Source of the DNA: Planctomycetota bacterium
GTDB lineage: Bacteria; Planctomycetota; Brocadiia; Brocadiales; Bathyanammoxibiaceae
NCBI GenBank assembly: GCA_016209685.1
Contig: JACQVQ010000006.1
Coordinates: 3,184 to 67,183 of the forward strand
Reading direction: 5' to 3'
Length of the DNA: 64,000 bases
In this document: one piece after another, positions 1-64,000 of the stretch
How the letters are laid out: each line of letters starts with the position of its first letter
Position numbering within the stretch: the first letter of the stretch is position 1
Position numbers and translations under genes: made by a program
The notes under the pieces: model-generated
Database searches by the model: none
Told to the model about the DNA's origin: nothing
What the model saw: the letters and a program-made list of their open reading frames with translations, nothing else

Positions 1-1
1 G

Positions 2-295
2 GTGTTCAGCGGGGCCTTGCCATTTTACAACCCCGCGTCTCTGGCGGCAGAGGAGCTAGAAAAGGTTCATATGGACATAGAAGGTATGACCTGCGATGGT
101 TGTGCTGAAGAAATCAAGGCTAAACTGAGTGAACTGCCGGAAGTAGAGGAGGGCACTATCAGCTGGAAGAAGGGCACTGCGGATGTCAAAGTTAATAAAG
201 GTTCAGACCACAAGGCCCTTACTAAAGCCGTTGAAGATGCCGGGTTTAAGGTTACCTCTTTGGAATGTGAGTGCAAGGGCAAAGGCTCGAAGTAA
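2..295 (+). CDS. Heavy-metal-associated (HMA, MerP/CopZ-like) domain protein; 5' end outside the window
   Basis: The ORF is open to the window edge. It has a GMTCDGC metal-binding loop, an HMA-like remainder and a CECKGKGSK tail. It is a paralog of 488..835, and the pre-domain segment PFYNPASLAAEELE matches PFCTPASLAAEELE. Confidence 0.8.
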   Translation: MFSGALPFYNPASLAAEELEKVHMDIEGMTCDGCAEEIKAKLSELPEVEEGTISWKKGTADVKVNKGSDHKALTKAVEDAGFKVTSLECECKGKGSK

Positions 296-318
296 CATAA
301 ATACCTGGGCATGGGTAG

Positions 319-474
319 TCAAAGCTGTCTTGTCCCAGGTACCTTGGAGTAAAAGGGGACAATGTAAACTTGAAGAATGGCACCGCCCTGGTCAAGGTCA
401 AAAAAGGTTCAGCCCGCGGGGCTCTTGCGGCGGTTGTGGAAAACGCCGGTTTTACAGTCACATCTATAAAGTAA
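319..474 (+). pseudogene. Truncated HMA-domain remnant (C-terminal half only)
   Basis: Frame 1 reads ...LGVKGDNVNLKNGTALVKVKKGSARGALAAVVENAGFTVTSIK*, which aligns with the C-terminal half of both flanking HMA proteins. There is no GMTCxxC loop and no start codon, and an in-frame TAG sits at 316..318. Confidence 0.5.
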
Positions 475-487
475 AGGAGAAAGAGAG

Positions 488-835
488 ATGAAAACGGTTG
501 GAAAGGTATTGGTTCTTACCCTTGCAGTGTCACTGGTGGGAATGGTGTCTGGCGGGGTCCTGCCATTTTGCACCCCCGCATCCCTGGCGGCAGAGGAGCT
601 GGAACAGGTCCATATGAAGGTGAACGGTATGACCTGCGGTGCTTGTGCGGCCAAAATCAAGTCTAATCTGACCAAGCTACCTGAGGTAAAAGAGGCCGAC
701 GTAAACTCTAATAAGGGGACTGCAGATATTAGAGTTGCAAAAGGCTCAAACCACATGGCCCTTGCGAAAGCCGTGCAAGATGCAGGTTTTACAGTCTCCT
801 CCGTTGAGTGCGAATGTAATAAGGGCAAGAAATAG
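488..835 (+). CDS. Secreted HMA (MerP/CopZ-like) metal-binding protein
   Basis: The RBS aaaggaga lies upstream of the ATG. The N-terminal hydrophobic signal is VLVLTLAVSLVGMV. It has a GMTCGAC loop and a C-terminal CECNKGKK tail. Confidence 0.85.
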   Translation: MKTVGKVLVLTLAVSLVGMVSGGVLPFCTPASLAAEELEQVHMKVNGMTCGACAAKIKSNLTKLPEVKEADVNSNKGTADIRVAKGSNHMALAKAVQDAGFTVSSVECECNKGKK

Positions 836-840
836 CTTAA

Positions 841-938
841 ATATCCGGGCATGGGTAGCACCTCCAAAAGCACATTGCATCGCCTAACTTGTGGCTAGGC
901 ATGCTATCTTGATATACAGTGTTACCCATGCCTGATAT
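841..938. repeat. Long imperfect nested inverted repeat between the HMA gene and the DUF3179 gene
   Basis: ATATCCGGGCATGGGTA (841..857) pairs with TACCCATGCCTGATAT (923..938). An inner dyad is GCATCGCCTA / TAGGCATGC. The left arm AAATAYCYGGGCATGGGTAG also follows the first HMA gene at 299..318. Confidence 0.4.
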
Positions 939-975
939 TCCACGAGGCAGACTTTGTGAATGGGAGATGTAAAAA

Positions 976-2052
976 ATGCCTTTTGCCGCTGTAACAGTGT
1001 TGCTCACTTGCATCCTCGCATTCCCAGTCTGTTCCCAGGCCATCAGTATTGACCCCAAGGAGATATTATCTGTCGTACCTGAGGATGCCGTAAGGTCTAT
1101 AGACCACCCCAGATTTCTCCAACTGCCTGAGGCAGATGAGCAGATGTCGGATAAGGAGCCTGTCATAGGCATAAAGATAGGCAATGAAGCAAAGGCCTAT
1201 CCTGTTTACCTCCTTAGCGCCCACGAGATAGTCAACGACTCAATTGCTGGTACGGGCGTCGTTGTCACGTGGTGACCCCTCTGCTTTACTGGGGTGGTCT
1301 ACTCCAGAAATATAGACAGCGAAACGCTGGAGTTTGGAGTCTCAGGAAAGCTCTTATGGAATGCACTGCTCATGTTTGACCGCCAGACTCACTCCCTATG
1401 GACTCATATCACAGGGGAGGCCATATCCGGGAAGCTGAAGGGCAAGGCCTTAAAAGAGCTCCCTTCCACCCATACCACCTGGCAGGAGTGGAAAAAGGCG
1501 AACCCCACCACCCTTATATTGTCAAAGGACGATGGCAGTGGGAGGAGATACAATAAAGACCCTTACGAAGCCTATTACCAAGACCCATTAAAGATAGGGC
1601 TGACACCCCAAAAGCATCCGGACGTAAGAATACCCCCAAAGGATCAAGTGGTGGGAATCAAACTAGGAGAAGAGGCCAAAGCCTTTCCCTTTAGATACAT
1701 GGGCAATTTCTCAATAATTAATGACCGCCTTGGTGAGGTGAGAATCGTAGTAATCTACTCCAAAGGAAGAAAGACTGCCATAGTTTTTAATAGGACAGTA
1801 GATGGCAGGGACCTTTCCTTTGAGAAAGCGGAGGATGCTGGGGATTCCTATATGAGAGACAAAGAGACGAACACCCTATGGCTCGTCTTGACAGGTGAGG
1901 CGGTAGAGGGCGGACTCAAGGGCAAAAACCTTCAGCAAATACCCATCATGGTGTCGTTCTGGTTTGCCTGGATTGATTATTTTCCAGAGACAAAGGTCTT
2001 TCAAGACGCAGAACAATCCACACAAGATAACCTCCAAAACCTGGCAAGATGA
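976..2052 (+). CDS. DUF3179 family protein, predicted selenoprotein (in-frame UGA at 1273..1275 read as Sec)
   Basis: ORFs 976..1275 and 1294..2052 are in the same frame with no other stop between them. The joined sequence ...IAGTGVVVTW-U-PLCFTGVVYSRNIDSETLEFGVSGKLLWNALLMFDRQTHSLW puts UGA exactly where DUF3179 proteins carry the first Cys of their conserved CPLC motif. An N-terminal signal peptide is present and a hairpin follows the UGA. Confidence 0.8.
1289..1307 (+). promoter_or_regulatory. Candidate bacterial SECIS hairpin for UGA 1273
   Basis: CUGGGGU-GGUCU-ACUCCAG forms a 7-bp stem with a GGUCU loop, starting 13 nt after the UGA. As recalled, the loop resembles the E. coli fdhF SECIS apical loop. 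Confidence 0.55.
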
Positions 2053-2966
2053 AAGGAGCGGTCAGCGTGGAGCTATATATTAAGGTCCTTTTTGGTCTTT
2101 TTATTGTATTAAGTTGTGATGGAGTTGCCCTTGCTAGTGAGACAAGTTATGAAGAAATGCGTAGATTAACCCTCCTCTCCGACTCTTTGATACAGGAGAT
2201 TGAGGCATTGCGGGCAGAACTCAGGTTAGGAGGTGGGCTCCATCTTGAGACGGAGAGGGCTATTCAGAGTTGGGTTGATTGGGCTAGGTCAAACTTCAAT
2301 GCTGGCAACAAGCGGCTCGACCTATATAAGACCATAGATGTGCTGAGAGATAAGAAGCTGGCCCTAGAAAGGCTTCTTTCGGTACGAAATGGAACCATGG
2401 ACCTATCGGGGTTAATAGTAAGTGAGGAGGATATACTCCCTTATGAAGACCTTCATAACTTGCACATTGTCGATGGCATAATCTTGTCGGGGTCCCAACC
2501 TACAGAAAGCGGTTACAGATACCTCAAGAAAAAAGGTGTTACTACCGTGATAAACTGGCGAAGAGAGGATGACAGTGAGAAAAAAATGGTAACGGATTTA
2601 GGTCTCAAATATTATTATATCCCCATAACACCTGCCCATCCTCCTAGTGAAAAGCAGGTAGGAGAGTTTCTTCTAATAATTGAGGAGGTGCGGAGCAAGG
2701 GTGAAAAGTTGTATCATCACTGCTTGCATGGTGTGGGGAGATGTTTTACAGCGAACGCTGCTTATCTTATTATAAGCAGGGGAATGCCGGCAGAAGAGGC
2801 TATAAGGGAGGGCAAAAACCTGGCCAATTGCTGGCCTATAGAGCAAGAAGAAAAGTTGAAAGAGCAGGGGTTCCATTTGGGAGAATCTGGTTTATATTCC
2901 TTTACCCCCCAATTTGACTTCCTGCGTAACTTTGAGTTGTTGTTGTCTCGCAGAGGACTTCAATAA
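2049..2966 (+). CDS. Secreted or membrane-anchored protein with a C-terminal Cys-X5-Arg (PTP/DSP-fold) phosphatase-like domain
   Basis: The start overlaps the upstream stop (ATGA). The N-terminal hydrophobic segment is VLFGLFIVLSCDGVALA. The P-loop HCLHGVGRC fits the CX5R motif, preceded by GVTTVINWRRE...YYYIPI, typical of the tyrosine-phosphatase-like family. Confidence 0.6.
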   Translation: MKGAVSVELYIKVLFGLFIVLSCDGVALASETSYEEMRRLTLLSDSLIQEIEALRAELRLGGGLHLETERAIQSWVDWARSNFNAGNKRLDLYKTIDVLRDKKLALERLLSVRNGTMDLSGLIVSEEDILPYEDLHNLHIVDGIILSGSQPTESGYRYLKKKGVTTVINWRREDDSEKKMVTDLGLKYYYIPITPAHPPSEKQVGEFLLIIEEVRSKGEKLYHHCLHGVGRCFTANAAYLIISRGMPAEEAIREGKNLANCWPIEQEEKLKEQGFHLGESGLYSFTPQFDFLRNFELLLSRRGLQ

Positions 2967-3011
2967 GATCCTGTAGGTCTGAGTCTTATAAAATTTTTTT
3001 ACTGGCGCGCC

Positions 3012-5480
3012 ATGATATCAAGCCCAATAAAAGAGACCTCCATCCTTTACTCGCCTGATTACCATCGCTACAGCGTTGATAATTTAGCAATTCTACTTGA
3101 CCAGGAAGGCCCTAACTGGATAGGCGCCGATGCCCGTGGGGCAGAGATAATTGGCCTTCTTGATGGTAAAACCCCTTTAGGGGAGGTCGTCAGAACTTAT
3201 TCCTCAAGATACACGATGGAGAGCCCAAAGGCTTGGCTCCACGTCTATTCTTTTATAAGAGATGCCCTCAGACATCAGTTTGTATCTACTCAGCCTTTTC
3301 AAAGGGATAGTTACCCAGGCAGAGGTGCCTTCCTCTCTCTGAACGGGCTAAAAGAATTGTGGATTCATACCAACAACTCATGCAACCTTAGGTGCGCCCA
3401 TTGCCTGGTGGAGTCTTCTTCCTCCGGTGAATATGGGCTTTCTACTAGTGAACTGGCAGAGTTAATCCACCAGGCCAAGTCCCTGGGCGTTTCTCAGTTC
3501 TATTTCACAGGAGGAGAGCCTTTCCTAAGACCGGACCTCTTTCAGCTCTGCTCTTTCGCCATTGCCGGGGGGTCCAATGTAACCATTCTCACTAATGGTA
3601 CATTGATAAACAAAGAGACAGTAAAATGGCTAAATGCCCTTCCCCCAGGCTCAGTCAGGTTGCAGATAAGCCTGGACGGTTCTAAACCAGAGGTCAATGA
3701 CCCTATAAGGGGAAGGGGTAGCTTTGAAAGCATCCTTAGAGGCATCGGGGAGGCAGTACACGCAGGTCTTAGTCCCACTGTGGCTACAGTGCTTCTGCCA
3801 GAAAATTTGCATGACCTGCCAGAACTGCCAAGACTGCTCCACAATCTTGGTGTAACCACACATCACCTCCTTTACCCCCACCGAAGAGGGCGGGCCCTTC
3901 AAGCCCTGGGACAGCCCTCCATTGCGGAGCTGACAGAGGCCATATTTAGGGCAAGGGCGATGGCTTCGGAGTTAGGCCTAAGCATAGACAATTTTTCAGT
4001 CCTGGCTGACCGCCTCCATGCACCAAGATTTACCCAATTTGATTTAAGTACTGCCTGCTGGGATAGTCTCTGCGTCTATTCAAATGGAGAGGTTTATCCC
4101 TCCGCTGTATTCGCCGGCCATAAGGCCCTCTGTTGCGGCAATATAAGAGAGCGTTCGCTAGAGGAAATATGGCGCAGCAGTCCTACCTGTCAACTGGTAC
4201 GTTCTGCCACACTTCAGGATAAGTCCCACTGTCGGGCCTGTACTATTAAGTTCCTCTGTGGCGGTGGGGACATAGAATACGCCTACTTCGCCTCCCAGGC
4301 CAATCTCTTGGGTTTAGACCCTTACTGTGAGCTTTATAAAGAGATAATCTTCTGCCTGCTAAAGGAGTGGGTACAGGAGGCCCAAAGGAATTTAAATAGT
4401 GGTTCAAACCTCGATGCCCCCAGGGTCTATCTTGGTATGGGGGAGGGGGGTTTTTGCTGCCCGGAAGAAGCCACTCAGGCTGACGGGCCCTGGGTAAGGA
4501 CCATCCGCACTAATTGTACGGCCGGGCTGGATCGGGGACTCAAGCGCCAGGGACTACAGCAGTTCTATGCCCAGGCAGCAAAGCAACCTCAACAGGAACT
4601 CTGTTGCCCCTCCGCTTATCCCCCTGAGGAGACCCAACATGTCCCGCAGGAAGCCATAGAGAGGTTCTATGGATGTGGTGGCCCCCTGACCCTGGCGGGG
4701 TTGAGTCCGGGCGAGACCGTGCTTGACCTCGGCTCGGGAGCAGGCATGGATTGCTTTCTGGCCGCAAAAAAGGTGGGCCCTAATGGAAGGGTTTTCGGCC
4801 TGGACATGACGGATACCATGCTCCAGATATCTATGGAATACAAAGGCAAGGTCTCAGACAACTTGGGCTATGATGTAGTAAGGTTTATAAAGGGCTTCTT
4901 GGAGGAAATACCCTTTCGCTCAAGCTCGGCGGACCTGGTGATTTCCAACTGTGTAACAAACCTTTCTGCAGATAAAAGGAAGGTGTTTTCGGAGATATGG
5001 CGAGTGCTGAAAGACCAGGGCCGCTTTGTTATCTCAGACATTGTCTCAGAGACGGAGGTCCCCACCCGTTTTCGCTCCGACAAGCTCCTCTGGGGGCAAT
5101 GTCTGGCAGGGGCCCTTACGGAAGAAGAATTCCTCTGCTATCTTGAACAGGCGGGCTTCCGTGGCATTGAGATATTACATAGGCGCTACTGGAAGACGCT
5201 GGAGGGTTGCAGCTTTTTCTCCATTACCCTTCGTGGGTACAAACTTCAAGGGGCTGAACAGTGCTCCTACGATGGGCATGCGGCCATGTACTGTGGTCCC
5301 TTTAAGGCCGTGCTGGATGAAGAGGGCCACCTCTTCCCAAGGGGGGAAGCCGTTGAGGTGTGTACGGATACCGCAGAAAGACTCCAGAGGCCCCCTTATT
5401 CAAGGGCCTTTGTCATTTGCAGAACTGAACAACCTGAGGGCCCCCCCGCCAATTGTCATTCTCAGGAAAAGTGTTGCTAG
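3012..5480 (+). CDS. Fusion protein: PqqD/RRE-like N-domain + radical SAM core + SPASM domain + ArsM/AS3MT-type SAM-dependent As(III) methyltransferase domain
   Basis: A single 822-aa ORF with these motifs:
- PqqD-like: [34 protein letters not shown].
- Radical SAM: CNLRCAHC.
- SPASM: [14 protein letters not shown] plus a later DPYC.
- ArsM hallmarks: [43 protein letters not shown]. These match the human AS3MT motifs YYGCG, LDLGSGSGRDC, VVSNCVINL and LWGECLGGAL. Confidence 0.85.
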
Positions 5481-5667
5481 GTTTGTCATGGGTATAGTGT
5501 AAGAATGGTAAGGTCCTTTTCGCCAAGGCGGCGCCTATGGCGGTGGCCTGCGCAGGGGGCACGTTGTCCGCCTCAGGTTGAAAATCCGCCATCCCTTCGG
5601 TTTCGCTCAGGACAAGCTTTTGGGCGGGCGGATGCCCCGACACCTTAAAAAGAGAGGAGATATCCAG

Positions 5668-6156
5668 ATGCGCAACCTGTTTTCTGCCCTTTGTGTTTCG
5701 GTCCTTCTTTTATCGCTTTTTCTATCAGCTCCAGTGGAAGGACAAGAGGTTAAGACAATCGGTCTTAAGGAGTTTAATGCCCTTCTGGCAGCCAGCAAGG
5801 GAAAGGTAGTGGTTCTGGACTTCTGGGCTACTTTCTGACCCTCCTGCCGGAGGGCGGTGCCCTTCCTAAACCAGATGTACGAGACGTACAAAGGCCAAGG
5901 TTTTGAAATAATTGCCCTTTCCATAGAGGGAAGTAACGTAGAGGGAGTAAGAGCCTTTTCAAAGAAGGCAGGGATAAAGTATCCCGTCTTTATGGCAGAA
6001 GTAGACCTTCTGGAGAAGTACGGTATCCAGTACATCCCTCACCACGTCTTTATAGACAAGAAGGGGACACAGAGGCACGAAGAGACGGGCTTTTCTGAGG
6101 CAGGCGGGACGGCGTTTGAGACGAGGATTAAGGAGTTACTGAAGGAAGGTGGTTGA
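5668..6156 (+). CDS. Secreted TlpA/ResA-like thioredoxin-fold protein, predicted selenoprotein (UGA 5836..5838 as Sec; U-P-S-C redox motif)
   Basis: The RBS agaggaga lies before the ATG at 5668. The signal peptide is MRNLFSALCVSVLLLSLFLSAPVEG. ORFs 5578..5838 and 5857..6156 share a frame. The joined sequence VVVLDFWATF-U-PSCRRAVPFLNQMY matches the FWATWCPPC region of TlpA-like proteins, with UGA at the first Cys. Confidence 0.8.
5849..5865 (+). promoter_or_regulatory. Candidate SECIS hairpin for UGA 5836
   Basis: GGAGGGC-GGU-GCCCUUC forms a 7-bp stem (one G-U pair) with a GGU loop, starting 10 nt after the UGA. It is identical in the paralog at 9626..9642. Confidence 0.6.
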
Positions 6157-6184
6157 TTTTTTGTATTGTATAGGGAAGGGATAG

Positions 6185-6799
6185 ATGACTCTGGCAAAGA
6201 ACCTCTTAATATTTGTCAAGTATCCCACCCCAGGAAAGGTCAAGACCCGCCTGGGTAGGGCGCTTGGCCCTGAGACAGCGGCCAGTCTCTACCGCAGTAT
6301 GGCAGAGGGTATCATAAAAAGATTGGCCCCGCTAACACGTCACTACTTTGATACCACCATCTTTTATCACCCTCCAGAGAAGGCCTTAGGGTTCAATGCC
6401 TGGTTAGGGCCAGACCTTTCCTACGCCCCCCAACAAGGCAAAGATTTGGGAGAGAGGATGTACAATGCCTTCTTGGCTACCTACCCAAGCCGGACGGTGC
6501 TTATAGGGAGTGATTGTCCGGAAATTACTGTAGAGATAATCCTCCAGGCCTTTCAAGCCCTTGAAAGTTATGATGCAGTCATTGGCCCGGCTATAGACGG
6601 CGGGTATTACCTCATAGGTCTTTCCCATCCTAGGGCTGAGCTATTTCAGGGCGTAGATTGGGGCACCGAAAAGGTCTTTCATCAAACCACCCAAAAGGTG
6701 CAAGCACTTCAACTTTCCTGCCACATTCTACCAACCCTGAGAGATGTAGACGCCCCGGAGGACATTCATGTCTTTTTACCATATCTAACAAGTGGGTGA
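6185..6799 (+). CDS. DUF2064 / TIGR04282-like nucleotidyl- or glycosyltransferase-fold protein (the family annotated as arsenosugar-biosynthesis associated)
   Basis: The N-terminus LLIFVKYPTPGKVKTRLGRALGPETAASLY and the later GSDCPEIT...VIGPAIDGGYYLIGL...VDWGTEKV match my memory of the DUF2064 consensus. Confidence 0.7.
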   Translation: MTLAKNLLIFVKYPTPGKVKTRLGRALGPETAASLYRSMAEGIIKRLAPLTRHYFDTTIFYHPPEKALGFNAWLGPDLSYAPQQGKDLGERMYNAFLATYPSRTVLIGSDCPEITVEIILQAFQALESYDAVIGPAIDGGYYLIGLSHPRAELFQGVDWGTEKVFHQTTQKVQALQLSCHILPTLRDVDAPEDIHVFLPYLTSG

Positions 6800-6897
6800 A
6801 ATTTCAGGCTAACAGGTTTCGAAGGAGTGGGCACGGAAACAGGTGCTATGGGTAGAAATACGCAAAATAGCTTAACATATACAACAATAAGAAACTG

Positions 6898-7728
6898 ATG
6901 TTCACATCTATAAGAATATTTCTAGTTATAACAATACTGCTTCTTTCCCTACCTTCAGAGCAGACATTGGCTCAATACAATGGACGATACGCTTCTAGAT
7001 ATCCTGAAGATTTTTTCAACCCTGGTGGCACAGAGGTAAACTTTAACCCCTCAATACACCAAAAAATAGGCATATTAATACAGAATCGCACTAGACTCTC
7101 GCTTTCTGAGATTGCCCACATGATATTCAAAACCGCCCCCCTTGACCGTTATAAGCGGTTTTTCTACCTTCGTATTGAGGAGGAATTCAGGGAGGATATT
7201 GCAAACAACACTATTCTTTCCACTAGGGCCTATGACTATAGCGGTAGAGCAATACCTAGGGGACTGCCTCTCTCAGAAGGACAGGGCTCTTTCAACCTGG
7301 TCTTTCTCCGGTTCAGTTTGAGGGAGGTGATCCGTTGCAGTTGCAAGGGAGTAACCATTCAAACCAACCAGGGCAATTTCGCCTATGTCGGAGAGGATTC
7401 TATACTGCACGAGGTCGGACACGCTTTTGCAGGGCTTGCTGATGAATACTCCGACCCCCGTGCAAGTGATTTTACTGCGGTAAATCTTGAAGACAGGCAT
7501 GCCCATAAGCTGAAATGGAGTGGACTGATAGAAAAGGGGTTCCTCCCCAATAGAAAGATTGAAAGAAGGGAGATAGTGGGTGGTATAGACAGAGGGAGGT
7601 TCTTGATACCCTCAAACAATTGTTACATGAACAACCATCAAAATGATGACCGCTACTGTCCGGTATGCCAGCTTGCTATAATTAGTAGGATTTCTCAATT
7701 GTCCGGTGTAACTCCTCCATGGCAATAA
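6898..7728 (+). CDS. Secreted HExxH protein with a peptidase M64-like motif
   Basis: The signal peptide is IFLVITILLLSLPSEQTLA. The motif HEVGHAFAGLADEY resembles the HExGHsFggLaDEY signature of M64 (IgA-peptidase-like) proteins. It has a C-terminal CPVCQ. At 276 aa it is shorter than typical M64 enzymes. Confidence 0.5.
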   Translation: MFTSIRIFLVITILLLSLPSEQTLAQYNGRYASRYPEDFFNPGGTEVNFNPSIHQKIGILIQNRTRLSLSEIAHMIFKTAPLDRYKRFFYLRIEEEFREDIANNTILSTRAYDYSGRAIPRGLPLSEGQGSFNLVFLRFSLREVIRCSCKGVTIQTNQGNFAYVGEDSILHEVGHAFAGLADEYSDPRASDFTAVNLEDRHAHKLKWSGLIEKGFLPNRKIERREIVGGIDRGRFLIPSNNCYMNNHQNDDRYCPVCQLAIISRISQLSGVTPPWQ

Positions 7729-7740
7729 GTACTTAGTTTA

Positions 7741-8556
7741 ATGGGAGATATGAGAGTGCACATAAACATCCTTCATTCACTGTTTATCTTTTTAGTATTT
7801 TACTTTTGGTCGTTAACGGCGCCCTGTGAGGGGCAGGAAACAGGTCTCAAAGGAGTGAACATGGATGTTGGATATGAGTTATACGGCCAGGTATTGCAGA
7901 AATACGTGAAAGATGGCACGGTGGCTTATCTGGCCCTAAGGGCTTCTCCCGAAGAACTGGATAAATACCTGTCCTGGTTAGCCCATACAGACCCAGATGC
8001 ACTAGGAACCACCGAGGAAAGACTGTCCTTCTGGATTAACGCCTACAATGCCTTTGTCCTTAAGGGAGTTTTAGACACCCTTCCTGAAAGACCTGCGGAC
8101 ATGGCAGGTTATAGTGTCAAGAAGGTTAAGGGCTTTTTTACTCATAGAAAATTTGTAGTGGGTGGAAGGTCTTATTCACTAGACGATATAGAAAACGATG
8201 TCCTCAGGAGTATGTTTAAAGACCCACGAGTGCACTTTTCCATAGTATGTGCCTCCGAGAGTTGCCCGGTACTGCAAAGCAAGGCCTTCCGTGCTGGGGA
8301 TATCCAAAGCCGTCTAGATGAGGCGACAAAGAGGTTCTTTGCTAGCGAAAACAGATTCAAAATAGACCGCGAAAATAAAGTAGTCTACCTCTCGCCGATA
8401 TTCCGATGGTTTAAGAAAGATTTTGAACAGGCCAAAGGGTCTCTTTACGACTTTATTGCAGACTATCTGGAGAACGAGGAAGACAGGGCCTTCATCAAAA
8501 AGGGAGACTTTACAATAGAGTATCTGGAGTACGACTGGAGCCTGAATATCAGATAG
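7741..8556 (+). CDS. DUF547 domain protein (secreted)
   Basis: FWINAYNAFVL ... VVGGRSYSLDDIENDVLR ... DPRVHFSIVCASESCPVL matches the DUF547 consensus as recalled. An N-terminal hydrophobic signal is present. Confidence 0.75.
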   Translation: MGDMRVHINILHSLFIFLVFYFWSLTAPCEGQETGLKGVNMDVGYELYGQVLQKYVKDGTVAYLALRASPEELDKYLSWLAHTDPDALGTTEERLSFWINAYNAFVLKGVLDTLPERPADMAGYSVKKVKGFFTHRKFVVGGRSYSLDDIENDVLRSMFKDPRVHFSIVCASESCPVLQSKAFRAGDIQSRLDEATKRFFASENRFKIDRENKVVYLSPIFRWFKKDFEQAKGSLYDFIADYLENEEDRAFIKKGDFTIEYLEYDWSLNIR

Positions 8557-8681
8557 AGACACCAGAAGAGATGCAGACAATTAAAATTATATTACTATGT
8601 ACTGCCCACTCTACTAGACTGAAGAAGTCCCTGAGGACCTATATGCCCTCTGGCCCGATACGATAAAGGAGCTAGATTTAC

Positions 8682-9383
8682 GTGGCTAAAGATAATGCCG
8701 CTTCTCGGATACCAAAGGTCTCCATAATCATTCCTACATTACAGGAAGAAAATACAATAGAAAAGACACTCCTCAACCTAAGGAAGCAGGGGAATAGCCA
8801 TGAGGTCACTGTTGTGGATGGCGGCAGCACTGACTCTACCGTGGATATAGCCAGCCGTTATGCCAGGGTGATTAAAGGGCCGCCGGGTCGGGCCAGGCAG
8901 ATGAACCTGGGGGCCAGCCACGCCAGGGGAAAGATATTATTATTTCTCCATGCCGATACCATACTGCCTGAGGGGGCTGTAGACAAGGTTTGTAAAGCAA
9001 TCCAGCGGCCGGGGATAGTCGGTGGCTGTTTCAGCCTGGCATTTGACCCCCCTCACTCATTCCTTTGTTTCATTAGCCTCTTTACACACCTGCACTGGTG
9101 GTGGGTTCCATATGGAGACCAGGCATTCTTTGCTACTGCTGAGGCCTTTAACACCCTAGGGGGCTACCGGGACCTGGCAATAATGGAAGATATGGAGTTC
9201 TTCAAGAGACTTAAGAATTTAGGTAAGGTGTGTATTATCCAAGACCCAGTTATAACCTCCTCCAGGAGATTCTTAAAAAAGGGTGTATATAGACAGACTC
9301 TTCTTAACCTACTAATTTATTTAGGTTATTTATGCGGGCTAAAAGCGGATAGGTTCAAAAAGTGGTACGGAACTGTTAGATAA
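8682..9383 (+). CDS. Family-2 glycosyltransferase, TIGR04283-like (the family annotated as arsenosugar-biosynthesis associated)
   Basis: GTG start. Motifs VSIIIPTLQEENTI, VTVVDGGSTDSTV, GRARQMNLGA, LLFLHADTILP, YGDQAFF and IMEDMEF fit the GT2 / TIGR04283 pattern as recalled. Confidence 0.7.
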   Translation: MAKDNAASRIPKVSIIIPTLQEENTIEKTLLNLRKQGNSHEVTVVDGGSTDSTVDIASRYARVIKGPPGRARQMNLGASHARGKILLFLHADTILPEGAVDKVCKAIQRPGIVGGCFSLAFDPPHSFLCFISLFTHLHWWWVPYGDQAFFATAEAFNTLGGYRDLAIMEDMEFFKRLKNLGKVCIIQDPVITSSRRFLKKGVYRQTLLNLLIYLGYLCGLKADRFKKWYGTVR

Positions 9384-9444
9384 AAGCCTATGCTACGGCA
9401 GACTTAAACTTTTTGCTTTTTTAACTCCAGAAAGGAGGCTCAAA

Positions 9445-9927
9445 ATGCGCCACTTGCCTTCTGTCGTTTGGGTTCCGATACTTTTTTTCTTGCTTTCTCT
9501 GTTAGCTCAAGTAGAGGGGCAAGAAGTTAAGACTATAAACCTTAGGGCCTTAAACGACCTGCTGGGGGACAGACAAGGTAAAGTAGTGGTACTGGACTTC
9601 TGGTTCACTCGCTGACCCCACTGCCGGAGGGCGGTGCCCTTCCTTAACCAGATGTACGATACTTACAAAAACCAGGGCCTTGAGCTAATTGGACTTTCTA
9701 TAGATGAAGATGTAGAGGCCGTTAGGAGCTTTTTAAAAAAGGTGGAGATAAAGTACCCCGTCGTCGTTGCAGATCTGGACATTTCAGAGGAGTATGGAAT
9801 ACAGTTTGTACCGCATCATGTTTTTATAGATAGACAAGGCAAAAAGAGGGCTGAGGAGACAGGTTTTTCTGAGGAGGGGAAGGTAGAGTTCGAAACAAAG
9901 GTAAGGGAGTTACTAAAGGAAAGGTAA
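9445..9927 (+). CDS. Second secreted TlpA-like thioredoxin-fold selenoprotein (UGA 9613..9615 as Sec; U-P-H-C)
   Basis: The RBS aaaggagg lies before the ATG at 9445. I translated 9445..9612 by hand and found no stops: MRHLPSVVWVPILFFLLSLLAQVEGQEVKTINLRALNDLLGDRQGKVVVLDFWFTR. This is followed by UGA and then PHCRRAVPFLNQMY... in frame with ORF 9634..9927. It is a paralog of 5668..6156. Confidence 0.8.
9626..9642 (+). promoter_or_regulatory. Candidate SECIS hairpin for UGA 9613
   Basis: The same 17-nt hairpin, GGAGGGCGGUGCCCUUC, as at 5849..5865. It starts 10 nt after the UGA. Confidence 0.6.
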
Positions 9928-9974
9928 TCTTTCTGTAGAGTAAAAATGGGCGGTTATAATTAAACCTTCAGCTC

Positions 9975-10187
9975 TTGTTGCTAATGAGCTTTTCTCGGCC
10001 TTTGAAAGTTTGTGAGACTCACGAAGCTGATAAAGAGACGGGAACACTTTGGTTAGCCTTGGCCAGTGAAGCAATGGAGGGTAAGCTTGCAGCTAATGTC
10101 CTACGGCAAATACCCAGCATGATGGCCTTTTGGTTTGCCTGGGCGGATTATTTTCCAGAGACAAAGGTCTTTCAAGACGGAGGATAG
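9975..10187 (+). pseudogene. C-terminal fragment of a second DUF3179 gene
   Basis: DKETGTLWLALASEAMEGKLAANVLRQIPSMMAFWFAWADYFPETKVFQDGG aligns with the last ~55 residues of 976..2052 (DKETNTLWLVLTGEAVEGGLKGKNLQQIPIMVSFWFAWIDYFPETKVFQD). The upstream ~280 residues of the domain are absent. Confidence 0.6.
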
Positions 10188-10479
10188 AGTCTAAAACGTT
10201 TTCTGCCGAGGCTTAGGCTATTCTTGCCGAGAAGGCCTCCTTATCTTGTGGCTTTTAAACTCTTCCAAGTGCCTTCTACCGCAAAAGCCACTATTGAGTC
10301 CTTTACAGCACGAGGAGGCATCCCTTCGGCACATCTCGTCCACAAATCACGAGTAATGCACCCAGGGCTCACTCCCACTACTGTAACTTTTTATTATTTT
10401 GGAGCTTAAAACGGTTTCTTTACCGCTTGAACATGGAAACATAATGTGCTACTTTAACCTCGGAAAAGGGAGACTTCAA

Positions 10480-11889
10480 ATGTCATGTACCACAAAGTTG
10501 GTGTCGGCTTCACCCGCCATTAAAAAGATTATAATACCTTTGGCAGTATTTGGCATCGCTATCCTTGTATTGGATTTTTCATGGCCTGTTTTGGCTGCCG
10601 AAGATGTCGGGGCGATAAAAGAAAAGGCCAAATTCACTACTATTATGGACAAGTATGGGCTACCGCTTGCCATACTGTTTTCCTTCTGGTGGGGATTGCT
10701 TGCCAATATAGGCTCAGCCTGCATCTATCCCATGGTGCCTATTACTATCGGCTACTTTGCCAGTCAGGCAGAGACCCACGGGAAGGGATATACGGTGCTC
10801 CTCGCCTGGATGTTCGTCCTGGGGATAGCAACCCTTTACGCCCCTCTGGGGGTGCTTTCTGCCCTGGCAGGGAGGGATGTGGGTGCCTTACTGGGGAATC
10901 CCTTCTTCATCGGACCCTTTGTGGCCTTTCTCGTGGCCATGGCCCTCAGTATGTTCGGGCTATTTGAGATAAGGCTACCCGTCTTTCTTATGGACCGCTT
11001 CCATTCAGGGGGAAAGAAGACGGGAATTATTGGCACCTTTCTTATGGGCATGATCCTGGGTTTTGTGGCGGCGCCTTGTGTGGGTCCCTTTGCGGGTTCT
11101 ATCCTGGCCTTCGTGGCCACCACAGGTAATATCTTTGTGGGCCTGGCCAGTCTGTTCTTTTTTTCCCTGGGGCTGGGTATGCCTTATCTAGTGCTAGCTA
11201 TATCAGCCAAGAGCCTTGCCAGCCTGCCCAAGGCCGGGGAGTGGATAAACCGCATCAAACAATTTGCTGGGCTTGTACTCCTGCTGGTGGCCGTTTACTT
11301 CTTGAGCTTCATCATCCCCAAAGACGTTTCCTTCTTGCTGGCAGGAACGCTGGTACTTTTTATGGGTGTGTTTCTTGGCACACTGTCCTGGAGGGAGGCA
11401 TCTACTCCGGCCCTCTTCGGAAGAGGTGTTGGAATCCTGATAGGGGTTTGTGGTATTATGTTGTTCCTGCTCGGGCTACTGGGCCTCACGGGGCTATCGG
11501 GAAAATTGCCCATGACCCAGGCCCCGGGTGTACGAGCGGAGATTAAATGGGTGCCCTCCTTTGAGGAGGGTATGCGACTGGCAGGGGAGCAGGGCAGGCC
11601 AGTGTTTATAGACTTCTTTGCGGATTGGTGCCTCCCCTGCAAGGAGATGGAGGCCAATACCTGGAGGGACGAACGGGTCATAAAGGAATCGGAAAGGTTC
11701 GTTGCCATTAAAATGGACTCCTCCAAAGATGACAGTCCCGGCTCAAGGCTTAAGATAGAAAAATTCAATTCTTTTTATATACCCTACGTAGCCTTCTACG
11801 ACGCTAAAGGGAGCTATCTTGAGGGTAGGTCCATAGAAGGTTACGCAGACGCCGATACAATGCTTAAAGTAATGCAGACAATCCATTAA
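10480..11889 (+). CDS. DsbD-like thiol:disulfide electron conduit (CcdA-type membrane domain + C-terminal thioredoxin domain)
   Basis: The multi-TM core carries the two conserved Cys motifs (ACIYPMVP and APCVGPF). The C-terminal Trx domain has FADWCLPC. I prefer the ATG at 10480 (RBS aagggaga) over the maximal ORF start at 10399. No DsbD-alpha domain is visible. Confidence 0.8.
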   Translation: MSCTTKLVSASPAIKKIIIPLAVFGIAILVLDFSWPVLAAEDVGAIKEKAKFTTIMDKYGLPLAILFSFWWGLLANIGSACIYPMVPITIGYFASQAETHGKGYTVLLAWMFVLGIATLYAPLGVLSALAGRDVGALLGNPFFIGPFVAFLVAMALSMFGLFEIRLPVFLMDRFHSGGKKTGIIGTFLMGMILGFVAAPCVGPFAGSILAFVATTGNIFVGLASLFFFSLGLGMPYLVLAISAKSLASLPKAGEWINRIKQFAGLVLLLVAVYFLSFIIPKDVSFLLAGTLVLFMGVFLGTLSWREASTPALFGRGVGILIGVCGIMLFLLGLLGLTGLSGKLPMTQAPGVRAEIKWVPSFEEGMRLAGEQGRPVFIDFFADWCLPCKEMEANTWRDERVIKESERFVAIKMDSSKDDSPGSRLKIEKFNSFYIPYVAFYDAKGSYLEGRSIEGYADADTMLKVMQTIH

Positions 11890-11890
11890 C

Positions 11891-11982
11891 AAGGTTACAG
11901 GGAACGGGGCACAGGATACAGGGAAAAAGATTTTTACCTGTTCCCTGTTCTCTGTTCCCTGCTTCCTGTTTCCTGTTACCTT
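11891..11982. repeat. Tandem-unit hairpin (ACAGGRA units / complementary TCCTGTT units)
   Basis: AAGGTTACAGG...ACAGGATACAGGGAAAAAGATTTTTACCTGTTCCCTGTTCTCTGTTCCCTG...CCTGTTACCTT. The outer ends are complementary. It lies directly after the DsbD-like stop codon. Confidence 0.75.
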
Positions 11983-11999
11983 AAATTAAGGAGGGGAAG

Positions 12000-12326
12000 A
12001 TGGCCGAAATATTAGGGGTTACCGACGCTAACTTTAAGACAGAGGTTCTAGAGTCTCCCTCACCGGTGCTTGTAGATTTCTGGGCCACCTGGTGCGCCCC
12101 CTGCAAGCAGATGGCCGAGATACTTGATGGCCTGGTGCCGATATATAAGGGCAAGGTAAAGATGGTCAAGCTCAACGTGGATGAGGGGACCAAGGTCGCC
12201 GCCCAGTACGGCATAACGGCCATCCCCACCCTGATATTCTTTAAGGGAGGCAAGGAGGCCGGGCGGATGGTAGGCGTAGTCTCCAGGCAGAAGCTGGAGG
12301 AGAAACTCAAAGGGCTTGCTGGCTAA
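12000..12326 (+). CDS. trxA: Thioredoxin
   Basis: 108 aa. VLVDFWATWCAPCK active site, PTLIFFKGG, typical length, RBS aaggagggg. Confidence 0.9.
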   Translation: MAEILGVTDANFKTEVLESPSPVLVDFWATWCAPCKQMAEILDGLVPIYKGKVKMVKLNVDEGTKVAAQYGITAIPTLIFFKGGKEAGRMVGVVSRQKLEEKLKGLAG

Positions 12327-12955
12327 TGAAAAACTGCATTGCAAATTGTAAATTGCAGATTTTAAATTTCAAATTTTCAATTTGCATTTTACAATTAATT
12401 GTTTTCCTGGGCCTCCCTTCCCAGGCCCAGGCGGTGTGGAAGGAACTGACCCCCAAGCAATTCCTGGAGGCCATGGAATACGGTCAGAAAGAAAAAGACA
12501 AGGCTATGGTGGACTTTGCCAGGGAATGGACGGTGAACCTCGGGGAGCAGGTAGGCTGGGCCACGCTTTACACCCCGTTTCACAGCCTGGCCTACAAGGC
12601 CCGCAAGGCGGCCGTAGAGCACCGCGAATTAACGGAAAAGGAGATTAAGAAGGCCCTGGGGGACGGAGAGACGCTGACCTTCTCGGCCACTATCCTGTGC
12701 GATGCCCTTTACTACACACGCCAAAGACCGTCCACCCTGCATCAGGGAGAAAAGGTTGTGGCCTCCTCTTATGAGTTCCTCCCCGACGTCTGCGAGAACA
12801 GCAACTTTTTCCCGGAGTCCCCGGCCTACATGGCCTCTTGTGTGTATAGGTTCCCCCACAAAGACCTCTCTCTGGAAGCCCCCATAACCCTGGTGATAAT
12901 TACGCCTACTGGAGAGGAACGCCTCTTCCCCTTTGACCTGTCCGGGATACGCTAA
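12326..12955 (+). CDS. Hypothetical secreted protein
   Basis: A long ORF with coding-like composition. The signal-like segment ILQLIVFLGLPSQAQA is partly encoded by the hairpin repeat. The start is uncertain (ATG 12326 or TTG 12353). I recognised no family. Confidence 0.5.
   Translation: MKNCIANCKLQILNFKFSICILQLIVFLGLPSQAQAVWKELTPKQFLEAMEYGQKEKDKAMVDFAREWTVNLGEQVGWATLYTPFHSLAYKARKAAVEHRELTEKEIKKALGDGETLTFSATILCDALYYTRQRPSTLHQGEKVVASSYEFLPDVCENSNFFPESPAYMASCVYRFPHKDLSLEAPITLVIITPTGEERLFPFDLSGIR
12334..12396. repeat. Tandem-unit hairpin (TTGCAAA/TTGTAAA units)
   Basis: GCATTGCAAATTGTAAATTGCAGATTTTAAATTTCAAATTTTCAATTTGCATTTTACAATT. It lies just after the trxA stop and overlaps the 5' end of ORF 12326. 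Confidence 0.7.
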
Positions 12956-12983
12956 ACGAATTGGGGACTGGGACGTGACGTTA

Positions 12984-13466
12984 CTAGCAAGAGGCCCCCT
13001 TCGCCTCCCTCTCCTTCTTTACCGCCTCTATACACTCCTTAACGAATTGATCCGCATTCGTATTGTGCATCAGGCAGGCAAAGGCGACGTCCTCCGTACC
13101 AAAGGCAGGACAGGTAAAACAACCCACCCCAAAATACTTTGCAAAAACAGTCTTGGCCGCAGGGTATCTGTCCGTAACCTCGGAGGTCTTCATCTTCTTA
13201 GTAATCACAATCTCCCCTGTGTCGGCCGTGGCGTGTCCGCATGAGGCGGATTGTGGTGCCTGACAGACGGCCTGTAAGTCCTGGATAAGTTTCCCCACGT
13301 CCGCCCCCTGCTGGGCACAGACGGCCCCAAGGGTAGTGTCATCGTTGGTGCCGGGCTTCTGAAGCCTGGCCATCAGGGCAAAAAACCCGTTCCGCTTAAA
13401 GACCATAACCGCCCCCGGGTGCGCTGAGATTATCTCAGAGACCTTGCTGTCTTTGGTAACGTTCAT
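12984..13466 (-). CDS. DUF1858-type (hybrid-cluster-protein-associated redox disulfide) tandem-domain protein
   Basis: The second half, TSEVTDRYPAAKTVFAKYFGVGCFTCPAFGTEDVAFACLMHNTNADQFV, fits the DUF1858 pattern with its CxxC. The first half, VSEIISAHPGAVMVFKRNGF..., is a degenerate copy without CxxC. Confidence 0.55.
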   Translation of the reverse strand: MNVTKDSKVSEIISAHPGAVMVFKRNGFFALMARLQKPGTNDDTTLGAVCAQQGADVGKLIQDLQAVCQAPQSASCGHATADTGEIVITKKMKTSEVTDRYPAAKTVFAKYFGVGCFTCPAFGTEDVAFACLMHNTNADQFVKECIEAVKKEREAKGASC

Positions 13467-13565
13467 CTATCAACTCCTCTTGTTATCTCTTTTGCTGGGA
13501 GCGGTTCTACCGCTCCCATGGGACCCCTTTACCCGTATCTACCCATCGCCACCCGGTCTTCCTGG

Positions 13566-13580
13566 TCCGCCTCAGGCGGA
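13566..13580. repeat. TCCGCC-N3-GGCGGA palindrome
   Basis: TCCGCCTCAGGCGGA, a perfect 6+3+6 palindrome. Confidence 0.8.
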
Positions 13581-13599
13581 TATCTCGTTGGTGCAGGGC

Positions 13600-13655
13600 C
13601 AGCCCTGGTGGCGGAGCACCAGGGCTATAGCATTGGGGCTCTGCCCCCAATGCTG
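13600..13655. repeat. 56-nt double-hairpin repeat, copy 1
   Basis: CAGCCCTGGTGGCGGAGCACCAGGGCTATAGCATTGGGGCTCTGCCCCCAATGCTG contains two adjacent hairpins. The reverse complement of 43362..43417 is identical except for one base. Confidence 0.8.
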
Positions 13656-13768
13656 AACCGTTCTGGTACAGGGCTAGCCAAATGGCACAGGAATTATACC
13701 CTTTTACCAGGGACTAGTCAAAGTGTGGTTGTTGTCAGCAGGTGGTTAGCAATCGCCAAAATTTTAAT

Positions 13769-13797
13769 GTTGGGGCGAGCCGCCGTCTCGCCCCTAC
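13769..13797. repeat. GTWGGGGC...GCCCCTAC palindrome (variant core)
   Basis: GTTGGGGCGAGCCGCCGTCTCGCCCCTAC. Confidence 0.6.
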
Positions 13798-14091
13798 TGC
13801 CCTGGTCCGCCCCCGCACCAACATGTCCTAAGCAATGGAAACCAAAGGGCTTACGAAGCACAACAAATCCCCTTTTCCCTAACAAGTATCACTTGCTTTT
13901 ATTATGTAAACCAGTATAATAGATTTGTTAAATTTTTCCTCACCGGCCGCACGGCAAGACGTGTTTCGTTGGCTAACAGGTCCTGGGGAAAGGAGGCACT
14001 AAACAAGGTGACGGGGCCATGCCCGACAAAGGTTTCTGTGCCTGCCCTTAAAAAAGATACTCAATCCGCTTTTGTAAAGGTACAAGTGGCC

Positions 14092-14106
14092 TCCGCCTCA
14101 GGCGGA
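14092..14106. repeat. TCCGCC-N3-GGCGGA palindrome
   Basis: TCCGCCTCAGGCGGA, 12 nt upstream of the glnA start. Confidence 0.8.
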
Positions 14107-14117
14107 CTATCTAAGAC

Positions 14118-15530
14118 ATGCAAATAAAAGAAGTTATTGAACTCTGCCGGCAGAAAGACATAAAGGTTATTGACCTGCGCTTTTCGGACCTCCTGGGTAA
14201 ATGGCACCACTTCTCCATCCCCACCAGGGAACTCACCGAAAAGGTCTTTGAGGAGGGCCTGGGTTTTGATGGGTCCAGCATACGGGGCTGGGTGCCTATT
14301 CATATGAGCGACCTCGTAGCAGTCCCTGTCCCTGAGACGGCCATGACGGACCCCTTTCTGGACGCATCCACCCTGATACTGCTCTGCGAGATACTGGAGC
14401 CTATACCCAAAAAAAATTACACGCGGGACCCCAGATATATTGCACGCAAGGCGGAGACCTACCTCAAATCTACGGGCATCGCCGACACGTCCTACTTCGG
14501 CCCCGAGGCGGAGTTCTTCATCTTTGACAGTATCCGCTTTGACCAGCAACCCCATCACGCCTATTACTACATAGAATCCTCCGAGGGTAATTGGAACACA
14601 GGTCAGGATGAACGCCCCAACCTGGGCTACAAGATCGCCTTCAAAGAGGGATACTTCCCCGTACCTCCCAGTGACACCCTCCAGAACGTCCGCTCGGAGA
14701 TGATGCTCATCATGGAGAAGTGCAACATCAAGATAGAGAGACAGCACCACGAGGTGGCCACCGCAGGGCAGGGCGAGATAAACTTCCAGTACGACACCCT
14801 GGTAAGGGCGGCAGACACGCTCCAGTTATACAAATACATAGTGAAAAACACTGCAAGGAAGTACAACAAGACCGTTACCTTCATGCCCAAACCCATTATA
14901 GGAGATAACGGCTCAGGGATGCACACCCACTTCTCCTTATGGAAGGGCGGCAAGCCCCTCTTTGCCGGGAACGGTTATGCGGGCCTGAGCGAGATGGCCC
15001 GTCATGCCATCGGCGGCCTGCTCTACCACGCAAAGGCCCTCACTGCCTTCACCAACCCCACCACTAACTCTTACAAACGCCTGGCCCCCGGCCACGAGGC
15101 CCCCATAAACCTGGCCTATTCCTCCAGGAACCGCAGCGCCGCCATCCGTATACCTATGTACAGCAACAGCCCCAAGGCCGCCAGGATAGAGTTCCGTTGC
15201 CCGGACCCTTGCTGCAACCCCTATATCTCTTTCGCGGCCATCCTCATGGCCGCCCTGGATGGCATACAGAATAAAATAGACCCAGGGGAACCCCTGGACA
15301 AGGATATCTACGACCTGCCACCGGAAGAGCTGGCAAGAATCCCCTCTACCCCGGATTCCCTGGCAAGCGCTTTGGATGAACTAGAGGCAAACCACGAGTT
15401 CCTCCTGAAAGGGGACGTCTTCACCCAGGATGTCGTTGAGACCTGGATTTCCTATAAAAGGATGAATGAAGTAGAACCCGTACGGCTCCACCCTCACCCT
15501 TACGAATTCGCCCTTTATTATGACGCATGA
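14118..15530 (+). CDS. glnA: Glutamine synthetase, type I
   Basis: 470 aa. It has the GS-I beta-grasp N-terminus and the motifs GSGMHTHFSLW, NSYKRL and SNSPKAARIEFRCPD. The adenylylation-site-like sequence DIYDLPPEE is present. Confidence 0.95.
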   Translation: MQIKEVIELCRQKDIKVIDLRFSDLLGKWHHFSIPTRELTEKVFEEGLGFDGSSIRGWVPIHMSDLVAVPVPETAMTDPFLDASTLILLCEILEPIPKKNYTRDPRYIARKAETYLKSTGIADTSYFGPEAEFFIFDSIRFDQQPHHAYYYIESSEGNWNTGQDERPNLGYKIAFKEGYFPVPPSDTLQNVRSEMMLIMEKCNIKIERQHHEVATAGQGEINFQYDTLVRAADTLQLYKYIVKNTARKYNKTVTFMPKPIIGDNGSGMHTHFSLWKGGKPLFAGNGYAGLSEMARHAIGGLLYHAKALTAFTNPTTNSYKRLAPGHEAPINLAYSSRNRSAAIRIPMYSNSPKAARIEFRCPDPCCNPYISFAAILMAALDGIQNKIDPGEPLDKDIYDLPPEELARIPSTPDSLASALDELEANHEFLLKGDVFTQDVVETWISYKRMNEVEPVRLHPHPYEFALYYDA

Positions 15531-15590
15531 GCCGACAAGAATTTTTTTCAGCCGGGGCGCTCCATTGAACGCCCTACGTAAAAAAGAAGT

Positions 15591-18230
15591 ATGACAACCT
15601 TAGAGGTACCAGTCCCCGCCCTTGAACTGGCGGGCGGACTGGACAGAAACCAGGCCCTGCAGAGACTCAAGGACTTCCTCCAGAGGGAAAAGGCCCAGAC
15701 CTTCCAACTCCATCAACAGGGGGCCTCCGGCCGGCTGGTAGCGACCCGCCTGGCCAGGCTCGTAGATACTGCAATAAACTTCACCCATGCCTATGCCCTA
15801 GAAGACACCCCGCCTCCTGCCCCCCTGGCCTGGATCGCCACCGGTGGATATGGCCGTGGGGAACTCAACCCCTTCTCTGACATAAGCCTGATGCTTTTCC
15901 ATCAGGACGCCCCCGCAGACTCCGTGGAAAGACTGGCTGGTAGTGCTACCTCCCTGCTCAAGGAGGCGGGGCTTACCGTGTCCCTTTCATGTCGCACCCC
16001 CCAGGCCTGCCTTAAGGCCATGGAGGGAGACCCCCTCACTGCCTGCGCCCTACTGGAGGGGCGCTGGGTGGCTGGGGAAAAGGACCTCTTCCGGTCCTTT
16101 GAAAAGGAGGTTCTAGAGGCCTTTTTCTCCAGGCACTGGTTTTCCTTCCTGCGGGACAGGATAGAGGAGCAACAGGCCCGTCATGGGGCAAAAGGGACCT
16201 CCCCTTACCTGGTAGAATCCAACCTCGTGTCTACCCCTGGCGGGCTAAGGGATATCCACCTGCTATTCTGGACAAAAAGACTAGCCGAGGTACTACCCAC
16301 GCGGAGGGAACTTATCCCCTCCCTCAAAGAAAAGGAATACCAGGGCCTCCTGGAGGCCCACGACTTACTCCTCCGCCTCCGTACCCAGCTGCACCTCCTC
16401 TCCAACAAGAAATACGACCTCTTTGACCGCTCCCTCCACGAACCTGCGGCCTCGGCCTTTGGCTATAAGCAAGAAGACGGTCTGCCCGCCGCCACCGGAT
16501 TGATGCGGGATTACTTCCGCACCGTAGCCAGGGTCTGCCACCTGACAAGGAGCATACAAAGCCGCTTTGAAGACCTAAAACCCTCCTCACAGCGTGCCAC
16601 CTTCTTCCGCAGGCCCCTGGGAAGCGACTTCGTGGCCATGGGAAAGCGACTTTACTTTGCTAAACCAGCCGAGCCTCTGGATGCCCACTGGAAGCTCCTG
16701 GAGACGTTCCTGGTAGCCCAGAGACATCACCTGGAGCTCTGTCAGCAGGTGCTGGAACACGTCAGAGAGAACCTCCGCCTGGTAGACGACGGCCTTCGCT
16801 CAGACCCTCAGGCCGCGCGGTGCTTCCTCGGTATCCTGGAAGGGACTGGCTCCGTTGCCCCTATCCTCCGTCAGATGCGGGACTGCGGCCTCCTGGGCGC
16901 CTTTTTGCCCGAATTTGAGCCACTCGTTGGTTTTGTCCATTACGAATCTCTCCCCACGTACACCGTAGACGAGCAGACCCTCCTCGCCCTGGCGGTGATA
17001 GACGAGGTCTGGCTGGCCGAGTCAGGTACCGCTGCACAGAAACGGCGGCTCCTTGAGGAGACCGGCCACCATGCACTGCTCCGACTGGCCCTGCTCCTGC
17101 ACGACATTGGCAAACCCCGCGGCCCAGGACACCCCCTGCTGGCCGGGGCCATGATACCTACCATCGCCAAACGTTTGTCATTAGGAGAACAGGACGCCAA
17201 ACTCCTCCAATTTCTCGTAGAGAACCACCTGGAGTTGTCCTGCCTCTTTGAGCGTAGAGACCACGGCGAAAAACAGGCCCTGCAGGCCCTGGCCAAACGG
17301 GTGGAAGACCCCATGCGGCTCTCCCTGCTCTATCTCCTCACACACGCCGATATAAAGGCCAGCGACTCCTGGTCTGAATGGAAGGACTCTCTCTTGTGGG
17401 AACTCTATAAAAAGATAGCTGGCCTCCTCTCCCAACAGAGGCCCGAGGCGGCAAGGCCCGTAAGCTTTAAGGAGGGCCTGTTAGAGCTGGCCAGGGGGCA
17501 AGGGCTTGAACAAGAGGCCCTCCGCCACTGCGAGCTTGTGCCCCCTCGGTACGTCCTGGAAGTCAGTCCCCAGGAGGCCGTCTCTCACCTTGAGATGATA
17601 CGTAGCCTGAAGTCCCCCTCCGGTGGGCCTGTTTACCTGCATTCCTCTGAATCAGACCATCTCACGGATATCTGGGTGTGTACGCGGGACATGCCTGCGC
17701 GGTTTACCCAACTCTCCGGCGTATTTACGGCCAAGGGCCTTGACATTATCAGCGCCCAGGCCTACACGAGAAAAGACGGGGTCATCCTGGACCGGTTTCG
17801 CATCGCCGGGCCGGAAGGGAAATCGCTTAAGGATAAAGGCATAAAAGAGCTACAGCAAGACCTGTCCGCCGTCCTGACAGGTCAACTCTCGCTGGTAGAG
17901 CTGTTACGCTCCAGGCAGAGGCGTATGGCCCCCAGTCATCCCCCTGCACCTGGACCTACACGGATATACATAGATAACAACTCCAGCCCTGACTACACCA
18001 TACTGGACGTCGTCAGCCCGGACAGGGTTGGGCTCCTGTACGCCATAAGTAAATGCCTGGCGGACTGTGGCCTGGACATCCACTTTGCAAAGGTGGCCAC
18101 CAAGCTCCACCAGGCCATAGACGTCTTCTACGTAACCCTTAAAGACACACGGACGAAACTCTTTGATGAAGAGGACCTGAAAAGGGTCAAACAGCGACTC
18201 ATGGAGGCTTGTACGGCACCAGGTGAATAG
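15591..18230 (+). CDS. glnD: [Protein-PII] uridylyltransferase/uridylyl-removing enzyme
   Basis: 879 aa. Nucleotidyltransferase motif ATGGYGRGELNPFSDISLM, HD domain LLLHDIGKP, and two C-terminal ACT-like domains (IWVCTRDMPARF..., VVSPDRVGLLYAI...). It sits next to glnA. Confidence 0.85.
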   Translation: MTTLEVPVPALELAGGLDRNQALQRLKDFLQREKAQTFQLHQQGASGRLVATRLARLVDTAINFTHAYALEDTPPPAPLAWIATGGYGRGELNPFSDISLMLFHQDAPADSVERLAGSATSLLKEAGLTVSLSCRTPQACLKAMEGDPLTACALLEGRWVAGEKDLFRSFEKEVLEAFFSRHWFSFLRDRIEEQQARHGAKGTSPYLVESNLVSTPGGLRDIHLLFWTKRLAEVLPTRRELIPSLKEKEYQGLLEAHDLLLRLRTQLHLLSNKKYDLFDRSLHEPAASAFGYKQEDGLPAATGLMRDYFRTVARVCHLTRSIQSRFEDLKPSSQRATFFRRPLGSDFVAMGKRLYFAKPAEPLDAHWKLLETFLVAQRHHLELCQQVLEHVRENLRLVDDGLRSDPQAARCFLGILEGTGSVAPILRQMRDCGLLGAFLPEFEPLVGFVHYESLPTYTVDEQTLLALAVIDEVWLAESGTAAQKRRLLEETGHHALLRLALLLHDIGKPRGPGHPLLAGAMIPTIAKRLSLGEQDAKLLQFLVENHLELSCLFERRDHGEKQALQALAKRVEDPMRLSLLYLLTHADIKASDSWSEWKDSLLWELYKKIAGLLSQQRPEAARPVSFKEGLLELARGQGLEQEALRHCELVPPRYVLEVSPQEAVSHLEMIRSLKSPSGGPVYLHSSESDHLTDIWVCTRDMPARFTQLSGVFTAKGLDIISAQAYTRKDGVILDRFRIAGPEGKSLKDKGIKELQQDLSAVLTGQLSLVELLRSRQRRMAPSHPPAPGPTRIYIDNNSSPDYTILDVVSPDRVGLLYAISKCLADCGLDIHFAKVATKLHQAIDVFYVTLKDTRTKLFDEEDLKRVKQRLMEACTAPGE

Positions 18231-19368
18231 AATCTACCTAGACAATAGTACCACCACACGGCTAGACCCCCTGGTACTAGAAGAAATGCTGCCCCTCCTC
18301 CAGGCGGGATGGGGTAGCACCGCCCAGATACACTCCTTTGGCAGGGAGGCAAGAAAGGCCCTGGAAGGGGCCCGCGGCCGTATCGTGCAGACCCTGGGCG
18401 TAATGCCGGAGGAGATAATCTTTACCTGTGGCGGGACGGAGGCAAACAATCTCGCCCTTCTCGGCACGGCCCGCAGTCTGGGTTACAAGGGCCACGTCAT
18501 CACCTCTCAGGTAGAACACCCGTCCGTCCTGGAGACCATAAAGGCACTGCAGGCGGAGGGGCACGATGTTACGCTTCTCCCCGTGGGTAGAGAAGGGCTG
18601 GTTGCCCCGGAGGACGTGAAAAAGGCCATTACTAAAAAAACTTTCCTCATTTCCATACTCTTTGCGGAGGGAGAGACGGGGGCCCTCCAGCCCATAGAAG
18701 AGATTGCCCCTCTGGCTAAGGAAAGGGGCATTTTGTTCCACACTGATGCCTGCCTGGCGGTGGGGAAGGTCCGGCTACCACTGGAAGGGCCTGGCATAGA
18801 CCTCCTCAGCGTATCTGCCCACAAGTTTCACGGCCCTATGGGTGTGGGCGCACTGTTCGTCCGGGCCGGAACCCGGCTCAAGCCCATCTTGTTTGGTGGA
18901 GCGGAGGAGCGGGGGCTCCGCCCGGGCCCTGGTTCCCCCGCCCTGGTCGTGGGTATGGCGAGGGCGATGGAACTAGCCGAAGAACAACTCAACACGGGCA
19001 TCCCAAAACTGCGACTCCTTGAAGGGCAGCTCCTGAACGGTATCAAGGGGGTTCTTGGGGGCGTCCTGCTTAACGGCCCATCCCATGCCCGTCTTCCGGG
19101 CCACTTGTCCCTCTGTTTCCCTGGGCTGGAGGCAGAACCCCTGTTGCTTAGTCTGGACTTAGAAGGGCTGGCCGTTGGTGCCGGAAATCCTTGTGCCTCG
19201 GGGGCCATGGAGGCCGCTACTACCCTCCTGGCTATGGGGCTATCCAGGGAATCGGCCCTGTCTTCCCTGCGCTTTTCTTTATCAAGGTTTAATACCTCCG
19301 CTGAGGTGGTTCGTACCGTGAAGGTGCTCTCCACGGTCACTGCCCGCATGCGGACGGTATGTGTTTGA
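18223..19368 (+). CDS. Cysteine desulfurase (NifS/IscS-like class V aminotransferase)
   Basis: IYLDNSTTT N-terminus, PLP-lysine motif SAHKFHGPMGVGALF, and an active-site Cys in GNPCASGA. The GTG start overlaps the glnD stop, and the stop lies 11 nt before the dnaA ATG. Confidence 0.85.
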   Translation: MNRIYLDNSTTTRLDPLVLEEMLPLLQAGWGSTAQIHSFGREARKALEGARGRIVQTLGVMPEEIIFTCGGTEANNLALLGTARSLGYKGHVITSQVEHPSVLETIKALQAEGHDVTLLPVGREGLVAPEDVKKAITKKTFLISILFAEGETGALQPIEEIAPLAKERGILFHTDACLAVGKVRLPLEGPGIDLLSVSAHKFHGPMGVGALFVRAGTRLKPILFGGAEERGLRPGPGSPALVVGMARAMELAEEQLNTGIPKLRLLEGQLLNGIKGVLGGVLLNGPSHARLPGHLSLCFPGLEAEPLLLSLDLEGLAVGAGNPCASGAMEAATTLLAMGLSRESALSSLRFSLSRFNTSAEVVRTVKVLSTVTARMRTVCV

Positions 19369-19378
19369 GGGTTTAGAC

Positions 19379-20710
19379 ATGGTTCAGGATATTGGTACAA
19401 TCTGGCCTAAAGTTCTTGACGAACTGAAGAATCGGGTAACGGAACAACAATTCAAGACCTGGTTCAGCCACTTAGAACCGGAGGGCCTGCAGGGGGCTAA
19501 AGTAGAACTCCGTGTCCCCGGGCCTATTTACAAGGACTGGCTGGCCCATCGTTATAAACCCCTCCTAGAGGAGGTCTTCTCGTCCGTCTCCCAAGAGCCT
19601 GTACGCATAGCCTTTACACTCAGCAGCGACCCTCCTGCCTCCTCGCTGGGCATCTCCGGAGGAGCGGAGAAGGCGACCCCCGTTCCCCTGCAGGTCTACC
19701 TTAACAAGAGATACACCTTTGAGAATTTCGTTGCGGACCATAGTAACCGTCTGGCACATGCTGCCGCCCTTTCCGTCGTCTCCTCTCCGGGGTACACTTA
19801 TAACCCCCTGTTCATATGCGGCGGCCCCGGTACGGGCAAGAGTCATCTGCTCCAGGCGATATACTTTGCCCTCCTTTCAAAGGGTGCGAAGGTCCTGTAT
19901 ATCCCATGCGATGGTTTCGTCTCCCATTTCGTCTTCGCACTCCGCAACCAACAGGTAGAACGGTTCAGAAAGGCCTACCGGGAGTTAGACGCTCTACTGT
20001 TGGATAACGTAGAGCAACTTGCTAACTCTCCTGCTTCGCGAGAAGAGCTTTTTCATACCTTTAATGCCCTGTTCAACAATCAGAGACAGCTCGTCTTTGC
20101 TGCCGGTTGTTCCCCGGACTCCCTTCCTGGAGTTGAGGCCCGCCTTGTCTCCAGGTTCTCGTGGGGTCTTCTGGCAAGGCTGGAACCTGCGGACACAGAG
20201 ACCCGGGCGGCTATCGTTGGGCGGATGGCCCTTTTCCTCGACCTGCCCCTTTCTAAAGAGGCGGCCTTGTTCCTTGCTGAGAATACCTCCAGCAACATTA
20301 AGGAACTGGAGCGCATCCTGGGGTTCCTTTCTTCTTTGTATCCCTCTGGACACCCCCCTCTCTCCCTACCAGAGGTCAAGGAGCCATTGCTGGGGCTCCT
20401 CCCCACAAAGGGCCATACTGTACATATAGAAGAGATCTTGAGGACGGTTGCTACCTTCTTTAGGATCCCCCGGGTACAACTGCAATCAAAGAGCCGCACT
20501 CGCACCGTCTCTCTTCCTCGTCAGGTTGCGATGTATCTTGCCCGCCGTTTTACCTCCCTGTCCTTGCAAGAGGTCGGGGGATACCTTGGGGGGAGGGACC
20601 ACAGTACAGTAGTCCATGCAGAAAAGAGGATTTTGGCGTTAAAGGCAAGTCGTCCGGACGTAGATAGTCTCATCAGTCAGATAGAGACATTATTACAGGG
20701 GAGGTGTTAG
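19379..20710 (+). CDS. dnaA: Chromosomal replication initiator protein DnaA
   Basis: Motifs IWPKVLDELK...FKTWF, YTFENFV, Walker A GGPGTGKSHL, box VII, and the C-terminal DNA-binding region LPRQVAMYLAR...GGRDHSTVVHA. I chose the ATG at 19379; the maximal ORF starts at GTG 19361. Confidence 0.95.
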   Translation: MVQDIGTIWPKVLDELKNRVTEQQFKTWFSHLEPEGLQGAKVELRVPGPIYKDWLAHRYKPLLEEVFSSVSQEPVRIAFTLSSDPPASSLGISGGAEKATPVPLQVYLNKRYTFENFVADHSNRLAHAAALSVVSSPGYTYNPLFICGGPGTGKSHLLQAIYFALLSKGAKVLYIPCDGFVSHFVFALRNQQVERFRKAYRELDALLLDNVEQLANSPASREELFHTFNALFNNQRQLVFAAGCSPDSLPGVEARLVSRFSWGLLARLEPADTETRAAIVGRMALFLDLPLSKEAALFLAENTSSNIKELERILGFLSSLYPSGHPPLSLPEVKEPLLGLLPTKGHTVHIEEILRTVATFFRIPRVQLQSKSRTRTVSLPRQVAMYLARRFTSLSLQEVGGYLGGRDHSTVVHAEKRILALKASRPDVDSLISQIETLLQGRC

Positions 20711-20981
20711 TACTTTGTTCTTTCTCTGTTGCTTTTCTGTTCTTTCTCTGTCTCCTTTTTTTCTCCCTCTTCTCTCTTTTGTCTCTTTAGGATGTCTTGT
20801 AGCTAGCGGAGGAGCACCTTCTGCCGTTTTTCTAACACACTCTTTCCATTATTAACTCAATAGTTGCACGTGACTTGGGACAAAAACGAAACAAGATTTC
20901 AACATCCCTGGGCTGCCTTAGGGTTAAGAATTAGGTAAAAAGAAACCAAAACTAAATATAAGAAGAGAGAGGATAACAACC
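20711..20981. other. dnaA-dnaN intergenic region; candidate oriC or part of it
   Basis: This is the only sizeable non-coding DNA adjacent to dnaA, since the upstream gene abuts dnaA. It contains a pyrimidine tract and an A+T-rich 3' part (aagaattaggtaaaaagaaaccaaaactaaatataagaag). I could not confirm consensus DnaA boxes by eye. Confidence 0.3.
20713..20788. repeat. Strand-asymmetric polypyrimidine tract with an internal 13-nt direct repeat
   Basis: By hand count, the 76 nt on the + strand contain 70 C/T, 6 G and 0 A. GTTCTTTCTCTGT occurs at 20717..20729 and 20739..20751. Confidence 0.85.
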
Positions 20982-22088
20982 ATGAAACTTTCTTGCCGAA
21001 GATCCGTACTTACGGAAGGACTACAGCTTTTAAGCCATGTGACTTCTGGAACAACAACGAAACCTATTTTACAGGCGGTGAAAATAGAAGCTACCGAAAA
21101 CAAGGCTATCTTGGAGGCAACGGACCTGGAGATTGGGGTCCGGTATCTCTTGGAGCCAGTGGAGGTACAAGAGAAAGGTGTTGTCGTGCTTCAAGAGGGG
21201 AGACTTGCAGAATTACTTCGAGAGTGGCCGGAGGAACAGGTTTGTATGGAGCTGAAGGGGGCAATGTGTCATATCTCAGGGAGAGGGGGGGCGTTCAAGA
21301 TGGTAGGATATGACCCGAAGGAGTTCCCCACAATCCCCGATGTGATAGAAAAAGGGGCAATGGAGATAGAGGCTGGAGAATTAGTAGAGATGATTAGAAA
21401 GGTAGCTTTTGCCTGTGCTAGTGAGAGGGTAAGGCACACGATGACGGGAGTACTGTTTCAGGTAGAAGCAGGCGTCCTAAGGATGGTAGCAACGGACGGA
21501 AGAAGGCTGGCAAGTGCAAGGGAGAAAAAGGCAGTGAGTGGAAGAGTCCCCATGGAGGGAATAGTTCCAAGAAAGGGGATAGAGCAGTTAGCAAGAATTG
21601 CAGAGAGACAGGAAGGAAAGATACGGCTAAAGATGGAGGAGACGCACCTTCTTGCCGCGAGCGATAAAGCCACCCTTTGTGTACAGCTCATAGAAGGACA
21701 GTATCCAAACTATAAGGAGGCCATCCCGGCAAATAACGATAAAAGGGTTGAGGTAGATGCCGAGGTACTTGCGGGGGCCATAAGAAGAGCCTCCATTCTG
21801 ACGACAGAAGAGAGACGCCTCGTGCGGCTAGGGCTACAAAAGGGAGGAATCTCTGTAGAGGTAGAGACCCCGGAGGTAGGAGAGGCAAAGGTAAACATAG
21901 ATGCTGACTATGCAGGAGAGAACTTAGAGATAGGGTTTAATCCAGACTTCCTCCTGGATGCCCTTAAGGCTATTGGGAAGGGAACCGTACACCTGGAGTT
22001 TAAGGAGGCCACCTCATCGGCGGCAATAAAGAGCGGGCAGGACTTTATCTACGTAGTCATGCCAATAAGGCTTACGGAGACAAGCTAG
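20982..22088 (+). CDS. dnaN: DNA polymerase III beta sliding clamp
   Basis: 368 aa with typical N-terminus and length, PILQAVKIEA, the three-domain clamp pattern, and a position directly after dnaA. Confidence 0.93.
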   Translation: MKLSCRRSVLTEGLQLLSHVTSGTTTKPILQAVKIEATENKAILEATDLEIGVRYLLEPVEVQEKGVVVLQEGRLAELLREWPEEQVCMELKGAMCHISGRGGAFKMVGYDPKEFPTIPDVIEKGAMEIEAGELVEMIRKVAFACASERVRHTMTGVLFQVEAGVLRMVATDGRRLASAREKKAVSGRVPMEGIVPRKGIEQLARIAERQEGKIRLKMEETHLLAASDKATLCVQLIEGQYPNYKEAIPANNDKRVEVDAEVLAGAIRRASILTTEERRLVRLGLQKGGISVEVETPEVGEAKVNIDADYAGENLEIGFNPDFLLDALKAIGKGTVHLEFKEATSSAAIKSGQDFIYVVMPIRLTETS

Positions 22089-27420
<5,332 letters not shown>

Positions 27421-27434
27421 GGGAGGGCCTGACA

Positions 27435-28919
27435 ATGGGCCTTTTCTCCTCAGAGTATGAGCGGCTAGTAAGATTGGTTTTAACGCCCGCTGTCTTTGAA
27501 CAGGAAGGGGTCAGCCGGCAGATTACGGAGGAGGTGGTGCGCTGTCTGTGGTACGGCAGGCACTTCCTTCAAGGGAGGCTTCATACTGAGGATGGTTCCC
27601 GTCTGGAGGTCCTCTCCCCAGGCCGGTGGAACAAGGGGGGCGGGCCAGACCACGCAAATGCGGAGATACTGCTGGAGGGCAGGGGGCACCTGAAGGGGGA
27701 CGTAGAGGTCCACCTACTATCCTCCGATTGGCGACGGCACGGGCACGACAAGCAAGAGGGTTACACCAGGGTATGCCTACATGTAGTCTTCTGGAATGAT
27801 GAGGGCGGGGGCTTTGTCAAAGACCTCCACGGTAGGGATATACCCCAGCTAGCACTCTCCAGACACATTAACCTCCCGGTGGAAGAACTGCCGGGGCCAT
27901 GCCAGGAATTACTCCAGCAACGGGCCAGGTACGAACACTGGCTCGGCCATCTACTTGAGCAGGCGGGGGACCAGCGGATAATTGCCAGGGCACAAAGGAT
28001 GGAGGGGCGTCTTGAGGGGCAGTCTTTTGAAGAGATACTGTACCGTAGCCTTATGGAGGCCATGGGGTACAAGAGCAATGTGGTAGGCTTCTCCCTCCTT
28101 GCAAGCCGTGTCAGCCTGGGAGACCTCCGCCGTTTGGTGCCGGTGGATGCTAATGAAAGGGAGACCGCCTCCTGGATACAGGCCCTCCTCCTCGGGGCGT
28201 CAGGGATACTACAAAAGTGGTCTAATAAGGATTTCCAGGATAAGGAGAGCAAAAGGTATTTTGCCTCTGTTTGTGGGCTGTGGAAGGGGCTTCAAGGGAA
28301 GTGGTCAGGAGAGATGCTCTCCCCCGAGGTATGGCGATGGGAAGGTACCCGTCCATTTAATTCCCCTCCCAGGAGGCTGGCTGCCATGAGCGCCCTATTG
28401 GCAAGGGGCCTTGAAAAGGGCCTGTTCAGGGAATTTTTATCCCCACTTGAGGAGGCAAAAGGCGGAGATAAAGGGGACGTGCGAGGGGTAATAAAGAAAC
28501 TGGAGACCATCTTCCTTAGCCTGGAAGACCCCTTTTGGTCTTATCATCTGGTCCTCGGCGGGAATAGGCGTAAGACCCCGGCCAGACTGGTGGGGCGTGA
28601 GCGGATGGCCATCCTGTTGATAAATGTCATTATTCCACTCCTGCTCCTCTACGCCAGGAGGCATGAGGATAAGGAGACGGAAGGGGTACTCCACGAGATA
28701 TATAGCCAATACCCCAGGCTACAGCCCGACAGCATCGTAAGGTTTATGACCGAGCGGATAGTCCCCGAAAAGTCCGCAAAGATTGTTAACTCTGCCCGCC
28801 GACAACAGGGCCTCCACCAGCTATACAGAGACTTCTGCCAGAGGGGGGACGTGAGGTGTGATAGGTGCGGGTTTTATTTGGCACTTGGGGATAGGGGGCG
28901 GCGGCCGTTTTCGTTGTAG
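27435..28919 (+). CDS. DUF2851 family protein
   Basis: LEVLSPGRWNKGGGPDHANAEILLEG...GDVEVHLLSSDWRRHGHDKQEGYTRVCLHVVFW matches the DUF2851 N-terminal signature as recalled. The C-terminal motif CDRCGF is present. Confidence 0.7.
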   Translation: MGLFSSEYERLVRLVLTPAVFEQEGVSRQITEEVVRCLWYGRHFLQGRLHTEDGSRLEVLSPGRWNKGGGPDHANAEILLEGRGHLKGDVEVHLLSSDWRRHGHDKQEGYTRVCLHVVFWNDEGGGFVKDLHGRDIPQLALSRHINLPVEELPGPCQELLQQRARYEHWLGHLLEQAGDQRIIARAQRMEGRLEGQSFEEILYRSLMEAMGYKSNVVGFSLLASRVSLGDLRRLVPVDANERETASWIQALLLGASGILQKWSNKDFQDKESKRYFASVCGLWKGLQGKWSGEMLSPEVWRWEGTRPFNSPPRRLAAMSALLARGLEKGLFREFLSPLEEAKGGDKGDVRGVIKKLETIFLSLEDPFWSYHLVLGGNRRKTPARLVGRERMAILLINVIIPLLLLYARRHEDKETEGVLHEIYSQYPRLQPDSIVRFMTERIVPEKSAKIVNSARRQQGLHQLYRDFCQRGDVRCDRCGFYLALGDRGRRPFSL

Positions 28920-28944
28920 GGGCAGGTTTAAAACCTGCCCCTAC
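28916..28944. repeat. GTAGGGGC...GCCCCTAC palindrome (AGGTTTAAAACCT core); probable bidirectional terminator
   Basis: GTAGGGGCAGGTTTAAAACCTGCCCCTAC. It contains the TAG stop of DUF2851 (28917..28919) and the complement of the rseP stop (28941..28943). Confidence 0.85.
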
Positions 28945-30770
28945 TGATACATCGCCAGCAACCGCATGACATCGTTCCTCGTAGCGAAGAGGAGGAGGGC
29001 GAGGAGGAGGGCCATGCCTATGTATTGAGCGAAGGCCATGGTACGCTCGCTGAGGGGGGAGCCCTTTATCTTCTCTATGCCCAGGAAGAGGAGATGTCCG
29101 CCGTCCAGCATGGGGATAGGTAGGGCGTTCAGGATAGCCAACTGGAGGCTGAGGATGCCAATAAAGTAGAGCAGCTTCCCCATACCCAGCTTGGCCGATT
29201 CATAGGTGGCCTGGGCAATCATGATGATGCCCCCCACCGTCTCACTGGAGACCTGCCGGGTGAGGAGGGCCTTCATGGAGAGGTATATCCTTTGGGTCAT
29301 GACGATGGCCTTGTGGGTGCCCGCCTGACAGGCCCCAATGAAACCATATTGTTTCTCTACGGATTTCTCTTTTAGTCTTATCCCGAGCCTCCCCATGGCC
29401 CCCTCTGTGTCCTTCCTGGGGCGGAACCTGGCGGTGAAGGTCTCCCCGCCTTTGTCACCGGCGGTCCCACTGCCCCTGCGCCACTGGACTTCCATTTCTT
29501 TCCCTTCGCAGGTGGCGATAATCCTCAGGAGGTCTTCCCACCTCTTCAGGCCTTCTCCGCGGAGGGAGAGTAGTTCGTCCCCGGGCCTTATGCCAAGCTC
29601 CTGGGCTGGGAAGCCCTCTACTACGTGGTCAACCCTTAGCCCCATGGCAGGGACGACCCCCTCAAGGAGGTTCCTGGCATCCCCAGGCACGTCCAGAGAG
29701 AGGACTTCCTTCCCCCGTTTCAGGGTCAGGTTGGGGGTCTTTCCTCCTGGGGTGGGCAGTTCGCTTGTGGCAGATTTCAGGGCAGTCCAGCCAGAGACCT
29801 CTTTTCCGTTGACCTTAAGTAGCACGTCTCCTTTTTTAAGCCCTACCTTTGCCGCCAGGCTTTCTTGCTGGAGGGACTGTATTTTTGTTGAGGCGCAGGA
29901 GACCCCGAGCATCCACCGGGGCGTGCTGAGGGGGGTTACCTTGACCTCTTGTTTTTCCCCCTGTCTGAGCACGGTTAAAGTCAACTCTTTGCCAGGGTTG
30001 TTCGCCTCTATTTCCCTGATTTTTTCCCCTGCCTCTACGCCCTCCCCATTGATGGCGATAATCTCGTCGCCGGCCTTCAGACCCGCCTCCTTAGAGGGAG
30101 AGCCATCGGGGTACTGGAGTATGTGGCCTATCTCTCTGCTGAGGGCCGGGCTTATGCCTATGCGTTGCATCCCCTGGGCCTCATCATATCTAGGTGAGAC
30201 CGTAAAGCCCAGGAGCTGGTTATCCCGTTCCACAAGGAGGGAGATTTTCGCTGCAGGACTGCCCAGGGCTATGGAGGTGAAGATGTCCTCAAAGTCTGGG
30301 TTACGCTTCCCGTTAAGCCGGACGATTTTATCTCCGGGTTTTAGGCCCGTCTCCCAGGCCGGCCAGCCAGTAGAGACCTCCCCTATCTCTGAGGTGATGA
30401 AGGGGACGCCTATCTGGAAGGCAATGACGAACGCAATGAAGGCCAGCAGGGCGTTAAGCCCCACCCCGGCTAACAGTACCAGCGCCCTCTGATGGGCAGG
30501 TTTCGCCATAAAATCCCCGGGTGCCAGAGGGGCCTCCTTTTCCGGGTGTTCGCCGGCCAGTTTTACGTAGCCTCCGAGCGGGATGGCGGAGAGCCTGTAG
30601 TCGGTCTCCCCCCATACCCTACTCCAGAGGGCTGGCCCGAAGCCCATGGAGAAGACGTGTACCTTTACCCCAATCCACTTGGCGGCCAGGAAGTGGCCCA
30701 GCTCGTGGACGAAGATGAGGGTGCCTATGCCCAGGATTACCAGCAGTATATTTGTAGACGTCTCAGTCAT
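28941..30770 (-). CDS. rseP: RIP metalloprotease RseP (site-2 protease, M50) with four PDZ-like modules
   Basis: HELGHFLAAK near the N-terminus and NALPIPMLDGGHLLF near the C-terminus. Four G-[LI]-[KR]-x-GD motifs are present: GLKPGDKIV, GLKAGDEII, GLKKGDVLL, GIRPGDELL. Confidence 0.85.
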   Translation of the reverse strand: MTETSTNILLVILGIGTLIFVHELGHFLAAKWIGVKVHVFSMGFGPALWSRVWGETDYRLSAIPLGGYVKLAGEHPEKEAPLAPGDFMAKPAHQRALVLLAGVGLNALLAFIAFVIAFQIGVPFITSEIGEVSTGWPAWETGLKPGDKIVRLNGKRNPDFEDIFTSIALGSPAAKISLLVERDNQLLGFTVSPRYDEAQGMQRIGISPALSREIGHILQYPDGSPSKEAGLKAGDEIIAINGEGVEAGEKIREIEANNPGKELTLTVLRQGEKQEVKVTPLSTPRWMLGVSCASTKIQSLQQESLAAKVGLKKGDVLLKVNGKEVSGWTALKSATSELPTPGGKTPNLTLKRGKEVLSLDVPGDARNLLEGVVPAMGLRVDHVVEGFPAQELGIRPGDELLSLRGEGLKRWEDLLRIIATCEGKEMEVQWRRGSGTAGDKGGETFTARFRPRKDTEGAMGRLGIRLKEKSVEKQYGFIGACQAGTHKAIVMTQRIYLSMKALLTRQVSSETVGGIIMIAQATYESAKLGMGKLLYFIGILSLQLAILNALPIPMLDGGHLLFLGIEKIKGSPLSERTMAFAQYIGMALLLALLLFATRNDVMRLLAMYQ

Positions 30771-30777
30771 AGTCGTT

Positions 30778-30842
30778 AAAATTCAGGGTACAGGATTCAG
30801 GATACAAAATATTCTGCGTCCTGACTACTGAATTTTGTATCC
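30778..30842. repeat. Tandem-unit hairpin (TTCAGGR units), intercistronic between dxr and rseP
   Basis: AAAATTCAGGGTACAGGATTCAGGATACAAAATATTCTGCGTCCTGACTACTGAATTTTGTATCC. GGATACAAAAT and ATTTTGTATCC are perfectly complementary. Confidence 0.75.
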
Positions 30843-30849
30843 TTTCTTC

Positions 30850-32001
30850 TCATTTTGGGAGGTTTTTCCTCGCCTCTTCCCTGGCCCACTGGTCGGCCGC
30901 AAGGATTTCCCCCAGGGAAGGGTGTTCGCACTTTTTGTGACGGTCCATGGTGCCCTCTGTTATGGGTACGATATCCGTGAGTTTGATCCGCCTGTCCAGG
31001 AAGGCCTCCACCGCCACCTCATTGGCGGCGTTGAGTACGGCCGGGATAGTCCCTCCCTCAGAGACTGCCCTGTAACCCAATCGCAGGGCGGGGAACCTTT
31101 CCATGTCGGGTTTAAAGAAGGTAAGCCCGCCGAGTTTGGGCAGGGAGAGCGGTTCTACGGGGGCGGGCCTCCTCTGGGGGTAAGTGAGGGCATACTGGAT
31201 GGGGAGTTTCATGTCCGGCAGGCCCATCTGGGCTATTACTGAACCGTCCTGGAATTCTACCATGGAGTGGATTATGGATTGGGGGTGGATTACTACGTCT
31301 ATTTGTTGGGCCTCCAGCCCGAAGAGCCATTTGGCCTCTATTATCTCCAGGGCCTTGTTTATCAAGGTGGCAGAGTCAATGGTTATCTTTTTCCCCATCT
31401 GCCACGTTGGGTGCTTGAGGGCCTGTTCAGGGGTGACGTCCCGGAGTGCCTCTCTTGGATACTCACGGAAGGGTCCGCCTGAGGCAGTGAGGATTACCTT
31501 TCTTAATTCGCTCCGCTGGCCCGCCAGGAGGGATTGAAAGATGGCGGAGTGTTCACTGTCCACGGGGAGCAGTTTTACGCCCATCTTACTGGCCAGACTG
31601 GTCACAATCTCGCCGGCCACTACCAGGGCCTCCTTGTTGGCCAGGGCAAGGGACTTCTTTTCTTTTATGGCGGCCAGGGTGGCGGGGAGGGCGGCCGCCC
31701 CGACTATGGCGGATAGTACGAAGTCTACATCTTCTCCAGAGGCCAACTCCTCCAGGGAGTCTTCCCCGGCAAGTATTTCTACAGAGTTCGTTGAGACCTT
31801 TCTCTTCAGGAGGCGGTAGGATTCCTTATCCACGATGGCCACCCTGCTGGGGCGGAAGTCCGCCACCTGTTGGGCAAGCAGTTCCCAGTTCTGGTGGGTG
31901 GAAAGGGCGGTGACCCGGTAATCCCCGCCCAGGGAGCGGACCACCTCCAGGGCGTTCCTCCCGATAGAGCCTGTAGAGCCAAGGATGGCTATCCTTTTCA
32001 T
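30850..32001 (-). CDS. dxr: 1-deoxy-D-xylulose-5-phosphate reductoisomerase
   Basis: MKRIAILGSTGSIGRNALEV start, LANKEALV, DSEHSAIFQ, NAANEVAV. I chose the start at 32001; the 17 codons further upstream in the maximal ORF (to 32052) translate the hairpin repeat. Confidence 0.92.
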   Translation of the reverse strand: MKRIAILGSTGSIGRNALEVVRSLGGDYRVTALSTHQNWELLAQQVADFRPSRVAIVDKESYRLLKRKVSTNSVEILAGEDSLEELASGEDVDFVLSAIVGAAALPATLAAIKEKKSLALANKEALVVAGEIVTSLASKMGVKLLPVDSEHSAIFQSLLAGQRSELRKVILTASGGPFREYPREALRDVTPEQALKHPTWQMGKKITIDSATLINKALEIIEAKWLFGLEAQQIDVVIHPQSIIHSMVEFQDGSVIAQMGLPDMKLPIQYALTYPQRRPAPVEPLSLPKLGGLTFFKPDMERFPALRLGYRAVSEGGTIPAVLNAANEVAVEAFLDRRIKLTDIVPITEGTMDRHKKCEHPSLGEILAADQWAREEARKNLPK

Positions 32002-32077
32002 AATTTCGGATTTCGGATTTCGGATTGTGGATTGCGAAGTTCCAAATTCCAAATTCCAAATCCGAGATTCAAAAATT
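32002..32077. repeat. Tandem-unit hairpin (TTTCGGA units / TTCCAAA units), intercistronic between ispG and dxr
   Basis: AATTTCGGATTTCGGATTTCGGATTGTGGATTGCGAAGTTCCAAATTCCAAATTCCAAATCCGAGATTCAAAAATT. Confidence 0.75.
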
Positions 32078-32083
32078 TTCCTT

Positions 32084-33160
32084 TCATGACATACTCTCTA
32101 TCTCGTGGAGGAGCTGGCTCACCATCTCCGACTCTGGAATCTTTTTGACCCTCTCGCCCTTCTTGAATAGGAGTCCGAAGCCGTGGCCCCCGGCTATCCC
32201 GATGTCACATTCCTGGGCCTCCCCGGGGCCGTTGACGGCACAGCCCATAATGGCTATCTGGAGGGCCTTTTTCTCAGGGGGCAACTTGGCCTTCACCTCT
32301 TCCACTATCTTCACGAGGTCAATCTCGCATCGCCCACAGGTGGGGCAGGAGATAAGTTCCCAGCCCTCGTGTTCCCGGAGACCCAGGGCCTGGAGGATGT
32401 CCAGTCCTGCCTTTATCTCCTCATGGGGCCGGCCGGTTATGCTGACCCTGAGGGTATCGCCGATACCCTCCGACAGGAGGCCGCCTATGCCTATGGCAGA
32501 TTTTATTATGGAGCTGGAGGCTGGCCCCGCCGCCGTAACTCCCAGATGAAGGGGGTAATCGCATTGCCTGGCAACCTCTCTGTAGGCCGCCATGGTGGTA
32601 GGAACGTCGGAGGCCTTCAGGGAGAGGACGATGTCCCTGAAGCCCAGGGACTCAAAGTGCTCGCAGTAGCGGAGGATGGTCTCTACCATAAGTTTGGCCA
32701 GCGGCTCCTCTTCCTGGCCTGGGGACTTGACGGAGCCGGAATTAACCCCTATCCGTATCGGTATGCCCTTATTTTTGGCGGCCCGGACCACTTCTTCTAC
32801 CTTAGCCTTGTCCTTCATGTTGCCCGGGTTGATGCGTATCTTGTCTACCCCCTGGGCTATGGCCTCCAAGGCGAGTTGAGGGCTGAAGTGGATGTCTGCC
32901 ACCACGGGGATGCGCGTCCGCCGCTTTATCTCTCCCAGACAGCGGGCGGCCTTAGGCGTGGGTACTGCCACGCGGATAATCTCACAGCCCATCTCCTCTA
33001 GCTCTTTTATCTGGGCTGAGGTATCCTCTATATCCTCCGTGTGGGTCTTGGTCATGGACTGTATGGAGACAGGGGCATCGCCACCTATCTGCACACAGTT
33101 TTTATCGGGAGTGGCCCCGCCACCCACGCTGACTGGCCGGGTACGTCGTCTTTCTATCAT
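32084..33160 (-). CDS. ispG: 4-hydroxy-3-methylbut-2-en-1-yl diphosphate synthase
   Basis: 358 aa. IGGDAPVSIQSMTKT, RVAVP, RINPGN, SCPTCGRC, IAIMGCAVNGPGEA. Confidence 0.92.
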   Translation of the reverse strand: MIERRRTRPVSVGGGATPDKNCVQIGGDAPVSIQSMTKTHTEDIEDTSAQIKELEEMGCEIIRVAVPTPKAARCLGEIKRRTRIPVVADIHFSPQLALEAIAQGVDKIRINPGNMKDKAKVEEVVRAAKNKGIPIRIGVNSGSVKSPGQEEEPLAKLMVETILRYCEHFESLGFRDIVLSLKASDVPTTMAAYREVARQCDYPLHLGVTAAGPASSSIIKSAIGIGGLLSEGIGDTLRVSITGRPHEEIKAGLDILQALGLREHEGWELISCPTCGRCEIDLVKIVEEVKAKLPPEKKALQIAIMGCAVNGPGEAQECDIGIAGGHGFGLLFKKGERVKKIPESEMVSQLLHEIESMS

Positions 33161-33381
33161 TTTTGAAAGGAAGTGTGAAATTAAAAGCCTATTATAGCCT
33201 CTCAGGTTATCAGGTCAAATCAAAAAGTCAGAATCAGGGGAATCGGCAACCTTTTCTCCAATCCCTGGCCATTGACTTTGGCGGTTGCAAATTTTGGCAA
33301 TTCCCTTAACATATTGGGTAGGGATTGTCCTGAAAATATTTGGCAGGCAACCATCCAAATTAGAAGGGACGTGCAGATAAA

Positions 33382-34833
33382 ATGAGACTGACTCGCTTTC
33401 CCTGTCTACTGTTTACTATCTACTGTCTACTAGTTTTGGGTCTGGAGACCCAAAACGACCCGGGTGCCATTGCCCAGGAGTGGGCGCCCAGCTGGCAATT
33501 GCCCCAGCGGGACCGGCCGGCCAATATCATTGAGGCCCCGATTACGGGTCGTGGGGAGATGCCAGAGGGCCGGTTCTTCCCCCCGATTATATGTGGGGCA
33601 TGTCACACGGATATCTTTCAGCAATGGAAAGGCTCCACACATGCCTATGCATGGTATGACCCGCTCTTTAGGGCCCTTTACCAAAAGGGTCTCCAGGAGG
33701 CCCAGGGAGAACAGCAAAGGGTCGTCATGGACACCTGCGTCCGCTGTCACTCCCCTGTGGGTTTCACCACCGGGGAATGGAAGGCCACGCCTTCCACGCC
33801 AGGCAGTGAGGCCAGTAAGGAGAATATCTTCTGTGATTTCTGCCACTCAGTAAAGGCTACTACGGGCATAGGCAATGCCCCTTTTATTGTAGACCCCGGG
33901 GATGCCGTAAAGATGGACTTCGGCACCAAACGGGGTCCCTTTAAGGACTGCCCCACGACCGCCCACAAGACGGAGTATTCTGAACTCCACACCCGTTCGG
34001 AATTCTGCGGCTCCTGCCATGACGTATCTCATGCCGGGAGCAGGTTGGCAGTAGAACAGACCTATACGGAGTGGCGTCTGGGACCCTACAATACTGGTAA
34101 TCCTGCCACCACGACACATTGTCAGGACTGCCACATGAGACAGAGACCAGGCGTGCCCTCCACAGGTTCAACGGAGAGGCCAGATAATCCGGGCTTTGCC
34201 GCAAAGAAGGAAGTAGGGGGCATAGAGAGGCCCCACATCTGGACCCATTATTTCGTGGGCGGTACCAGCCTTATCCTAGGTCCCATCCTCCAGGAGCCCG
34301 AGAGGCAAAAGATGGCCGAGGACAGGCTAAAAAATGCCGCCAGGGTGGAGCTGATAACGCCCACCGCTATAAAACCCGGGGAGTTGCTCAGGTTCAGGGT
34401 AATGGTAGAAAACGTGGGTGCGGGACACTACATCCCCACGGGGCTTACGGAGGTGCGTCAGATGTGGCTGGACGTGGCCGTGGCGGACGCCGATGGTAAG
34501 GAGGTCTATCGCTCTGGTACGGTGGATGAGAGGGGACACCTGGAGGAGGATGCCGTCGTATATCACACCATCTTTGGTAACGAGAAGGGACAGCCCACGT
34601 ATAAGATATGGGAGGCCACCCACATCATCTCTGATTATCGGGTCCCCCCAAAGGGGCAGAGGGTGGAGAAGTATGCCTTCCTGCTCCCCCCAGACATCAA
34701 ACTACCACTGAAGATAAAGGCCGTGCTCCGCTACAGGAGTGCCCCGCAGTGGCTGGCGGGGGAACTCCTGGGGGATGGAGCCCCCACTATACCCATTGTG
34801 GATATGGCAGAGGCGACAGCCGCAGTGCAGTAG
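33382..34833 (+). CDS. Secreted pentaheme c-type cytochrome
   Basis: It has a signal peptide and five CxxCH motifs: CGACH, CVRCH, CDFCH, CGSCH and CQDCH. The ~200-aa C-terminal domain has no heme motifs. Confidence 0.8.
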   Translation: MRLTRFPCLLFTIYCLLVLGLETQNDPGAIAQEWAPSWQLPQRDRPANIIEAPITGRGEMPEGRFFPPIICGACHTDIFQQWKGSTHAYAWYDPLFRALYQKGLQEAQGEQQRVVMDTCVRCHSPVGFTTGEWKATPSTPGSEASKENIFCDFCHSVKATTGIGNAPFIVDPGDAVKMDFGTKRGPFKDCPTTAHKTEYSELHTRSEFCGSCHDVSHAGSRLAVEQTYTEWRLGPYNTGNPATTTHCQDCHMRQRPGVPSTGSTERPDNPGFAAKKEVGGIERPHIWTHYFVGGTSLILGPILQEPERQKMAEDRLKNAARVELITPTAIKPGELLRFRVMVENVGAGHYIPTGLTEVRQMWLDVAVADADGKEVYRSGTVDERGHLEEDAVVYHTIFGNEKGQPTYKIWEATHIISDYRVPPKGQRVEKYAFLLPPDIKLPLKIKAVLRYRSAPQWLAGELLGDGAPTIPIVDMAEATAAVQ

Positions 34834-34857
34834 TGGCGACCGGCCAGTCGCCCCTAC
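34830..34857. repeat. GTAGKGGC...GCCCCTAC palindrome (GACCGGCCRGTC core)
   Basis: GTAGTGGCGACCGGCCAGTCGCCCCTAC. It contains the cytochrome TAG stop (34831..34833). Confidence 0.8.
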
Positions 34858-34928
34858 TGGCGGGGGGTCATTGATTTGCGGGGGACTTCTTGTTATCCTG
34901 TTCGGTCTTTGGGAGAGTTAAATAAAAG

Positions 34929-35120
34929 GTGGCTGGTGCAGGTGGATTTTTTCAAAGGCTTGTCAGCAGGCCGGGGGTCTCCGTAAGTGTGAGCTTTATC
35001 CTGGCCATATTTATCGGGGCGGGGTTCCTGAGTCTGCCCCAGACCACCGTGGACCGGAGAGAACTGCCCTTTATTGACGCCCTTTTTATCGCAACTTCAG
35101 CCACCTGTGTGACGGGTTAA
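34929..35120 (+). pseudogene. N-terminal stump (63 codons) of a high-G+C KtrB/TrkH-type K+ transporter gene
   Basis: ...VSFILAIFIGAGFLSLPQTTVDRRELPFIDALFIATSATCVTG* reproduces the first TM helix and first selectivity-filter motif of TrkH/KtrB proteins (compare PFIDALFVATSGISTTG in 35140..36492). It stops immediately where the low-G+C segment begins. Confidence 0.7.
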
Positions 35121-35139
35121 CGGTCTGCGACCTAATAAA

Positions 35140-36492
35140 CTATCCTACCAATATTTCTCCTTCTGGATACCTAAGGAGTTCCGGCTTAGGTCTTCCAAAT
35201 AGTGAAAAACCTATAGCTAGCGGTCCTATACGGCCAATGAACATAGCAATAGTCAAAAATATTTTTCCAACAATACTCAGGTTGGGAGTGATTCCCATGG
35301 ATAACCCTGTATTACTGAGGGCAGATGTACTCTCAAATAAAATCTCTAGAAAAGACGCATTTTCTATAGCCGCTAACACCGCTACATCTATTATCAACAC
35401 TAAAACAAATGAAAGAAATATAACGAAAGATCTGTGTACTGTTTCATCAGGAATTGCTCTTTTGAAAATATGAACATAGCTCTTCCCCCGAAATAATGAA
35501 ACAAGGGACACGAACATTATCCCCAGAGTGGTAGTTTTAATTCCTCCCGCTGTCCCACCCGGGGAGGCACCTATAAACATTAAAACTACGAGTGTAAAAA
35601 GGCTGGTATGGCTCATCTTTGCAATATCTATAGTATTAAACCCATCGGTTGTGGAGGCAGAAATTGTTTGAAAAGAGGAGAGCAACAATCTATCTCCGAG
35701 AATAACTGAGGGAGGCCACTCCTCTGAGACGAATATGACCGCTGTTCCGATAGATAGAACAATTATTGTGACCAGCATTGCCAATTTGCTGTGGGCTGAT
35801 AATTGCCTGGGCCTCTCACGTTTAATAGTTTTTACAGTTAATATAAAAATATCGTATAATACGTAAAATCCAATTCCTCCAATTATGGAGAGGATGTCAA
35901 TAACCAGGTTAACAGTAATGTTATCCTGGTAAGGCATAAGACTATCGGGGAAAGGTGAAAATCCAGCAGTGGAGAAGGCCGATACTGAGTGGAAAATCCC
36001 CAGGTAGATTGCATGAGATACAGAAAAATCACGTAACCAGTAGGAACTCAGAATAGCTGCGCCAATAAATTCGAAAGAGAAAGTGAATATCAGCACTAGC
36101 GTAAAAAATTTAGCGAACCCCTCTGCCAGACTTGCCCCTTGTAGTGATTCTCTTCCAGCCAGCCCCATTCTTAAGGATAGCTTCATACCAAAAACATATA
36201 CTAAAAAAACATAAAATGTCATATAGCCTATTCCACCGATTTGAAAGTCAATTAGCAGGACTATTTGTCCAAAAAGGGAATAAAAACTACCTATGTCTAC
36301 AACCGTTAACCCGGTGGTACTTATTCCGGAAGTCGCTACGAATAAAGCGTCTATAAAAGGTTGACGTACCCCTTTAGACGAAGCTATTGGTAAAGTTAGA
36401 AGGGCAGCTATAATTAGCGTAGTAAAAGCGTAGCCTATTACCAAAAGTCGAATAGGCGTAAAAAATCTCAAAAACGTTCGTAACTTTGCCAT
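35140..36492 (-). CDS. TrkH/KtrB family K+ uptake membrane subunit (low-G+C copy)
   Basis: A 450-aa polytopic protein with repeated filter-like motifs (ATSGISTTG, SAFSTAGF, ASTTDGF, SALSNTGL). It is clearly A+T-rich compared with its flanks. Confidence 0.85.
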   Translation of the reverse strand: MAKLRTFLRFFTPIRLLVIGYAFTTLIIAALLTLPIASSKGVRQPFIDALFVATSGISTTGLTVVDIGSFYSLFGQIVLLIDFQIGGIGYMTFYVFLVYVFGMKLSLRMGLAGRESLQGASLAEGFAKFFTLVLIFTFSFEFIGAAILSSYWLRDFSVSHAIYLGIFHSVSAFSTAGFSPFPDSLMPYQDNITVNLVIDILSIIGGIGFYVLYDIFILTVKTIKRERPRQLSAHSKLAMLVTIIVLSIGTAVIFVSEEWPPSVILGDRLLLSSFQTISASTTDGFNTIDIAKMSHTSLFTLVVLMFIGASPGGTAGGIKTTTLGIMFVSLVSLFRGKSYVHIFKRAIPDETVHRSFVIFLSFVLVLIIDVAVLAAIENASFLEILFESTSALSNTGLSMGITPNLSIVGKIFLTIAMFIGRIGPLAIGFSLFGRPKPELLRYPEGEILVG

Positions 36493-36854
36493 TGTTTAAA
36501 TCTTCTAAAGTATTTGGTGTAGTTTGAAAATTCTTGTGAAATTAAAACCGCTTGAATATACCTCAAAAGTTAATAAAATCAATGAGTTTAAGGACTCCGG
36601 AAAGGAAGTCTTACGCAACCAGGGAAAGGATACTATTTTTTGAGTTTATTAGGCTAAGGGATTTTAAGGGCGTAGAAGGAGGCTTCTGGCCATACCAGGA
36701 ATAGTTCCCTAAGGAACACGTAGCAGTGGGATGAACTAGGGGCCAGGCCCCGCACCACGCAGGGTGCAGGGCTTGCCATATACCCGTAGCTGTGAACCCC
36801 ACGTGGTTCACAGGGCTAGGGAGTAGGGGTTAGAAAAGAAGGAGGTCTGGATAC

Positions 36855-37541
36855 ATGGCAAGGGTGGTGGCTGTACTGGGACTGGGCAGGTTCGGACAGG
36901 CCCTGGTGAAGACACTGATTGAGGAAGGGGCAGAGGTCATTGCAATAGACGTGGATAAGGAGCAGGTGGAGAAGATAAAGGATATTGCCACCCATGCCAT
37001 TCAACTGGACAGGGAGGATGAGGAGGCCCTCAGGGCCTGTGGGGTGGCGGATGCGGACGTGGCGGTGGTGGCCGTGGGCGCCCTCGAGCCGAGTGTAATG
37101 AACACGGCTATCCTGAGTAAGATGGGGGTAAAGGAGATTATTGCCAGGGCTACCAGCGACCTCCATGCCCATATACTCAGTACGGTGGGTGCGACCAGGG
37201 TGGTCTTTCCCGAAAAAGACATAGGCATAAGGGTGGCCAAGGGTATCATGGTCCCCGGGCTAAGGGAATATGTGGAGGTAGGGGAGGACTACTGCCTCGC
37301 TGAGGTGAAGGCCGGGGAGCGACTCATCGGGAAGTCCCTCAGGGAACTAGACCTTAAGTCCAGGTTCAGTATCAATGTGGTAATAATAAAAAAGACGGAG
37401 GTGATTCAGGTGAACGACCATCCCGTGGAACGGGAGCGGATGGTCCTCCCTACTGCCGATTACGTCCTGAGGGAGGGCGATTGCCTGGTTATTGTAGGGG
37501 AGACGGAGAAGGTAGAGGATTTTGAGAGACACACGAAGTAA
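36855..37541 (+). CDS. KtrA/TrkA-type K+ uptake regulatory subunit (RCK domains)
   Basis: 228 aa. Rossmann motif VAVLGLGRFGQALVKTL...VIAIDVD (TrkA-N) and a C-terminal TrkA-C-like region (SLRELDLKSRFSINVVIIKK...GDCLVIVGE). Confidence 0.85.
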   Translation: MARVVAVLGLGRFGQALVKTLIEEGAEVIAIDVDKEQVEKIKDIATHAIQLDREDEEALRACGVADADVAVVAVGALEPSVMNTAILSKMGVKEIIARATSDLHAHILSTVGATRVVFPEKDIGIRVAKGIMVPGLREYVEVGEDYCLAEVKAGERLIGKSLRELDLKSRFSINVVIIKKTEVIQVNDHPVERERMVLPTADYVLREGDCLVIVGETEKVEDFERHTK

Positions 37542-37551
37542 TTAGCAAACA

Positions 37552-37660
37552 GGGGGCAGGCACCGATTGCGGAATGCATTCTTAGTGCGGAATGTAGAAT
37601 GCGGAATGCGGAATTAAATTCTTCAAATTCCACACTCCGAATTCACCATTTGCCCCGTAG
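37552..37660. repeat. Tandem-unit hairpin (GCGGAAT units)
   Basis: ...GATTGCGGAATGCATTCTTAGTGCGGAATGTAGAATGCGGAATGCGGAATTAAATTCTTCAAATTCCACACTCCGAATTCACC... It uses the same unit type as 49841..49914. Confidence 0.75.
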
Positions 37661-37764
37661 ATTTCAGTTGCATTTTGGGGGCTTTTTGCTAAAATCTTGC
37701 TCTTAATAAGAAGTATCTAAGATGCTTCTGTGATTGTGGTTTACGGAAAGGATGCGCAGGCAAA

Positions 37765-39096
37765 ATGGTTACCGAGGTAGGTATTGATATCCTGGAACAG
37801 GAAAGCGTACCCAGAGAGGCCGTGAGGCAGCTAAGGAAGAAGGTGTGCTCTTCCAACGAAGAAAGGGAGGCCATGGAGAACGAGGCCGCAAGCCTTGCCC
37901 TGGCCATCAAAAGGGGGAAAGACCCGACAAAGGTGAAAGAGGACTGTCTCAAGTTAGGTATAGTCCTCTGGACTATGGGTCGGGCAAAGGAGGCCATAGA
38001 GGCCCTGGAAGAGGTGAAGACCCGCAAGGTCGCTTGTTACTACCTCGGGAAGTGTTATGAAGAACGGGGGGACTACGAAAAGGCCCTGGAGTTGCTTGAG
38101 AAGGCCAGGAAGGAAGAGGCAGAAGAGATTGATTTAGAGTTAGAGGTCGTGGGCGTGCAGAGGAAGGCAGGCCAGACCAAGGAGGCGCTGAAAAAGATAG
38201 AACAGCTGGCGAAGGCCCACGGTAACGAGGCAGAAGTCCATTATCAGTGGGGGTATTGCACGGAAGACATGGGGGAATATCCGGAGGCCATGGCCCACTA
38301 CGAGAAAGCCCTGGAGATAGACCCTGAACATGCAGGGGCCCTTTTCCGCCTGGGTTACAATTATGACCTGGAAGGGGAGGACGAAAAGGCCGTAGGGTAC
38401 TATGAGAAATGCAAGGAACTCTCTCCCACTTATACGAACGTCCTTATAAATTTAGGAACCCTTTACGAAGACAGGGGAGAGTACGAGAAGGCGGTCTCTT
38501 GCTTTGAGGAGGTACTGAGGGCCGACCCCAATCACCCCAGGGCGGGCCTGTATCTTAAAGATGCCAAGTCCTCCCTCTACATGTACTACGACGAGGAAAA
38601 GTTGAGGGCCCAGAGTAAAGAGAGCGAGGTGTTAGGTATACCCATATCAGATTTTGAGCTCTCCGTACGGAGCAAGAATTGCCTGGAAAGGATGGGCATA
38701 AAGACGTTGAGAGACCTTACCACGGTAACGGAAAGCCAGCTCCTTTCCTTTAAGAATTTTGGAGAGACCTCTCTGACTGAGATAAAGGAAGTGCTGACCC
38801 AAAAAGGCCTCAGGATAGGCCAGGCCCTGGAAGAACAGAAGAGGTTGCATCCCACCCCCAGGTCTGAACAGGAGGCGGAACTCCTGAATAGCCCTGTTTC
38901 CATCCTGGAACTATCCGCCCGCACCGCAAAGGCCCTGGAAAAAATAGGTATCCATACCGTAGAAGAGCTTATCTCTAAGACGGAAGAAGAACTGCTAGGC
39001 CATAAGGGTATCAGCGGGTCGCACGCAGAGGAGATTACCGAGAAACTCACCAGGTGGGAACTATCCTTAAGACAGGCAAAAAAGGAATCAGAATAA
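37765..39096 (+). CDS. TPR-repeat protein with two C-terminal RNA polymerase alpha-subunit CTD-like (HhH) domains
   Basis: TPR-like repeats are present (YYLGKCYEERGDYEKALELLEKA, HYEKALEIDPEH, FEEVLRADPNH). FELSVRSKNCLERMGIKTLRDLTTVTESQLLSFKNFGETSLTEIKEVLTQKGL closely parallels E. coli RpoA-CTD ([23 protein letters not shown]...LGKKSLTEIKDVLASRGL). A weaker second copy is ILELSARTAKALEKIGIHTVEELI. Confidence 0.7.
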   Translation: MVTEVGIDILEQESVPREAVRQLRKKVCSSNEEREAMENEAASLALAIKRGKDPTKVKEDCLKLGIVLWTMGRAKEAIEALEEVKTRKVACYYLGKCYEERGDYEKALELLEKARKEEAEEIDLELEVVGVQRKAGQTKEALKKIEQLAKAHGNEAEVHYQWGYCTEDMGEYPEAMAHYEKALEIDPEHAGALFRLGYNYDLEGEDEKAVGYYEKCKELSPTYTNVLINLGTLYEDRGEYEKAVSCFEEVLRADPNHPRAGLYLKDAKSSLYMYYDEEKLRAQSKESEVLGIPISDFELSVRSKNCLERMGIKTLRDLTTVTESQLLSFKNFGETSLTEIKEVLTQKGLRIGQALEEQKRLHPTPRSEQEAELLNSPVSILELSARTAKALEKIGIHTVEELISKTEEELLGHKGISGSHAEEITEKLTRWELSLRQAKKESE

Positions 39097-39108
39097 TAAG
39101 AATAAGAT

Positions 39109-39136
39109 GTAGGGGCGACCGGCCGGTCGCCCCTAC
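39109..39136. repeat. GTAGGGGC...GCCCCTAC palindrome (GACCGGCCGGTC core)
   Basis: GTAGGGGCGACCGGCCGGTCGCCCCTAC, a perfect 28-nt palindrome. Confidence 0.85.
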
Positions 39137-39191
39137 ATAAAACTAAAGAAGGTGAGGGGAACTTTGGGAAAGGGTTTAAGCCGAGCATCCT

Positions 39192-39680
39192 ATGATAGCA
39201 CTAGGGATAGACCCTGGGCTGGCGGCAACAGGCTTCGCAGTGGTGGAGGCCTTGCCCCGGGGTAGTCAGGCCCATGACTGGGGCTGTATTAAGACAAGCC
39301 CCAGGCTTTCTAATCCCCTTCGCCTGGGCCTAATATACCGCCACGTCTGCCAGCTTATCACCAGATGGTCCCCGGGCCTGGTAGTCATTGAGGAGGCCTT
39401 TGTTGACCCCAAATACCCCAGGGCCGCCCTCCAGCTGGGGGAAGTCAGGGGCACCATAAGCGTAGCCGCCAACAATATGGAGGTGGAGGTCTTTGAATTA
39501 AAGCCCTCCGAGGTGAAGCAGGCCCTGACAGGCAGGGGCCTGGCCGCAAAGGAACAGGTACAGGTGGCCGTAAGCAGGATTCTCCGCCTGACTACCCAAC
39601 CTACCTCCCACCACGCCACGGACGCCCTTGCCCTTGCCCTTACAGGACTCTCCAGAAAGGGCCTCCTTTCCTGTATATGA
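39192..39680 (+). CDS. ruvC: Holliday junction resolvase RuvC
   Basis: MIALGIDPGLAATGFAVVE, VVIEEAF, and a C-terminal ATDALALAL motif. Confidence 0.9.
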   Translation: MIALGIDPGLAATGFAVVEALPRGSQAHDWGCIKTSPRLSNPLRLGLIYRHVCQLITRWSPGLVVIEEAFVDPKYPRAALQLGEVRGTISVAANNMEVEVFELKPSEVKQALTGRGLAAKEQVQVAVSRILRLTTQPTSHHATDALALALTGLSRKGLLSCI

Positions 39681-39690
39681 GGATATACCC

Positions 39691-40326
39691 TTGATCCGCT
39701 ACCTCAAAGGGACACTGCTTGAAAAAGGGGAGGACAGGATAGTGGTACTGGTGGCAGGGCCACACCCGACAAACGGCGGGCTGGGTTACGAAGTAAGACT
39801 GCCTTCCATAGTCAGGGCCTGCTACAACGCCAAAGAACTGGGCCAGGAAGTAGAGCTTTATATCTCCTACCAGCAATCAGAGAGACAGCCCAAGCCCCTC
39901 CTGGTCGGTTTTAACACGGAGGCCGAGCGGGAATTCTTTGAGAAGTTGATAACGGTGGATGGCATCGGCCCTTCCAAGGGGATAGAGGCCCTGACGGTAC
40001 CAGTGGCCAGGATAGCCAGGGCCATAGAGGATAAAGACACGGGCGCCCTGGAAAAGCTCAAGGGTATAGGCAGGCGTTCGGCCGAAAAAATTGTGGCAGA
40101 ACTCCACGGCAAGGTGGCCAAGTACGCCCTTATGTCCCTGGGGGAGATGCCTCCTCTTGAACCCGAAGATTTACGAAAACAGGTGGAGGCGGTGCTCGTA
40201 AAACAACTTGGACACAAACCCGCCGAGGCCGGCCAGTTAGTCAGGGAGGCCTTCCAGCGGAACCCAAAACTTTCTACCCCCGAGGAACTCTTTGAGGAGG
40301 TATACCGTGGCCAGAGAAGGGACTAA
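39691..40326 (+). CDS. ruvA: Holliday junction branch migration protein RuvA
   Basis: I prefer the TTG start at 39691 (GAGGA lies 7 nt upstream), which gives [21 protein letters not shown], the canonical RuvA N-terminus. HhH region [15 protein letters not shown]...[13 protein letters not shown]. The maximal ORF starts at 39628. Confidence 0.88.
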
Positions 40327-41530
40327 GAAACAGGCCCCGAATCCACCCCTTCGCTCCGCTCAAGGGCAGGCCCTGAACCAGAACGGTTCAGGGCAGGCTC
40401 AGGCGGGGCAGGGAGAGGCCAAATCCCCCCTACCCCCCTTTAATAAAGGGGGGGCAAGGGAGGATTTAAACCGGCCTTCTCCGCCTCAGGCGGAGAAGGG
40501 GAAGGGACAAGGCCTCTTAAAGGGCAAGGAAGAGGTGGAAGAGGCCCTGAACCTGCGCCCCAGGAGGCTTGCTGAATATATTGGCCAGGGCCAGGTGGTG
40601 GAGTCCCTGGGTATTGCCATTGAGGCCGCAAAGAAACGGGGGGACGCCGTTGACCACGTCCTCCTTTACGGCCCCCCGGGTCTTGGGAAGACCACCCTTG
40701 CCCATATAATAGCCAAAGAGATGGACGTGGGGATAGTCACGACCTCAGGCCCCGCCCTGGAAAAGGGGGGAGACCTTATCGGCATCCTCACCCACCTCAA
40801 AAAGGGTGACGTGTTTTTCATAGACGAAATCCACAGGTTGCCCAGGACCGTGGAAGAGTACCTGTACTCCGCCGTGGAGGACTTTGCCATCAGCATAGTC
40901 TTTGACAAGGGGAGCCACGCCAGGAGCTACCGCAGTAGACTTGAAAAATTTACCCTCGTAGGGGCCACCACCCGTGCAGGGCTCATCTCCTCGCCCCTGC
41001 GGGAGAGGTTTGGCATACAGAGGGCCCTAGACTTTTACACGATGGAAGAACTATGCCAGGTGGTCAGGCGCTCGGCCGCCCTCCTCCAGGTGCCTGCAGA
41101 TGCAGAAGGGGTGGTGGAGATTGCCAGACGGAGCAGGGGTACCCCGAGGATAGCCAACCGCATCCTGAGGAGGGTAAGGGACTATGCACAGGTAAGACAC
41201 GCTGGGGTGATAACCAGACCCGTGACCCAGGAGGCCCTGGAACTGGAAGGGATTGACGGGGAGGGCCTTACCACGCTGGACAAGAAATTCCTGGAGACCG
41301 TGATAATCCATTACAAGGGGGGCCCGGTCGGGCTGGAGGCCATTGCGGCCGTCCTGCAGGAAGAGACGGATACCCTGGTGGACATGGTAGAACCCTTTTT
41401 GCTCAAGGCAGGCTTCATTCTCCGTACCCCCAAGGGCCGTAAGGCCACAGACAAGGCCCACAGCTATCTCGGCCTCCCTAATGCCTCTGCGGAGGAGAGG
41501 CAACTCTCTTTTTTACCAGGACAAAGATGA
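40292..41530 (+). CDS. ruvB: Holliday junction DNA helicase RuvB (maximal ORF; the conserved part begins near 40535)
   Basis: [12 protein letters not shown], Walker [46 protein letters not shown]. The first ~80 codons are low-complexity and built from palindromic repeats. An in-frame GTG at 40535 is an alternative start. Confidence 0.9.
40477..40497. repeat. Extended TCCGCC-N3-GGCGGA palindrome
   Basis: TTCTCCGCCTCAGGCGGAGAA, a perfect 21-nt palindrome inside the ruvB 5' extension. Confidence 0.8.
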
Positions 41531-42123
41531 AGCTCCTTTTACACATCTGCTGTGCCCCCTGCGTCTGTGCCCCGATGGAGGAACTAAGGGCCAACGGGCT
41601 AGAGATAGAGGGCTACTTTTACAACCCCAATATCCATCCGCTACTGGAATTCCGCAGGAGACTCAAGGCCGTGAAGGTCTACGAATCCACCGGGGGGTCC
41701 TCCCTCCCCATACACTATTGCGAAGACTACGGCCTGGAAGAATTCCTCAGTACCGTAGACCGTGAGGGTGGCAGGGCCACTCCCGGCAAGAGGTGTGAGG
41801 ACTGCTATCGCATGAGACTGCTTTCCACCGCAAGATATGCAAAGGGGCATGGCTTTGATGCCTTTAGCACCGCCCTCCTCTTCAGTGCCCACCAGAAACA
41901 CGAACTCGTCAAGGGGGCCGGAGAGGAGGCCGCACGCCTGACGGGAGTCCCCTTTCACTATATGGACTACCGCCACCTCTACGAGAAGAGCCACGCTATG
42001 GCCAAAAAACGCTGTCTCTACCTCCAGTCCTACTGTGGCTGTATCTTCAGCGAGTACGAACGCTACGCCCCCACGACAAAGTATATTTATAAAGGAGACG
42101 GCGAGGAGGCAGAACGAATTTGA
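41527..42123 (+). CDS. queH: Epoxyqueuosine reductase QueH (DUF208)
   Basis: [20 protein letters not shown]...[10 protein letters not shown] is the DUF208/QueH N-terminal signature. A later motif is [10 protein letters not shown]. Confidence 0.85.
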
Positions 42124-43358
42124 AATCTTTGCGGGAGATATTATACTTACTGGGAATTCAGAAGTCAGGATTCAGAATTCAGGAGCAAGGCAGTAGGCTT
42201 TTTTGTTCAAAATTCTATATTCTGAATCCTGTATTCTGTATTCTTATTTTATTCTGTCTCTCCTCCTGTGGCAGGCCGGTCTACCGCTCCGAGACCAGAT
42301 TGCAGGAGCCGCCGGATATGGAGGTAACCCTCTTAAAGGAGGCCAGTACGGCCCGTCTAGCAGTGCATTCTCCTTATAGAATCTTAGACCTTAAGAACGG
42401 TACGAGTCTGCGGGAAGGGGCGTCCCTCCCCAGTACCCCCGTTACCCTGAACCAGGGACAGTTGGCCCTGGGAGGCATAAAACTGGGGACGAACGGGGTG
42501 AGGGTAGTGGCCCAGGTGGACGGTGCCCTGGAACTGGAAGGCACGCATTATCGTGGAGAAATCCACCTGTTAAAAGGCCCCAAAGAGGGTCTAATAGCGA
42601 TAGATAAGCTGGATGTGGAGAGTTACATCCTGGGCGTAGTGGGGAGCGAGATGCCCAACCATTGGGAGCCGGAGGCCCTGAAGGCCCAGGCCATCACCGC
42701 CAGGACGTTCGCCCTCTACCTCAAGGGGAACGGGGTAACCCTTGGCCCCCTCCACCTGGCCTATAAGGGTACCGCAAGGGAGACCCCGGCCCTCAGACGG
42801 ATAGTGTCGCAGACCAGGGGGGTTGTCATGCTCTACAAAAAGGACCTCTTCCCGGCCTATTTCCACAGCACCTGTGGGGGGCATACGGAAGATGCCAGCC
42901 TGGTCTTCGGTAAGGACGGCATACCACCTTTAAAGGGAGTGAAATGTGATTATTGTAAGGACTCCAAATATTATCAGTGGAATCGGGAGATTTCCAAACA
43001 GGAACTGGAAAAAGGCCTCAGAAAGGCGTATCCTTCTCTGAAAGAGATATGGGAGGTGAGGCCCCAGGGGAGGGGGCCTGGCAGACATGCCTCCCAGGTG
43101 GAAATCAAATACGCAAGCGGGAGTTACAAGATGAACGCCAATGAGTTCCGCCTGCTGTTGGGGCCCAACCACCTGTTGAGTACTGCCTTTGAGGCCGCAG
43201 ACAAGGGCAAGATGATAAAATTCTCTGGCAATGGCTGGGGCCACGGCGTGGGCCTGTGCCAGTACGGGGCAGGGACTATGGCCAAGAATGGCTCTACCTG
43301 GCAGGAGGTACTTAAAAAATATTATCCAGGTGTGGAATTTGTAAAAATTTATGAGTAG
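42120..43358 (+). CDS. SpoIID/LytB domain protein (probable lipoprotein)
   Basis: EALKAQAITARTFAL and YFHSTCGGHTED are SpoIID-domain motifs, along with GWGHGVGLCQYGA. The lipobox-like LFCLSSCG is encoded by the right arm of the hairpin repeat. The start is uncertain. Confidence 0.8.
   Translation: MKSLREILYLLGIQKSGFRIQEQGSRLFCSKFYILNPVFCILILFCLSSCGRPVYRSETRLQEPPDMEVTLLKEASTARLAVHSPYRILDLKNGTSLREGASLPSTPVTLNQGQLALGGIKLGTNGVRVVAQVDGALELEGTHYRGEIHLLKGPKEGLIAIDKLDVESYILGVVGSEMPNHWEPEALKAQAITARTFALYLKGNGVTLGPLHLAYKGTARETPALRRIVSQTRGVVMLYKKDLFPAYFHSTCGGHTEDASLVFGKDGIPPLKGVKCDYCKDSKYYQWNREISKQELEKGLRKAYPSLKEIWEVRPQGRGPGRHASQVEIKYASGSYKMNANEFRLLLGPNHLLSTAFEAADKGKMIKFSGNGWGHGVGLCQYGAGTMAKNGSTWQEVLKKYYPGVEFVKIYE
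42152..42245. repeat. Tandem-unit hairpin (TTCAGRA units)
   Basis: GGGAATTCAGAAGTCAGGATTCAGAATTCAGGAGCAAGG...TTGTTCAAAATTCTATATTCTGAATCCTGTATTCTGTATTC. It uses the same unit type as 30778..30842. Confidence 0.75.
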
Positions 43359-43361
43359 GGG

Positions 43362-43417
43362 CAGCATTGGGGGCAGAGCCCCAATGCTATAGCCCTGGTG
43401 CTCTGCCACCAGGGCTG
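43362..43417. repeat. 56-nt double-hairpin repeat, copy 2 (inverted relative to 13600..13655)
   Basis: CAGCATTGGGGGCAGAGCCCCAATGCTATAGCCCTGGTGCTCTGCCACCAGGGCTG. Confidence 0.8.
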
Positions 43418-43443
43418 CGTGTCTGCCCTTTAGTTGGGCGAAC

Positions 43444-43460
43444 ATCCGCCTTAGGCGGAT
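43444..43460. repeat. TCCGCC-N3-GGCGGA palindrome (TTA centre)
   Basis: ATCCGCCTTAGGCGGAT. Confidence 0.75.
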
Positions 43461-43494
43461 TCGCCCCTACGGGCGTATAAGGAAGGGACAAGGC

Positions 43495-44643
43495 TTGAGA
43501 TTCAAGATTCTAGGTGCCGATAGGGAGACGAGGGCCCGTTGCGGGGAGATGGAGACCCCTCACGGGAAGGTCAAGACGCCCCTCTTCATGCCGGTGGCTA
43601 CCCAGGCCACGGTGAAGACCTTGACGCCAAAACAGCTCCGTGAGATAGGGACAGAAGCTATCATATGCAACGCCTACCATCTGGCCCTCAGACCAGGGGA
43701 GGAGGTGGTAAAGGGGATGGGTGGTCTCCACCACTTCATGGGATGGTCCAGGACTATAGTGACCGATAGTGGCGGCTTTCAGATATTCTCCCGCAACGGC
43801 CTGAGCCGGGTCTCGGACGAGGGCGTAGAGTTTTGTTCCCCTTTCACGGGAGAGAGGGTCTTCCTCAGTCCTGAGAGGGTAATGGAGATACAATCTTCCC
43901 TGGGTAGTGATATTGCCATGCCCCTTGACCACTGTGTAACCCATCCCTGTCCCCGGGAGGAGGCCCGCCAGGCCATGTTAAGGACCCATAGGTGGACCAG
44001 GCGGTGCGTAGAGGCAGGTCTCAAACCTGCCCCTGCACAGGCCCTCTTTGGGATTGTCCAGGGGGGTGTGTACAAAGACCTCCGCCTGGAGAGCGCCTGG
44101 GGCCTGGTGGAACTGGGGCTGGAAGGATATGCCGTAGGTGGACTCAGCGTGGGGGAGGGCAGGGAACTCATGTTAGAGGTGCTGGAATACACTGCCGAGG
44201 CCCTTCCGTGGGAGAGGCCAAGATACCTCATGGGGGTAGGCACCCCGGAAGACATCCTGGACGCCGTGGCACTTGGGGTAGATATGTTTGATTGTGTCCT
44301 GCCCACACGGAATGGCAGGAACGGTACCGTCTTTACTAGAAAAGGCAGACTAAAGATCCTCAACAGCCGTCACAAGGAAGACCCGAGACCCCTGGAGGAA
44401 GGGTGTCAGTGTTACACCTGCAGTAACTTCTCAAGGGCCTATCTCAGGCACCTGTTTCTTTCAGGAGAGATACTGGCCATGACGCTCCTTTCCCTGCATA
44501 ATCTCCATTTCTTTCAGCACTTGATGAGGGACGTCCAGGAGGCTATCCTTACTGGGAACTTTGGTCAGTTCAGAAAAACCTTCCCCACCTCTCAGGAGGA
44601 GGAAAGGGAGGGGAGAAAGGAGATGGCCTTATGGACTTCCTGA
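43495..44643 (+). CDS. tgt: Queuine tRNA-ribosyltransferase
   Basis: TTG start. ARCGEMETPHGKVKTPLFMPVAT, TDSGGFQ, LFGIVQGG, YLMGVGTPEDI, and the zinc motif CQCYTC...H. Confidence 0.94.
   Translation: MRFKILGADRETRARCGEMETPHGKVKTPLFMPVATQATVKTLTPKQLREIGTEAIICNAYHLALRPGEEVVKGMGGLHHFMGWSRTIVTDSGGFQIFSRNGLSRVSDEGVEFCSPFTGERVFLSPERVMEIQSSLGSDIAMPLDHCVTHPCPREEARQAMLRTHRWTRRCVEAGLKPAPAQALFGIVQGGVYKDLRLESAWGLVELGLEGYAVGGLSVGEGRELMLEVLEYTAEALPWERPRYLMGVGTPEDILDAVALGVDMFDCVLPTRNGRNGTVFTRKGRLKILNSRHKEDPRPLEEGCQCYTCSNFSRAYLRHLFLSGEILAMTLLSLHNLHFFQHLMRDVQEAILTGNFGQFRKTFPTSQEEEREGRKEMALWTS
44008..44038. repeat. GTAGRGGC...GCCCCTGCAC palindrome copy inside the tgt coding sequence
   Basis: GTAGAGGCAGGTCTCAAACCTGCCCCTGCAC, translated in frame as VEAGLKPAPA. 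Confidence 0.7.
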
Positions 44644-44720
44644 TGCGTCCGCCTGAGGTGGATACACCGCACTGGCTGGTGGATTTGCCGATAGATTCAC
44701 TCAGTTCACTGCAAGTCTTT

Positions 44721-45071
44721 TTGGCAAACTTGCCATGTATAGGACAGGCGGCACAGCCCCCGCCCGTATTCTGGACGACCCTGCTGCCCATCTTCATGAT
44801 GGGTTTTGTCCTCTATTTCTTCATCCTCAGGCCCCAGAGGCAGAAGGAGCGGCACAGGTTAGACCTGCTGGCCGGTCTAAAGAAAAACGACCGGGTAATC
44901 ACCGGGGGTGGACTCCACGGCGTGGTGGTCTCGGTAAAGGAGAAGGAGGTCATCCTCCAGATAGACGAGACTAAAGACGTCAAGGTAAAGGTGGAGAAGG
45001 ATGCTATAATCTCCGTGGAACATAGGGAAAAACATACGGAATCTAAAGAGAAGCATAAGGAGGAGGGCTAA
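44721..45071 (+). CDS. yajC: Preprotein translocase subunit YajC
   Basis: LLPIFMMGFVLYFFILRPQRQKE...LKKNDRVITGGGLHGVVVSV is the YajC signature. The maximal ORF begins at 44631, but its first 30 codons cover a palindromic repeat, so I chose the TTG at 44721. The start is uncertain. Confidence 0.8.
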   Translation: MANLPCIGQAAQPPPVFWTTLLPIFMMGFVLYFFILRPQRQKERHRLDLLAGLKKNDRVITGGGLHGVVVSVKEKEVILQIDETKDVKVKVEKDAIISVEHREKHTESKEKHKEEG

Positions 45072-45117
45072 CAGCCCTGACCTCCTGAGAGATAAAGAAA
45101 GAAGCTGAGGAAGAAAC

Positions 45118-48100
45118 ATGCCCAAGGAAATACTGCGCTGGAAGATGCCCCTGATTGTCATAATGGTAGCCCTGGCCTTGCTGTCCCTTTATCCCCCAAC
45201 GGATAGGGTCATCAAGAAGGAGAAGGTAAAAGAGGTAGATGGCCAGGTAGTAGAACGCTCCACCCTGGAGGAGGCGTGGCTTTCTTCCTTATTAAGAGAC
45301 AGGACGGCGAAGGAGTCCATCCTCAAGGAGGAGACCACCCCCGAGGGGAAGAGGGTGAGGGAAAAATTAGTGGAGTACGTGGCCAGGGGGAGGGTGAAAC
45401 TGGGGCTAGACCTCCGAGGGGGTTCAGAACTCCTCTACAGGGTGAGGGTTGAGCCTGGACAGGAACGCCCCAGGCTGACCCAGGAGGTGATAGACATCCT
45501 CAAGAAGAGGATAGACCCCAAGGGTATCATGGAGTACCGCATCCAGGAGCAAGGGCTCCACAGGATTCTCATTCAGGTGCCCGGCGCTACCAAGGCAGAG
45601 ACGGATGCCCTGAAGGACAGGATAGTCCGTCTCGGGAAGCTGGAGTTCAGGATGGCCGCCCCGAAGGGCAGCCCCGAATACCAGGAGGCGGATAAGGGGA
45701 AGGCCGTCCCGGGATACTATAAGCACTGGCACGGAAAGAAGCGAGGGGAGATAGGGAAAGAGACCGAGGAGTGGTACCTGGTAAGGAACAAGATAGAAAT
45801 TAGTGGAGAGAGCCTGTCCAGGGTCTATCCCGACAGGAAGGACATCCAGCCCGTCGTGGGGTTTGAGTTTAATACGGAGGGGAAGGCCAAGTTCTCCACC
45901 CTCACGGAGAGGAACATCGGCAGACCGCTGGCCATTATCCTGGATGGGGTGCTCTATTCTGCCCCCACCATCAGGGAACGCATCCCGGGCAAGGGGATTA
46001 TAGAAGGCAACTTTACCCAGGACGAGGTTAACAACCTGATAGCAGTGATGAGGGCAGGGAGTCTCCCCGCTGACCTGGAGATGGAGATGGAGATGAGCGT
46101 GGGCCCCAGCCTGGGGAGAGACTCTATCAGGAATGGGCTCGTGGCTGGCCTTGTGGGCAGTGCCCTGGTAGTGGGCTTTATGGCGGTCTACTACCTGGGT
46201 TCTGGGATGGTAGCCAACCTGGCCCTTGTCCTGAACATCCTCTTTGTACTGGGGGCCCTCGCAATAATGGGGGCTACCTTGACGCTCCCCGGGATTGCAG
46301 GTCTTGTACTCATGGTAGGGATGGCGGTAGATGCCAACGTCCTTATCTTTGAACGTATCAGGGAGGAAAAGGCTAAAGGCAAACCCATCCCCCTGGCCAT
46401 GAAGACGGGTTACGAGAGGGCCTTTACCACCATTATTGACTCTAACCTGACCACCCTCATTACGGCCCTCATCCTTTATGCAGTAGGTACCGGTCCCATA
46501 AAGGGCTTTGGTATTATCCTGTCAATAGGTATCCTTGTTAACCTCTTCACGGCGGTCTTCGTTACCAGGGTCATCTTTGAACTCTTTCAACCAAAGGAGT
46601 TCAAGATGCTCAGGCTATTTGAAAAACCATCCATACACTTCATGGACTATTTCAAGAAATGCTGTACTGCCTCAGTACTGCTTATAACTGTGGGGCTGGC
46701 AGCATTCCAGTGGAGGGGTATTGATAAATACGATATAGACTTCACGGGCGGTACCCTTATCCACCTGCAACTTGCCCGACCCACGCCGGTAGGGGAGGTA
46801 AGGGGCACCCTTGCCCAGTTAGGGTATAAGGGCGCAGAGGTGCAGGGCGTCTGGACGGCGGGGGCACTGGTAGCAGAGCCAACGGAGTTTGGCATCCGTA
46901 TAAAGGGCCTCTCCGATGACAAGACAAGGGAGAAACTCCAGGCGGATTTCCAGAAGGTACTGGGCGAGAGGCTGGAAGGCGTACAATTTGGCAAGCTTCC
47001 CACTGCCTTATCCTTAAAACTCAAAAAGCCCATGGAAGAGACCGAGTTCAGGAAGGTGCTGGCCGGGGCGGGTTATGCTGACGAGGACATCGTTACCCTG
47101 ATACCGCTGGGTGTCTCAAGCAGGGAGTACGAGCTTACTTTACCCGCCTTGAAGAATGAGAACACAAGGGTGGGTGAGCTGGAAAAACTTGTGCAGGGTG
47201 TCCCCGGCCTGGCCTTCCAGGGCGTTACCCTCCAGTGGGGTGAACTGAAGGAGGTAGAGACACAAACTGCGCCTAAGGGGGCGATGGTTGGGGCCCAAGG
47301 CACCCTGGGGCTGGAACTTAATAATCCAATAGACCCAAAGCTCCTGGAGACAGAACTCTGGAAAAGGGGCTATCGCCAGGTCTTTGTGAGCCTCCGGGAG
47401 GAAAGGGCCAGGAAGCTTACGGGCACCAGGCTAGAACTCACGGGGCCCAGGGATACGTTGGCATCCATGAAGGGAGAGATGCCCAGAGAGTTGAGGCTCC
47501 CCTCGTTTATTTTCCTTACCGAGACCTCCCTGAGAGTGGGGCTAGAAAACCCCCTGGAGGAGGGGGCATGGAGGGCCACCGTCCAGCCTGGACGCCTGGG
47601 TATAACGAGGATAATGCCCCTGGGTGCGGCCGCAGAGAATTTCGGTATGGAGCTAAACCCGCTCAGGGCGGAGAAGTTACAGGAAAAGATTAAAGAGGAC
47701 GTAATATCGGCCTTCCGGGACAATTTATATAGAGAGACAATTGGGGTGACTTTTGAGAAGGTTTCTGACGCAGACGGAGAAACCCTGGCGAGCATGAACC
47801 TGGGCAAGCCCTTGTCCAAGGGCAGGATAGAAGGTGCCCTGAGCGGAGCAGGCTATAACCAGGCCCTGGCGGAGCCTCTGGAGGCGGGCCAGGACTACCG
47901 GGCAGTAAAGCTCCGGGTGAAATCTGCAGAATTTGACGCCATGAGGCCCAAACTGGTACAGGCCTTCCAGATGCCAGACCCCCTGAAGAGGGTAGTGAGC
48001 ATTGGCTCAACGGTGGCCGAGGAGATGAAGAACAGGGCGTATCTTGCCCTGATTTTTGCAAACCTGACCATAATTATCTACATATGGTTCCGTTTTGGAG

Positions 48101-48639
48101 AGGCGAAGTTTGGGGTAGCGGCCGTCATTGCCCTGGTACACGACGTATTATTCACCCTCGGGGCCGTGGCCGTGGCTGGATATTTCTCAGACGTCTTTGG
48201 AGAACTTAAATTGAACCTCCCCATGATCGCCGCATTCCTGGCCCTTGTTGGGTACTCCCTTAACGATACTATAGTAGTCTTTGATAGAATCAGGGAGAAT
48301 ATGGGAGGGAAGAAGGCGGTGGACGCCGGGCTGGTGAATGAGAGCGTCAATCAGACCCTGAGCCGTACTGTGCTAACTAGTTTGACAGTGTTTTTTGTAG
48401 TAGCCAGTCTCTACTTTTTGGGAGGAAGCGAACTCCAGGGCTTCGCCTTCGTCATGCTGGTGGGGATAGCAGTGGGGACTTACTCCTCTATCTTTATTGC
48501 TAGTCCCGTACTGGTATACTGGCCCGCGGTGAGGAGGGGCTTTGGGTTGATATTCCTGGCCCTGACGGCTCCCCTCTGGCTCCCGTGGAAGGTCTGGAAG
48601 AGGTTTATGGGCGGGACGGCCCATCCTCGCCGGGCATAG
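45118..48639 (+). CDS. secDF: Fused protein translocase subunit SecDF (1173 aa)
   Basis: SecD motifs are [13 protein letters not shown] and the TM bundle [26 protein letters not shown]. The SecF part starts near IHFMDYFKK...[10 protein letters not shown] and ends with [19 protein letters not shown]. About 390 non-hydrophobic residues separate the SecF first TM/P1 start from its C-terminal TM bundle. Confidence 0.9.
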   Translation: [1173 protein letters not shown]

Positions 48640-48729
48640 AACAAGGAAACGGGGAACAGGGAACAGGTTACAGGTAAGAGAGGAAAATCTTTTCTTCCTG
48701 TCTCCTGTTGCCTGTTACCTGTCTACTGG
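48640..48729. repeat. Tandem-unit hairpin (ACAGGRA units)
   Basis: GAACAAGGAAACGGGGAACAGGGAACAGGTTACAGGTAAGAGAGG...CTTTTCTTCCTGTCTCCTGTTGCCTGTTACCTGTCTACTGG. It uses the same unit type as 11891..11982 and lies directly after the secDF stop. Confidence 0.75.
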
Positions 48730-48832
48730 ATAAAAGGGGTGGCACCTCATGCCATAGGTCGTGCCTGAGGCAGATTCGCCTCTGGCGAACAGATGCGCCT
48801 ATGGTGAGCTTTTATGTGGTTAGGAGGAGTAC

Positions 48833-49621
48833 ATGAATAGGAAGAGTTTTATAAGAAGGGTTGAGGTGCAGATAGGGATAATCCTGGGAGTGGTGATGTT
48901 CTCCATCCTTGGGGTGTTTCTGGGCATAAGGAAGGGGGAGCAGAAGCCTCAAGAGGCCGCGGTGGTGACCAAAGTGGCGGACGAGACCTCTGAGATGCTG
49001 AACCAGAAGGCCCTGGAGCAGGCCCAGGCAGAGGCCCTACCCAAAGAGGGTACAGTCGGGGCGCCTTTAGCCCAGGGGGCATCAGCACCGACTATGGGGA
49101 TTCCCCCAGGGGCCGCAGAGGCACCAGTGGCGCCCACTGCTGAAATGCCTGCCGTAGGCGAACAGGGGCAGGTGGTAACTAAGACATCTCCTCTACCGGC
49201 GGTCTCTCTGCCTACTACCCATACGGTAAAGGCCAACGACACCCTCGTGGCCCTGGCCAGGAGGTATTATGGAGATGATTCAAAGTGGACCCTCATTTCT
49301 GAGGCCAATCGGCTTTCTAACCAGCGCAGCCTCGCGGTGGGCCAGAAGCTGACTATTCCTATCCCCAAAGAGGTTTCTGCCTCCATCGCAGGCGGACAGG
49401 CGACAAAGGCGGATAAGCCGGCAGTAAAAGTCTCTGCCGCAAAGGCCTACAGGCCCTCCTCGGGCAGGGCTCACCGGGCTCAGCAGGGAGACACCCTTTA
49501 TAAGCTGGCCAGGACGTACTACGGCGATGAGTCTCAATGGAAGAAGATATACAACGCCAACCAGGACGTTTTCGGTCAGAGAGAGACGTTGGAACCAGGA
49601 GACGTGTTGATTATTCCCTAG
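48833..49621 (+). CDS. Membrane-anchored protein with two LysM domains
   Basis: The N-terminal TM segment is IGIILGVVMFSILGVFLGI. LysM 1 is HTVKANDTLVALARRYYGDDSKWTLISEANRL...GQKLTIP. LysM 2 is HRAQQGDTLYKLARTYYGDESQWKKIYNANQD...GDVLIIP. Confidence 0.8.
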   Translation: MNRKSFIRRVEVQIGIILGVVMFSILGVFLGIRKGEQKPQEAAVVTKVADETSEMLNQKALEQAQAEALPKEGTVGAPLAQGASAPTMGIPPGAAEAPVAPTAEMPAVGEQGQVVTKTSPLPAVSLPTTHTVKANDTLVALARRYYGDDSKWTLISEANRLSNQRSLAVGQKLTIPIPKEVSASIAGGQATKADKPAVKVSAAKAYRPSSGRAHRAQQGDTLYKLARTYYGDESQWKKIYNANQDVFGQRETLEPGDVLIIP

Positions 49622-49804
49622 AAAGGGAGGGGAGACAGCTTTCAACCTTTGGCCTGTCGGTCTTCAGACTTCGGGTTTCTAACGGCTGATTGCTGGTAGC
49701 TGACAAGGAGGGGAGATATGGGAATTTGCCTATCTCGTACCATACCAGTACGGGACTTGTTTACCGGGCTTTTTTCGGGCAGAGGGGCCGTAGCTAGTAG
49801 GGAG

Positions 49805-49819
49805 TCCGCCCCAGGCGGA
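49805..49819. repeat. TCCGCC-N3-GGCGGA palindrome (CCA centre)
   Basis: TCCGCCCCAGGCGGA. Confidence 0.75.
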
Positions 49820-49840
49820 TGCCACCACAGATTGCAGAGT

Positions 49841-49914
49841 GTTCCGAATGCGGAATGCGGAGTGCGGAGTGCGGAATTTAACTCCGCATTCCGAAATCCG
49901 AAATCCGAATTCAC
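49841..49914. repeat. Tandem-unit hairpin (GCGGAAT/GCGGAGT units)
   Basis: GTTCCGAATGCGGAATGCGGAGTGCGGAGTGCGGAATTTAACTCCGCATTCCGAAATCCGAAATCCGAATTCAC. Confidence 0.8.
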
Positions 49915-49927
49915 CCTTGTCCGCCTG

Positions 49928-51076
49928 ATGCGGATTACTGCTTACTGCCCGCCCAAAATATGGCGGATTTTCAACCTGCTGGCCCTTTTTCTCTGTGGCC
50001 TGTATAGTGCGGAGGGGGTACAGGGGGCGCAATCCGTAGAGAACCCATACCCCCTCTTCAAGCACGATGCCCAGCATACGGGCAGGAGCACCTTTCTAGG
50101 GGCCCAGAAGGCCAACGTTAAATGGAGTTACCCCACAGAAGACCACATTATATCTTCCCCAACCGTGGGGGGGGATGGTACCGTGTACGTGGGTGGTATG
50201 GACGGGAATCTCTACGCCATAAGGCCGGACGGCCATACCAAATGGTTCTACCCTGCGCAGAGCGCCATCTTTTCCTCCCCTGCCGTTGCCCAGGACGGCA
50301 CCGTTTACTTTGGCTGCCGTGATAAGGTCCTCTTTGCCGTTGGGCCGGACATGAAGGAGAAATGGAAATTCAGGATGGGCGGAGAAATCCTGTCCTCCCC
50401 AACCGTGGGCCAGGATGGCACCGTTTACGTTGGGAACTGGGATGGCAAGCTCTATGCCATTAACCAGGAGGGGGCGCTTAAATGGACGTACCAGACGGGG
50501 GACAGTATCGTAGCCTCCTCCCCTGCAGTAGCCCACGATGGCACTATCTATGTAGGTTCCAGGGACAGGCAACTCCATGCAATTGACCCGGCCTCAGGAA
50601 AAAAGAGGTGGAGCTTCCAGGCAGGGGACAAGGTGGATACCGCCCCTTGTGTTGGGCCTGATGGGACGGTCTACTTCGGCGCCAACGATGGCATCCTGTA
50701 CGCCCTCTCTCCCCAGGGAGAGCCGAAGTGGAAGTTTGAAACGGGTTCCTGGATATACTCTTCCCCTTCCCTGGGAGCTGATGGGACGGTCTACTTTGGT
50801 GCCAAGGATGGCAAGGTCTATGCGGTAAGCCCCCAGGGGCAGAAGAAATGGGCCTTCCAGACAGGGGACAGCGTCAGTTCCTCCCCGACCCTGGGTTCGG
50901 ACGGTACCGTTTATGTCGGTTCCTGGGACGGAAAGTTTTACGCCATCGGCCCGGACGGCCAGCTGAAATGGAGCTACGATGCAGGGGCCTCCATAGCCAG
51001 CTCCCCGGCCATAGACGCCGAAGGCACGGTATACGTGGGCTGTGACAGCGGCAAGCTCTACGCCTTCGCAAGGTAG
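49928..51076 (+). CDS. Secreted PQQ-like (BamB-type) beta-propeller repeat protein
   Basis: The ATG at 49928 lies after the hairpin. The signal is IFNLLALFLCGLYSAEG. About eight repeats of the pattern SSP(A/T)VGxDGTVYVGxxDGKLYAIxxxGxxKW are present. Confidence 0.8.
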   Translation: MRITAYCPPKIWRIFNLLALFLCGLYSAEGVQGAQSVENPYPLFKHDAQHTGRSTFLGAQKANVKWSYPTEDHIISSPTVGGDGTVYVGGMDGNLYAIRPDGHTKWFYPAQSAIFSSPAVAQDGTVYFGCRDKVLFAVGPDMKEKWKFRMGGEILSSPTVGQDGTVYVGNWDGKLYAINQEGALKWTYQTGDSIVASSPAVAHDGTIYVGSRDRQLHAIDPASGKKRWSFQAGDKVDTAPCVGPDGTVYFGANDGILYALSPQGEPKWKFETGSWIYSSPSLGADGTVYFGAKDGKVYAVSPQGQKKWAFQTGDSVSSSPTLGSDGTVYVGSWDGKFYAIGPDGQLKWSYDAGASIASSPAIDAEGTVYVGCDSGKLYAFAR

Positions 51077-51135
51077 ACCTTCCCCTGGTTAGGGCTTGAC
51101 GGACTCTGCATCCTGTGGTAAATGTTTAGATTAGC

Positions 51136-52335
51136 ATGATTGGTATCTCCAAATTATACTGCGGGACCGTTGAGCCCTCTGACGCCCTCCGCTACGGCAG
51201 GGAGTCAAAGAGGCTACCCTCCCACCTGCTGCAATTTTCCAGTGACAAGAAGCCCGTGATAGTCTGGAGTACGGGCCAGCGCTGTAACCTGAAGTGCATC
51301 CACTGCTACTCCCAGTCCAGAGACATTGAGTATCCCAATGAATTAACTACCCAGGAAGGTAAGACCCTCCTGGACGACCTGGCCCAGTACGGCGTCCCGG
51401 TAGTGCTCTTCTCCGGGGGAGAACCTACCATGAGGCCAGACCTCCTGGAATTGGCCCACCACGCCAAGTCCAAAGGGCTAAGGGCCGTAATCAGCACCAA
51501 CGGTACCCTCATTACCAGGGAAAAGGCCAGGGAATTAAAGTCTGTGGGGCTGTCTTACGTGGGGGTCAGCCTGGACGGGATGAGGGAGACCAATGACCGC
51601 TTCCGTGCCGTGGAAGGGGCCTTTGATATGGCCATCCAGGGTATCCGTAACTGCATGGCTGAGGGTATCAAGGTGGGACTCCGTTTTACTATTAACAGGG
51701 GCAACGCCCTGGATATACCAGACATATTTGAACTCATAAAACAGGAGGGCATCCCCAGGGTATGCTTCTATCACCTGGTCTATGCAGGTAGGGGTTCAAA
51801 ACTCATTAAGGAAGACCTCAACCACGAGGAGACGAGGCAGGTCGTGGACCTGATTATGGACAAGGCCAAAGAACTCCATGACCAGGGGCGCAAGATTGAG
51901 GTGCTTACCGTGGACAATCACGCCGATGGCCCTTACATCTATCTGCGTCTCCTGCGGGAGGACCCCAGGAGGGCAGAAGAGGTCTACCAACTCCTCCAGT
52001 GGAATGAGGGCAACAGTTCGGGGAAGGGTATTGGCTGTGTAAGCTGGGATGGCACTGTGCATCCCGACCAGTTCTGGCGCCACATAGTCCTGGGTAACGT
52101 AAGGGAACGCCCCTTCAGCGAGATATGGGAAGATACATCTAACCCCTTCATGGCTAAGCTGAAGGACAAGAACAAGTACGTAAAGGGTCGCTGTTCCATG
52201 TGTAAGTGGCTCAATGTCTGTGGAGGGAATTTCCGCGCCCGCGCCGAGGCCTACTACGGGGACGTCTGGTCCCCCGACCCCGCCTGCTACCTTACCGATG
52301 AGGAGATTGGGCTGGTTAGTCCAGTAGGTGTTTAG
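51136..52335 (+). CDS. Radical SAM/SPASM protein, AhbD/NirJ-like (heme or heme d1 biosynthesis family)
   Basis: The N-terminus is ISKLYCGTVEPSDALRYGRESKRLPSHLLQFSSDKKPVIVWSTGQRCNLKCIHCY, with the CxxxCxxC motif. The C-terminal SPASM motif is CSMCKWLNVCGGNF. The subfamily assignment is from memory only. Confidence 0.7.
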   Translation: MIGISKLYCGTVEPSDALRYGRESKRLPSHLLQFSSDKKPVIVWSTGQRCNLKCIHCYSQSRDIEYPNELTTQEGKTLLDDLAQYGVPVVLFSGGEPTMRPDLLELAHHAKSKGLRAVISTNGTLITREKARELKSVGLSYVGVSLDGMRETNDRFRAVEGAFDMAIQGIRNCMAEGIKVGLRFTINRGNALDIPDIFELIKQEGIPRVCFYHLVYAGRGSKLIKEDLNHEETRQVVDLIMDKAKELHDQGRKIEVLTVDNHADGPYIYLRLLREDPRRAEEVYQLLQWNEGNSSGKGIGCVSWDGTVHPDQFWRHIVLGNVRERPFSEIWEDTSNPFMAKLKDKNKYVKGRCSMCKWLNVCGGNFRARAEAYYGDVWSPDPACYLTDEEIGLVSPVGV

Positions 52336-52434
52336 ATAAAGGTCTTCATCCAGGAGGCATTAAGTGCCCCAAGAGGAATAGGAAGTTTTTTGTTGTTCTG
52401 TTTTATTTTTATTGTTCCTTGGTTGTATCGCTAT

Positions 52435-52911
52435 TTATATTTCTCCTACCTTTTGTAGTGCCTTTTGATAAAGTTCCCTCCTTAAGCGAAAGTCATGTCG
52501 CAAAAACTCGTCCAAGACTTCTTTCAAGTTTTCTATCTCCCCAATCTCCTTTGCATGTATAAGTACACCCAATGTGCCGATAATCCTAACGCCCTCTTTG
52601 ATTGCTGCCTTTCTGGCGGCAAGGTCGTCTATAAGCAGAGGTAAACGTCTTTCCCTGGCAAGAAGGATGGCCTCCTTTTCTCCATCGCCCAGGGTATGAG
52701 GTAATTTATTAATATCTTCAGGGCTCTCCAAGCTGAGAATTTCTATCCAGGGGAGTTTTCCTGTTTCGCTCATACCGGGTTTTCTAAACCCTTGGATTAA
52801 TTCTGCGTGAACTGCTGGTGGGATAGCAATTTTTTGAAATATTTTATGGAGGAGAGCTAGTTTATTTACCCTGACAAAACTAATGAGTGGCCCTGCATTG
52901 GAGACAATCAT
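52435..52911 (-). CDS. DUF3368 (PIN-like) putative toxin
   Basis: MIVSNAGPLISFVRVNKLALLHKIFQKIAIPPAVHAEL fits the DUF3368 N-terminus as recalled. It overlaps the upstream small gene by 4 nt and lies in a lower-G+C patch. Confidence 0.6.
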   Translation of the reverse strand: MIVSNAGPLISFVRVNKLALLHKIFQKIAIPPAVHAELIQGFRKPGMSETGKLPWIEILSLESPEDINKLPHTLGDGEKEAILLARERRLPLLIDDLAARKAAIKEGVRIIGTLGVLIHAKEIGEIENLKEVLDEFLRHDFRLRRELYQKALQKVGEI

Positions 52912-53192
52912 TTATAATGCCCTTTCTTCCTGAAGCTCTTAAGGGTGGAGAGTTCCTGTTCAAGTTCTTCGGAAGAAAGGTCAAAAGTAGGGACATTATA
53001 TTTAGCCATGAGATCAAAAAGGGAGTTTCGGTTTATACCCAAAAACTCCGAGGCCTTACCCTGGGATATTTTATGCTTACGCAATAGTTCTAAAACTGCT
53101 GACTGTTTTACTTTTCGTACAGCTTCCTTGTCTGTTTTGCCAAGGTGTCTAAGTATCTCTTCAGGGAATTCTATCTCTAGCTTTTTGTTCAT
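52908..53192 (-). CDS. UPF0175-family putative antitoxin
   Basis: 94 aa. AVLELLRKHKISQGKASEFLGINRNSLFDLMAKYNVP fits the UPF0175 HTH-like pattern. It is the usual partner of DUF3368. Confidence 0.6.
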   Translation of the reverse strand: MNKKLEIEFPEEILRHLGKTDKEAVRKVKQSAVLELLRKHKISQGKASEFLGINRNSLFDLMAKYNVPTFDLSSEELEQELSTLKSFRKKGHYK

Positions 53193-53275
53193 TGCTTTGG
53201 GGCATTATACAATGCTTTAGCTAATTAATCTACCGATGTATCTTCTATTGTGTGGGCCAAGAGTGTAGTGGTAGT

Positions 53276-54094
53276 TTAAAGGGCAATAATACTTATACCC
53301 TCTTTATCGGCCAGTCTAATCATCTCCCCCTTGTCCAGGACAAGGGTCTTCCCCGCCTCAATAGCCAGGCAGGATACCCCTGCGTCTTTAAGGGTCTTAA
53401 CCGTCTCAGGGCCTACGGTGGGGATGTCAAAGCGGAGGTCCAGGTTCTCCCTGGCGACCTTTATGGCCACCACCCCCTCACGGCCAAGCTTGCCCCCCCG
53501 TCTCAGTGCCTCATCAGTCCCTTCAATAGCCTCTACGGCCAGCACCACCTTCTCTTTGACCACTACGCTCTGACCTATCTGGCGGTGGGCTATCTCCTTG
53601 GCAATGGGCCAGCCGAACTCTATATCCTCCGTCTCCCTCTGGGAGGGACTCCTCCAGGTGAGGCATCCCTTTAGGGCAAGCAGTTGGGGCACGAAGGTTA
53701 CTGAGCTGAGCAGTTCTATGCCGTCCCTCGCCAACTCGTCTGCCACTGCCGCAAGGAGGGTATGGTCGTTCCTATCCCTCACCTTCCTGTAGAAGAGGGT
53801 TATGCCCCTCCAGTCGGGCCTGAACTTCAGGAAACGGAAACGGGAGTACATACTGGACTTGGTCAGCCCCCCGGCCATAACGGCCTTGGTGATGCCTTCT
53901 TGCTTGAGAATCCTAATCAGCTTACCGAGCTGGGCGAGTTTTATCCAGTGGAGGCTCTCAACGTAGTGTTTTATCTCAGGGTTGGTCTCCCCCTCTACCC
54001 CCACGGCCACCACCTGGACGTTGTTCTCCCTGGCCCCCTGGGCAAAGAGGAGAGGGAAGCGTCCGTTACCCGCTATGAGGCCTATCTTTTCCAC
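53276..54094 (-). CDS. lpxI: UDP-2,3-diacylglucosamine pyrophosphatase LpxI (DUF1009)
   Basis: MEKIGLIAGNGRFPLLFAQGAREN..VVAV, AVEAIEGTDEALRRGG, IPTVGPETV. Confidence 0.8.
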   Translation of the reverse strand: MEKIGLIAGNGRFPLLFAQGARENNVQVVAVGVEGETNPEIKHYVESLHWIKLAQLGKLIRILKQEGITKAVMAGGLTKSSMYSRFRFLKFRPDWRGITLFYRKVRDRNDHTLLAAVADELARDGIELLSSVTFVPQLLALKGCLTWRSPSQRETEDIEFGWPIAKEIAHRQIGQSVVVKEKVVLAVEAIEGTDEALRRGGKLGREGVVAIKVARENLDLRFDIPTVGPETVKTLKDAGVSCLAIEAGKTLVLDKGEMIRLADKEGISIIAL

Positions 54095-54330
54095 CTTAAT
54101 ATCCCTCTTAGAGACCAGCTTTTGTTAAGAAGATAAAATGTCTTATTTCCTTATTATCTTCTTTTCCCAATCGGAGTGTTTTTTGGGTAAAGGATAAACC
54201 TTGTCAGCCGGTCTCGTGGGGTACGGTCTTGGTTCTGGAGGTGGAGCTTGTTCCTTTGGTTTTCTTTCTTGCTCAGTCATGGAAAACTCTTTTCCAAATG
54301 TTTCAGTTTAATAATATTTTAGAAATTTCT

Positions 54331-54816
54331 TTATAAATGCTTTGGGCCTGCAAGATATAGATAAATTATACTAGATATTATTAGAAATACACCTGCTATA
54401 ATTAACAAGGCCGACCACCATACAAGCATTGCCCTATAACCTACAATCCTACTATTTTTCCCTAGTACTTCTTTATAAGTTGCGATTAAACGACTTTTTA
54501 CTTCTAACGAATCCTGTTTCAATTCTCCTACAAGCACATTAAAGTCTATCCTTTCAAAAGATTCTGTCCGAATAACAAAGAGGGATATCGTTATAGAAGA
54601 AAATAGACATAATGCACTAATCACTAAGATAGGTAGCGCCAAGCAGGGTAACAAATCTCCAAAGTCGTGTATAAGAAAAGAAACAGCCGCAAGCAGGATG
54701 CCCGATATGGTTACTGAGGTGTTTGCTTTATTTAGAACTGAATCATACCTGTTTTCCTCTGCCTCTAATTCTCTTTGCATTACATCCGGGATAGTATTTA
54801 CTGTTTCAGGATTCAC
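54331..54816 (-). CDS. Orphan low-G+C membrane protein (3-4 predicted TM helices)
   Basis: The GTG start overlaps the lpxD stop (GTGA). Hydrophobic segments are TISGILLAAVSFLI, LALPILVISALCLFSSITISLFVI and AMLVWWSALLIIAGVFLIISSIIYL. I recognised no family. Confidence 0.5.
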   Translation of the reverse strand: MNPETVNTIPDVMQRELEAEENRYDSVLNKANTSVTISGILLAAVSFLIHDFGDLLPCLALPILVISALCLFSSITISLFVIRTESFERIDFNVLVGELKQDSLEVKSRLIATYKEVLGKNSRIVGYRAMLVWWSALLIIAGVFLIISSIIYLYLAGPKHL

Positions 54817-55955
54817 TCTAGGTCCAACCTTTTCTCTAGCTCCGCTACCTTCTTCTTTAGAGACCTCAGGAGTTCCATCATCGCTGGCAGTCTGTGCATG
54901 GCCACCTGGGTGCGGCGCATCTTCTTAATGGGTTCGGCAGGGTAGCCCAGATAGGTCCCTCCGCTTGGGAGGTCGTTGGTCACCCCAGACCTTGCCCCCA
55001 CCTTCACGTCGTCCCCAACGGTGACGTGCCCCACCACCCCTACCCCTCCTGCCAGTATGACACGACTACCTATCTTGGCGCTTCCGGCGATACCCACCTG
55101 GCCGATGAGCAGGGTGTTCTCTCCAATCTCCACGTTGTGGGCTATCTGCACCTGGCTCCCTATCTTGGTACCCCTGCCAATCCTTGTAGCTCCAAGGGCC
55201 CCGCGCTGTATCGTAGTATTCGCCCCTATCTCCACCTCGTCTTCCAGTATAGTGTTTCCGACCTGGTGGATAGAGAAGTAGCCCTCCTCTTCCGGGGCAA
55301 AGCCGAAGCCACTGCTGCCTATAACCGTGTTGGAATGTATCCGTACCCGCTTCCCTATCACAGTACCGGGGTAGATGACCACGTTGGGGTATAGTATGGT
55401 ATCCTCCCCTATCTGACAGTCCTCCCCGACGTAAACGTTGGGCATGATGACTGCCCTGTCCCCAAGCCGTGTACGGTCGCCCACGAAGACCCTTGGATAT
55501 ATGCTCACCTCCTGTCCCAGCCTGGCGGTGGGGCAGATGGTGGCGGTAGGGTGGATACCTTTGGGATGGACTTCTTCCGGCTTAAAGAGGTCTACCGCCC
55601 TGGCGAAGGCCAGGTAGGGGTTTTCGGTAACCAGGAGGGCGGGCTTCGGCCCTTGGCCCCCGCTCTGCTGACCGCTGAGAGCGGGAGACACAATCACTGC
55701 TGAGGCCCTGGTGGTGGCTAGTTTCTTTGAGTATTTTTCGTTGGCAATAAAGGTAATGTCTCCCGCCTGGGCCTCGTCAATGGTCATAACCCCACGGATA
55801 GATATGCCTTTATTTCCGACCACCTTTCCCCCGAGCCTGCGGGCAAGTTCACCGAGGGTCAGGCTTTTTTGGTCCTGCCTCGTCGTAGGGGCACGTTGCA
55901 ACGTGCCCCTACCAGGCGGACTGAGCTTCTTAGACGGTTTGGTATTCCTTGACAT
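54813..55955 (-). CDS. lpxD: UDP-3-O-acylglucosamine N-acyltransferase
   Basis: LTLGELARRLGGKVVGN, followed by a long left-handed beta-helix hexapeptide-repeat region and a C-terminal helix. The ~30-codon N-terminal extension contains a palindromic repeat. Confidence 0.9.
   Translation of the reverse strand: MSRNTKPSKKLSPPGRGTLQRAPTTRQDQKSLTLGELARRLGGKVVGNKGISIRGVMTIDEAQAGDITFIANEKYSKKLATTRASAVIVSPALSGQQSGGQGPKPALLVTENPYLAFARAVDLFKPEEVHPKGIHPTATICPTARLGQEVSIYPRVFVGDRTRLGDRAVIMPNVYVGEDCQIGEDTILYPNVVIYPGTVIGKRVRIHSNTVIGSSGFGFAPEEEGYFSIHQVGNTILEDEVEIGANTTIQRGALGATRIGRGTKIGSQVQIAHNVEIGENTLLIGQVGIAGSAKIGSRVILAGGVGVVGHVTVGDDVKVGARSGVTNDLPSGGTYLGYPAEPIKKMRRTQVAMHRLPAMMELLRSLKKKVAELEKRLDLE
55885..55912. 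repeat. GTAGGGGC...GCCCCTAC palindrome (ACGTTGCAACGT core) inside the lpxD 5' extension
   Basis: GTAGGGGCACGTTGCAACGTGCCCCTAC, a perfect 28-nt palindrome. Confidence 0.85.
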
Positions 55956-56279
55956 AAGAGCTAGGAAGGGATAGACTTTTCACCGTATCATAAATAGGGG
56001 CAATCCACCTCAGCGGATCGCCCGTATAGGTTAGATGATAGATTTACCCCCTGGCCTTGTCAATAGGGTATTATAGATAGATTGCTTTGCTGTCCCTTCT
56101 CCGCCTCAGGTGGACTCAGGGCTACGGCTTACGATGACACGCTCTACTATGTGACAACCCATGTCCTTCCATATCCTCTTAATAAGCCCCGGGGTTCATG
56201 ATTTCACCGCCTTTGACCTATGGGCGAAACCTCTAGCTCAGGCGGATACCTCTACGGTGACTGTGGAGAGTTAAAGTCT

Positions 56280-57617
56280 ATGCGTGTCCTTGCAGGCTTT
56301 TTGGCCTTTTCTCTTTTCATAATAGTAGGGGCAGGTTTGAAACCTGCCCTGCACCAGAACGGTGCAGGGCCTGCCCCTGCAACGGCCGCCGATGCCGGGC
56401 CAAAGCCTGTCTTGAATACGGTTAACAGGGAGTTTTGGACCTGGTATGTGCAGAAGATGCCCCCGGAGGATATAAAGGTGAGGGCCACTTGCCGGGGGAT
56501 TGGGCAGAACCTTTACGTGTTTGTAAACGATGTGGACTGGCTGAGACCCGTAACCCAGGCCGATGTGGACAGGATTATAGAGACCTTTGACCGTTCTACC
56601 CCCACCAACCCCCAAAAGGGGATATATCAGATTGCCACGGAGGCCTTCGGTCAGCCTCCCGATAAGGACGGCGACCCAAAGATATATATCCTTATCTCCG
56701 AGCTGGGGGAATTCAGGGGTCACCACTTTGACGGTTTCTTCCGTTACCTGGACCAGACCAATGAAAAGGGTAGTAACCAACTGGACATGCTTTGTGTAGA
56801 TGCCCATGACCCAGCCAGTGAATACCACCTGGGCGTCCTGGCCCATGAATTCCAGCACCTCATCCACTGGCGTTACGACCCGGAAGAAGAAGGGTGGGTA
56901 AACGAGGCCCTCTCGGAGTTGTGCATGATACTCTGTGGTTACTATACGGACAAACGCCACGTGGAGACCTTCCTTAAGCATACGGACAGGCCGCTGGTTG
57001 CCCCCGGTCATGGAGCCACCAGTTACGGGGCCTGCCTCCTCTGGGCCACCTACATCTACGACAGGCTGGGTCTGGAATTTATTGGCAGGTGGGTAAGGGA
57101 ACCAGGACAGGGAATAAAGGGTTTTGAAGACGCCCTTAAACACACGGCCGTAGGGGCAGGTTTTAAACCTGCCCCTACCTTTAATTCCCTATTTGCCGAC
57201 TGGATGGTGGCCCTTTACATTAATGACCCGGGGGTACAAAATGGATTATATGCCTATAAGTCCCTGTCTCTGCCCTTTGGTCCTTTTTGTGAGGACGTTA
57301 CCTCTTATCCGTCAGAAAGGGAGGGCGAGGTAAGCGGCTATGGGATTGACTATATCAGGTTTTCTTTACCCGCCTCAGGCGGACTTAGCATAACGGCGAA
57401 AGGTGATTCTCCAGGATTTTTGATAGAGGTAATAGAGCCCAATAAGGAGAACCCTTCTCTTACCAGGGTCAGTGAACATCAGGGCAAGGAGGCCAATATC
57501 CTGGTAGATAACCACGGCAGCCTCCACGGGGAAAAGGAGGTAGTCGTGGCCGTTACCGTCCTGGAGGCCACAGAAAAACCAGTAAGATATTATTTAAAGG
57601 CCACCCTGGAACAGTAG
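56280..57617 (+). CDS. Secreted or anchored HExxH zinc-metallopeptidase-like protein (family uncertain, possibly M30-like)
   Basis: The ATG at 56280 gives the signal/anchor MRVLAGFLAFSLFIIVG. The motif is GVLAHEFQHLIHW with a downstream NEALSE. Two palindrome copies are translated in frame. Confidence 0.6.
   Translation: MRVLAGFLAFSLFIIVGAGLKPALHQNGAGPAPATAADAGPKPVLNTVNREFWTWYVQKMPPEDIKVRATCRGIGQNLYVFVNDVDWLRPVTQADVDRIIETFDRSTPTNPQKGIYQIATEAFGQPPDKDGDPKIYILISELGEFRGHHFDGFFRYLDQTNEKGSNQLDMLCVDAHDPASEYHLGVLAHEFQHLIHWRYDPEEEGWVNEALSELCMILCGYYTDKRHVETFLKHTDRPLVAPGHGATSYGACLLWATYIYDRLGLEFIGRWVREPGQGIKGFEDALKHTAVGAGFKPAPTFNSLFADWMVALYINDPGVQNGLYAYKSLSLPFGPFCEDVTSYPSEREGEVSGYGIDYIRFSLPASGGLSITAKGDSPGFLIEVIEPNKENPSLTRVSEHQGKEANILVDNHGSLHGEKEVVVAVTVLEATEKPVRYYLKATLEQ
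56325..56354. repeat. GTAGGGGC... palindrome copy inside a CDS
   Basis: GTAGGGGCAGGTTTGAAACCTGCCCTGCAC, translated as VGAGLKPALH. Confidence 0.75.
57150..57178. repeat. GTAGGGGC...GCCCCTAC palindrome copy inside a CDS
   Basis: GTAGGGGCAGGTTTTAAACCTGCCCCTAC, translated as VGAGFKPAPT. Confidence 0.85.
57370..57382. repeat. CCGCC-N3-GGCGG palindrome inside a CDS
   Basis: CCGCCTCAGGCGG, translated within LPASGGLS. Confidence 0.7.
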
Positions 57618-57642
57618 GGGCAGGTTTTAAACCTGCCCCTAC
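57614..57642. repeat. GTAGGGGC...GCCCCTAC palindrome
   Basis: GTAGGGGCAGGTTTTAAACCTGCCCCTAC. It contains the TAG stop of the peptidase-like gene (57615..57617). Confidence 0.85.
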
Positions 57643-57710
57643 AACTGCCAATGTGGCAGGGTAAGGGCCCTCCTTAGGTGAGCTTAACGGCTTTTTCATC
57701 AAGGGCTGAG

Positions 57711-57738
57711 GCAGGGTAGGTTTTAAACCTGCCCCTAC
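57711..57738. repeat. Degenerate GTAGGGGC-type palindrome
   Basis: GCAGGGTAGGTTTTAAACCTGCCCCTAC. Confidence 0.7.
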
Positions 57739-57838
57739 AATGACCTTATATGACTGGACAAGCAGGGGTCAACTGGTATATATTTTGCGATAGCTTGTGT
57801 TTTATAATAGGGTCTGTATTTTATAATCAAGGACGGCT

Positions 57839-58339
57839 ATGATGGCTACTTATCATACAAATCCACCCAGGGTGGACAAGACCACCCCGGAAGAAGTCCC
57901 GTACGCACTACTTATTACTGACGAGGACGAGGGCTACAGGAGGTGTCTCCAGGAGACCTTTGAGCCCAAAGGCTATAATACTTATCTGGCAGGCAGCGGG
58001 AGAGAGGCCATTGAGATAGCCAGGGAGGTTATCCTGCACGCCCTTATAATGGATACCAACCTGCCAGACATCAGCGGCCTTGATACCTTTTGCTACATAA
58101 AGCGTGAGGTGAGACTGATACTGCCGTGCATCTTCCTTTCAGGGGAGACCACAAAAGAGCTTATGCTAAAGGCCCTTTCTGCAAATGCCTATACGGTAAT
58201 ATCCAAACCAGTGAACCTGGAGGTAATCCTATTTGCAGTGGAACGCTTGATAAAAAAATACTATCCTGGCAAAGGTGGCCCAGACCAGGGGTTAGGGGTC
58301 AGGGGTCAGGGGCCAGCAATCTTTTTCCCTAATCCCTGA
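57839..58339 (+). CDS. Stand-alone response-regulator receiver (CheY-like) protein
   Basis: LLITDEDEG acidic pocket, phospho-acceptor context HALIMDTNLPDISG, CIFLSGE, and the conserved Lys in VISKP. The C-terminal ~25 residues run through a repeat. Confidence 0.7.
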   Translation: MMATYHTNPPRVDKTTPEEVPYALLITDEDEGYRRCLQETFEPKGYNTYLAGSGREAIEIAREVILHALIMDTNLPDISGLDTFCYIKREVRLILPCIFLSGETTKELMLKALSANAYTVISKPVNLEVILFAVERLIKKYYPGKGGPDQGLGVRGQGPAIFFPNP

Positions 58340-58348
58340 TTTGCTGCC
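58288..58348. repeat. Tandem-unit repeat (GGGGTYA units) with complementary downstream segments
   Basis: GGGGTTAGGGGTCAGGGGTCAGGGGCCAGCAATCTTTTTCCCTAATCCCTGATTTGCTGCC. Confidence 0.6.
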
Positions 58349-58465
58349 TGAGGCGGATACCGACGCACGGCAGGTGGGTCTTAGAGGGTTTTCAAGAGTG
58401 GCTAACCCAGTACCCTGCGGTACGGGGCCAGGGTCACTCCAGAGACAAGAAAAGGAGAAGGATAC

Positions 58466-58759
58466 ATGAAGGCAAAGGTAAAACCACTAGGAGAAAAGGT
58501 GTTAATAAAGAGACTGGAGCCAGAGGAGAAGACCGCCGGGGGGATTGTCCTCCCCGAGACCGCCAAGGAGAAACCTAAACAGGGGAAGGTAATAGAGGTC
58601 GGGGAAGGGAAACTCCTGGATAGTGGGGAGCGGGTGAAGAGTTCCCTGAAAAAGGGGGATAAGGTAATATTTACTTCCTACGCCGGGACAGAGATAAAGG
58701 TAGAGGGGGAGGAATACCTCCTTATGTCCCAGGATGACGTCCTGGCTGTCCTGGAATAA
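58466..58759 (+). CDS. groES: Co-chaperonin GroES
   Basis: 97 aa. [43 protein letters not shown]. Confidence 0.95.
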
Positions 58760-58791
58760 TCTACTATAAACGGAGAGGAAGGCACAGAGAG

Positions 58792-60429
58792 ATGGCGGCA
58801 AAGAAGATACTTTACAGACAGGAGGCCTCTGAGGTTATCCGCAGAGGCATTAGTAAGGCTGCCCAGGCAGTAAAGGTTACACTTGGGCCCAAAGGCAGAA
58901 ACGTAATTATAGCCAAGAGTTTTGGTTCTCCTACCGTAACCAAAGATGGGGTGACCGTTGCCAAAGAGGTTGAACTGGAAGACCCGTATGAGGACCTGGG
59001 GGCCAGGATGGTCAAGGAGGTAGCCTCTAAGACCAGCGACGTAGCCGGGGACGGCACCACCACCGCCACTGTCATTGCAGAGGCCATCTTCCTGGAGGGG
59101 CTGAAGAACGTTGCCGCAGGTGCTAATGCCGCGGCCATCCGCAGGGGTATAGAAAAGGCCACTGAAAAGGTAGTGGCAGAACTTAACAGGATGAGCACCC
59201 CTGTGGCTGGCAAAAAGGAGATTATGCAGGTAGCTACCATCGCCTCCAATGGAGATACGGAGATAGGCCAGCACATCGCAAATGCCATGGAGAGGGTGGG
59301 TAAGGAGGGGGTCATTACTGTAGAGGAAGGACGGTCCATGGAGACTATGGTGGATTGGGTGGAAGGGATGCAATTTGATAAAGGGTATCTCTCCCCCTAC
59401 TTCATTACCTCCCCCGAGACCATGGAGACGGTGCTGGAAAGGCCGCTAATACTTATTCATGAAAAGAAACTCTCCCAGGCCAAGGAGCTTATTCCTTTAC
59501 TGGAAAAGGTGGTAAGGGCAGGACGCCCCTTACTGGTCATTGCCGAGGATGTGGAAGGAGAGGCCCTGGCCACCTTTGTGGTGAACAAACTCCGGGGAAT
59601 CCTGCCATGCTGCGCCGTCAAGGCCCCAGGTTTTGGGGACAGAAGGAAGGCCATGCTGGGGGACATCGCCGTGGTAACTAAGGCTAACGCCATCTTTGAA
59701 GACCTGGGCATCCAGCTAGCCAAGTTAGACCTCCCGGACCTGGGGAGTGCGAAGAAGGTGGTTATAGATAAGGAAACTACTACCATCGTAGAAGGGGCAG
59801 GAGAAAGGAAGGCCGTCCAGGGCCGCATAGAACAGATTAAGAATGAGCTGCAAATCACCACCTCCGACTACGACAAGGAGAAGCTCCAGGAGCGACTGGC
59901 TAAACTGGCAGGCGGCGTGGCCAGGATAAACGTAGGGGCGGCCACAGAGGCGGAGATGAAGGAGAAAAAGGCCAGGCTGGAGGACGCTATCCATGCCACC
60001 AGGGCCGCCGTGGAAGAGGGCATACTGCCCGGAGGTGGGGTTGCCCTACTCAGGGCCTCAAAGGTACTGGGTACCCTTGAACTGGTGGGGGATGAACGCA
60101 CCGGACGTGAGATATTGAGGGCCGCCCTGGAGGTACCTATCAAACAACTGGCCGAGAACGGGGGCCACGATGGCGAGGTAGTGCTCCAGAAGGTCAAGTC
60201 TCTATCAGAGGGACGTGGGAACCAGGGGTTTGACGTGGCGGAGGGACGATATACCGATATGATAGAGGCAGGCATCATTGACCCTACCAAGGTGGTAAGG
60301 AGTGCCTTACAAAACGGGGCCAGCATTGCCGCCCTCCTCCTCACTACGGATGCCCTGGTGGGGGAGATACCTGAAAAGAAGTCCGCCTCAGGCGGACCAG
60401 GCCCAGCCCACCACATGCACCCCCATTAA
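58792..60429 (+). CDS. groEL: Chaperonin GroEL
   Basis: [39 protein letters not shown]. It has an atypical C-terminal tail, [17 protein letters not shown]. Confidence 0.97.
60381..60397. repeat. TCCGCC-N3-GGCGGA palindrome inside the groEL 3' end
   Basis: GTCCGCCTCAGGCGGAC, a perfect 17-nt palindrome translated as SASGGP. Confidence 0.8.
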
Positions 60430-60448
60430 CGAGGGAGTTACGGCGGCA

Positions 60449-60475
60449 GTAGGGGCGGGGTAACCCCGCCCCTAC
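60449..60475. repeat. GTAGGGGC...GCCCCTAC palindrome (GGGGTAACCCC core); terminator-like after groEL
   Basis: GTAGGGGCGGGGTAACCCCGCCCCTAC, 20 nt after the groEL stop, followed by TACTTTTAT. Confidence 0.8.
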
Positions 60476-60543
60476 TACTTTTATGTCTGTCCTTCACGGG
60501 AAGTGGACAGGTCTTTATGCCCGTCCCTGCTATGAGAGACTGA

Positions 60544-61536
60544 ATGAACCCACAGACCCTACTCCTTGTGCTGGCCGTTCTTTTTACAAATATCCTCTCC
60601 AGGTTCTACGGCTTCTGGGTTATTGCGAGACTGAATACTTCCTGGAATAAGGGCCTGTTCTTCTGGCCTGCTATCTTAATACAACTGCTCGTCCCAATAT
60701 CTCTGCCGAAAGAACACCCCTGGCTCAAGTGGCTCCTGTTGTGCAACACCTGCCTCCATGCCTTCAAGCTCATTGATTATTACTACAGGTACGAGTCCCT
60801 CCCCGGAAAAGACAGAAATTTTAAGAGATTTTTTCACTCCTTTGAGTGTCTCTATACTGTAGATATAAGGAAAAGCTTTGTCACAAGCACCCTGACCCCC
60901 CCTGCAGGAAATGGAGGGAGGGGGGATTTTTACCTGGGATTGTTATACCTGGCCCTGGGGACGACATTCCTGCTCCTGAACCGCCACTCTGGATGGTGGA
61001 GGCTCTCCCCCCAGCTTGATTATCTTACGCTTGGCGCAGAATATTATTTCCTGTGTGTGGGACTGGTTGACCTGGGTGTAGGTATCCACAGGATGATGGG
61101 CTACGAGGTGGAAGGTTTCTTCCACGAACATGCCAGGGCCTGCTCTCCCGGGGAGTTCTGGGCCAGGTGGAATGTGCCGGTCCATGAGTGGCTAAGGGAC
61201 AACGTCTATAAGAGGTTTGGAGGCCGCAGGCACCCCTATCGTGGCCTATTCGCCGCCTTCCTTTTCAGCGGCCTGTTCCATGAGTACATCATAAGCCTGG
61301 CCTCTAATACCCTGAACGGCTTCATGGTGGCCTACTTTATGACGCAGTTTGTCTGCGTGGTCTTCTCTATCTCCCTGCATCGTTTCTTGAATCAATACCT
61401 CCCAGACTATTCAAGGATAAGGCTGACCAGGCCCTTCCTGGGTGTAAAATGGTTCCTGACCCTCTCTTGTGTCCTCCTCCCCGTTTCCCTCTTCATCCAC
61501 AACTTTAAGAAGGTCTTTCCTTTGCATACTTTTTAA
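60544..61536 (+). CDS. MBOAT-like (wax-synthase/AlgI-related) polytopic membrane acyltransferase
   Basis: A multi-TM protein. SPGEFWARWNVPVHEWLRDNVY...FLFSGLFHEY resembles the MBOAT C-terminal catalytic His region. Confidence 0.55.
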   Translation: MNPQTLLLVLAVLFTNILSRFYGFWVIARLNTSWNKGLFFWPAILIQLLVPISLPKEHPWLKWLLLCNTCLHAFKLIDYYYRYESLPGKDRNFKRFFHSFECLYTVDIRKSFVTSTLTPPAGNGGRGDFYLGLLYLALGTTFLLLNRHSGWWRLSPQLDYLTLGAEYYFLCVGLVDLGVGIHRMMGYEVEGFFHEHARACSPGEFWARWNVPVHEWLRDNVYKRFGGRRHPYRGLFAAFLFSGLFHEYIISLASNTLNGFMVAYFMTQFVCVVFSISLHRFLNQYLPDYSRIRLTRPFLGVKWFLTLSCVLLPVSLFIHNFKKVFPLHTF

Positions 61537-61662
61537 TCCTTTTCAAGGAGTTAAGATTTTTATTTTAGGTTCCAATATTTACAAAAAGAGCCCTTTTTAG
61601 TACCATTTTCTCTCTATATAACAGGGCATTAATTGATTTAGATTTAAGGAGGCAATAGAGAG

Positions 61663-62064
61663 ATGAGAATGGTTAACAGAGGGACTACTTTTCTGGCACT
61701 ATTTCTAGCACTGTTTCTTTCCCTGGAATCTACTACGTTGGCAGAGTGGGGTACGGCGGATAGTGAGGGCACGATATATGTAGCCCACTGGACCCATACC
61801 CCTGAAAACTGCCCTGGGAGGAGTAAAGAGGGGGCGAAGATGCTTAGCGACTTCTGGGCGAGCCGTGACGAGGCCGCCGGAAAGGGGATTAAAATCCTTG
61901 GCGCATATGTTACGGTAACGGAGCACGACTATTACATTATTGTCCAGGCCAAGGACTATGCCTCAGTGGTGGAATTCTTTTTGCCCCTCGTGCCTACCCA
62001 GACAGGCTCCTTCAGGCCCGTCCTCCCTATAGAGGAGTGGCTAAGGATAAATCAGCCGAAGTAG
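61663..62064 (+). CDS. Hypothetical small secreted protein
   Basis: RBS aaggagg and signal peptide FLALFLALFLSLESTTLA. I recognised no family. Confidence 0.45.
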   Translation: MRMVNRGTTFLALFLALFLSLESTTLAEWGTADSEGTIYVAHWTHTPENCPGRSKEGAKMLSDFWASRDEAAGKGIKILGAYVTVTEHDYYIIVQAKDYASVVEFFLPLVPTQTGSFRPVLPIEEWLRINQPK

Positions 62065-62195
62065 TGGCTGGTTTACTCTCAGTCTTTGCGGGTAAGGGAC
62101 TTGCCCCCTATACCCCCCCCCAGAAATGTATTTTTCTTCAGGGCCTAATCTGGTAGAATTGGGCGGTTGAGACTCTATAACCCATCCCTTTAACT

Positions 62196-62720
62196 ATGCC
62201 AAAGGATAAAGAATCCCTGGGGAAGGAACTCGTGGCCACTGCATACCTCACGGGAGATTTTGACCTCAGCTCGGGAAAGAAGAGCAAGTACTTCTTTGAT
62301 AAGTACCTCTTTGAGGCTGAACCAAGGCTCCTAGGGTGGGTAGCGGATTACCTCTCTAAGATGGTACCCCCAGGTACCCAGAGATTAGCAGGAATGGAGG
62401 TAGGGGCAGTCCCCCTGATAACCGCCCTATCCCTGAAGACTCATACACCCTTCGTCATTGTCCGGAAGGCCAAGAAGCCTTATGGGACGGCCCGCCAGAT
62501 TGAGGGCAGGCTCAACCAGAACGATGCGGTTGTCTTGGTTGAGGACATAGTAACCACTGGCCATCAGGCCCTGAAGGCAGTTAAGATACTACAGGAGGCA
62601 GGGGCAAGGGTGGTAAAGGTAATTTGCGTAATTGACAGGGAAGAAGGGGGCAGGAAGAATATTGAGGCTGAGGGACTCAGTTTTGAGGCCCTGTTTACAA
62701 GGACGAGCTTGGGCATATAG
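62196..62720 (+). CDS. pyrE: Orotate phosphoribosyltransferase
   Basis: 174 aa. FDLSSGKKSKYFFD, PRPP-binding motif VVLVEDIVTTGHQ, and CVIDREEGG. Confidence 0.9.
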   Translation: MPKDKESLGKELVATAYLTGDFDLSSGKKSKYFFDKYLFEAEPRLLGWVADYLSKMVPPGTQRLAGMEVGAVPLITALSLKTHTPFVIVRKAKKPYGTARQIEGRLNQNDAVVLVEDIVTTGHQALKAVKILQEAGARVVKVICVIDREEGGRKNIEAEGLSFEALFTRTSLGI

Positions 62721-62762
62721 TCATTGCCAACTTGCTACTGCTTACTGATACTGGAGTAGAGC

Positions 62763-64000
62763 TTGCAGGAAAAACCTATTCCATCCCAAGACCCCCTAGT
62801 GGGTCGCTACGCCAGCCCTGAGATGGTTCATGCCTTCTCAGAGAGGCGGAAGCACGTCCTCTGGAGGCGGCTGTGGATTGCCCTTGCAGAGGCAGAGTGT
62901 GAGCTTGGCCTCCCAATGGTCTCAAGAGACCAGATAGAGGAGATGCGGCGGCACGTAGAGGATATAGACTATGAGAAGATAGGAGAGATAGAGGCAAGGA
63001 TAAGACACGAGGTCATGGCCCACCTCCACGCCTACGGCCTCCAGTGTCCAAAGGCCAAGCCCATCATCCATCTGGGGGCCACGAGTGCCTATATCCTGGA
63101 CAATGCAGACCTGGTAATAATCCGTGATGGGCTGGAGGTCCTCAGACGGAGACTGGTAGGGGTGATAAACGAACTGGCCCGGCAGGCCTTCAAACACCGC
63201 TCCCTGGTAACCGTGGCCTTTACCCATTACCAGCCTGCCAACCTCACCACGGTAGGCAAGCGTATCGGTCTCTGGTTGCAGGATTTCATACTGGACCTCG
63301 GGGAACTGGAGTTCAGGCTTCAAAATTTGAGGTTCCACGGGGCCAGGGGGGCAGTGGGCACCCAGGCCAGTTTCATGGCCCTCTTTGATGAAGAGGAGAA
63401 GATAAAGGCCCTGGAGGGCCTGGTGGCGGAAAAGATGGGGTTCAAGGAGTCCTATCCGCTGGCGGGGCAGACCTATCCCAGAAAGGTAGACGCCCAGGTG
63501 CTGGCCTGCCTCTCAGGGATTGCCCAGTCTGCCCACAAGATGACCAACGACCTCAGGTTACTCCAGAACCTCAGGGAGATGGAAGAGCCATTTGAGACGG
63601 AACAGGTAGGCTCCTCCGCTATGCCCCAGAAGCGGAACCCTATGCTTTCAGAGAGGGTGACGGGCCTCTCCAGATACGTCATCTGCTCCAGCCTCAACCC
63701 CGCCTTCACGGCGGCCAGCCAGTGGTTTGAGAGGACCCTTGACGATTCCTCTAACCGCCGATTGAGCCTCCCGGGGGCCTTCCTGGCCACAGAGGCCCTC
63801 CTCAACCTGGTCCACAATATTGCCACCGGCATGACCGTTTACCCCAAGATGATTGACCGCCACGTCAGGGAGGAACTCCCCTTTCTGGCCATGGAACGTG
63901 TCCTGATGGAGGCCACTAAAATTGGGGGCGACCGCCAGTTACTCCACGAACGCCTGAGGGTGCATGCAATGGAGGCTACCAGGGTCATAAGGGAGGAAGG
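62763..64000 (+). CDS. purB: Adenylosuccinate lyase, 3' end outside the window
   Basis: This gene is not in the supplied ORF track because it is open-ended. My hand translation from TTG 62763 (GGAG lies 6 nt upstream; in-frame TAG at 62757) gives MQEKPIPSQDPLVGRYASPEM...HLGATSAYILDNADL...FTHYQPANLTTVGKR...GAVGTQASF...VGSSAMPQKRNP (the fumarate-lyase signature)... Confidence 0.9.
   Translation, partial: MQEKPIPSQDPLVGRYASPEMVHAFSERRKHVLWRRLWIALAEAECELGLPMVSRDQIEEMRRHVEDIDYEKIGEIEARIRHEVMAHLHAYGLQCPKAKPIIHLGATSAYILDNADLVIIRDGLEVLRRRLVGVINELARQAFKHRSLVTVAFTHYQPANLTTVGKRIGLWLQDFILDLGELEFRLQNLRFHGARGAVGTQASFMALFDEEEKIKALEGLVAEKMGFKESYPLAGQTYPRKVDAQVLACLSGIAQSAHKMTNDLRLLQNLREMEEPFETEQVGSSAMPQKRNPMLSERVTGLSRYVICSSLNPAFTAASQWFERTLDDSSNRRLSLPGAFLATEALLNLVHNIATGMTVYPKMIDRHVREELPFLAMERVLMEATKIGGDRQLLHERLRVHAMEATRVIREE

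Follow-up and report, generated by a model that had tools for sequence, protein, structure and literature searches.

The DNA analysed here is a 64-kb window from the genome of an uncultured bacterium of the Brocadiales (Planctomycetota; Hypogeohydataceae / 'Ca. Tripitaka' group), which we compared with short pieces of relatives' DNA. It carries nine imperfect inverted repeats, E1 to E9, whose arms consist of 3-6 tandem 7-nt units placed around an A/T-rich centre. All nine had been listed in a first-pass annotation and lie where it had put them, to within a few bases. The unit length, which had been given as 7-8 nt, is exactly 7 nt in a lag scan, and Tandem Repeats Finder likewise reports period 7 for every one of the nine. 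A tenth array, D10 (forward strand, 33402-33431), which the annotation had missed, consists of four direct CTGTCTA units upstream of a multihaem cytochrome gene and is followed by an ordinary 10-bp hairpin (33433-33456). Its ortholog is found in one relative (L112, 1319-1349), and in another (L106) the corresponding position is occupied by a heptamer hairpin unrelated to it.

The first two elements lie on the forward strand on either side of trxA. E1 (11887-11982) lies between the stop codon of a DsbD-like gene (11887-11889) and the Shine-Dalgarno sequence and start of trxA (12000), and is an ACAGGRA-type hairpin with 34 predicted pairs (-45.7 kcal/mol, z = -6.0), made of about four CAGG units in the 5' arm and about six CTGTTYC units in the 3' arm. 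E2 (12334-12396), directly after the trxA stop, is an AT-rich hairpin of the ATTGCAA type (-17.7 kcal/mol, z = -2.5) situated in the 5' end of the ORF 12326-12955, where its 3' arm provides the codons for the hydrophobic core of a signal peptide. In the sister species (L001), the place of E1 is taken by a REP-like GTAGGGGC...GCCCCTAC hairpin and that of E2 by a different hairpin with a 14-nt period. In L018-L022, five further assemblies of this species, E1 and E2 show no base difference, which excludes an assembly artefact. The 73-kb contig DBJWZG010000004.1 of assembly GCA_052361005.1, which seems to span the window, is likewise identical over all that was compared at trxA and its 10-kb flanks.

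E3 and E4 lie on the reverse strand, at both ends of dxr. E3 (30777-30842), a TTCAGGA-type hairpin (-26.9 kcal/mol, z = -5.7), lies between the dxr stop and the rseP start. In the sister L103 it differs by a single loop change in 65 nt, against a 10% third-codon divergence of the flanking genes, and it is missing from L104-L107, in which dxr and rseP overlap. E4 (32002-32077), an ATTTCGG/TTCCAAA hairpin (-26.4 kcal/mol, z = -3.3), occupies the whole ispG-dxr spacer and abuts the dxr ATG (32001). It is missing from L103 and L104, where the ispG-dxr junction is an ATGA overlap, and in L106 the spacer measures 33 nt and contains a short proto-hairpin, AATTTC...GAAATT. Both elements abut the start of the next gene, rseP or dxr, without a Shine-Dalgarno sequence.

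The remaining elements are all on the forward strand. E5 (37551-37658) follows the ktrA stop and had been listed as a hairpin of the GCGGAAT type at 37552-37660; we observe an AATGCGG-type heptamer hairpin (core 37586-37640) nested within an outer GGGGGCA/TGCCCC stem. A conserved promoter-like sequence, TTGCAT-N16-TAAAAT (37668-37695), lies downstream. Compared with the L112 ortholog, the flanks and outer stem of E5 are nearly identical and the interior is altered by indels; L106 has no heptamer element at the site. E6 (42151-42246), a GAATTCA/GGATTCA-type hairpin after the queH stop (-38.9 kcal/mol, z = -5.8), sits in the 5' end of a SpoIID-like lipoprotein ORF, in which its 3' arm codes for ILNPVFCILILFCLSSC; its 5' arm has four units here and five in the L110 ortholog.

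E7 (48644-48729), again of the ACAGGRA type (-46 kcal/mol, z = -7.2), begins 4 nt past the secDF stop. Its site has three different contents among relatives, namely the same type in L111, GTAGACA/CTGTCTA units in L110 and two ordinary hairpins in L108 and L109, even though secDF of L110 is 96.8% identical. The 3' arm of E7 differs from that of L111 at about 3 of 55 nt, whereas the adjoining 600 nt of secDF are 84% identical. E8 (49841-49914), an AATGCGG/CCGAAAT hairpin (-36.3 kcal/mol, z = -5.5), lies in the variable N-terminal region of a BamB-like ORF (49718-51076) between two TCCGCC-N4-GCGGAT mini-hairpins (49805-49820 and 49920-49935), and is missing from L108, L110 and L111. Finally, in E9 (58285-58353) four GGGGTYA units make up a G4-N3 x4 quadruplex motif and are matched only in part by a short complement; the 3' tail of a response-regulator ORF (stop 58337-58339) contains the 5' arm.

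The predicted stems of the nine hairpins are 22-36 bp long, with small internal loops about every 7 nt and terminal loops of 3-13 nt, and the RNA folding energies range from -17.7 to -46 kcal/mol. Against dinucleotide shuffles, seven of the nine give z-scores between -3.3 and -7.2; the fold of E2 is weak by this measure, and that of E9 (z = -0.8) is no better than shuffles. In every element G exceeds C in the 5' arm and C exceeds G in the 3' arm. The annotation had proposed that the repetitive arms can pair in several registers, which holds only weakly. Shifts by multiples of 7 account for 25% of the predicted pair probability in E9, 14% in E8, 10% in E4, 5% in E1 and about 0% in the rest. A multi-register RNA switch, which we considered, is unsupported, the shifted registers being minor in the predicted folds. 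We also compared sense and antisense stability through the asymmetry between G-U and A-C pairs; the sense strand is favoured in five elements and the antisense strand in three, with one tie, so that the sense-strand G-U excess is inconsistent (5 vs 4) and gives no direct indication of selection at the RNA level. Rfam 15 covariance models yield no match to the elements at gathering thresholds, and at E <= 1 the only model to respond is a plant miRNA precursor, which matches E1 by chance (24.9 bits, where its gathering threshold is 73).

An autocorrelation scan (at least 16 of 21 matches, lags 4 to 15 compared, block shuffles as control) detects 14 lag-7 arrays at 10 loci of the window, against a mean of 0.1 in the shuffles. 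Each of the other lags gives 0-4 arrays, with the exception of the harmonic 14. At least five unit types occur within these 64 kb, and nine of the ten loci are paired, D10 being the direct array. A metagenome search with dxr returned matches of at most 58% identity and no close relatives, and its 80 loci served solely as background. In unrelated metagenomic DNA totalling 869 kb we count 41 heptamer arrays against 0-15 for other periods, and the (unit)n-loop-(complement)n design is also present in unrelated metagenomic contigs.

The background excess would be expected if the elements were pure mutational debris, produced by local 7-nt slippage around small palindromes that already existed, with neither copying between sites nor function. 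The proto-hairpin of L106 at the E4 site could be such a starting point; moreover, the two arms amplify differing unit variants, their unit counts are unequal, and presence or absence varies among close relatives. Nevertheless, independent slippage does not predict that nine of ten array loci are paired, nor does debris account for the G-rich-5' orientation of all nine elements or for the loops, ends and unit order that family members have in common at different loci. E3 and the E7 3' arm are also more conserved than the flanking synonymous sites. We regard this explanation as unlikely.

With respect to genes, the stems of seven of the nine elements begin 0-27 nt past an upstream stop codon, that of the DsbD-like gene, trxA, dxr, ispG, ktrA, queH or secDF, which agrees with the earlier remark that most copies lie just past stops. 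All nine occupy co-directional junctions, and none is found in the approximately 11 divergent or convergent junctions of the window. They had been called intergenic, which is only partly right: when the longest ORFs are taken, E2, E6 and E8 fall inside their 5' ends, in a signal-peptide or pre-signal region, and the 5' arm of E9 overlaps the 3' end of an ORF. An origin-of-replication role was also considered, as dnaA and dnaN are in the window, and set aside: the elements range from 11.9 to 58.3 kb and show no clustering at these genes.

The positions after stops would fit ordinary terminators or stabilisers of mRNA 3' ends, each evolved independently, with the repetitive arms as an incidental by-product. 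The promoter-like site after E5, which would place this element at the end of a transcription unit, is in line with that proposal, as are the ordinary hairpins at the E1, E5 and E7 sites of relatives. However, no T-run follows the stem of any of the nine elements (the tails read AAATTAAGG in E1 and GATAAAAGG in E7), terminator scans call none of E1-E9, and none of them lies at a convergent junction. The transcription-unit context is mixed, since E5 precedes the promoter-like site and E1, E3 and E4 lie within apparent operons, at junctions where the two genes are tightly coupled or overlapping in relatives. By sequence, E1-E9 are not canonical intrinsic terminators, and the terminator role put forward in the annotation is not supported.

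The elements are also related to one another in ways that bear on this point. Three families align end to end within the window (E1/E7, E3/E6 and E4/E5/E8), and elements of the same type are homologous over their full length, loops included. Between E8 and the E5 ortholog in L112, 54 of 59 positions agree, among them an exact 31-mer running across the loop, and a homolog of E6 with identical unit order is present at a non-orthologous site (L104, 19114). Neither of these likenesses is explicable by independent origin, and we find it rather improbable that the elements are terminators or stabilisers of the ordinary kind. A homolog of E2 occurs at another non-orthologous site (L113, 5044), the left flank of E9, GTGGCCCAGACC, recurs together with its array at L114 7058 in another gene context, and an array similar to E9 lies at L113 ~5010, also in another gene context. 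About six unit types recur in the clade (ACAGGGA, TTCAGGA, CGGAATG, GGGGTCA, ATTGCAA and CTGTCTA). The elements had been described as a conserved design with non-conserved sequence; the design is indeed common to elements whose units differ, but the units come in these recurrent families. The accompanying suggestion that more is at work than the evolution of ordinary terminators is borne out by the period-7 enrichment, the full-length homology with loops, the recurrence at non-orthologous sites and the turnover of sites.

Overall, E3 is conserved at orthologous sites, E4 and E8 are absent from them, E5 and E6 are resized, and in place of E1, E2 and E7 relatives have either an ordinary hairpin or units of a different type; E3, E4, E8 and E1 are gains where relatives have no element. 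Unit number differs between related genomes in E6, and the interior of E5 differs by indels; the five same-species assemblies show no unit-number polymorphism, suggesting that slippage is not fast on the time scale of strains. Paralogous copies are 70-92% identical, indicating either that copying is rare or that remodelling is fast afterwards. Heptamer hairpins and the REP-like GTAGGGGC hairpins that this genome also carries appear to be interchangeable. The fewer changes in E3 and the E7 3' arm than in the flanking coding sequence may be listed in support of constraint on these two.

Dispersal could also be due to mobility, the elements being non-autonomous, MITE- or REPIN-like, and moved by a RAYT or an IS200/IS605-type hairpin transposase encoded elsewhere. 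Such a mechanism is consistent with dispersed families that keep their arm order at non-orthologous sites, with the recent gains of E1, E4 and E8, with the small hairpins nested in or flanking elements, and with two independent Logan contigs (L020 and L022) that both begin 87 nt before trxA, within the E1 5' arm, as assemblies typically break at repeats. A REP-like family with GTAG...CTAC ends, GTAGGGGC-N-GCCCCTAC, co-occurs in 6 copies, against 0.04 expected. That family is separate, however, and the GTAG/CTAC signature is missing from the heptamer hairpins. Filled and empty sites of E1, E3, E4 and E8 look like segment replacements rather than clean insertions, with no clean target-site duplications or sharp reproducible ends, and the defined terminal inverted repeats plus target-site duplications of a MITE are not found. 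The copies fall short of near-identity, no transposase, CsrA or Csp gene is seen among the window ORFs scanned, and Pfam scans of the flanking and the previously unannotated window ORFs give no transposase. Taken together, this makes such mobile elements highly improbable.

Binding is a further alternative, in which the arrays would serve a factor that reads 7-nt periodic single strands, such as a cold-shock-domain protein, S1 or a CsrA-like protein (for GGA units), or would adopt non-B structures such as a G-quadruplex in the G-rich arm, and the complementary arm would act as a built-in competitor. Most 5'-arm units do contain GGA or GGG (ACAGGGA, TTCAGGA, TTTCGGA, GCGGAAT), and the 5' arm of E9, whose hairpin is not significant, is a canonical G4-N3 x4 motif. 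CspB binds as one protein per heptamer, and Csr and S1 have been proposed for TAACTGA repeats (PMC4679880), while quadruplexes have been shown for GGGAATC repeats (PMC4692102). Nevertheless, eight of the nine elements are predicted to keep their G-rich units in stable pairs, with one register dominant, and units as different as TTGCAAA, CTGTCTA and GGGGTCA make a single sequence-specific factor unlikely. A unit of the quadruplex type (at least four G3+ tracts, GGGAATC-like) is found only in E9 (GGGGTTAGGGGTCAGGGGTCAGGGG), the other eight falling short, and the window ORFs scanned contain no candidate protein. We consider binding arrays very unlikely.

The explanation that we favour, at slightly better than even confidence, is that these are small dispersed palindromic repeats of the STRR kind, copied and remodelled by 7-nt slippage, which act at most as REP-like post-gene stem-loops. 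Whole elements would now and then be copied to new sites; E8 would be a copy of an ancestral E5, and E1 resembles an ancestral E7. Their interiors would be remodelled in place, as 7-nt units are gained, lost or replaced by replication slippage with its known 7-nt bias, and the arms would slip largely independently, so that they are only partly complementary. Elements would persist where a fold-back is tolerated, that is, after stops in co-directional junctions and in N-terminal signal-peptide regions, where the pyrimidine-rich arm would be translated as hydrophobic residues. Once transcribed, they would form stems of 22-36 bp without a U-tract, and any function would presumably be that of a generic post-gene or intercistronic stem-loop, in 3'-end protection, operon punctuation and possibly the stalling of terminating ribosomes.

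A broader reading, which we hold to be improbable, is that the elements belong to a hitherto unrecognised self-propagating class that crosses phyla (Planctomycetota, Xanthomonas, cyanobacteria and many uncultured bacteria) and is spread by a dedicated mechanism, either a single-strand hairpin transposase or a template-switching polymerase that would add 7-nt units to both arms. An insert of this design would fold out of the mRNA and draw its flanks together, and could therefore land in operon junctions or N-terminal coding sequence without abolishing expression. E3 and E4 would exemplify this: each separates two genes whose reading frames overlap in relatives, and neither leaves a Shine-Dalgarno sequence behind. 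On this reading, the constant placing of the G-rich arm on the 5' side would be the footprint either of the mechanism or of an avoidance of Rho loading.

To return to the STRR-like reading, the elements may be classed with heptanucleotide repeats of a known kind, the nearest of which, as judged from sequence, are the cyanobacterial STRR and the GGGAATC inverted pairs of Xanthomonas. Heptanucleotide repeats have reportedly been known since 1990, as STRR. These are said to form several families per cyanobacterial genome, dispersed in non-coding DNA, to be limited to heterocystous cyanobacteria and to consist mostly of direct arrays of CCCCAGT, TTGGTCA or CAACAGT. In rnpB, they reportedly lengthen the RNA helix P12, with unrelated repeats at the same site in closely related strains. 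Like STRR, the elements described here have exact 7-nt tandem units in a limited number of families dispersed in copies (three multi-copy families in 64 kb), and relatives carry differing arrays at one site (E1 and E2 vs L001, E7 in L108-L111, and the cytochrome 5' site vs L106). Unlike STRR, they occur in the Brocadiales, not in a heterocystous cyanobacterium, and do not use the canonical STRR1-3 units.

REP, BIME and REPIN elements are conserved palindromes of 20-40 nt that bear the signature GTAG/CTAC, come with a RAYT gene and have no internal 7-nt periodicity; in E. coli, REPs stabilise the upstream mRNA. REPs within about 15 nt of a stop codon are said to stall ribosomes. The heptamer hairpins are likewise dispersed post-gene hairpins in operons, without a U-tract, but the GTAG/CTAC signature in this window belongs to the separate GTAGGGGC...GCCCCTAC family.

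The GGGAATC repeats of Xanthomonas and the GGGGA(Y)T repeats of Nostoc are tandem 7-nt units, mostly intergenic, with hundreds of copies per genome (Rehm et al. 2015, PLoS One, PMC4692102). Each Xanthomonas genome has 70-75 convergent pairs of heptamer arrays on opposite strands; the majority are transcribed, and between close species the single or inverted type usually persists even as length and sequence change (PMC4692102). The conserved design is therefore not new in itself. E1-E9 share the (unit)n-spacer-(complement)n arrangement, with adjacent and convergent complementary heptamer arrays and the G-rich arm first. Nevertheless, Xanthomonas and Nostoc genomes have one dominant G-quadruplex-forming unit, whereas the present window has several unit types with E9 alone of the quadruplex type, nearly all arrays here are paired, and the host is a member of the Planctomycetota. 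Neither duplicative dispersal nor an overlap with codons for signal peptides, as seen here, is described for the Xanthomonas and Nostoc repeats (PMC4692102).

More generally, heptamers are the most abundant class of long SSRs in bacteria and are favoured among units of 5-11 nt, which has been attributed to slippage of a polymerase that contacts 7 nt (Mrazek et al. 2007, as reported in PMC4679880 and PMC4692102). The period-7 bias of the metagenomic sample matches this picture. As far as those two accounts present it, that work concerns direct tandem arrays, and palindromic pairing, dispersed families and arm orientation are outside its subject. The TAACTGA heptamers of marine Beggiatoaceae, cyanobacteria and Bacteroidetes are found in spacers that abut start codons, often without a Shine-Dalgarno sequence, with some copies inside ORFs (MacGregor 2015, PMC4679880). 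E3, E4 and the elements inside ORFs resemble them in these respects. The TAACTGA repeats have a single unit, lie upstream of starts and include one inverted case in 170 sets (PMC4679880), whereas the elements here have several units, form inverted pairs and are mainly found after stops. A grammar common to all of our heptamers, an A/T-rich triplet followed by NSRG, was set aside because free choice of rotation and strand invites over-fitting.

These elements give heptanucleotide repeats a new host at the level of the phylum, and the relatives provide comparative snapshots of how such repeats may change: a probable copying of E5 to give E8, changes to the interior while the flanks stay conserved (E5 and E6), a site with three alternative contents, one of which (L110) has a neighbouring secDF of about 97% identity (E7), entry into gene junctions where relatives have an overlap (E3 and E4), and a pyrimidine-rich arm used as signal-peptide codons (E2 and E6). 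If the proposed operon punctuation or ribosome stalling is true, REP-type regulation would extend to a very different class of repeat. There are also consequences for annotation. Terminator predictors will miss heptamer hairpins or score them as false matches, short-read assembly is affected, as the two contigs that start within E1 illustrate, and the elements mislead the calling of gene starts; the ORF after trxA, for example, is called differently between assemblies.

The nine heptamer hairpins, each made of tandem 7-nt units, a loop and complementary units, lie where the first-pass annotation had placed them and share the single design that it proposed: E1 (11887-11982), E2 (12334-12396), E5 (37551-37658), E6 (42151-42246), E7 (48644-48729), E8 (49841-49914) and E9 (58285-58353) on the plus strand, and E3 (30777-30842) and E4 (32002-32077) on the minus strand. 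Its unit length of 7-8 nt has to be narrowed. Tandem Repeats Finder gives period 7 for all nine elements. In an autocorrelation scan of the window (cut-off at least 16 of 21 matches), lag 7 accounts for 14 arrays, spread over 10 loci, against 0-4 arrays for each other lag from 4 to 15, the harmonic 14 excepted, and a mean of 0.1 in block shuffles; this dominance of lag 7 indicates a unit of exactly 7 nt. The tenth locus (33402-33431) carries a direct CTGTCTA x4 array with no paired arm. Five further same-species assemblies show E1 and E2 without a single base change, so these two are not assembly artefacts. The feature is real and statistically robust.

RNA folding energies of the nine elements range from -17.7 to -46 kcal/mol, with stems of 22-36 pairs, terminal loops of 3-13 nt, and small symmetric internal loops that interrupt the stems about every 7 nt. 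Compared with dinucleotide shuffles, seven elements have z-scores of -3.3 to -7.2, the E2 hairpin is weak (z = -2.5), and E9 folds no better than the shuffles (z = -0.8); a G4-N3 x4 quadruplex motif is the better description of its 5' arm. Pairing in several registers, suggested from the repetitive arms, is weakly true: registers shifted by 7n hold 25% of the pair probability in E9, 14% in E8, 10% in E4 and 5% in E1, and about 0% in the rest.

The flanking proteins identify the host as an uncultured Candidatus Brocadiales bacterium, with 'Ca. Hypogeohydataceae' and 'Ca. Tripitaka' as its nearest named relatives. All nine hairpins occupy co-directional gene junctions, and none of the ~11 divergent or convergent junctions of the window carries one. 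Most had been described as directly following stop codons, and 7 of the 9 stems indeed begin 0-27 nt past the upstream stop. The term intergenic is not strictly correct for E2, E6, E8 and E9. E2, E6 and E8 fall within the 5' ends of the longest ORFs. In E2 and E6 the 3' arm, which is pyrimidine-rich, codes for a signal-peptide hydrophobic core, that of E6 being ILNPVFCILILFCLSSC of a SpoIID-like lipoprotein. E9 has its 5' arm in the sequence for a response regulator's C-terminal tail. The ~1-kb stretch that precedes the DsbD-like gene (9384-10398) contains only a short ORF (9634-9927), and this gene is called as two genes in the same-species sequence L018, despite being identical to the window wherever compared.

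The minus-strand cluster has the order ispG-E4-dxr-E3-rseP. In relatives, from a comparison with L103-L107, ispG/dxr and dxr/rseP overlap (ATGA, and a TTG start overlapping a TGA stop), whereas 80-90 nt hairpins separate them in the window (32001-32086 and 30770-30852). Where E4 and E3 split these overlapping pairs, dxr and rseP have no Shine-Dalgarno sequence upstream, which raises the question of how these downstream genes get translated. The E3 or E4 stem would bring the upstream stop near the downstream start, which could explain why such insertions are tolerated.

The terminator role proposed by the first-pass annotation did not hold up. There is no T-run 3' of any stem and a stem-plus-T-run scan returned none of the nine, so we rejected a set of canonical terminators; an Rfam search of the elements also returned nothing. 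Only E5 stands at an evident transcription-unit end, with a promoter-like TTGCAT-N16-TAAAAT (37668-37695) downstream that is conserved in relatives. Separately, a conserved hairpin CTCATGCCATAGG...CCTATGGTGAG followed by CTTTTAT (48746-48815) directly precedes the LysM gene's Shine-Dalgarno sequence, and may act as an attenuator or be a 5'-UTR structure. L108-L110 also have it, the loop holding an insert that varies, and L111 has a different hairpin, GCCTCCGGCGG...CGCTGGGGCG, at this position.

We lean towards identifying the elements as dispersed palindromic repeats similar to the short tandemly repeated repetitive (STRR) families of cyanobacteria. Whole elements would occasionally be copied to new sites, be continually remodelled via 7-nt slippage, and be retained where fold-back is tolerated. 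Three groups align end to end within the window (E1/E7, E3/E6 and E4/E5/E8), and about six unit types cover all arrays seen in the clade. E8 matches the L112 ortholog of E5 at 54 of 59 positions, including an exact 31-mer, GTGCGGAATTTAACTCCGCATTCCGAAATCC, across the loop. Its match to the window's own E5, which has since been remodelled, is poorer. The orthologous gene in L108, L110 and L111 lacks E8, which together with the L112 match makes E8 a recent copy of an ancestral E5. E1 and the E7 of L111 have one loop in common, GGGAAAAAGA-TTTT, and E1 is absent from the sister species. The E6 arms, with variant units in the same order, recur at a non-orthologous L104 locus. An E2 homolog with a CCGCCTGAGGCGG mini-hairpin nested in its loop lies between trkH and ktrA in L113, and the left flank of E9, GTGGCCCAGACC, recurs with its array after a cytochrome gene in L114. 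Filled and empty sites compared for E1, E3, E4 and E8 gave no clean target-site duplications or fixed ends, and no transposase appeared among the window ORFs scanned with Pfam. Two independent short-read assemblies (Logan contigs L020 and L022) both begin 87 nt before trxA, at the same point inside the E1 5' arm; assemblies typically break at sequence repeated elsewhere in the genome.

Orthologous sites show turnover. The sister species (dxr 95.7% nucleotide identity) has E3, changed at a single loop position out of 65 nt, against 10% third-codon divergence in the flanks (binomial P ~0.009), suggesting constraint. E3 is absent in four more distant relatives, in which dxr and rseP overlap. E4 is absent in the sister species, where ispG/dxr overlap (ATGA), and L106 has at this site a 33-nt spacer with a short AATTTC...GAAATT hairpin. 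In L112, E5 retains its flanks and outer GC stem, and its interior differs through indels. Unit number does vary between orthologous sites, a comparison that the first-pass annotation had pointed to: the window's E6 has 4 units and that of L110 has 5, and the element is evolving more quickly than the rest of its gene (87% versus 96% identity). The E7 site has ACAGG units in the window and the distant L111, GTAGACA/CTGTCTA units in L110, even though secDF is 96.8% identical, and a pair of ordinary hairpins in both L108 and L109. At the E1 site the sister species carries a REP-like (extragenic palindrome) hairpin, and at the E2 site a different hairpin, of 14-nt period. The two arms of one element often carry different amplified unit variants in unequal numbers, which points to slippage within each arm rather than arm-to-arm copying.

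In all nine elements the G-rich (purine-rich) arm is 5' and the C-rich arm 3'. Since a palindrome reads the same on both strands, this orientation belongs to the element itself and does not depend on gene direction. Most, not all, similar elements in relatives and other bacteria obey the rule, and the Xanthomonas pairs, always convergent (Rehm et al., PMC4692102), are read here as having the same orientation. We speculate that a C-rich arm emerging first might load Rho, and one emerging second would be paired at once.

Once transcribed, the elements would be expected to fold into long, interrupted stems directly behind stop codons, which makes a REP-like role (3'-end protection, operon punctuation, possibly stalling of the terminating ribosome) the most plausible one, although we hold any function with far less confidence than the STRR-like identity and its evolutionary account. 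Such a role is consistent with the conservation of E3 and part of E7, and with the REP-like hairpin substituting at the E1 site.

Cyanobacterial STRR families are the classical example of such repeats; some of them extend the P12 helix in RNase P RNA and are not the same from one close strain to another. According to the summaries in PMC4679880 and PMC4692102, no class of long SSR is more abundant in prokaryotes than that of heptanucleotides, a bias attributed to polymerase slippage, with 7 nt as the contacted length. A Xanthomonas genome has ~185 GGGAATC arrays, among them 70-75 convergent inverted pairs that could fold into stem-loops; most are transcribed, and they vary between close species with the type preserved (PMC4692102). 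The architecture and evolutionary behaviour of heptamer pairs are thus already on record, and we rejected a novel class in favor of this heptanucleotide STRR or inverted-heptamer-pair kind. What differs in Brocadiales is the host, the several unit families and the almost obligatory pairing. In 869 kb of unrelated metagenomic contigs (dxr at most 58% identical), lag-7 arrays number 41, against 0-15 for each other period from 5 to 12, and exactly the same hairpin design occurs in L051, L050, L058, L084, L085, L044 and L025. The heptamer hairpins of the window give useful comparative evidence of how such repeats disperse, are remodelled in place and undergo coding exaptation.

In five of these contigs, which are probably interrelated and so not independent, CGTAAAT x3-4 arrays run up to the start of dxr. 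L057, L071 and L083 have a complementary GATTTAC array 300-400 nt further upstream, giving long-range inverted arrays that bracket a short region; in L085 the partner is ~25 nt upstream, giving a local hairpin, and in L047 none was detected.

Other small repeats occur nearby. In the dnaA-dnaN spacer (20716-20776), a polypyrimidine tract (TGTTCTTTCTC) shows a tandem period of 11/22 nt and may be related to the replication origin region; no clean GC-skew switch was seen there. Six hairpins in the window, versus 0.04 expected, form another family (28916-28944, 39109-39136, 55885-55912, 57150-57178, 57614-57642 and 60449-60475), with further copies in the sister-species sequence L001 (160-186 and 2271-2298). 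Its members consist of GTAGGGGC, a self-complementary centre that varies, and GCCCCTAC. The family shows a REP-like GTAG/CTAC signature, lies mostly right after gene ends (groEL, a TPR/RpoA-CTD gene), also at a convergent junction, and occupies the E1 site in the sister species. Mini-hairpins TCCGCC-N4-GCGGAT occur at four loci versus 0.01 expected (13566-13581, 43445-43460, 49805-49820 and 49920-49935), also at ~58346-58360, and in L113 (~5075-5090) and L114 (10760-10810). Two flank E8, one follows E9 and one lies in the loop of the E2-like L113 element, a nesting that recalls the small dispersed repeats within Nostoc heptamer arrays. Finally, a 26-nt hairpin-containing segment, CCGCCCAAAATATGGCGGATTTTCAA (49949-49974), lies inside a 27-nt in-frame insertion of the BamB-like ORF that is absent in L108. 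The 18-nt core of the segment, CCGCCCAAAATATGGCGG, is found again in L109 (4802-4819), within the non-coding spacer that precedes this gene; flanking bases there extend the match to ~27 nt, and the segment may be a very small mobile insert.

Follow-up and report, generated by a model that had tools for sequence, protein, structure and literature searches.

A GTAG-tagged palindrome of the REP type read in frame within a loop of the tRNA-guanine transglycosylase of a Planctomycetota bacterium

Introduction

Rickettsia palindromic elements (RPEs) are palindromic repeats found in frame within essential genes, where they give rise to surface-exposed segments of the encoded proteins. RPE-1 is about 100–150 bp long and adds tens of residues to its host protein.

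GTAG-tagged REPs have been described by Di Nocera et al. 2013 (PMC3733652), with families in Planctomycetes, Chloroflexi and Cyanobacteria. These repeats are mostly found downstream of ORFs, and their termini often give a TAG stop. Some REPs lie wholly inside ORFs and are translated, the resulting peptides including AGKPAPT, and it was proposed that intragenic REPs are tolerated in loops or linkers. The same study links RPE-4 and RPE-6 to tagged REPs, gives R. conorii RPE sequences that end in CGTC and not in GTAG, and reports no RayT association for CGTC repeats.

A further type, the double-foot REPs with 5′ GT[AG]G and 3′ C[TC]AC, has been described by Quentin et al. 2018 (PMC6006769). According to these authors, subclass 2.4 of TnpA_REP (RayT) carries the motifs NH[IFV]H, WQ and YIxNNP, occurs in Cyanobacteria, Bacteroidetes and various other phyla with a patchy distribution that suggests horizontal transfer, and is the only subclass with in-frame REPs inside tnpA_REP, where they are placed between HuH and Y.

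Here we describe a palindrome that is read in frame in tgt, the gene for tRNA-guanine transglycosylase, and compare it with these systems. It lies in a 64-kb stretch of DNA from a Planctomycetota bacterium; the whole stretch is referred to as the window.

Results

The tgt gene of the window (43495..44643, + strand) codes for a protein of 382 aa that matched TGT chains in the PDB with an E value of about 1e-116, and PF01702 was present in homologs of this product. The 31-mer GTAGAGGCAGGTCTCAAACCTGCCCCTGCAC is located at 44008–44038 on the + strand inside this ORF. It is in frame, occupies codons 172–181 and is translated as V172-E-A-G-L-K-P-A-P-A181, with QALFGIVQGG coming directly next. Sequence and ORF confirm in this respect the sequence-only reading, which had placed a 31-nt element in tgt, in frame as VEAGLKPAPA, just before LFGIVQGG. 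The tryptic peptide expected from this region of Tgt is CVEAGLKPAPAQALFGIVQGGVYK. The element is a decayed double-foot REP of a palindrome family that we call family A. Its 5′ GTAG foot is kept at 44008–44011, and its 3′ end now reads CTGCAC, the CTAC foot having been removed by a 3-nt in-frame deletion, as seen by comparison with the orthologous copy of a related genome (L001, see below). The 20-nt degenerate core of the family is matched without a single mismatch.

Family A is a 29-nt perfect palindrome with the consensus GTAGGGGCAGGTTTWAAACCTGCCCCTAC and six copies in 64 kb. A search of the window for the degenerate core GGCAGGTYTNAAACCTGCCC with up to three mismatches gave 12 strand-hits, which correspond to six loci, compared with 0.06 expected. 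Repeat grouping put the copies at 28916, 44008, 56325, 57150, 57614 and 57710 together, with identities of 83–100%. The palindrome had been proposed to be a member of a dispersed repeat family, and the six loci bear this out; the tgt copy belongs to a dispersed, evidently mobile palindrome family. With the more general pattern GTAGGGGC-N8-30-GCCCCTAC, six exact palindromes were found in the window against 0.02 expected. Three of them, at 39109, 55885 and 60449, are sister elements with the same 8-nt ends and other stems, and near-copies of the palindrome are present at 34830 and 13769. The superfamily comprises 11 copies in the window, six of family A and five sister copies.

Four of the 11 copies are in frame inside genes, namely in tgt, twice in a metalloprotease-like ORF and in the N-terminus of lpxD; five overlap a stop codon or start no more than 20 nt after one, one is intergenic and one lies in a doubtful small ORF. 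The canonical family-A copy at 28916..28944 is situated between two convergent genes and ends both of them: its TAG (28917–28919) stops ORF 27435..28919 on the + strand, and its CTA (28941–28943) stops ORF 28941..30770 on the − strand. A second canonical copy, at 57614..57642 (+ strand), provides with its TAG (57615–57617) the stop of ORF 56220..57617, and a degenerate copy with 86% identity follows in the intergenic DNA at 57710..57738. Among the sister double-foot REPs, the one at 39109..39136 (stem GCGACCGGCCGGTCGC) starts 13 nt past the stop of ORF 37765..39096, the one at 34830..34857 has the same stem type with two substitutions and stops ORF 33382..34833 with its TAG, and the one at 60449..60475 (stem GCGGGGTAACCCCGC) is found 20 nt downstream of groEL (58792..60429). 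Counting both convergent genes at 28916 and the ORFs 33382..34833 and 56220..57617, the TAG of the element supplies four stops. The CTAC foot is present in the copies at 28916, 57150, 57614 and 57710, and GTAG in all canonical copies. Outside tgt, the copies in the window behave as ordinary REPs, being positioned at or just after stops and donating TAG, and they probably form 3′ hairpins. A further intergenic site, after a radical-SAM gene, holds varied REPs in relatives and a toxin-antitoxin-like insert in the window.

Another sister double-foot REP (55885..55912, − strand, stem GCACGTTGCAACGTGC) is located in the N-terminal extension of lpxD (54813..55955, − strand). It had been regarded as the same element as the one in tgt, which did not hold: it has the GTAGGGGC/GCCCCTAC ends but another stem, GTAGGGGCACGTTGCAACGTGCCCCTAC, and its translation, GRGTLQRAPT, comes from the minus strand and from a different frame. 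The contig of L001 ends inside the lpxD palindrome.

The first frame of the family-A element, GTA GGG GCA GGT TTW AAA CCT GCC CCT AC, reads VGAG[FL]KPAPT, and the palindromic nature of the element leaves this frame open in both orientations. Since this frame is open both ways and the next frame is stopped by TAG in both orientations, the translation is shared among the copies. No canonical copy was revealed by a search for the exact family-A core in the syntenic DNA of eight relatives (about 100 kb); when mismatches were allowed, the decayed tgt copy of L001 was the only one detected in the same DNA.

To compare the Tgt segment among orthologs, 32 protein sequences were aligned and the length of the loop between RRC and ALFG was measured. 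It amounts to 11 aa in the window and 12 aa in P0001, 12 aa in the close orthologs without the repeat (P0004 and P0010–P0018) and 9 aa in distant orthologs. Compared with the window Tgt, the segment has three more residues in the solved structure of Z. mobilis TGT and two fewer in that of T. maritima TGT. The loop is no longer than in repeat-free orthologs, and hence the element has replaced native loop codons; a simple insertion of ten amino acids is ruled out by the loop length. The element had been described as inserted, and of this description the genuine dispersed palindrome, lying in frame, stands, while the gain of about ten residues does not. The segment is indeed variable among the 32 orthologs, as had been supposed, and in the repeat-free orthologs it has a similar length, an unrelated sequence and no palindrome. 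An insertion combined with a deletion and a one-step replacement may both account for the change in the loop.

A second copy at the same place was found in L001, an independent MAG (GCA_016215535.1) whose tgt has 95.1% nucleotide identity to that of the window. At the same codons, L001 has GCAGAGGCAGGTTTGAAACCTGTCTCTACTGCACAG and retains CTAC; in the alignment to it, the window allele reads GTAGAGGCAGGTCTCAAACCTGCCCCT, followed by a gap of three columns and GCACAG. Both copies derive by independent decay from an ancestor near GTAGAGGCAGGTTTGAAACCTGCCCCTAC, with 28 of 29 consensus bases matched, and the window copy lost 3 nt in addition, part of the 3′ foot included. Coincidence, with a Tgt loop that merely resembles the repeat, or an assembly artefact is effectively ruled out by the core statistics and the L001 copy. 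Coincidence would agree with a loop as long as that of repeat-free orthologs, but those orthologs have unrelated sequences here, and a 20-nt core without mismatches faces an expectation of 0.06 in the window even when three mismatches are allowed. Moreover, the element is present in an independent MAG as well, and both copies together rebuild the family consensus at all but one base.

Between the window and L001, 8 of 34 columns of the element differ, compared with 49 of 1118 in the rest of tgt (Fisher p = 1.5e-4). Within the element region, divergence has been approximately five times faster than in the remainder of tgt, which fits relaxed constraint. RNA folding gave −17.9 kcal/mol for the tgt copy (z = −4.8; shuffle mean near −6.5), −16.7 kcal/mol for the tgt copy of L001 (shuffle mean near −7.2) and −23.6 kcal/mol (z = −5.9) for a canonical family-A copy. 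These strong folds in both lineages could hint at some selection on structure. They raise the alternative that the hairpin is kept as a functional element, either as an mRNA structure that tunes translation or decay of tgt-yajC-secDF or as a binding site for a protein or RayT. This is in keeping with the persistence of the element since before the split of the window, L001 and L002 lineages and with the exchange G5>A in L001, which is matched by C25>T and leads to an A-U pair, while another change leads to G.U. However, the pairing changes come from two sequences only, and C>T exchanges are the commonest mutations. Moreover, the element changes much faster than its gene and has lost one foot, it is disrupted by further inserts in L002, and in other close relatives the site holds an unrelated palindrome or no palindrome at all, so that no structure is common to the orthologs. 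We consider a function of the hairpin very unlikely.

The same loop carries repeats in several other relatives. In L002, whose Tgt is 89% identical, the decayed left half of the element is kept together with adjoining REP-like palindromes, which add about 18 aa. L005 and L007 have another palindromic repeat with CGGAAT-like heptamers, in frame, in the same Tgt loop; repeats of this heptamer type also occur in the window at 31995, 37575 and 49860. An insert of about 50 aa made of tandem repeats occupies the loop in P0006, and no palindrome was found in the tgt loop of L003 and L008. In this clade, one and the same loop of Tgt has received repeats recurrently, with three different palindromic inserts in close relatives. 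Recurrent use of a single Tgt loop by several palindromic repeats appears to be modestly new.

In the AlphaFold model of Tgt (pLDDT 86.3), a helix (154–173) is followed by a coil (174–182) and a strand (183–187). Residues 172–181 fall at the end of this helix and in the coil before the strand, and the pLDDT dips to 67 at the residues of the element, with values of 95 and 91 for the flanking blocks. The predicted alpha-to-beta loop agrees with the surface-loop placement suggested earlier. In TIM barrels, catalysis takes place at the C-terminal face, and alpha-to-beta loops are found on the opposite one. Judged by the model, the loop with the element would thus point away from the side of the barrel that binds tRNA and carries out catalysis.

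The metalloprotease-like gene (56220..57617) contains two family-A REPs in frame. The copy at 56325..56353 (+ strand) is translated as VGAGLKPALH at the end of a signal-peptide-like N-terminus, and the canonical copy at 57150..57178 (+ strand) as VGAGFKPAPT, both exactly as had been read for what was called a peptidase-like gene. Pfam gave no family match for this ORF. Since the protein P0121 is 100% identical, the organism is probably 'Ca. Tripitaka californicus' (Hypogeohydataceae, Brocadiia). A small palindrome, CTGCACCAGAACGGTGCAG, at about 56349–56380, is nested at the 3′ end of the 56325 copy. The REP at 56325 is present in P0122–P0124 and P0127 and absent from P0125 and P0126. The 57150 copy corresponds to a net gain of six residues relative to outgroups, which have four residues there, and its peptide is kept in relatives down to about 66% identity. 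In the distant homolog P0187, VGAGFKPAPT is found at another position.

At the 57150 site the window has GCC-GTAGGGGCAGGTTTTAAACCTGCCCCTAC-C, L128 has GCC-GTAGGGGCGACCCAGCGGGTCGCCCCCAC-C and L129 has GCC-TATAAAGATAC-T. The latter is an empty allele, relative to which the filled one has 18 additional nucleotides and no target duplication. The absence of a target-site duplication in the filled versus the empty allele rules out a MITE; the whole element is a single hairpin, with no terminal inverted repeats around an internal region. Feet, length and frame are the same in the window and L128, and 13 of 13 inner bases differ. Likewise, the stop of the metalloprotease-like gene is formed by a REP TAG in both the window and L128, with different stems. 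Such swaps of REP stems at the same site and in the same frame, seen at two sites between the window and L128, are modestly new. For the two internal REP sites, all four combinations of presence and absence occur within a clade of 100% support, from which we infer at least one regain at the same site, precise loss or recombination. In the NJ bootstrap tree, the internal branches that bear on whether the empty-allele P0127 is nested among the filled ones have only 24–46% support.

These data bear on the possibility that an existing REP was exchanged for another as a cassette at the tgt loop and at other fixed sites, and that no de novo insertion took place. Gene conversion, template switching or strand transfer by RayT could serve as routes, with the 8-nt feet GTAGGGGC/GCCCCTAC as crossovers. 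Identical feet, length and frame with different stems at the two orthologous sites are what such an exchange would produce, and it would also suit the four presence/absence combinations, the length-neutral Tgt loop and the finding that different REP classes flank orthologous RAYT genes (Nunvar et al. 2013). On the other hand, the stem swaps come from one genome pair, the internal branches of the tree have the low support given above, and the same picture would result from independent insertions into a preferred target or from an adjoining insertion followed by deletion. We regard cassette exchange at these sites as rather unlikely. Still more doubtful is the general form of this idea, in which double-foot REPs are exchangeable cassettes at fixed addresses, ORFs included, with the stem being swapped and the feet, the 29 nt and the frame being kept. 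If true, it would explain why the replacement in Tgt was length-neutral, why different palindromes have recurrently used one Tgt loop, and how the two stem swaps between the window and L128 came about.

Genomes of more than 15 phyla contain the exact 23-nt core, with at least 119 DNA stretches in which it occurs. By our own arithmetic, 22 specified bases would turn up by chance about 0.03 times in 596 Gb, assuming uniform composition. Among the 131 copies listed, the GTA flank is present in 93 and the TAC flank in 98 (about 71–75%), and 15 are located in frames that have no stop for at least 60 codons in either direction. Open-frame hosts elsewhere include a LysM protein, a PMT_2 glycosyltransferase, a TPR protein and a Type ISP R-M enzyme.

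Several core loci in these genomes appear to contain RayT-like genes, as indicated by tblastn with an approximate E. coli RayT sequence, which we treat as a lead only. RayT-like ORFs of L061 (Bacteroidales) and L100 contain the palindrome in frame, directly behind the HUH motif. Both ORFs matched Pfam Y1_Tnp (29.9 and 29 bits versus a cutoff of 23), and their best NCBIfam match was REP-associated tyrosine transposase, with E values of 1e-18 and 1e-16 and scores below the 80-bit equivalog cutoff. The RayT motifs NH[IFV]H, WQ and YIxxNP were found in L100, L061 and homologs. L061 has a further copy 38 nt upstream of the RayT-like gene, and in L074 (Ca. Wunengus, Brocadiales) a RayT-like gene, truncated directly behind HUH, is preceded by a canonical copy 26 nt upstream. 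When the L061 RayT was used as query in a protein search, 2,983 homologs were retrieved, several of which are named REP element-mobilizing transposase RayT. Among the best 120 of the 2,983, 99 encode G[AT]G[LFS][KE]PA after HUH and the remainder near variants, in a ranking that is biased by the REP-encoded peptide held by the query itself. In the 64-kb window, tblastn with the approximate E. coli RayT and with the L061 RayT stripped of this peptide gave no match.

Discussion

The explanation that we favour, with a probability of roughly 0.8, is that a RayT-type REP replaced an alpha-to-beta loop of Tgt in an ancestor, is read in the sole frame of the element that is always open, and is now neutral and decaying. 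A copy entered this loop before the window lineage split from those of L001 and L002, and the native loop codons were replaced without growth of the loop. RayT may have mobilised it in trans, acting on hairpins of single-stranded DNA. The copy was probably tolerated because a decapeptide rich in Gly, Ala, Pro and Lys came to lie in a flexible loop away from the catalytic and tRNA-binding face. It presumably has no function for Tgt and would be a neutral passenger. Since its entry it has gained substitutions and the 3-nt in-frame deletion.

For annotation, this means that VGAG[LF]KPAPT-type peptides in proteins and hypothetical ORFs are to be read as REP read-through and not as conserved protein motifs. 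Such peptides recur in Brocadiia, Chloroflexota, Cyanobacteria and other phyla, and annotated gene ends are often set by the TAG of these REPs. The Tgt loop also represents a natural experiment, as it shows an alpha-to-beta loop of a TIM barrel accommodating repeat-derived sequences of at least three unrelated kinds. If stem swaps at the same site prove to be general, they would offer a testable handle on how RayT enzymes move or remodel REPs.

With regard to described systems, neither the DNA string nor the peptide string of the element was matched in a search of the literature. Neither this 29-mer nor tgt as a host is named in excerpts from Quentin et al. 2018 (PMC6006769), and tgt was not found among the REP hosts in excerpts of the supplementary text of Di Nocera et al. 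2013 (PMC3733652).

The sequence-only reading had likened the element to Rickettsia palindromic elements, and as a loose analogy this can be retained: both are palindromes that lie in frame in essential genes and contribute surface-exposed segments to the proteins. The tgt element differs from RPEs in that it is 29–31 nt long, is GTAG-tagged and adds no residues to Tgt. Membership in the RPEs is ruled out by the tag (GTAG versus CGTC) and by size, and the closest family is that of the GTAG double-foot REPs. The palindrome family is closer to REPs than to RPEs.

In the REPs of Di Nocera et al. the GTAG tag is unpaired and present at one end, whereas in the window family it is mirrored at both ends; furthermore, unlike their intragenic REPs, the tgt copy has taken the place of a loop and has added no residues. 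The following features of subclass-2.4 REPs were found in the family: 5′ GT[AG]G, 3′ C[TC]AC, a stable GC-rich stem-loop of 20–40 nt, and multiple dispersed copies, mostly at gene 3′ ends, with TAG donation; the physical association with a RayT/TnpA_REP gene was found in other genomes (L061, L100 and L074). The likeness to subclass-2.4 REPs (Bertels group 4) extends to both feet, a long GC-rich stem whose foot has G-C pairs and a patchy spread over many phyla. The differences are that the tgt copy is without a 3′ foot and that the 64-kb window yielded no cognate RayT. The palindrome family fits the double-foot GTAG REPs of the TnpA_REP (RayT) subclass 2.4 type, and the element in tgt is a further example of a documented phenomenon, the presence of REPs in frame within genes.

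REP sites in the metalloprotease-like gene

Two REP sites of the metalloprotease-like gene (56220..57617) are orthologous between the window and L128, a DNA stretch from another genome. At the internal site (57150-57178 in the window versus 1289-1317 in L128) and at the stop codon (57614-57642 versus 1828-1855), the stems are entirely different while feet, length and frame are identical. In L129, from a further genome, the internal site is empty.

A small palindrome, CTGNACCAGAACGGTNCAGGGC, is present at 56349-56380 and 40373-40404 of the window and in L129, within the N-terminal region of the gene at 3001-4446. In the window it is translated and nested in the 3′ end of the REP at 56325; one of its stem positions covaries, A/T versus C/G. 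The short palindromic motif (T)CCGCCTCAGGCGGA occurs five times in the window (13555, 40469, 49909, 56089 and 57358), once within the metalloprotease-like ORF.

A truncated RayT-like gene in L074

L074, from Ca. Wunengus sp. (Brocadiales), carries a RayT-like gene (827-1141) that is truncated directly after the HUH motif, at the very position that an embedded REP usually occupies. A canonical REP of family A, the 29-nt palindrome family of which a decayed copy is translated in the tgt loop (44008-44038), lies 26 nt upstream of this gene.

The tgt region

The Tgt loop that holds the REP in the window contains, in stretches L005 (1774-1905) and L007 (10394-10525) from two relatives, an in-frame insert from a second palindromic repeat family. 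The arms of this family are made up of CGGAAT-like heptamers, with GAGTTAAATTC at the centre, and three copies are located in the window (31995-32055, 37575-37640 and 49860-49930). A 56-nt composite double hairpin was also observed in two window copies (13600-13655 and 43362-43417), which are inverted to each other and 98% complementary; one lies between SpoIID and tgt. Downstream, the 3′ end of tgt overlaps the yajC ORF (44631-45071), which has a long N-terminal extension in the window (146 aa versus 92 aa in stretch L001). One relative encodes a Tgt–YajC fusion of 552 aa (P0006).

Comparison with L001 and other repeats

The L001 contig stops (13560-13580) within the family-C palindrome, a double-foot REP with another stem that lies in the lpxD N-terminal extension (55885 in the window). 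This is consistent with an assembly break at a multi-copy repeat, and also with the lpxD copy being common to L001 and the window.

Coding repeats with a period of 120 nt were found at 50153-50958, and a coding segment of approximately 540 nt is duplicated at the window start (1-819).

Between the radical-SAM gene and lpxI, the window contains two small minus-strand ORFs of 158 and 94 aa (52435-53192). The syntenic region of L001 is without them and has a long palindrome in their place. The two ORFs look like a toxin–antitoxin pair.
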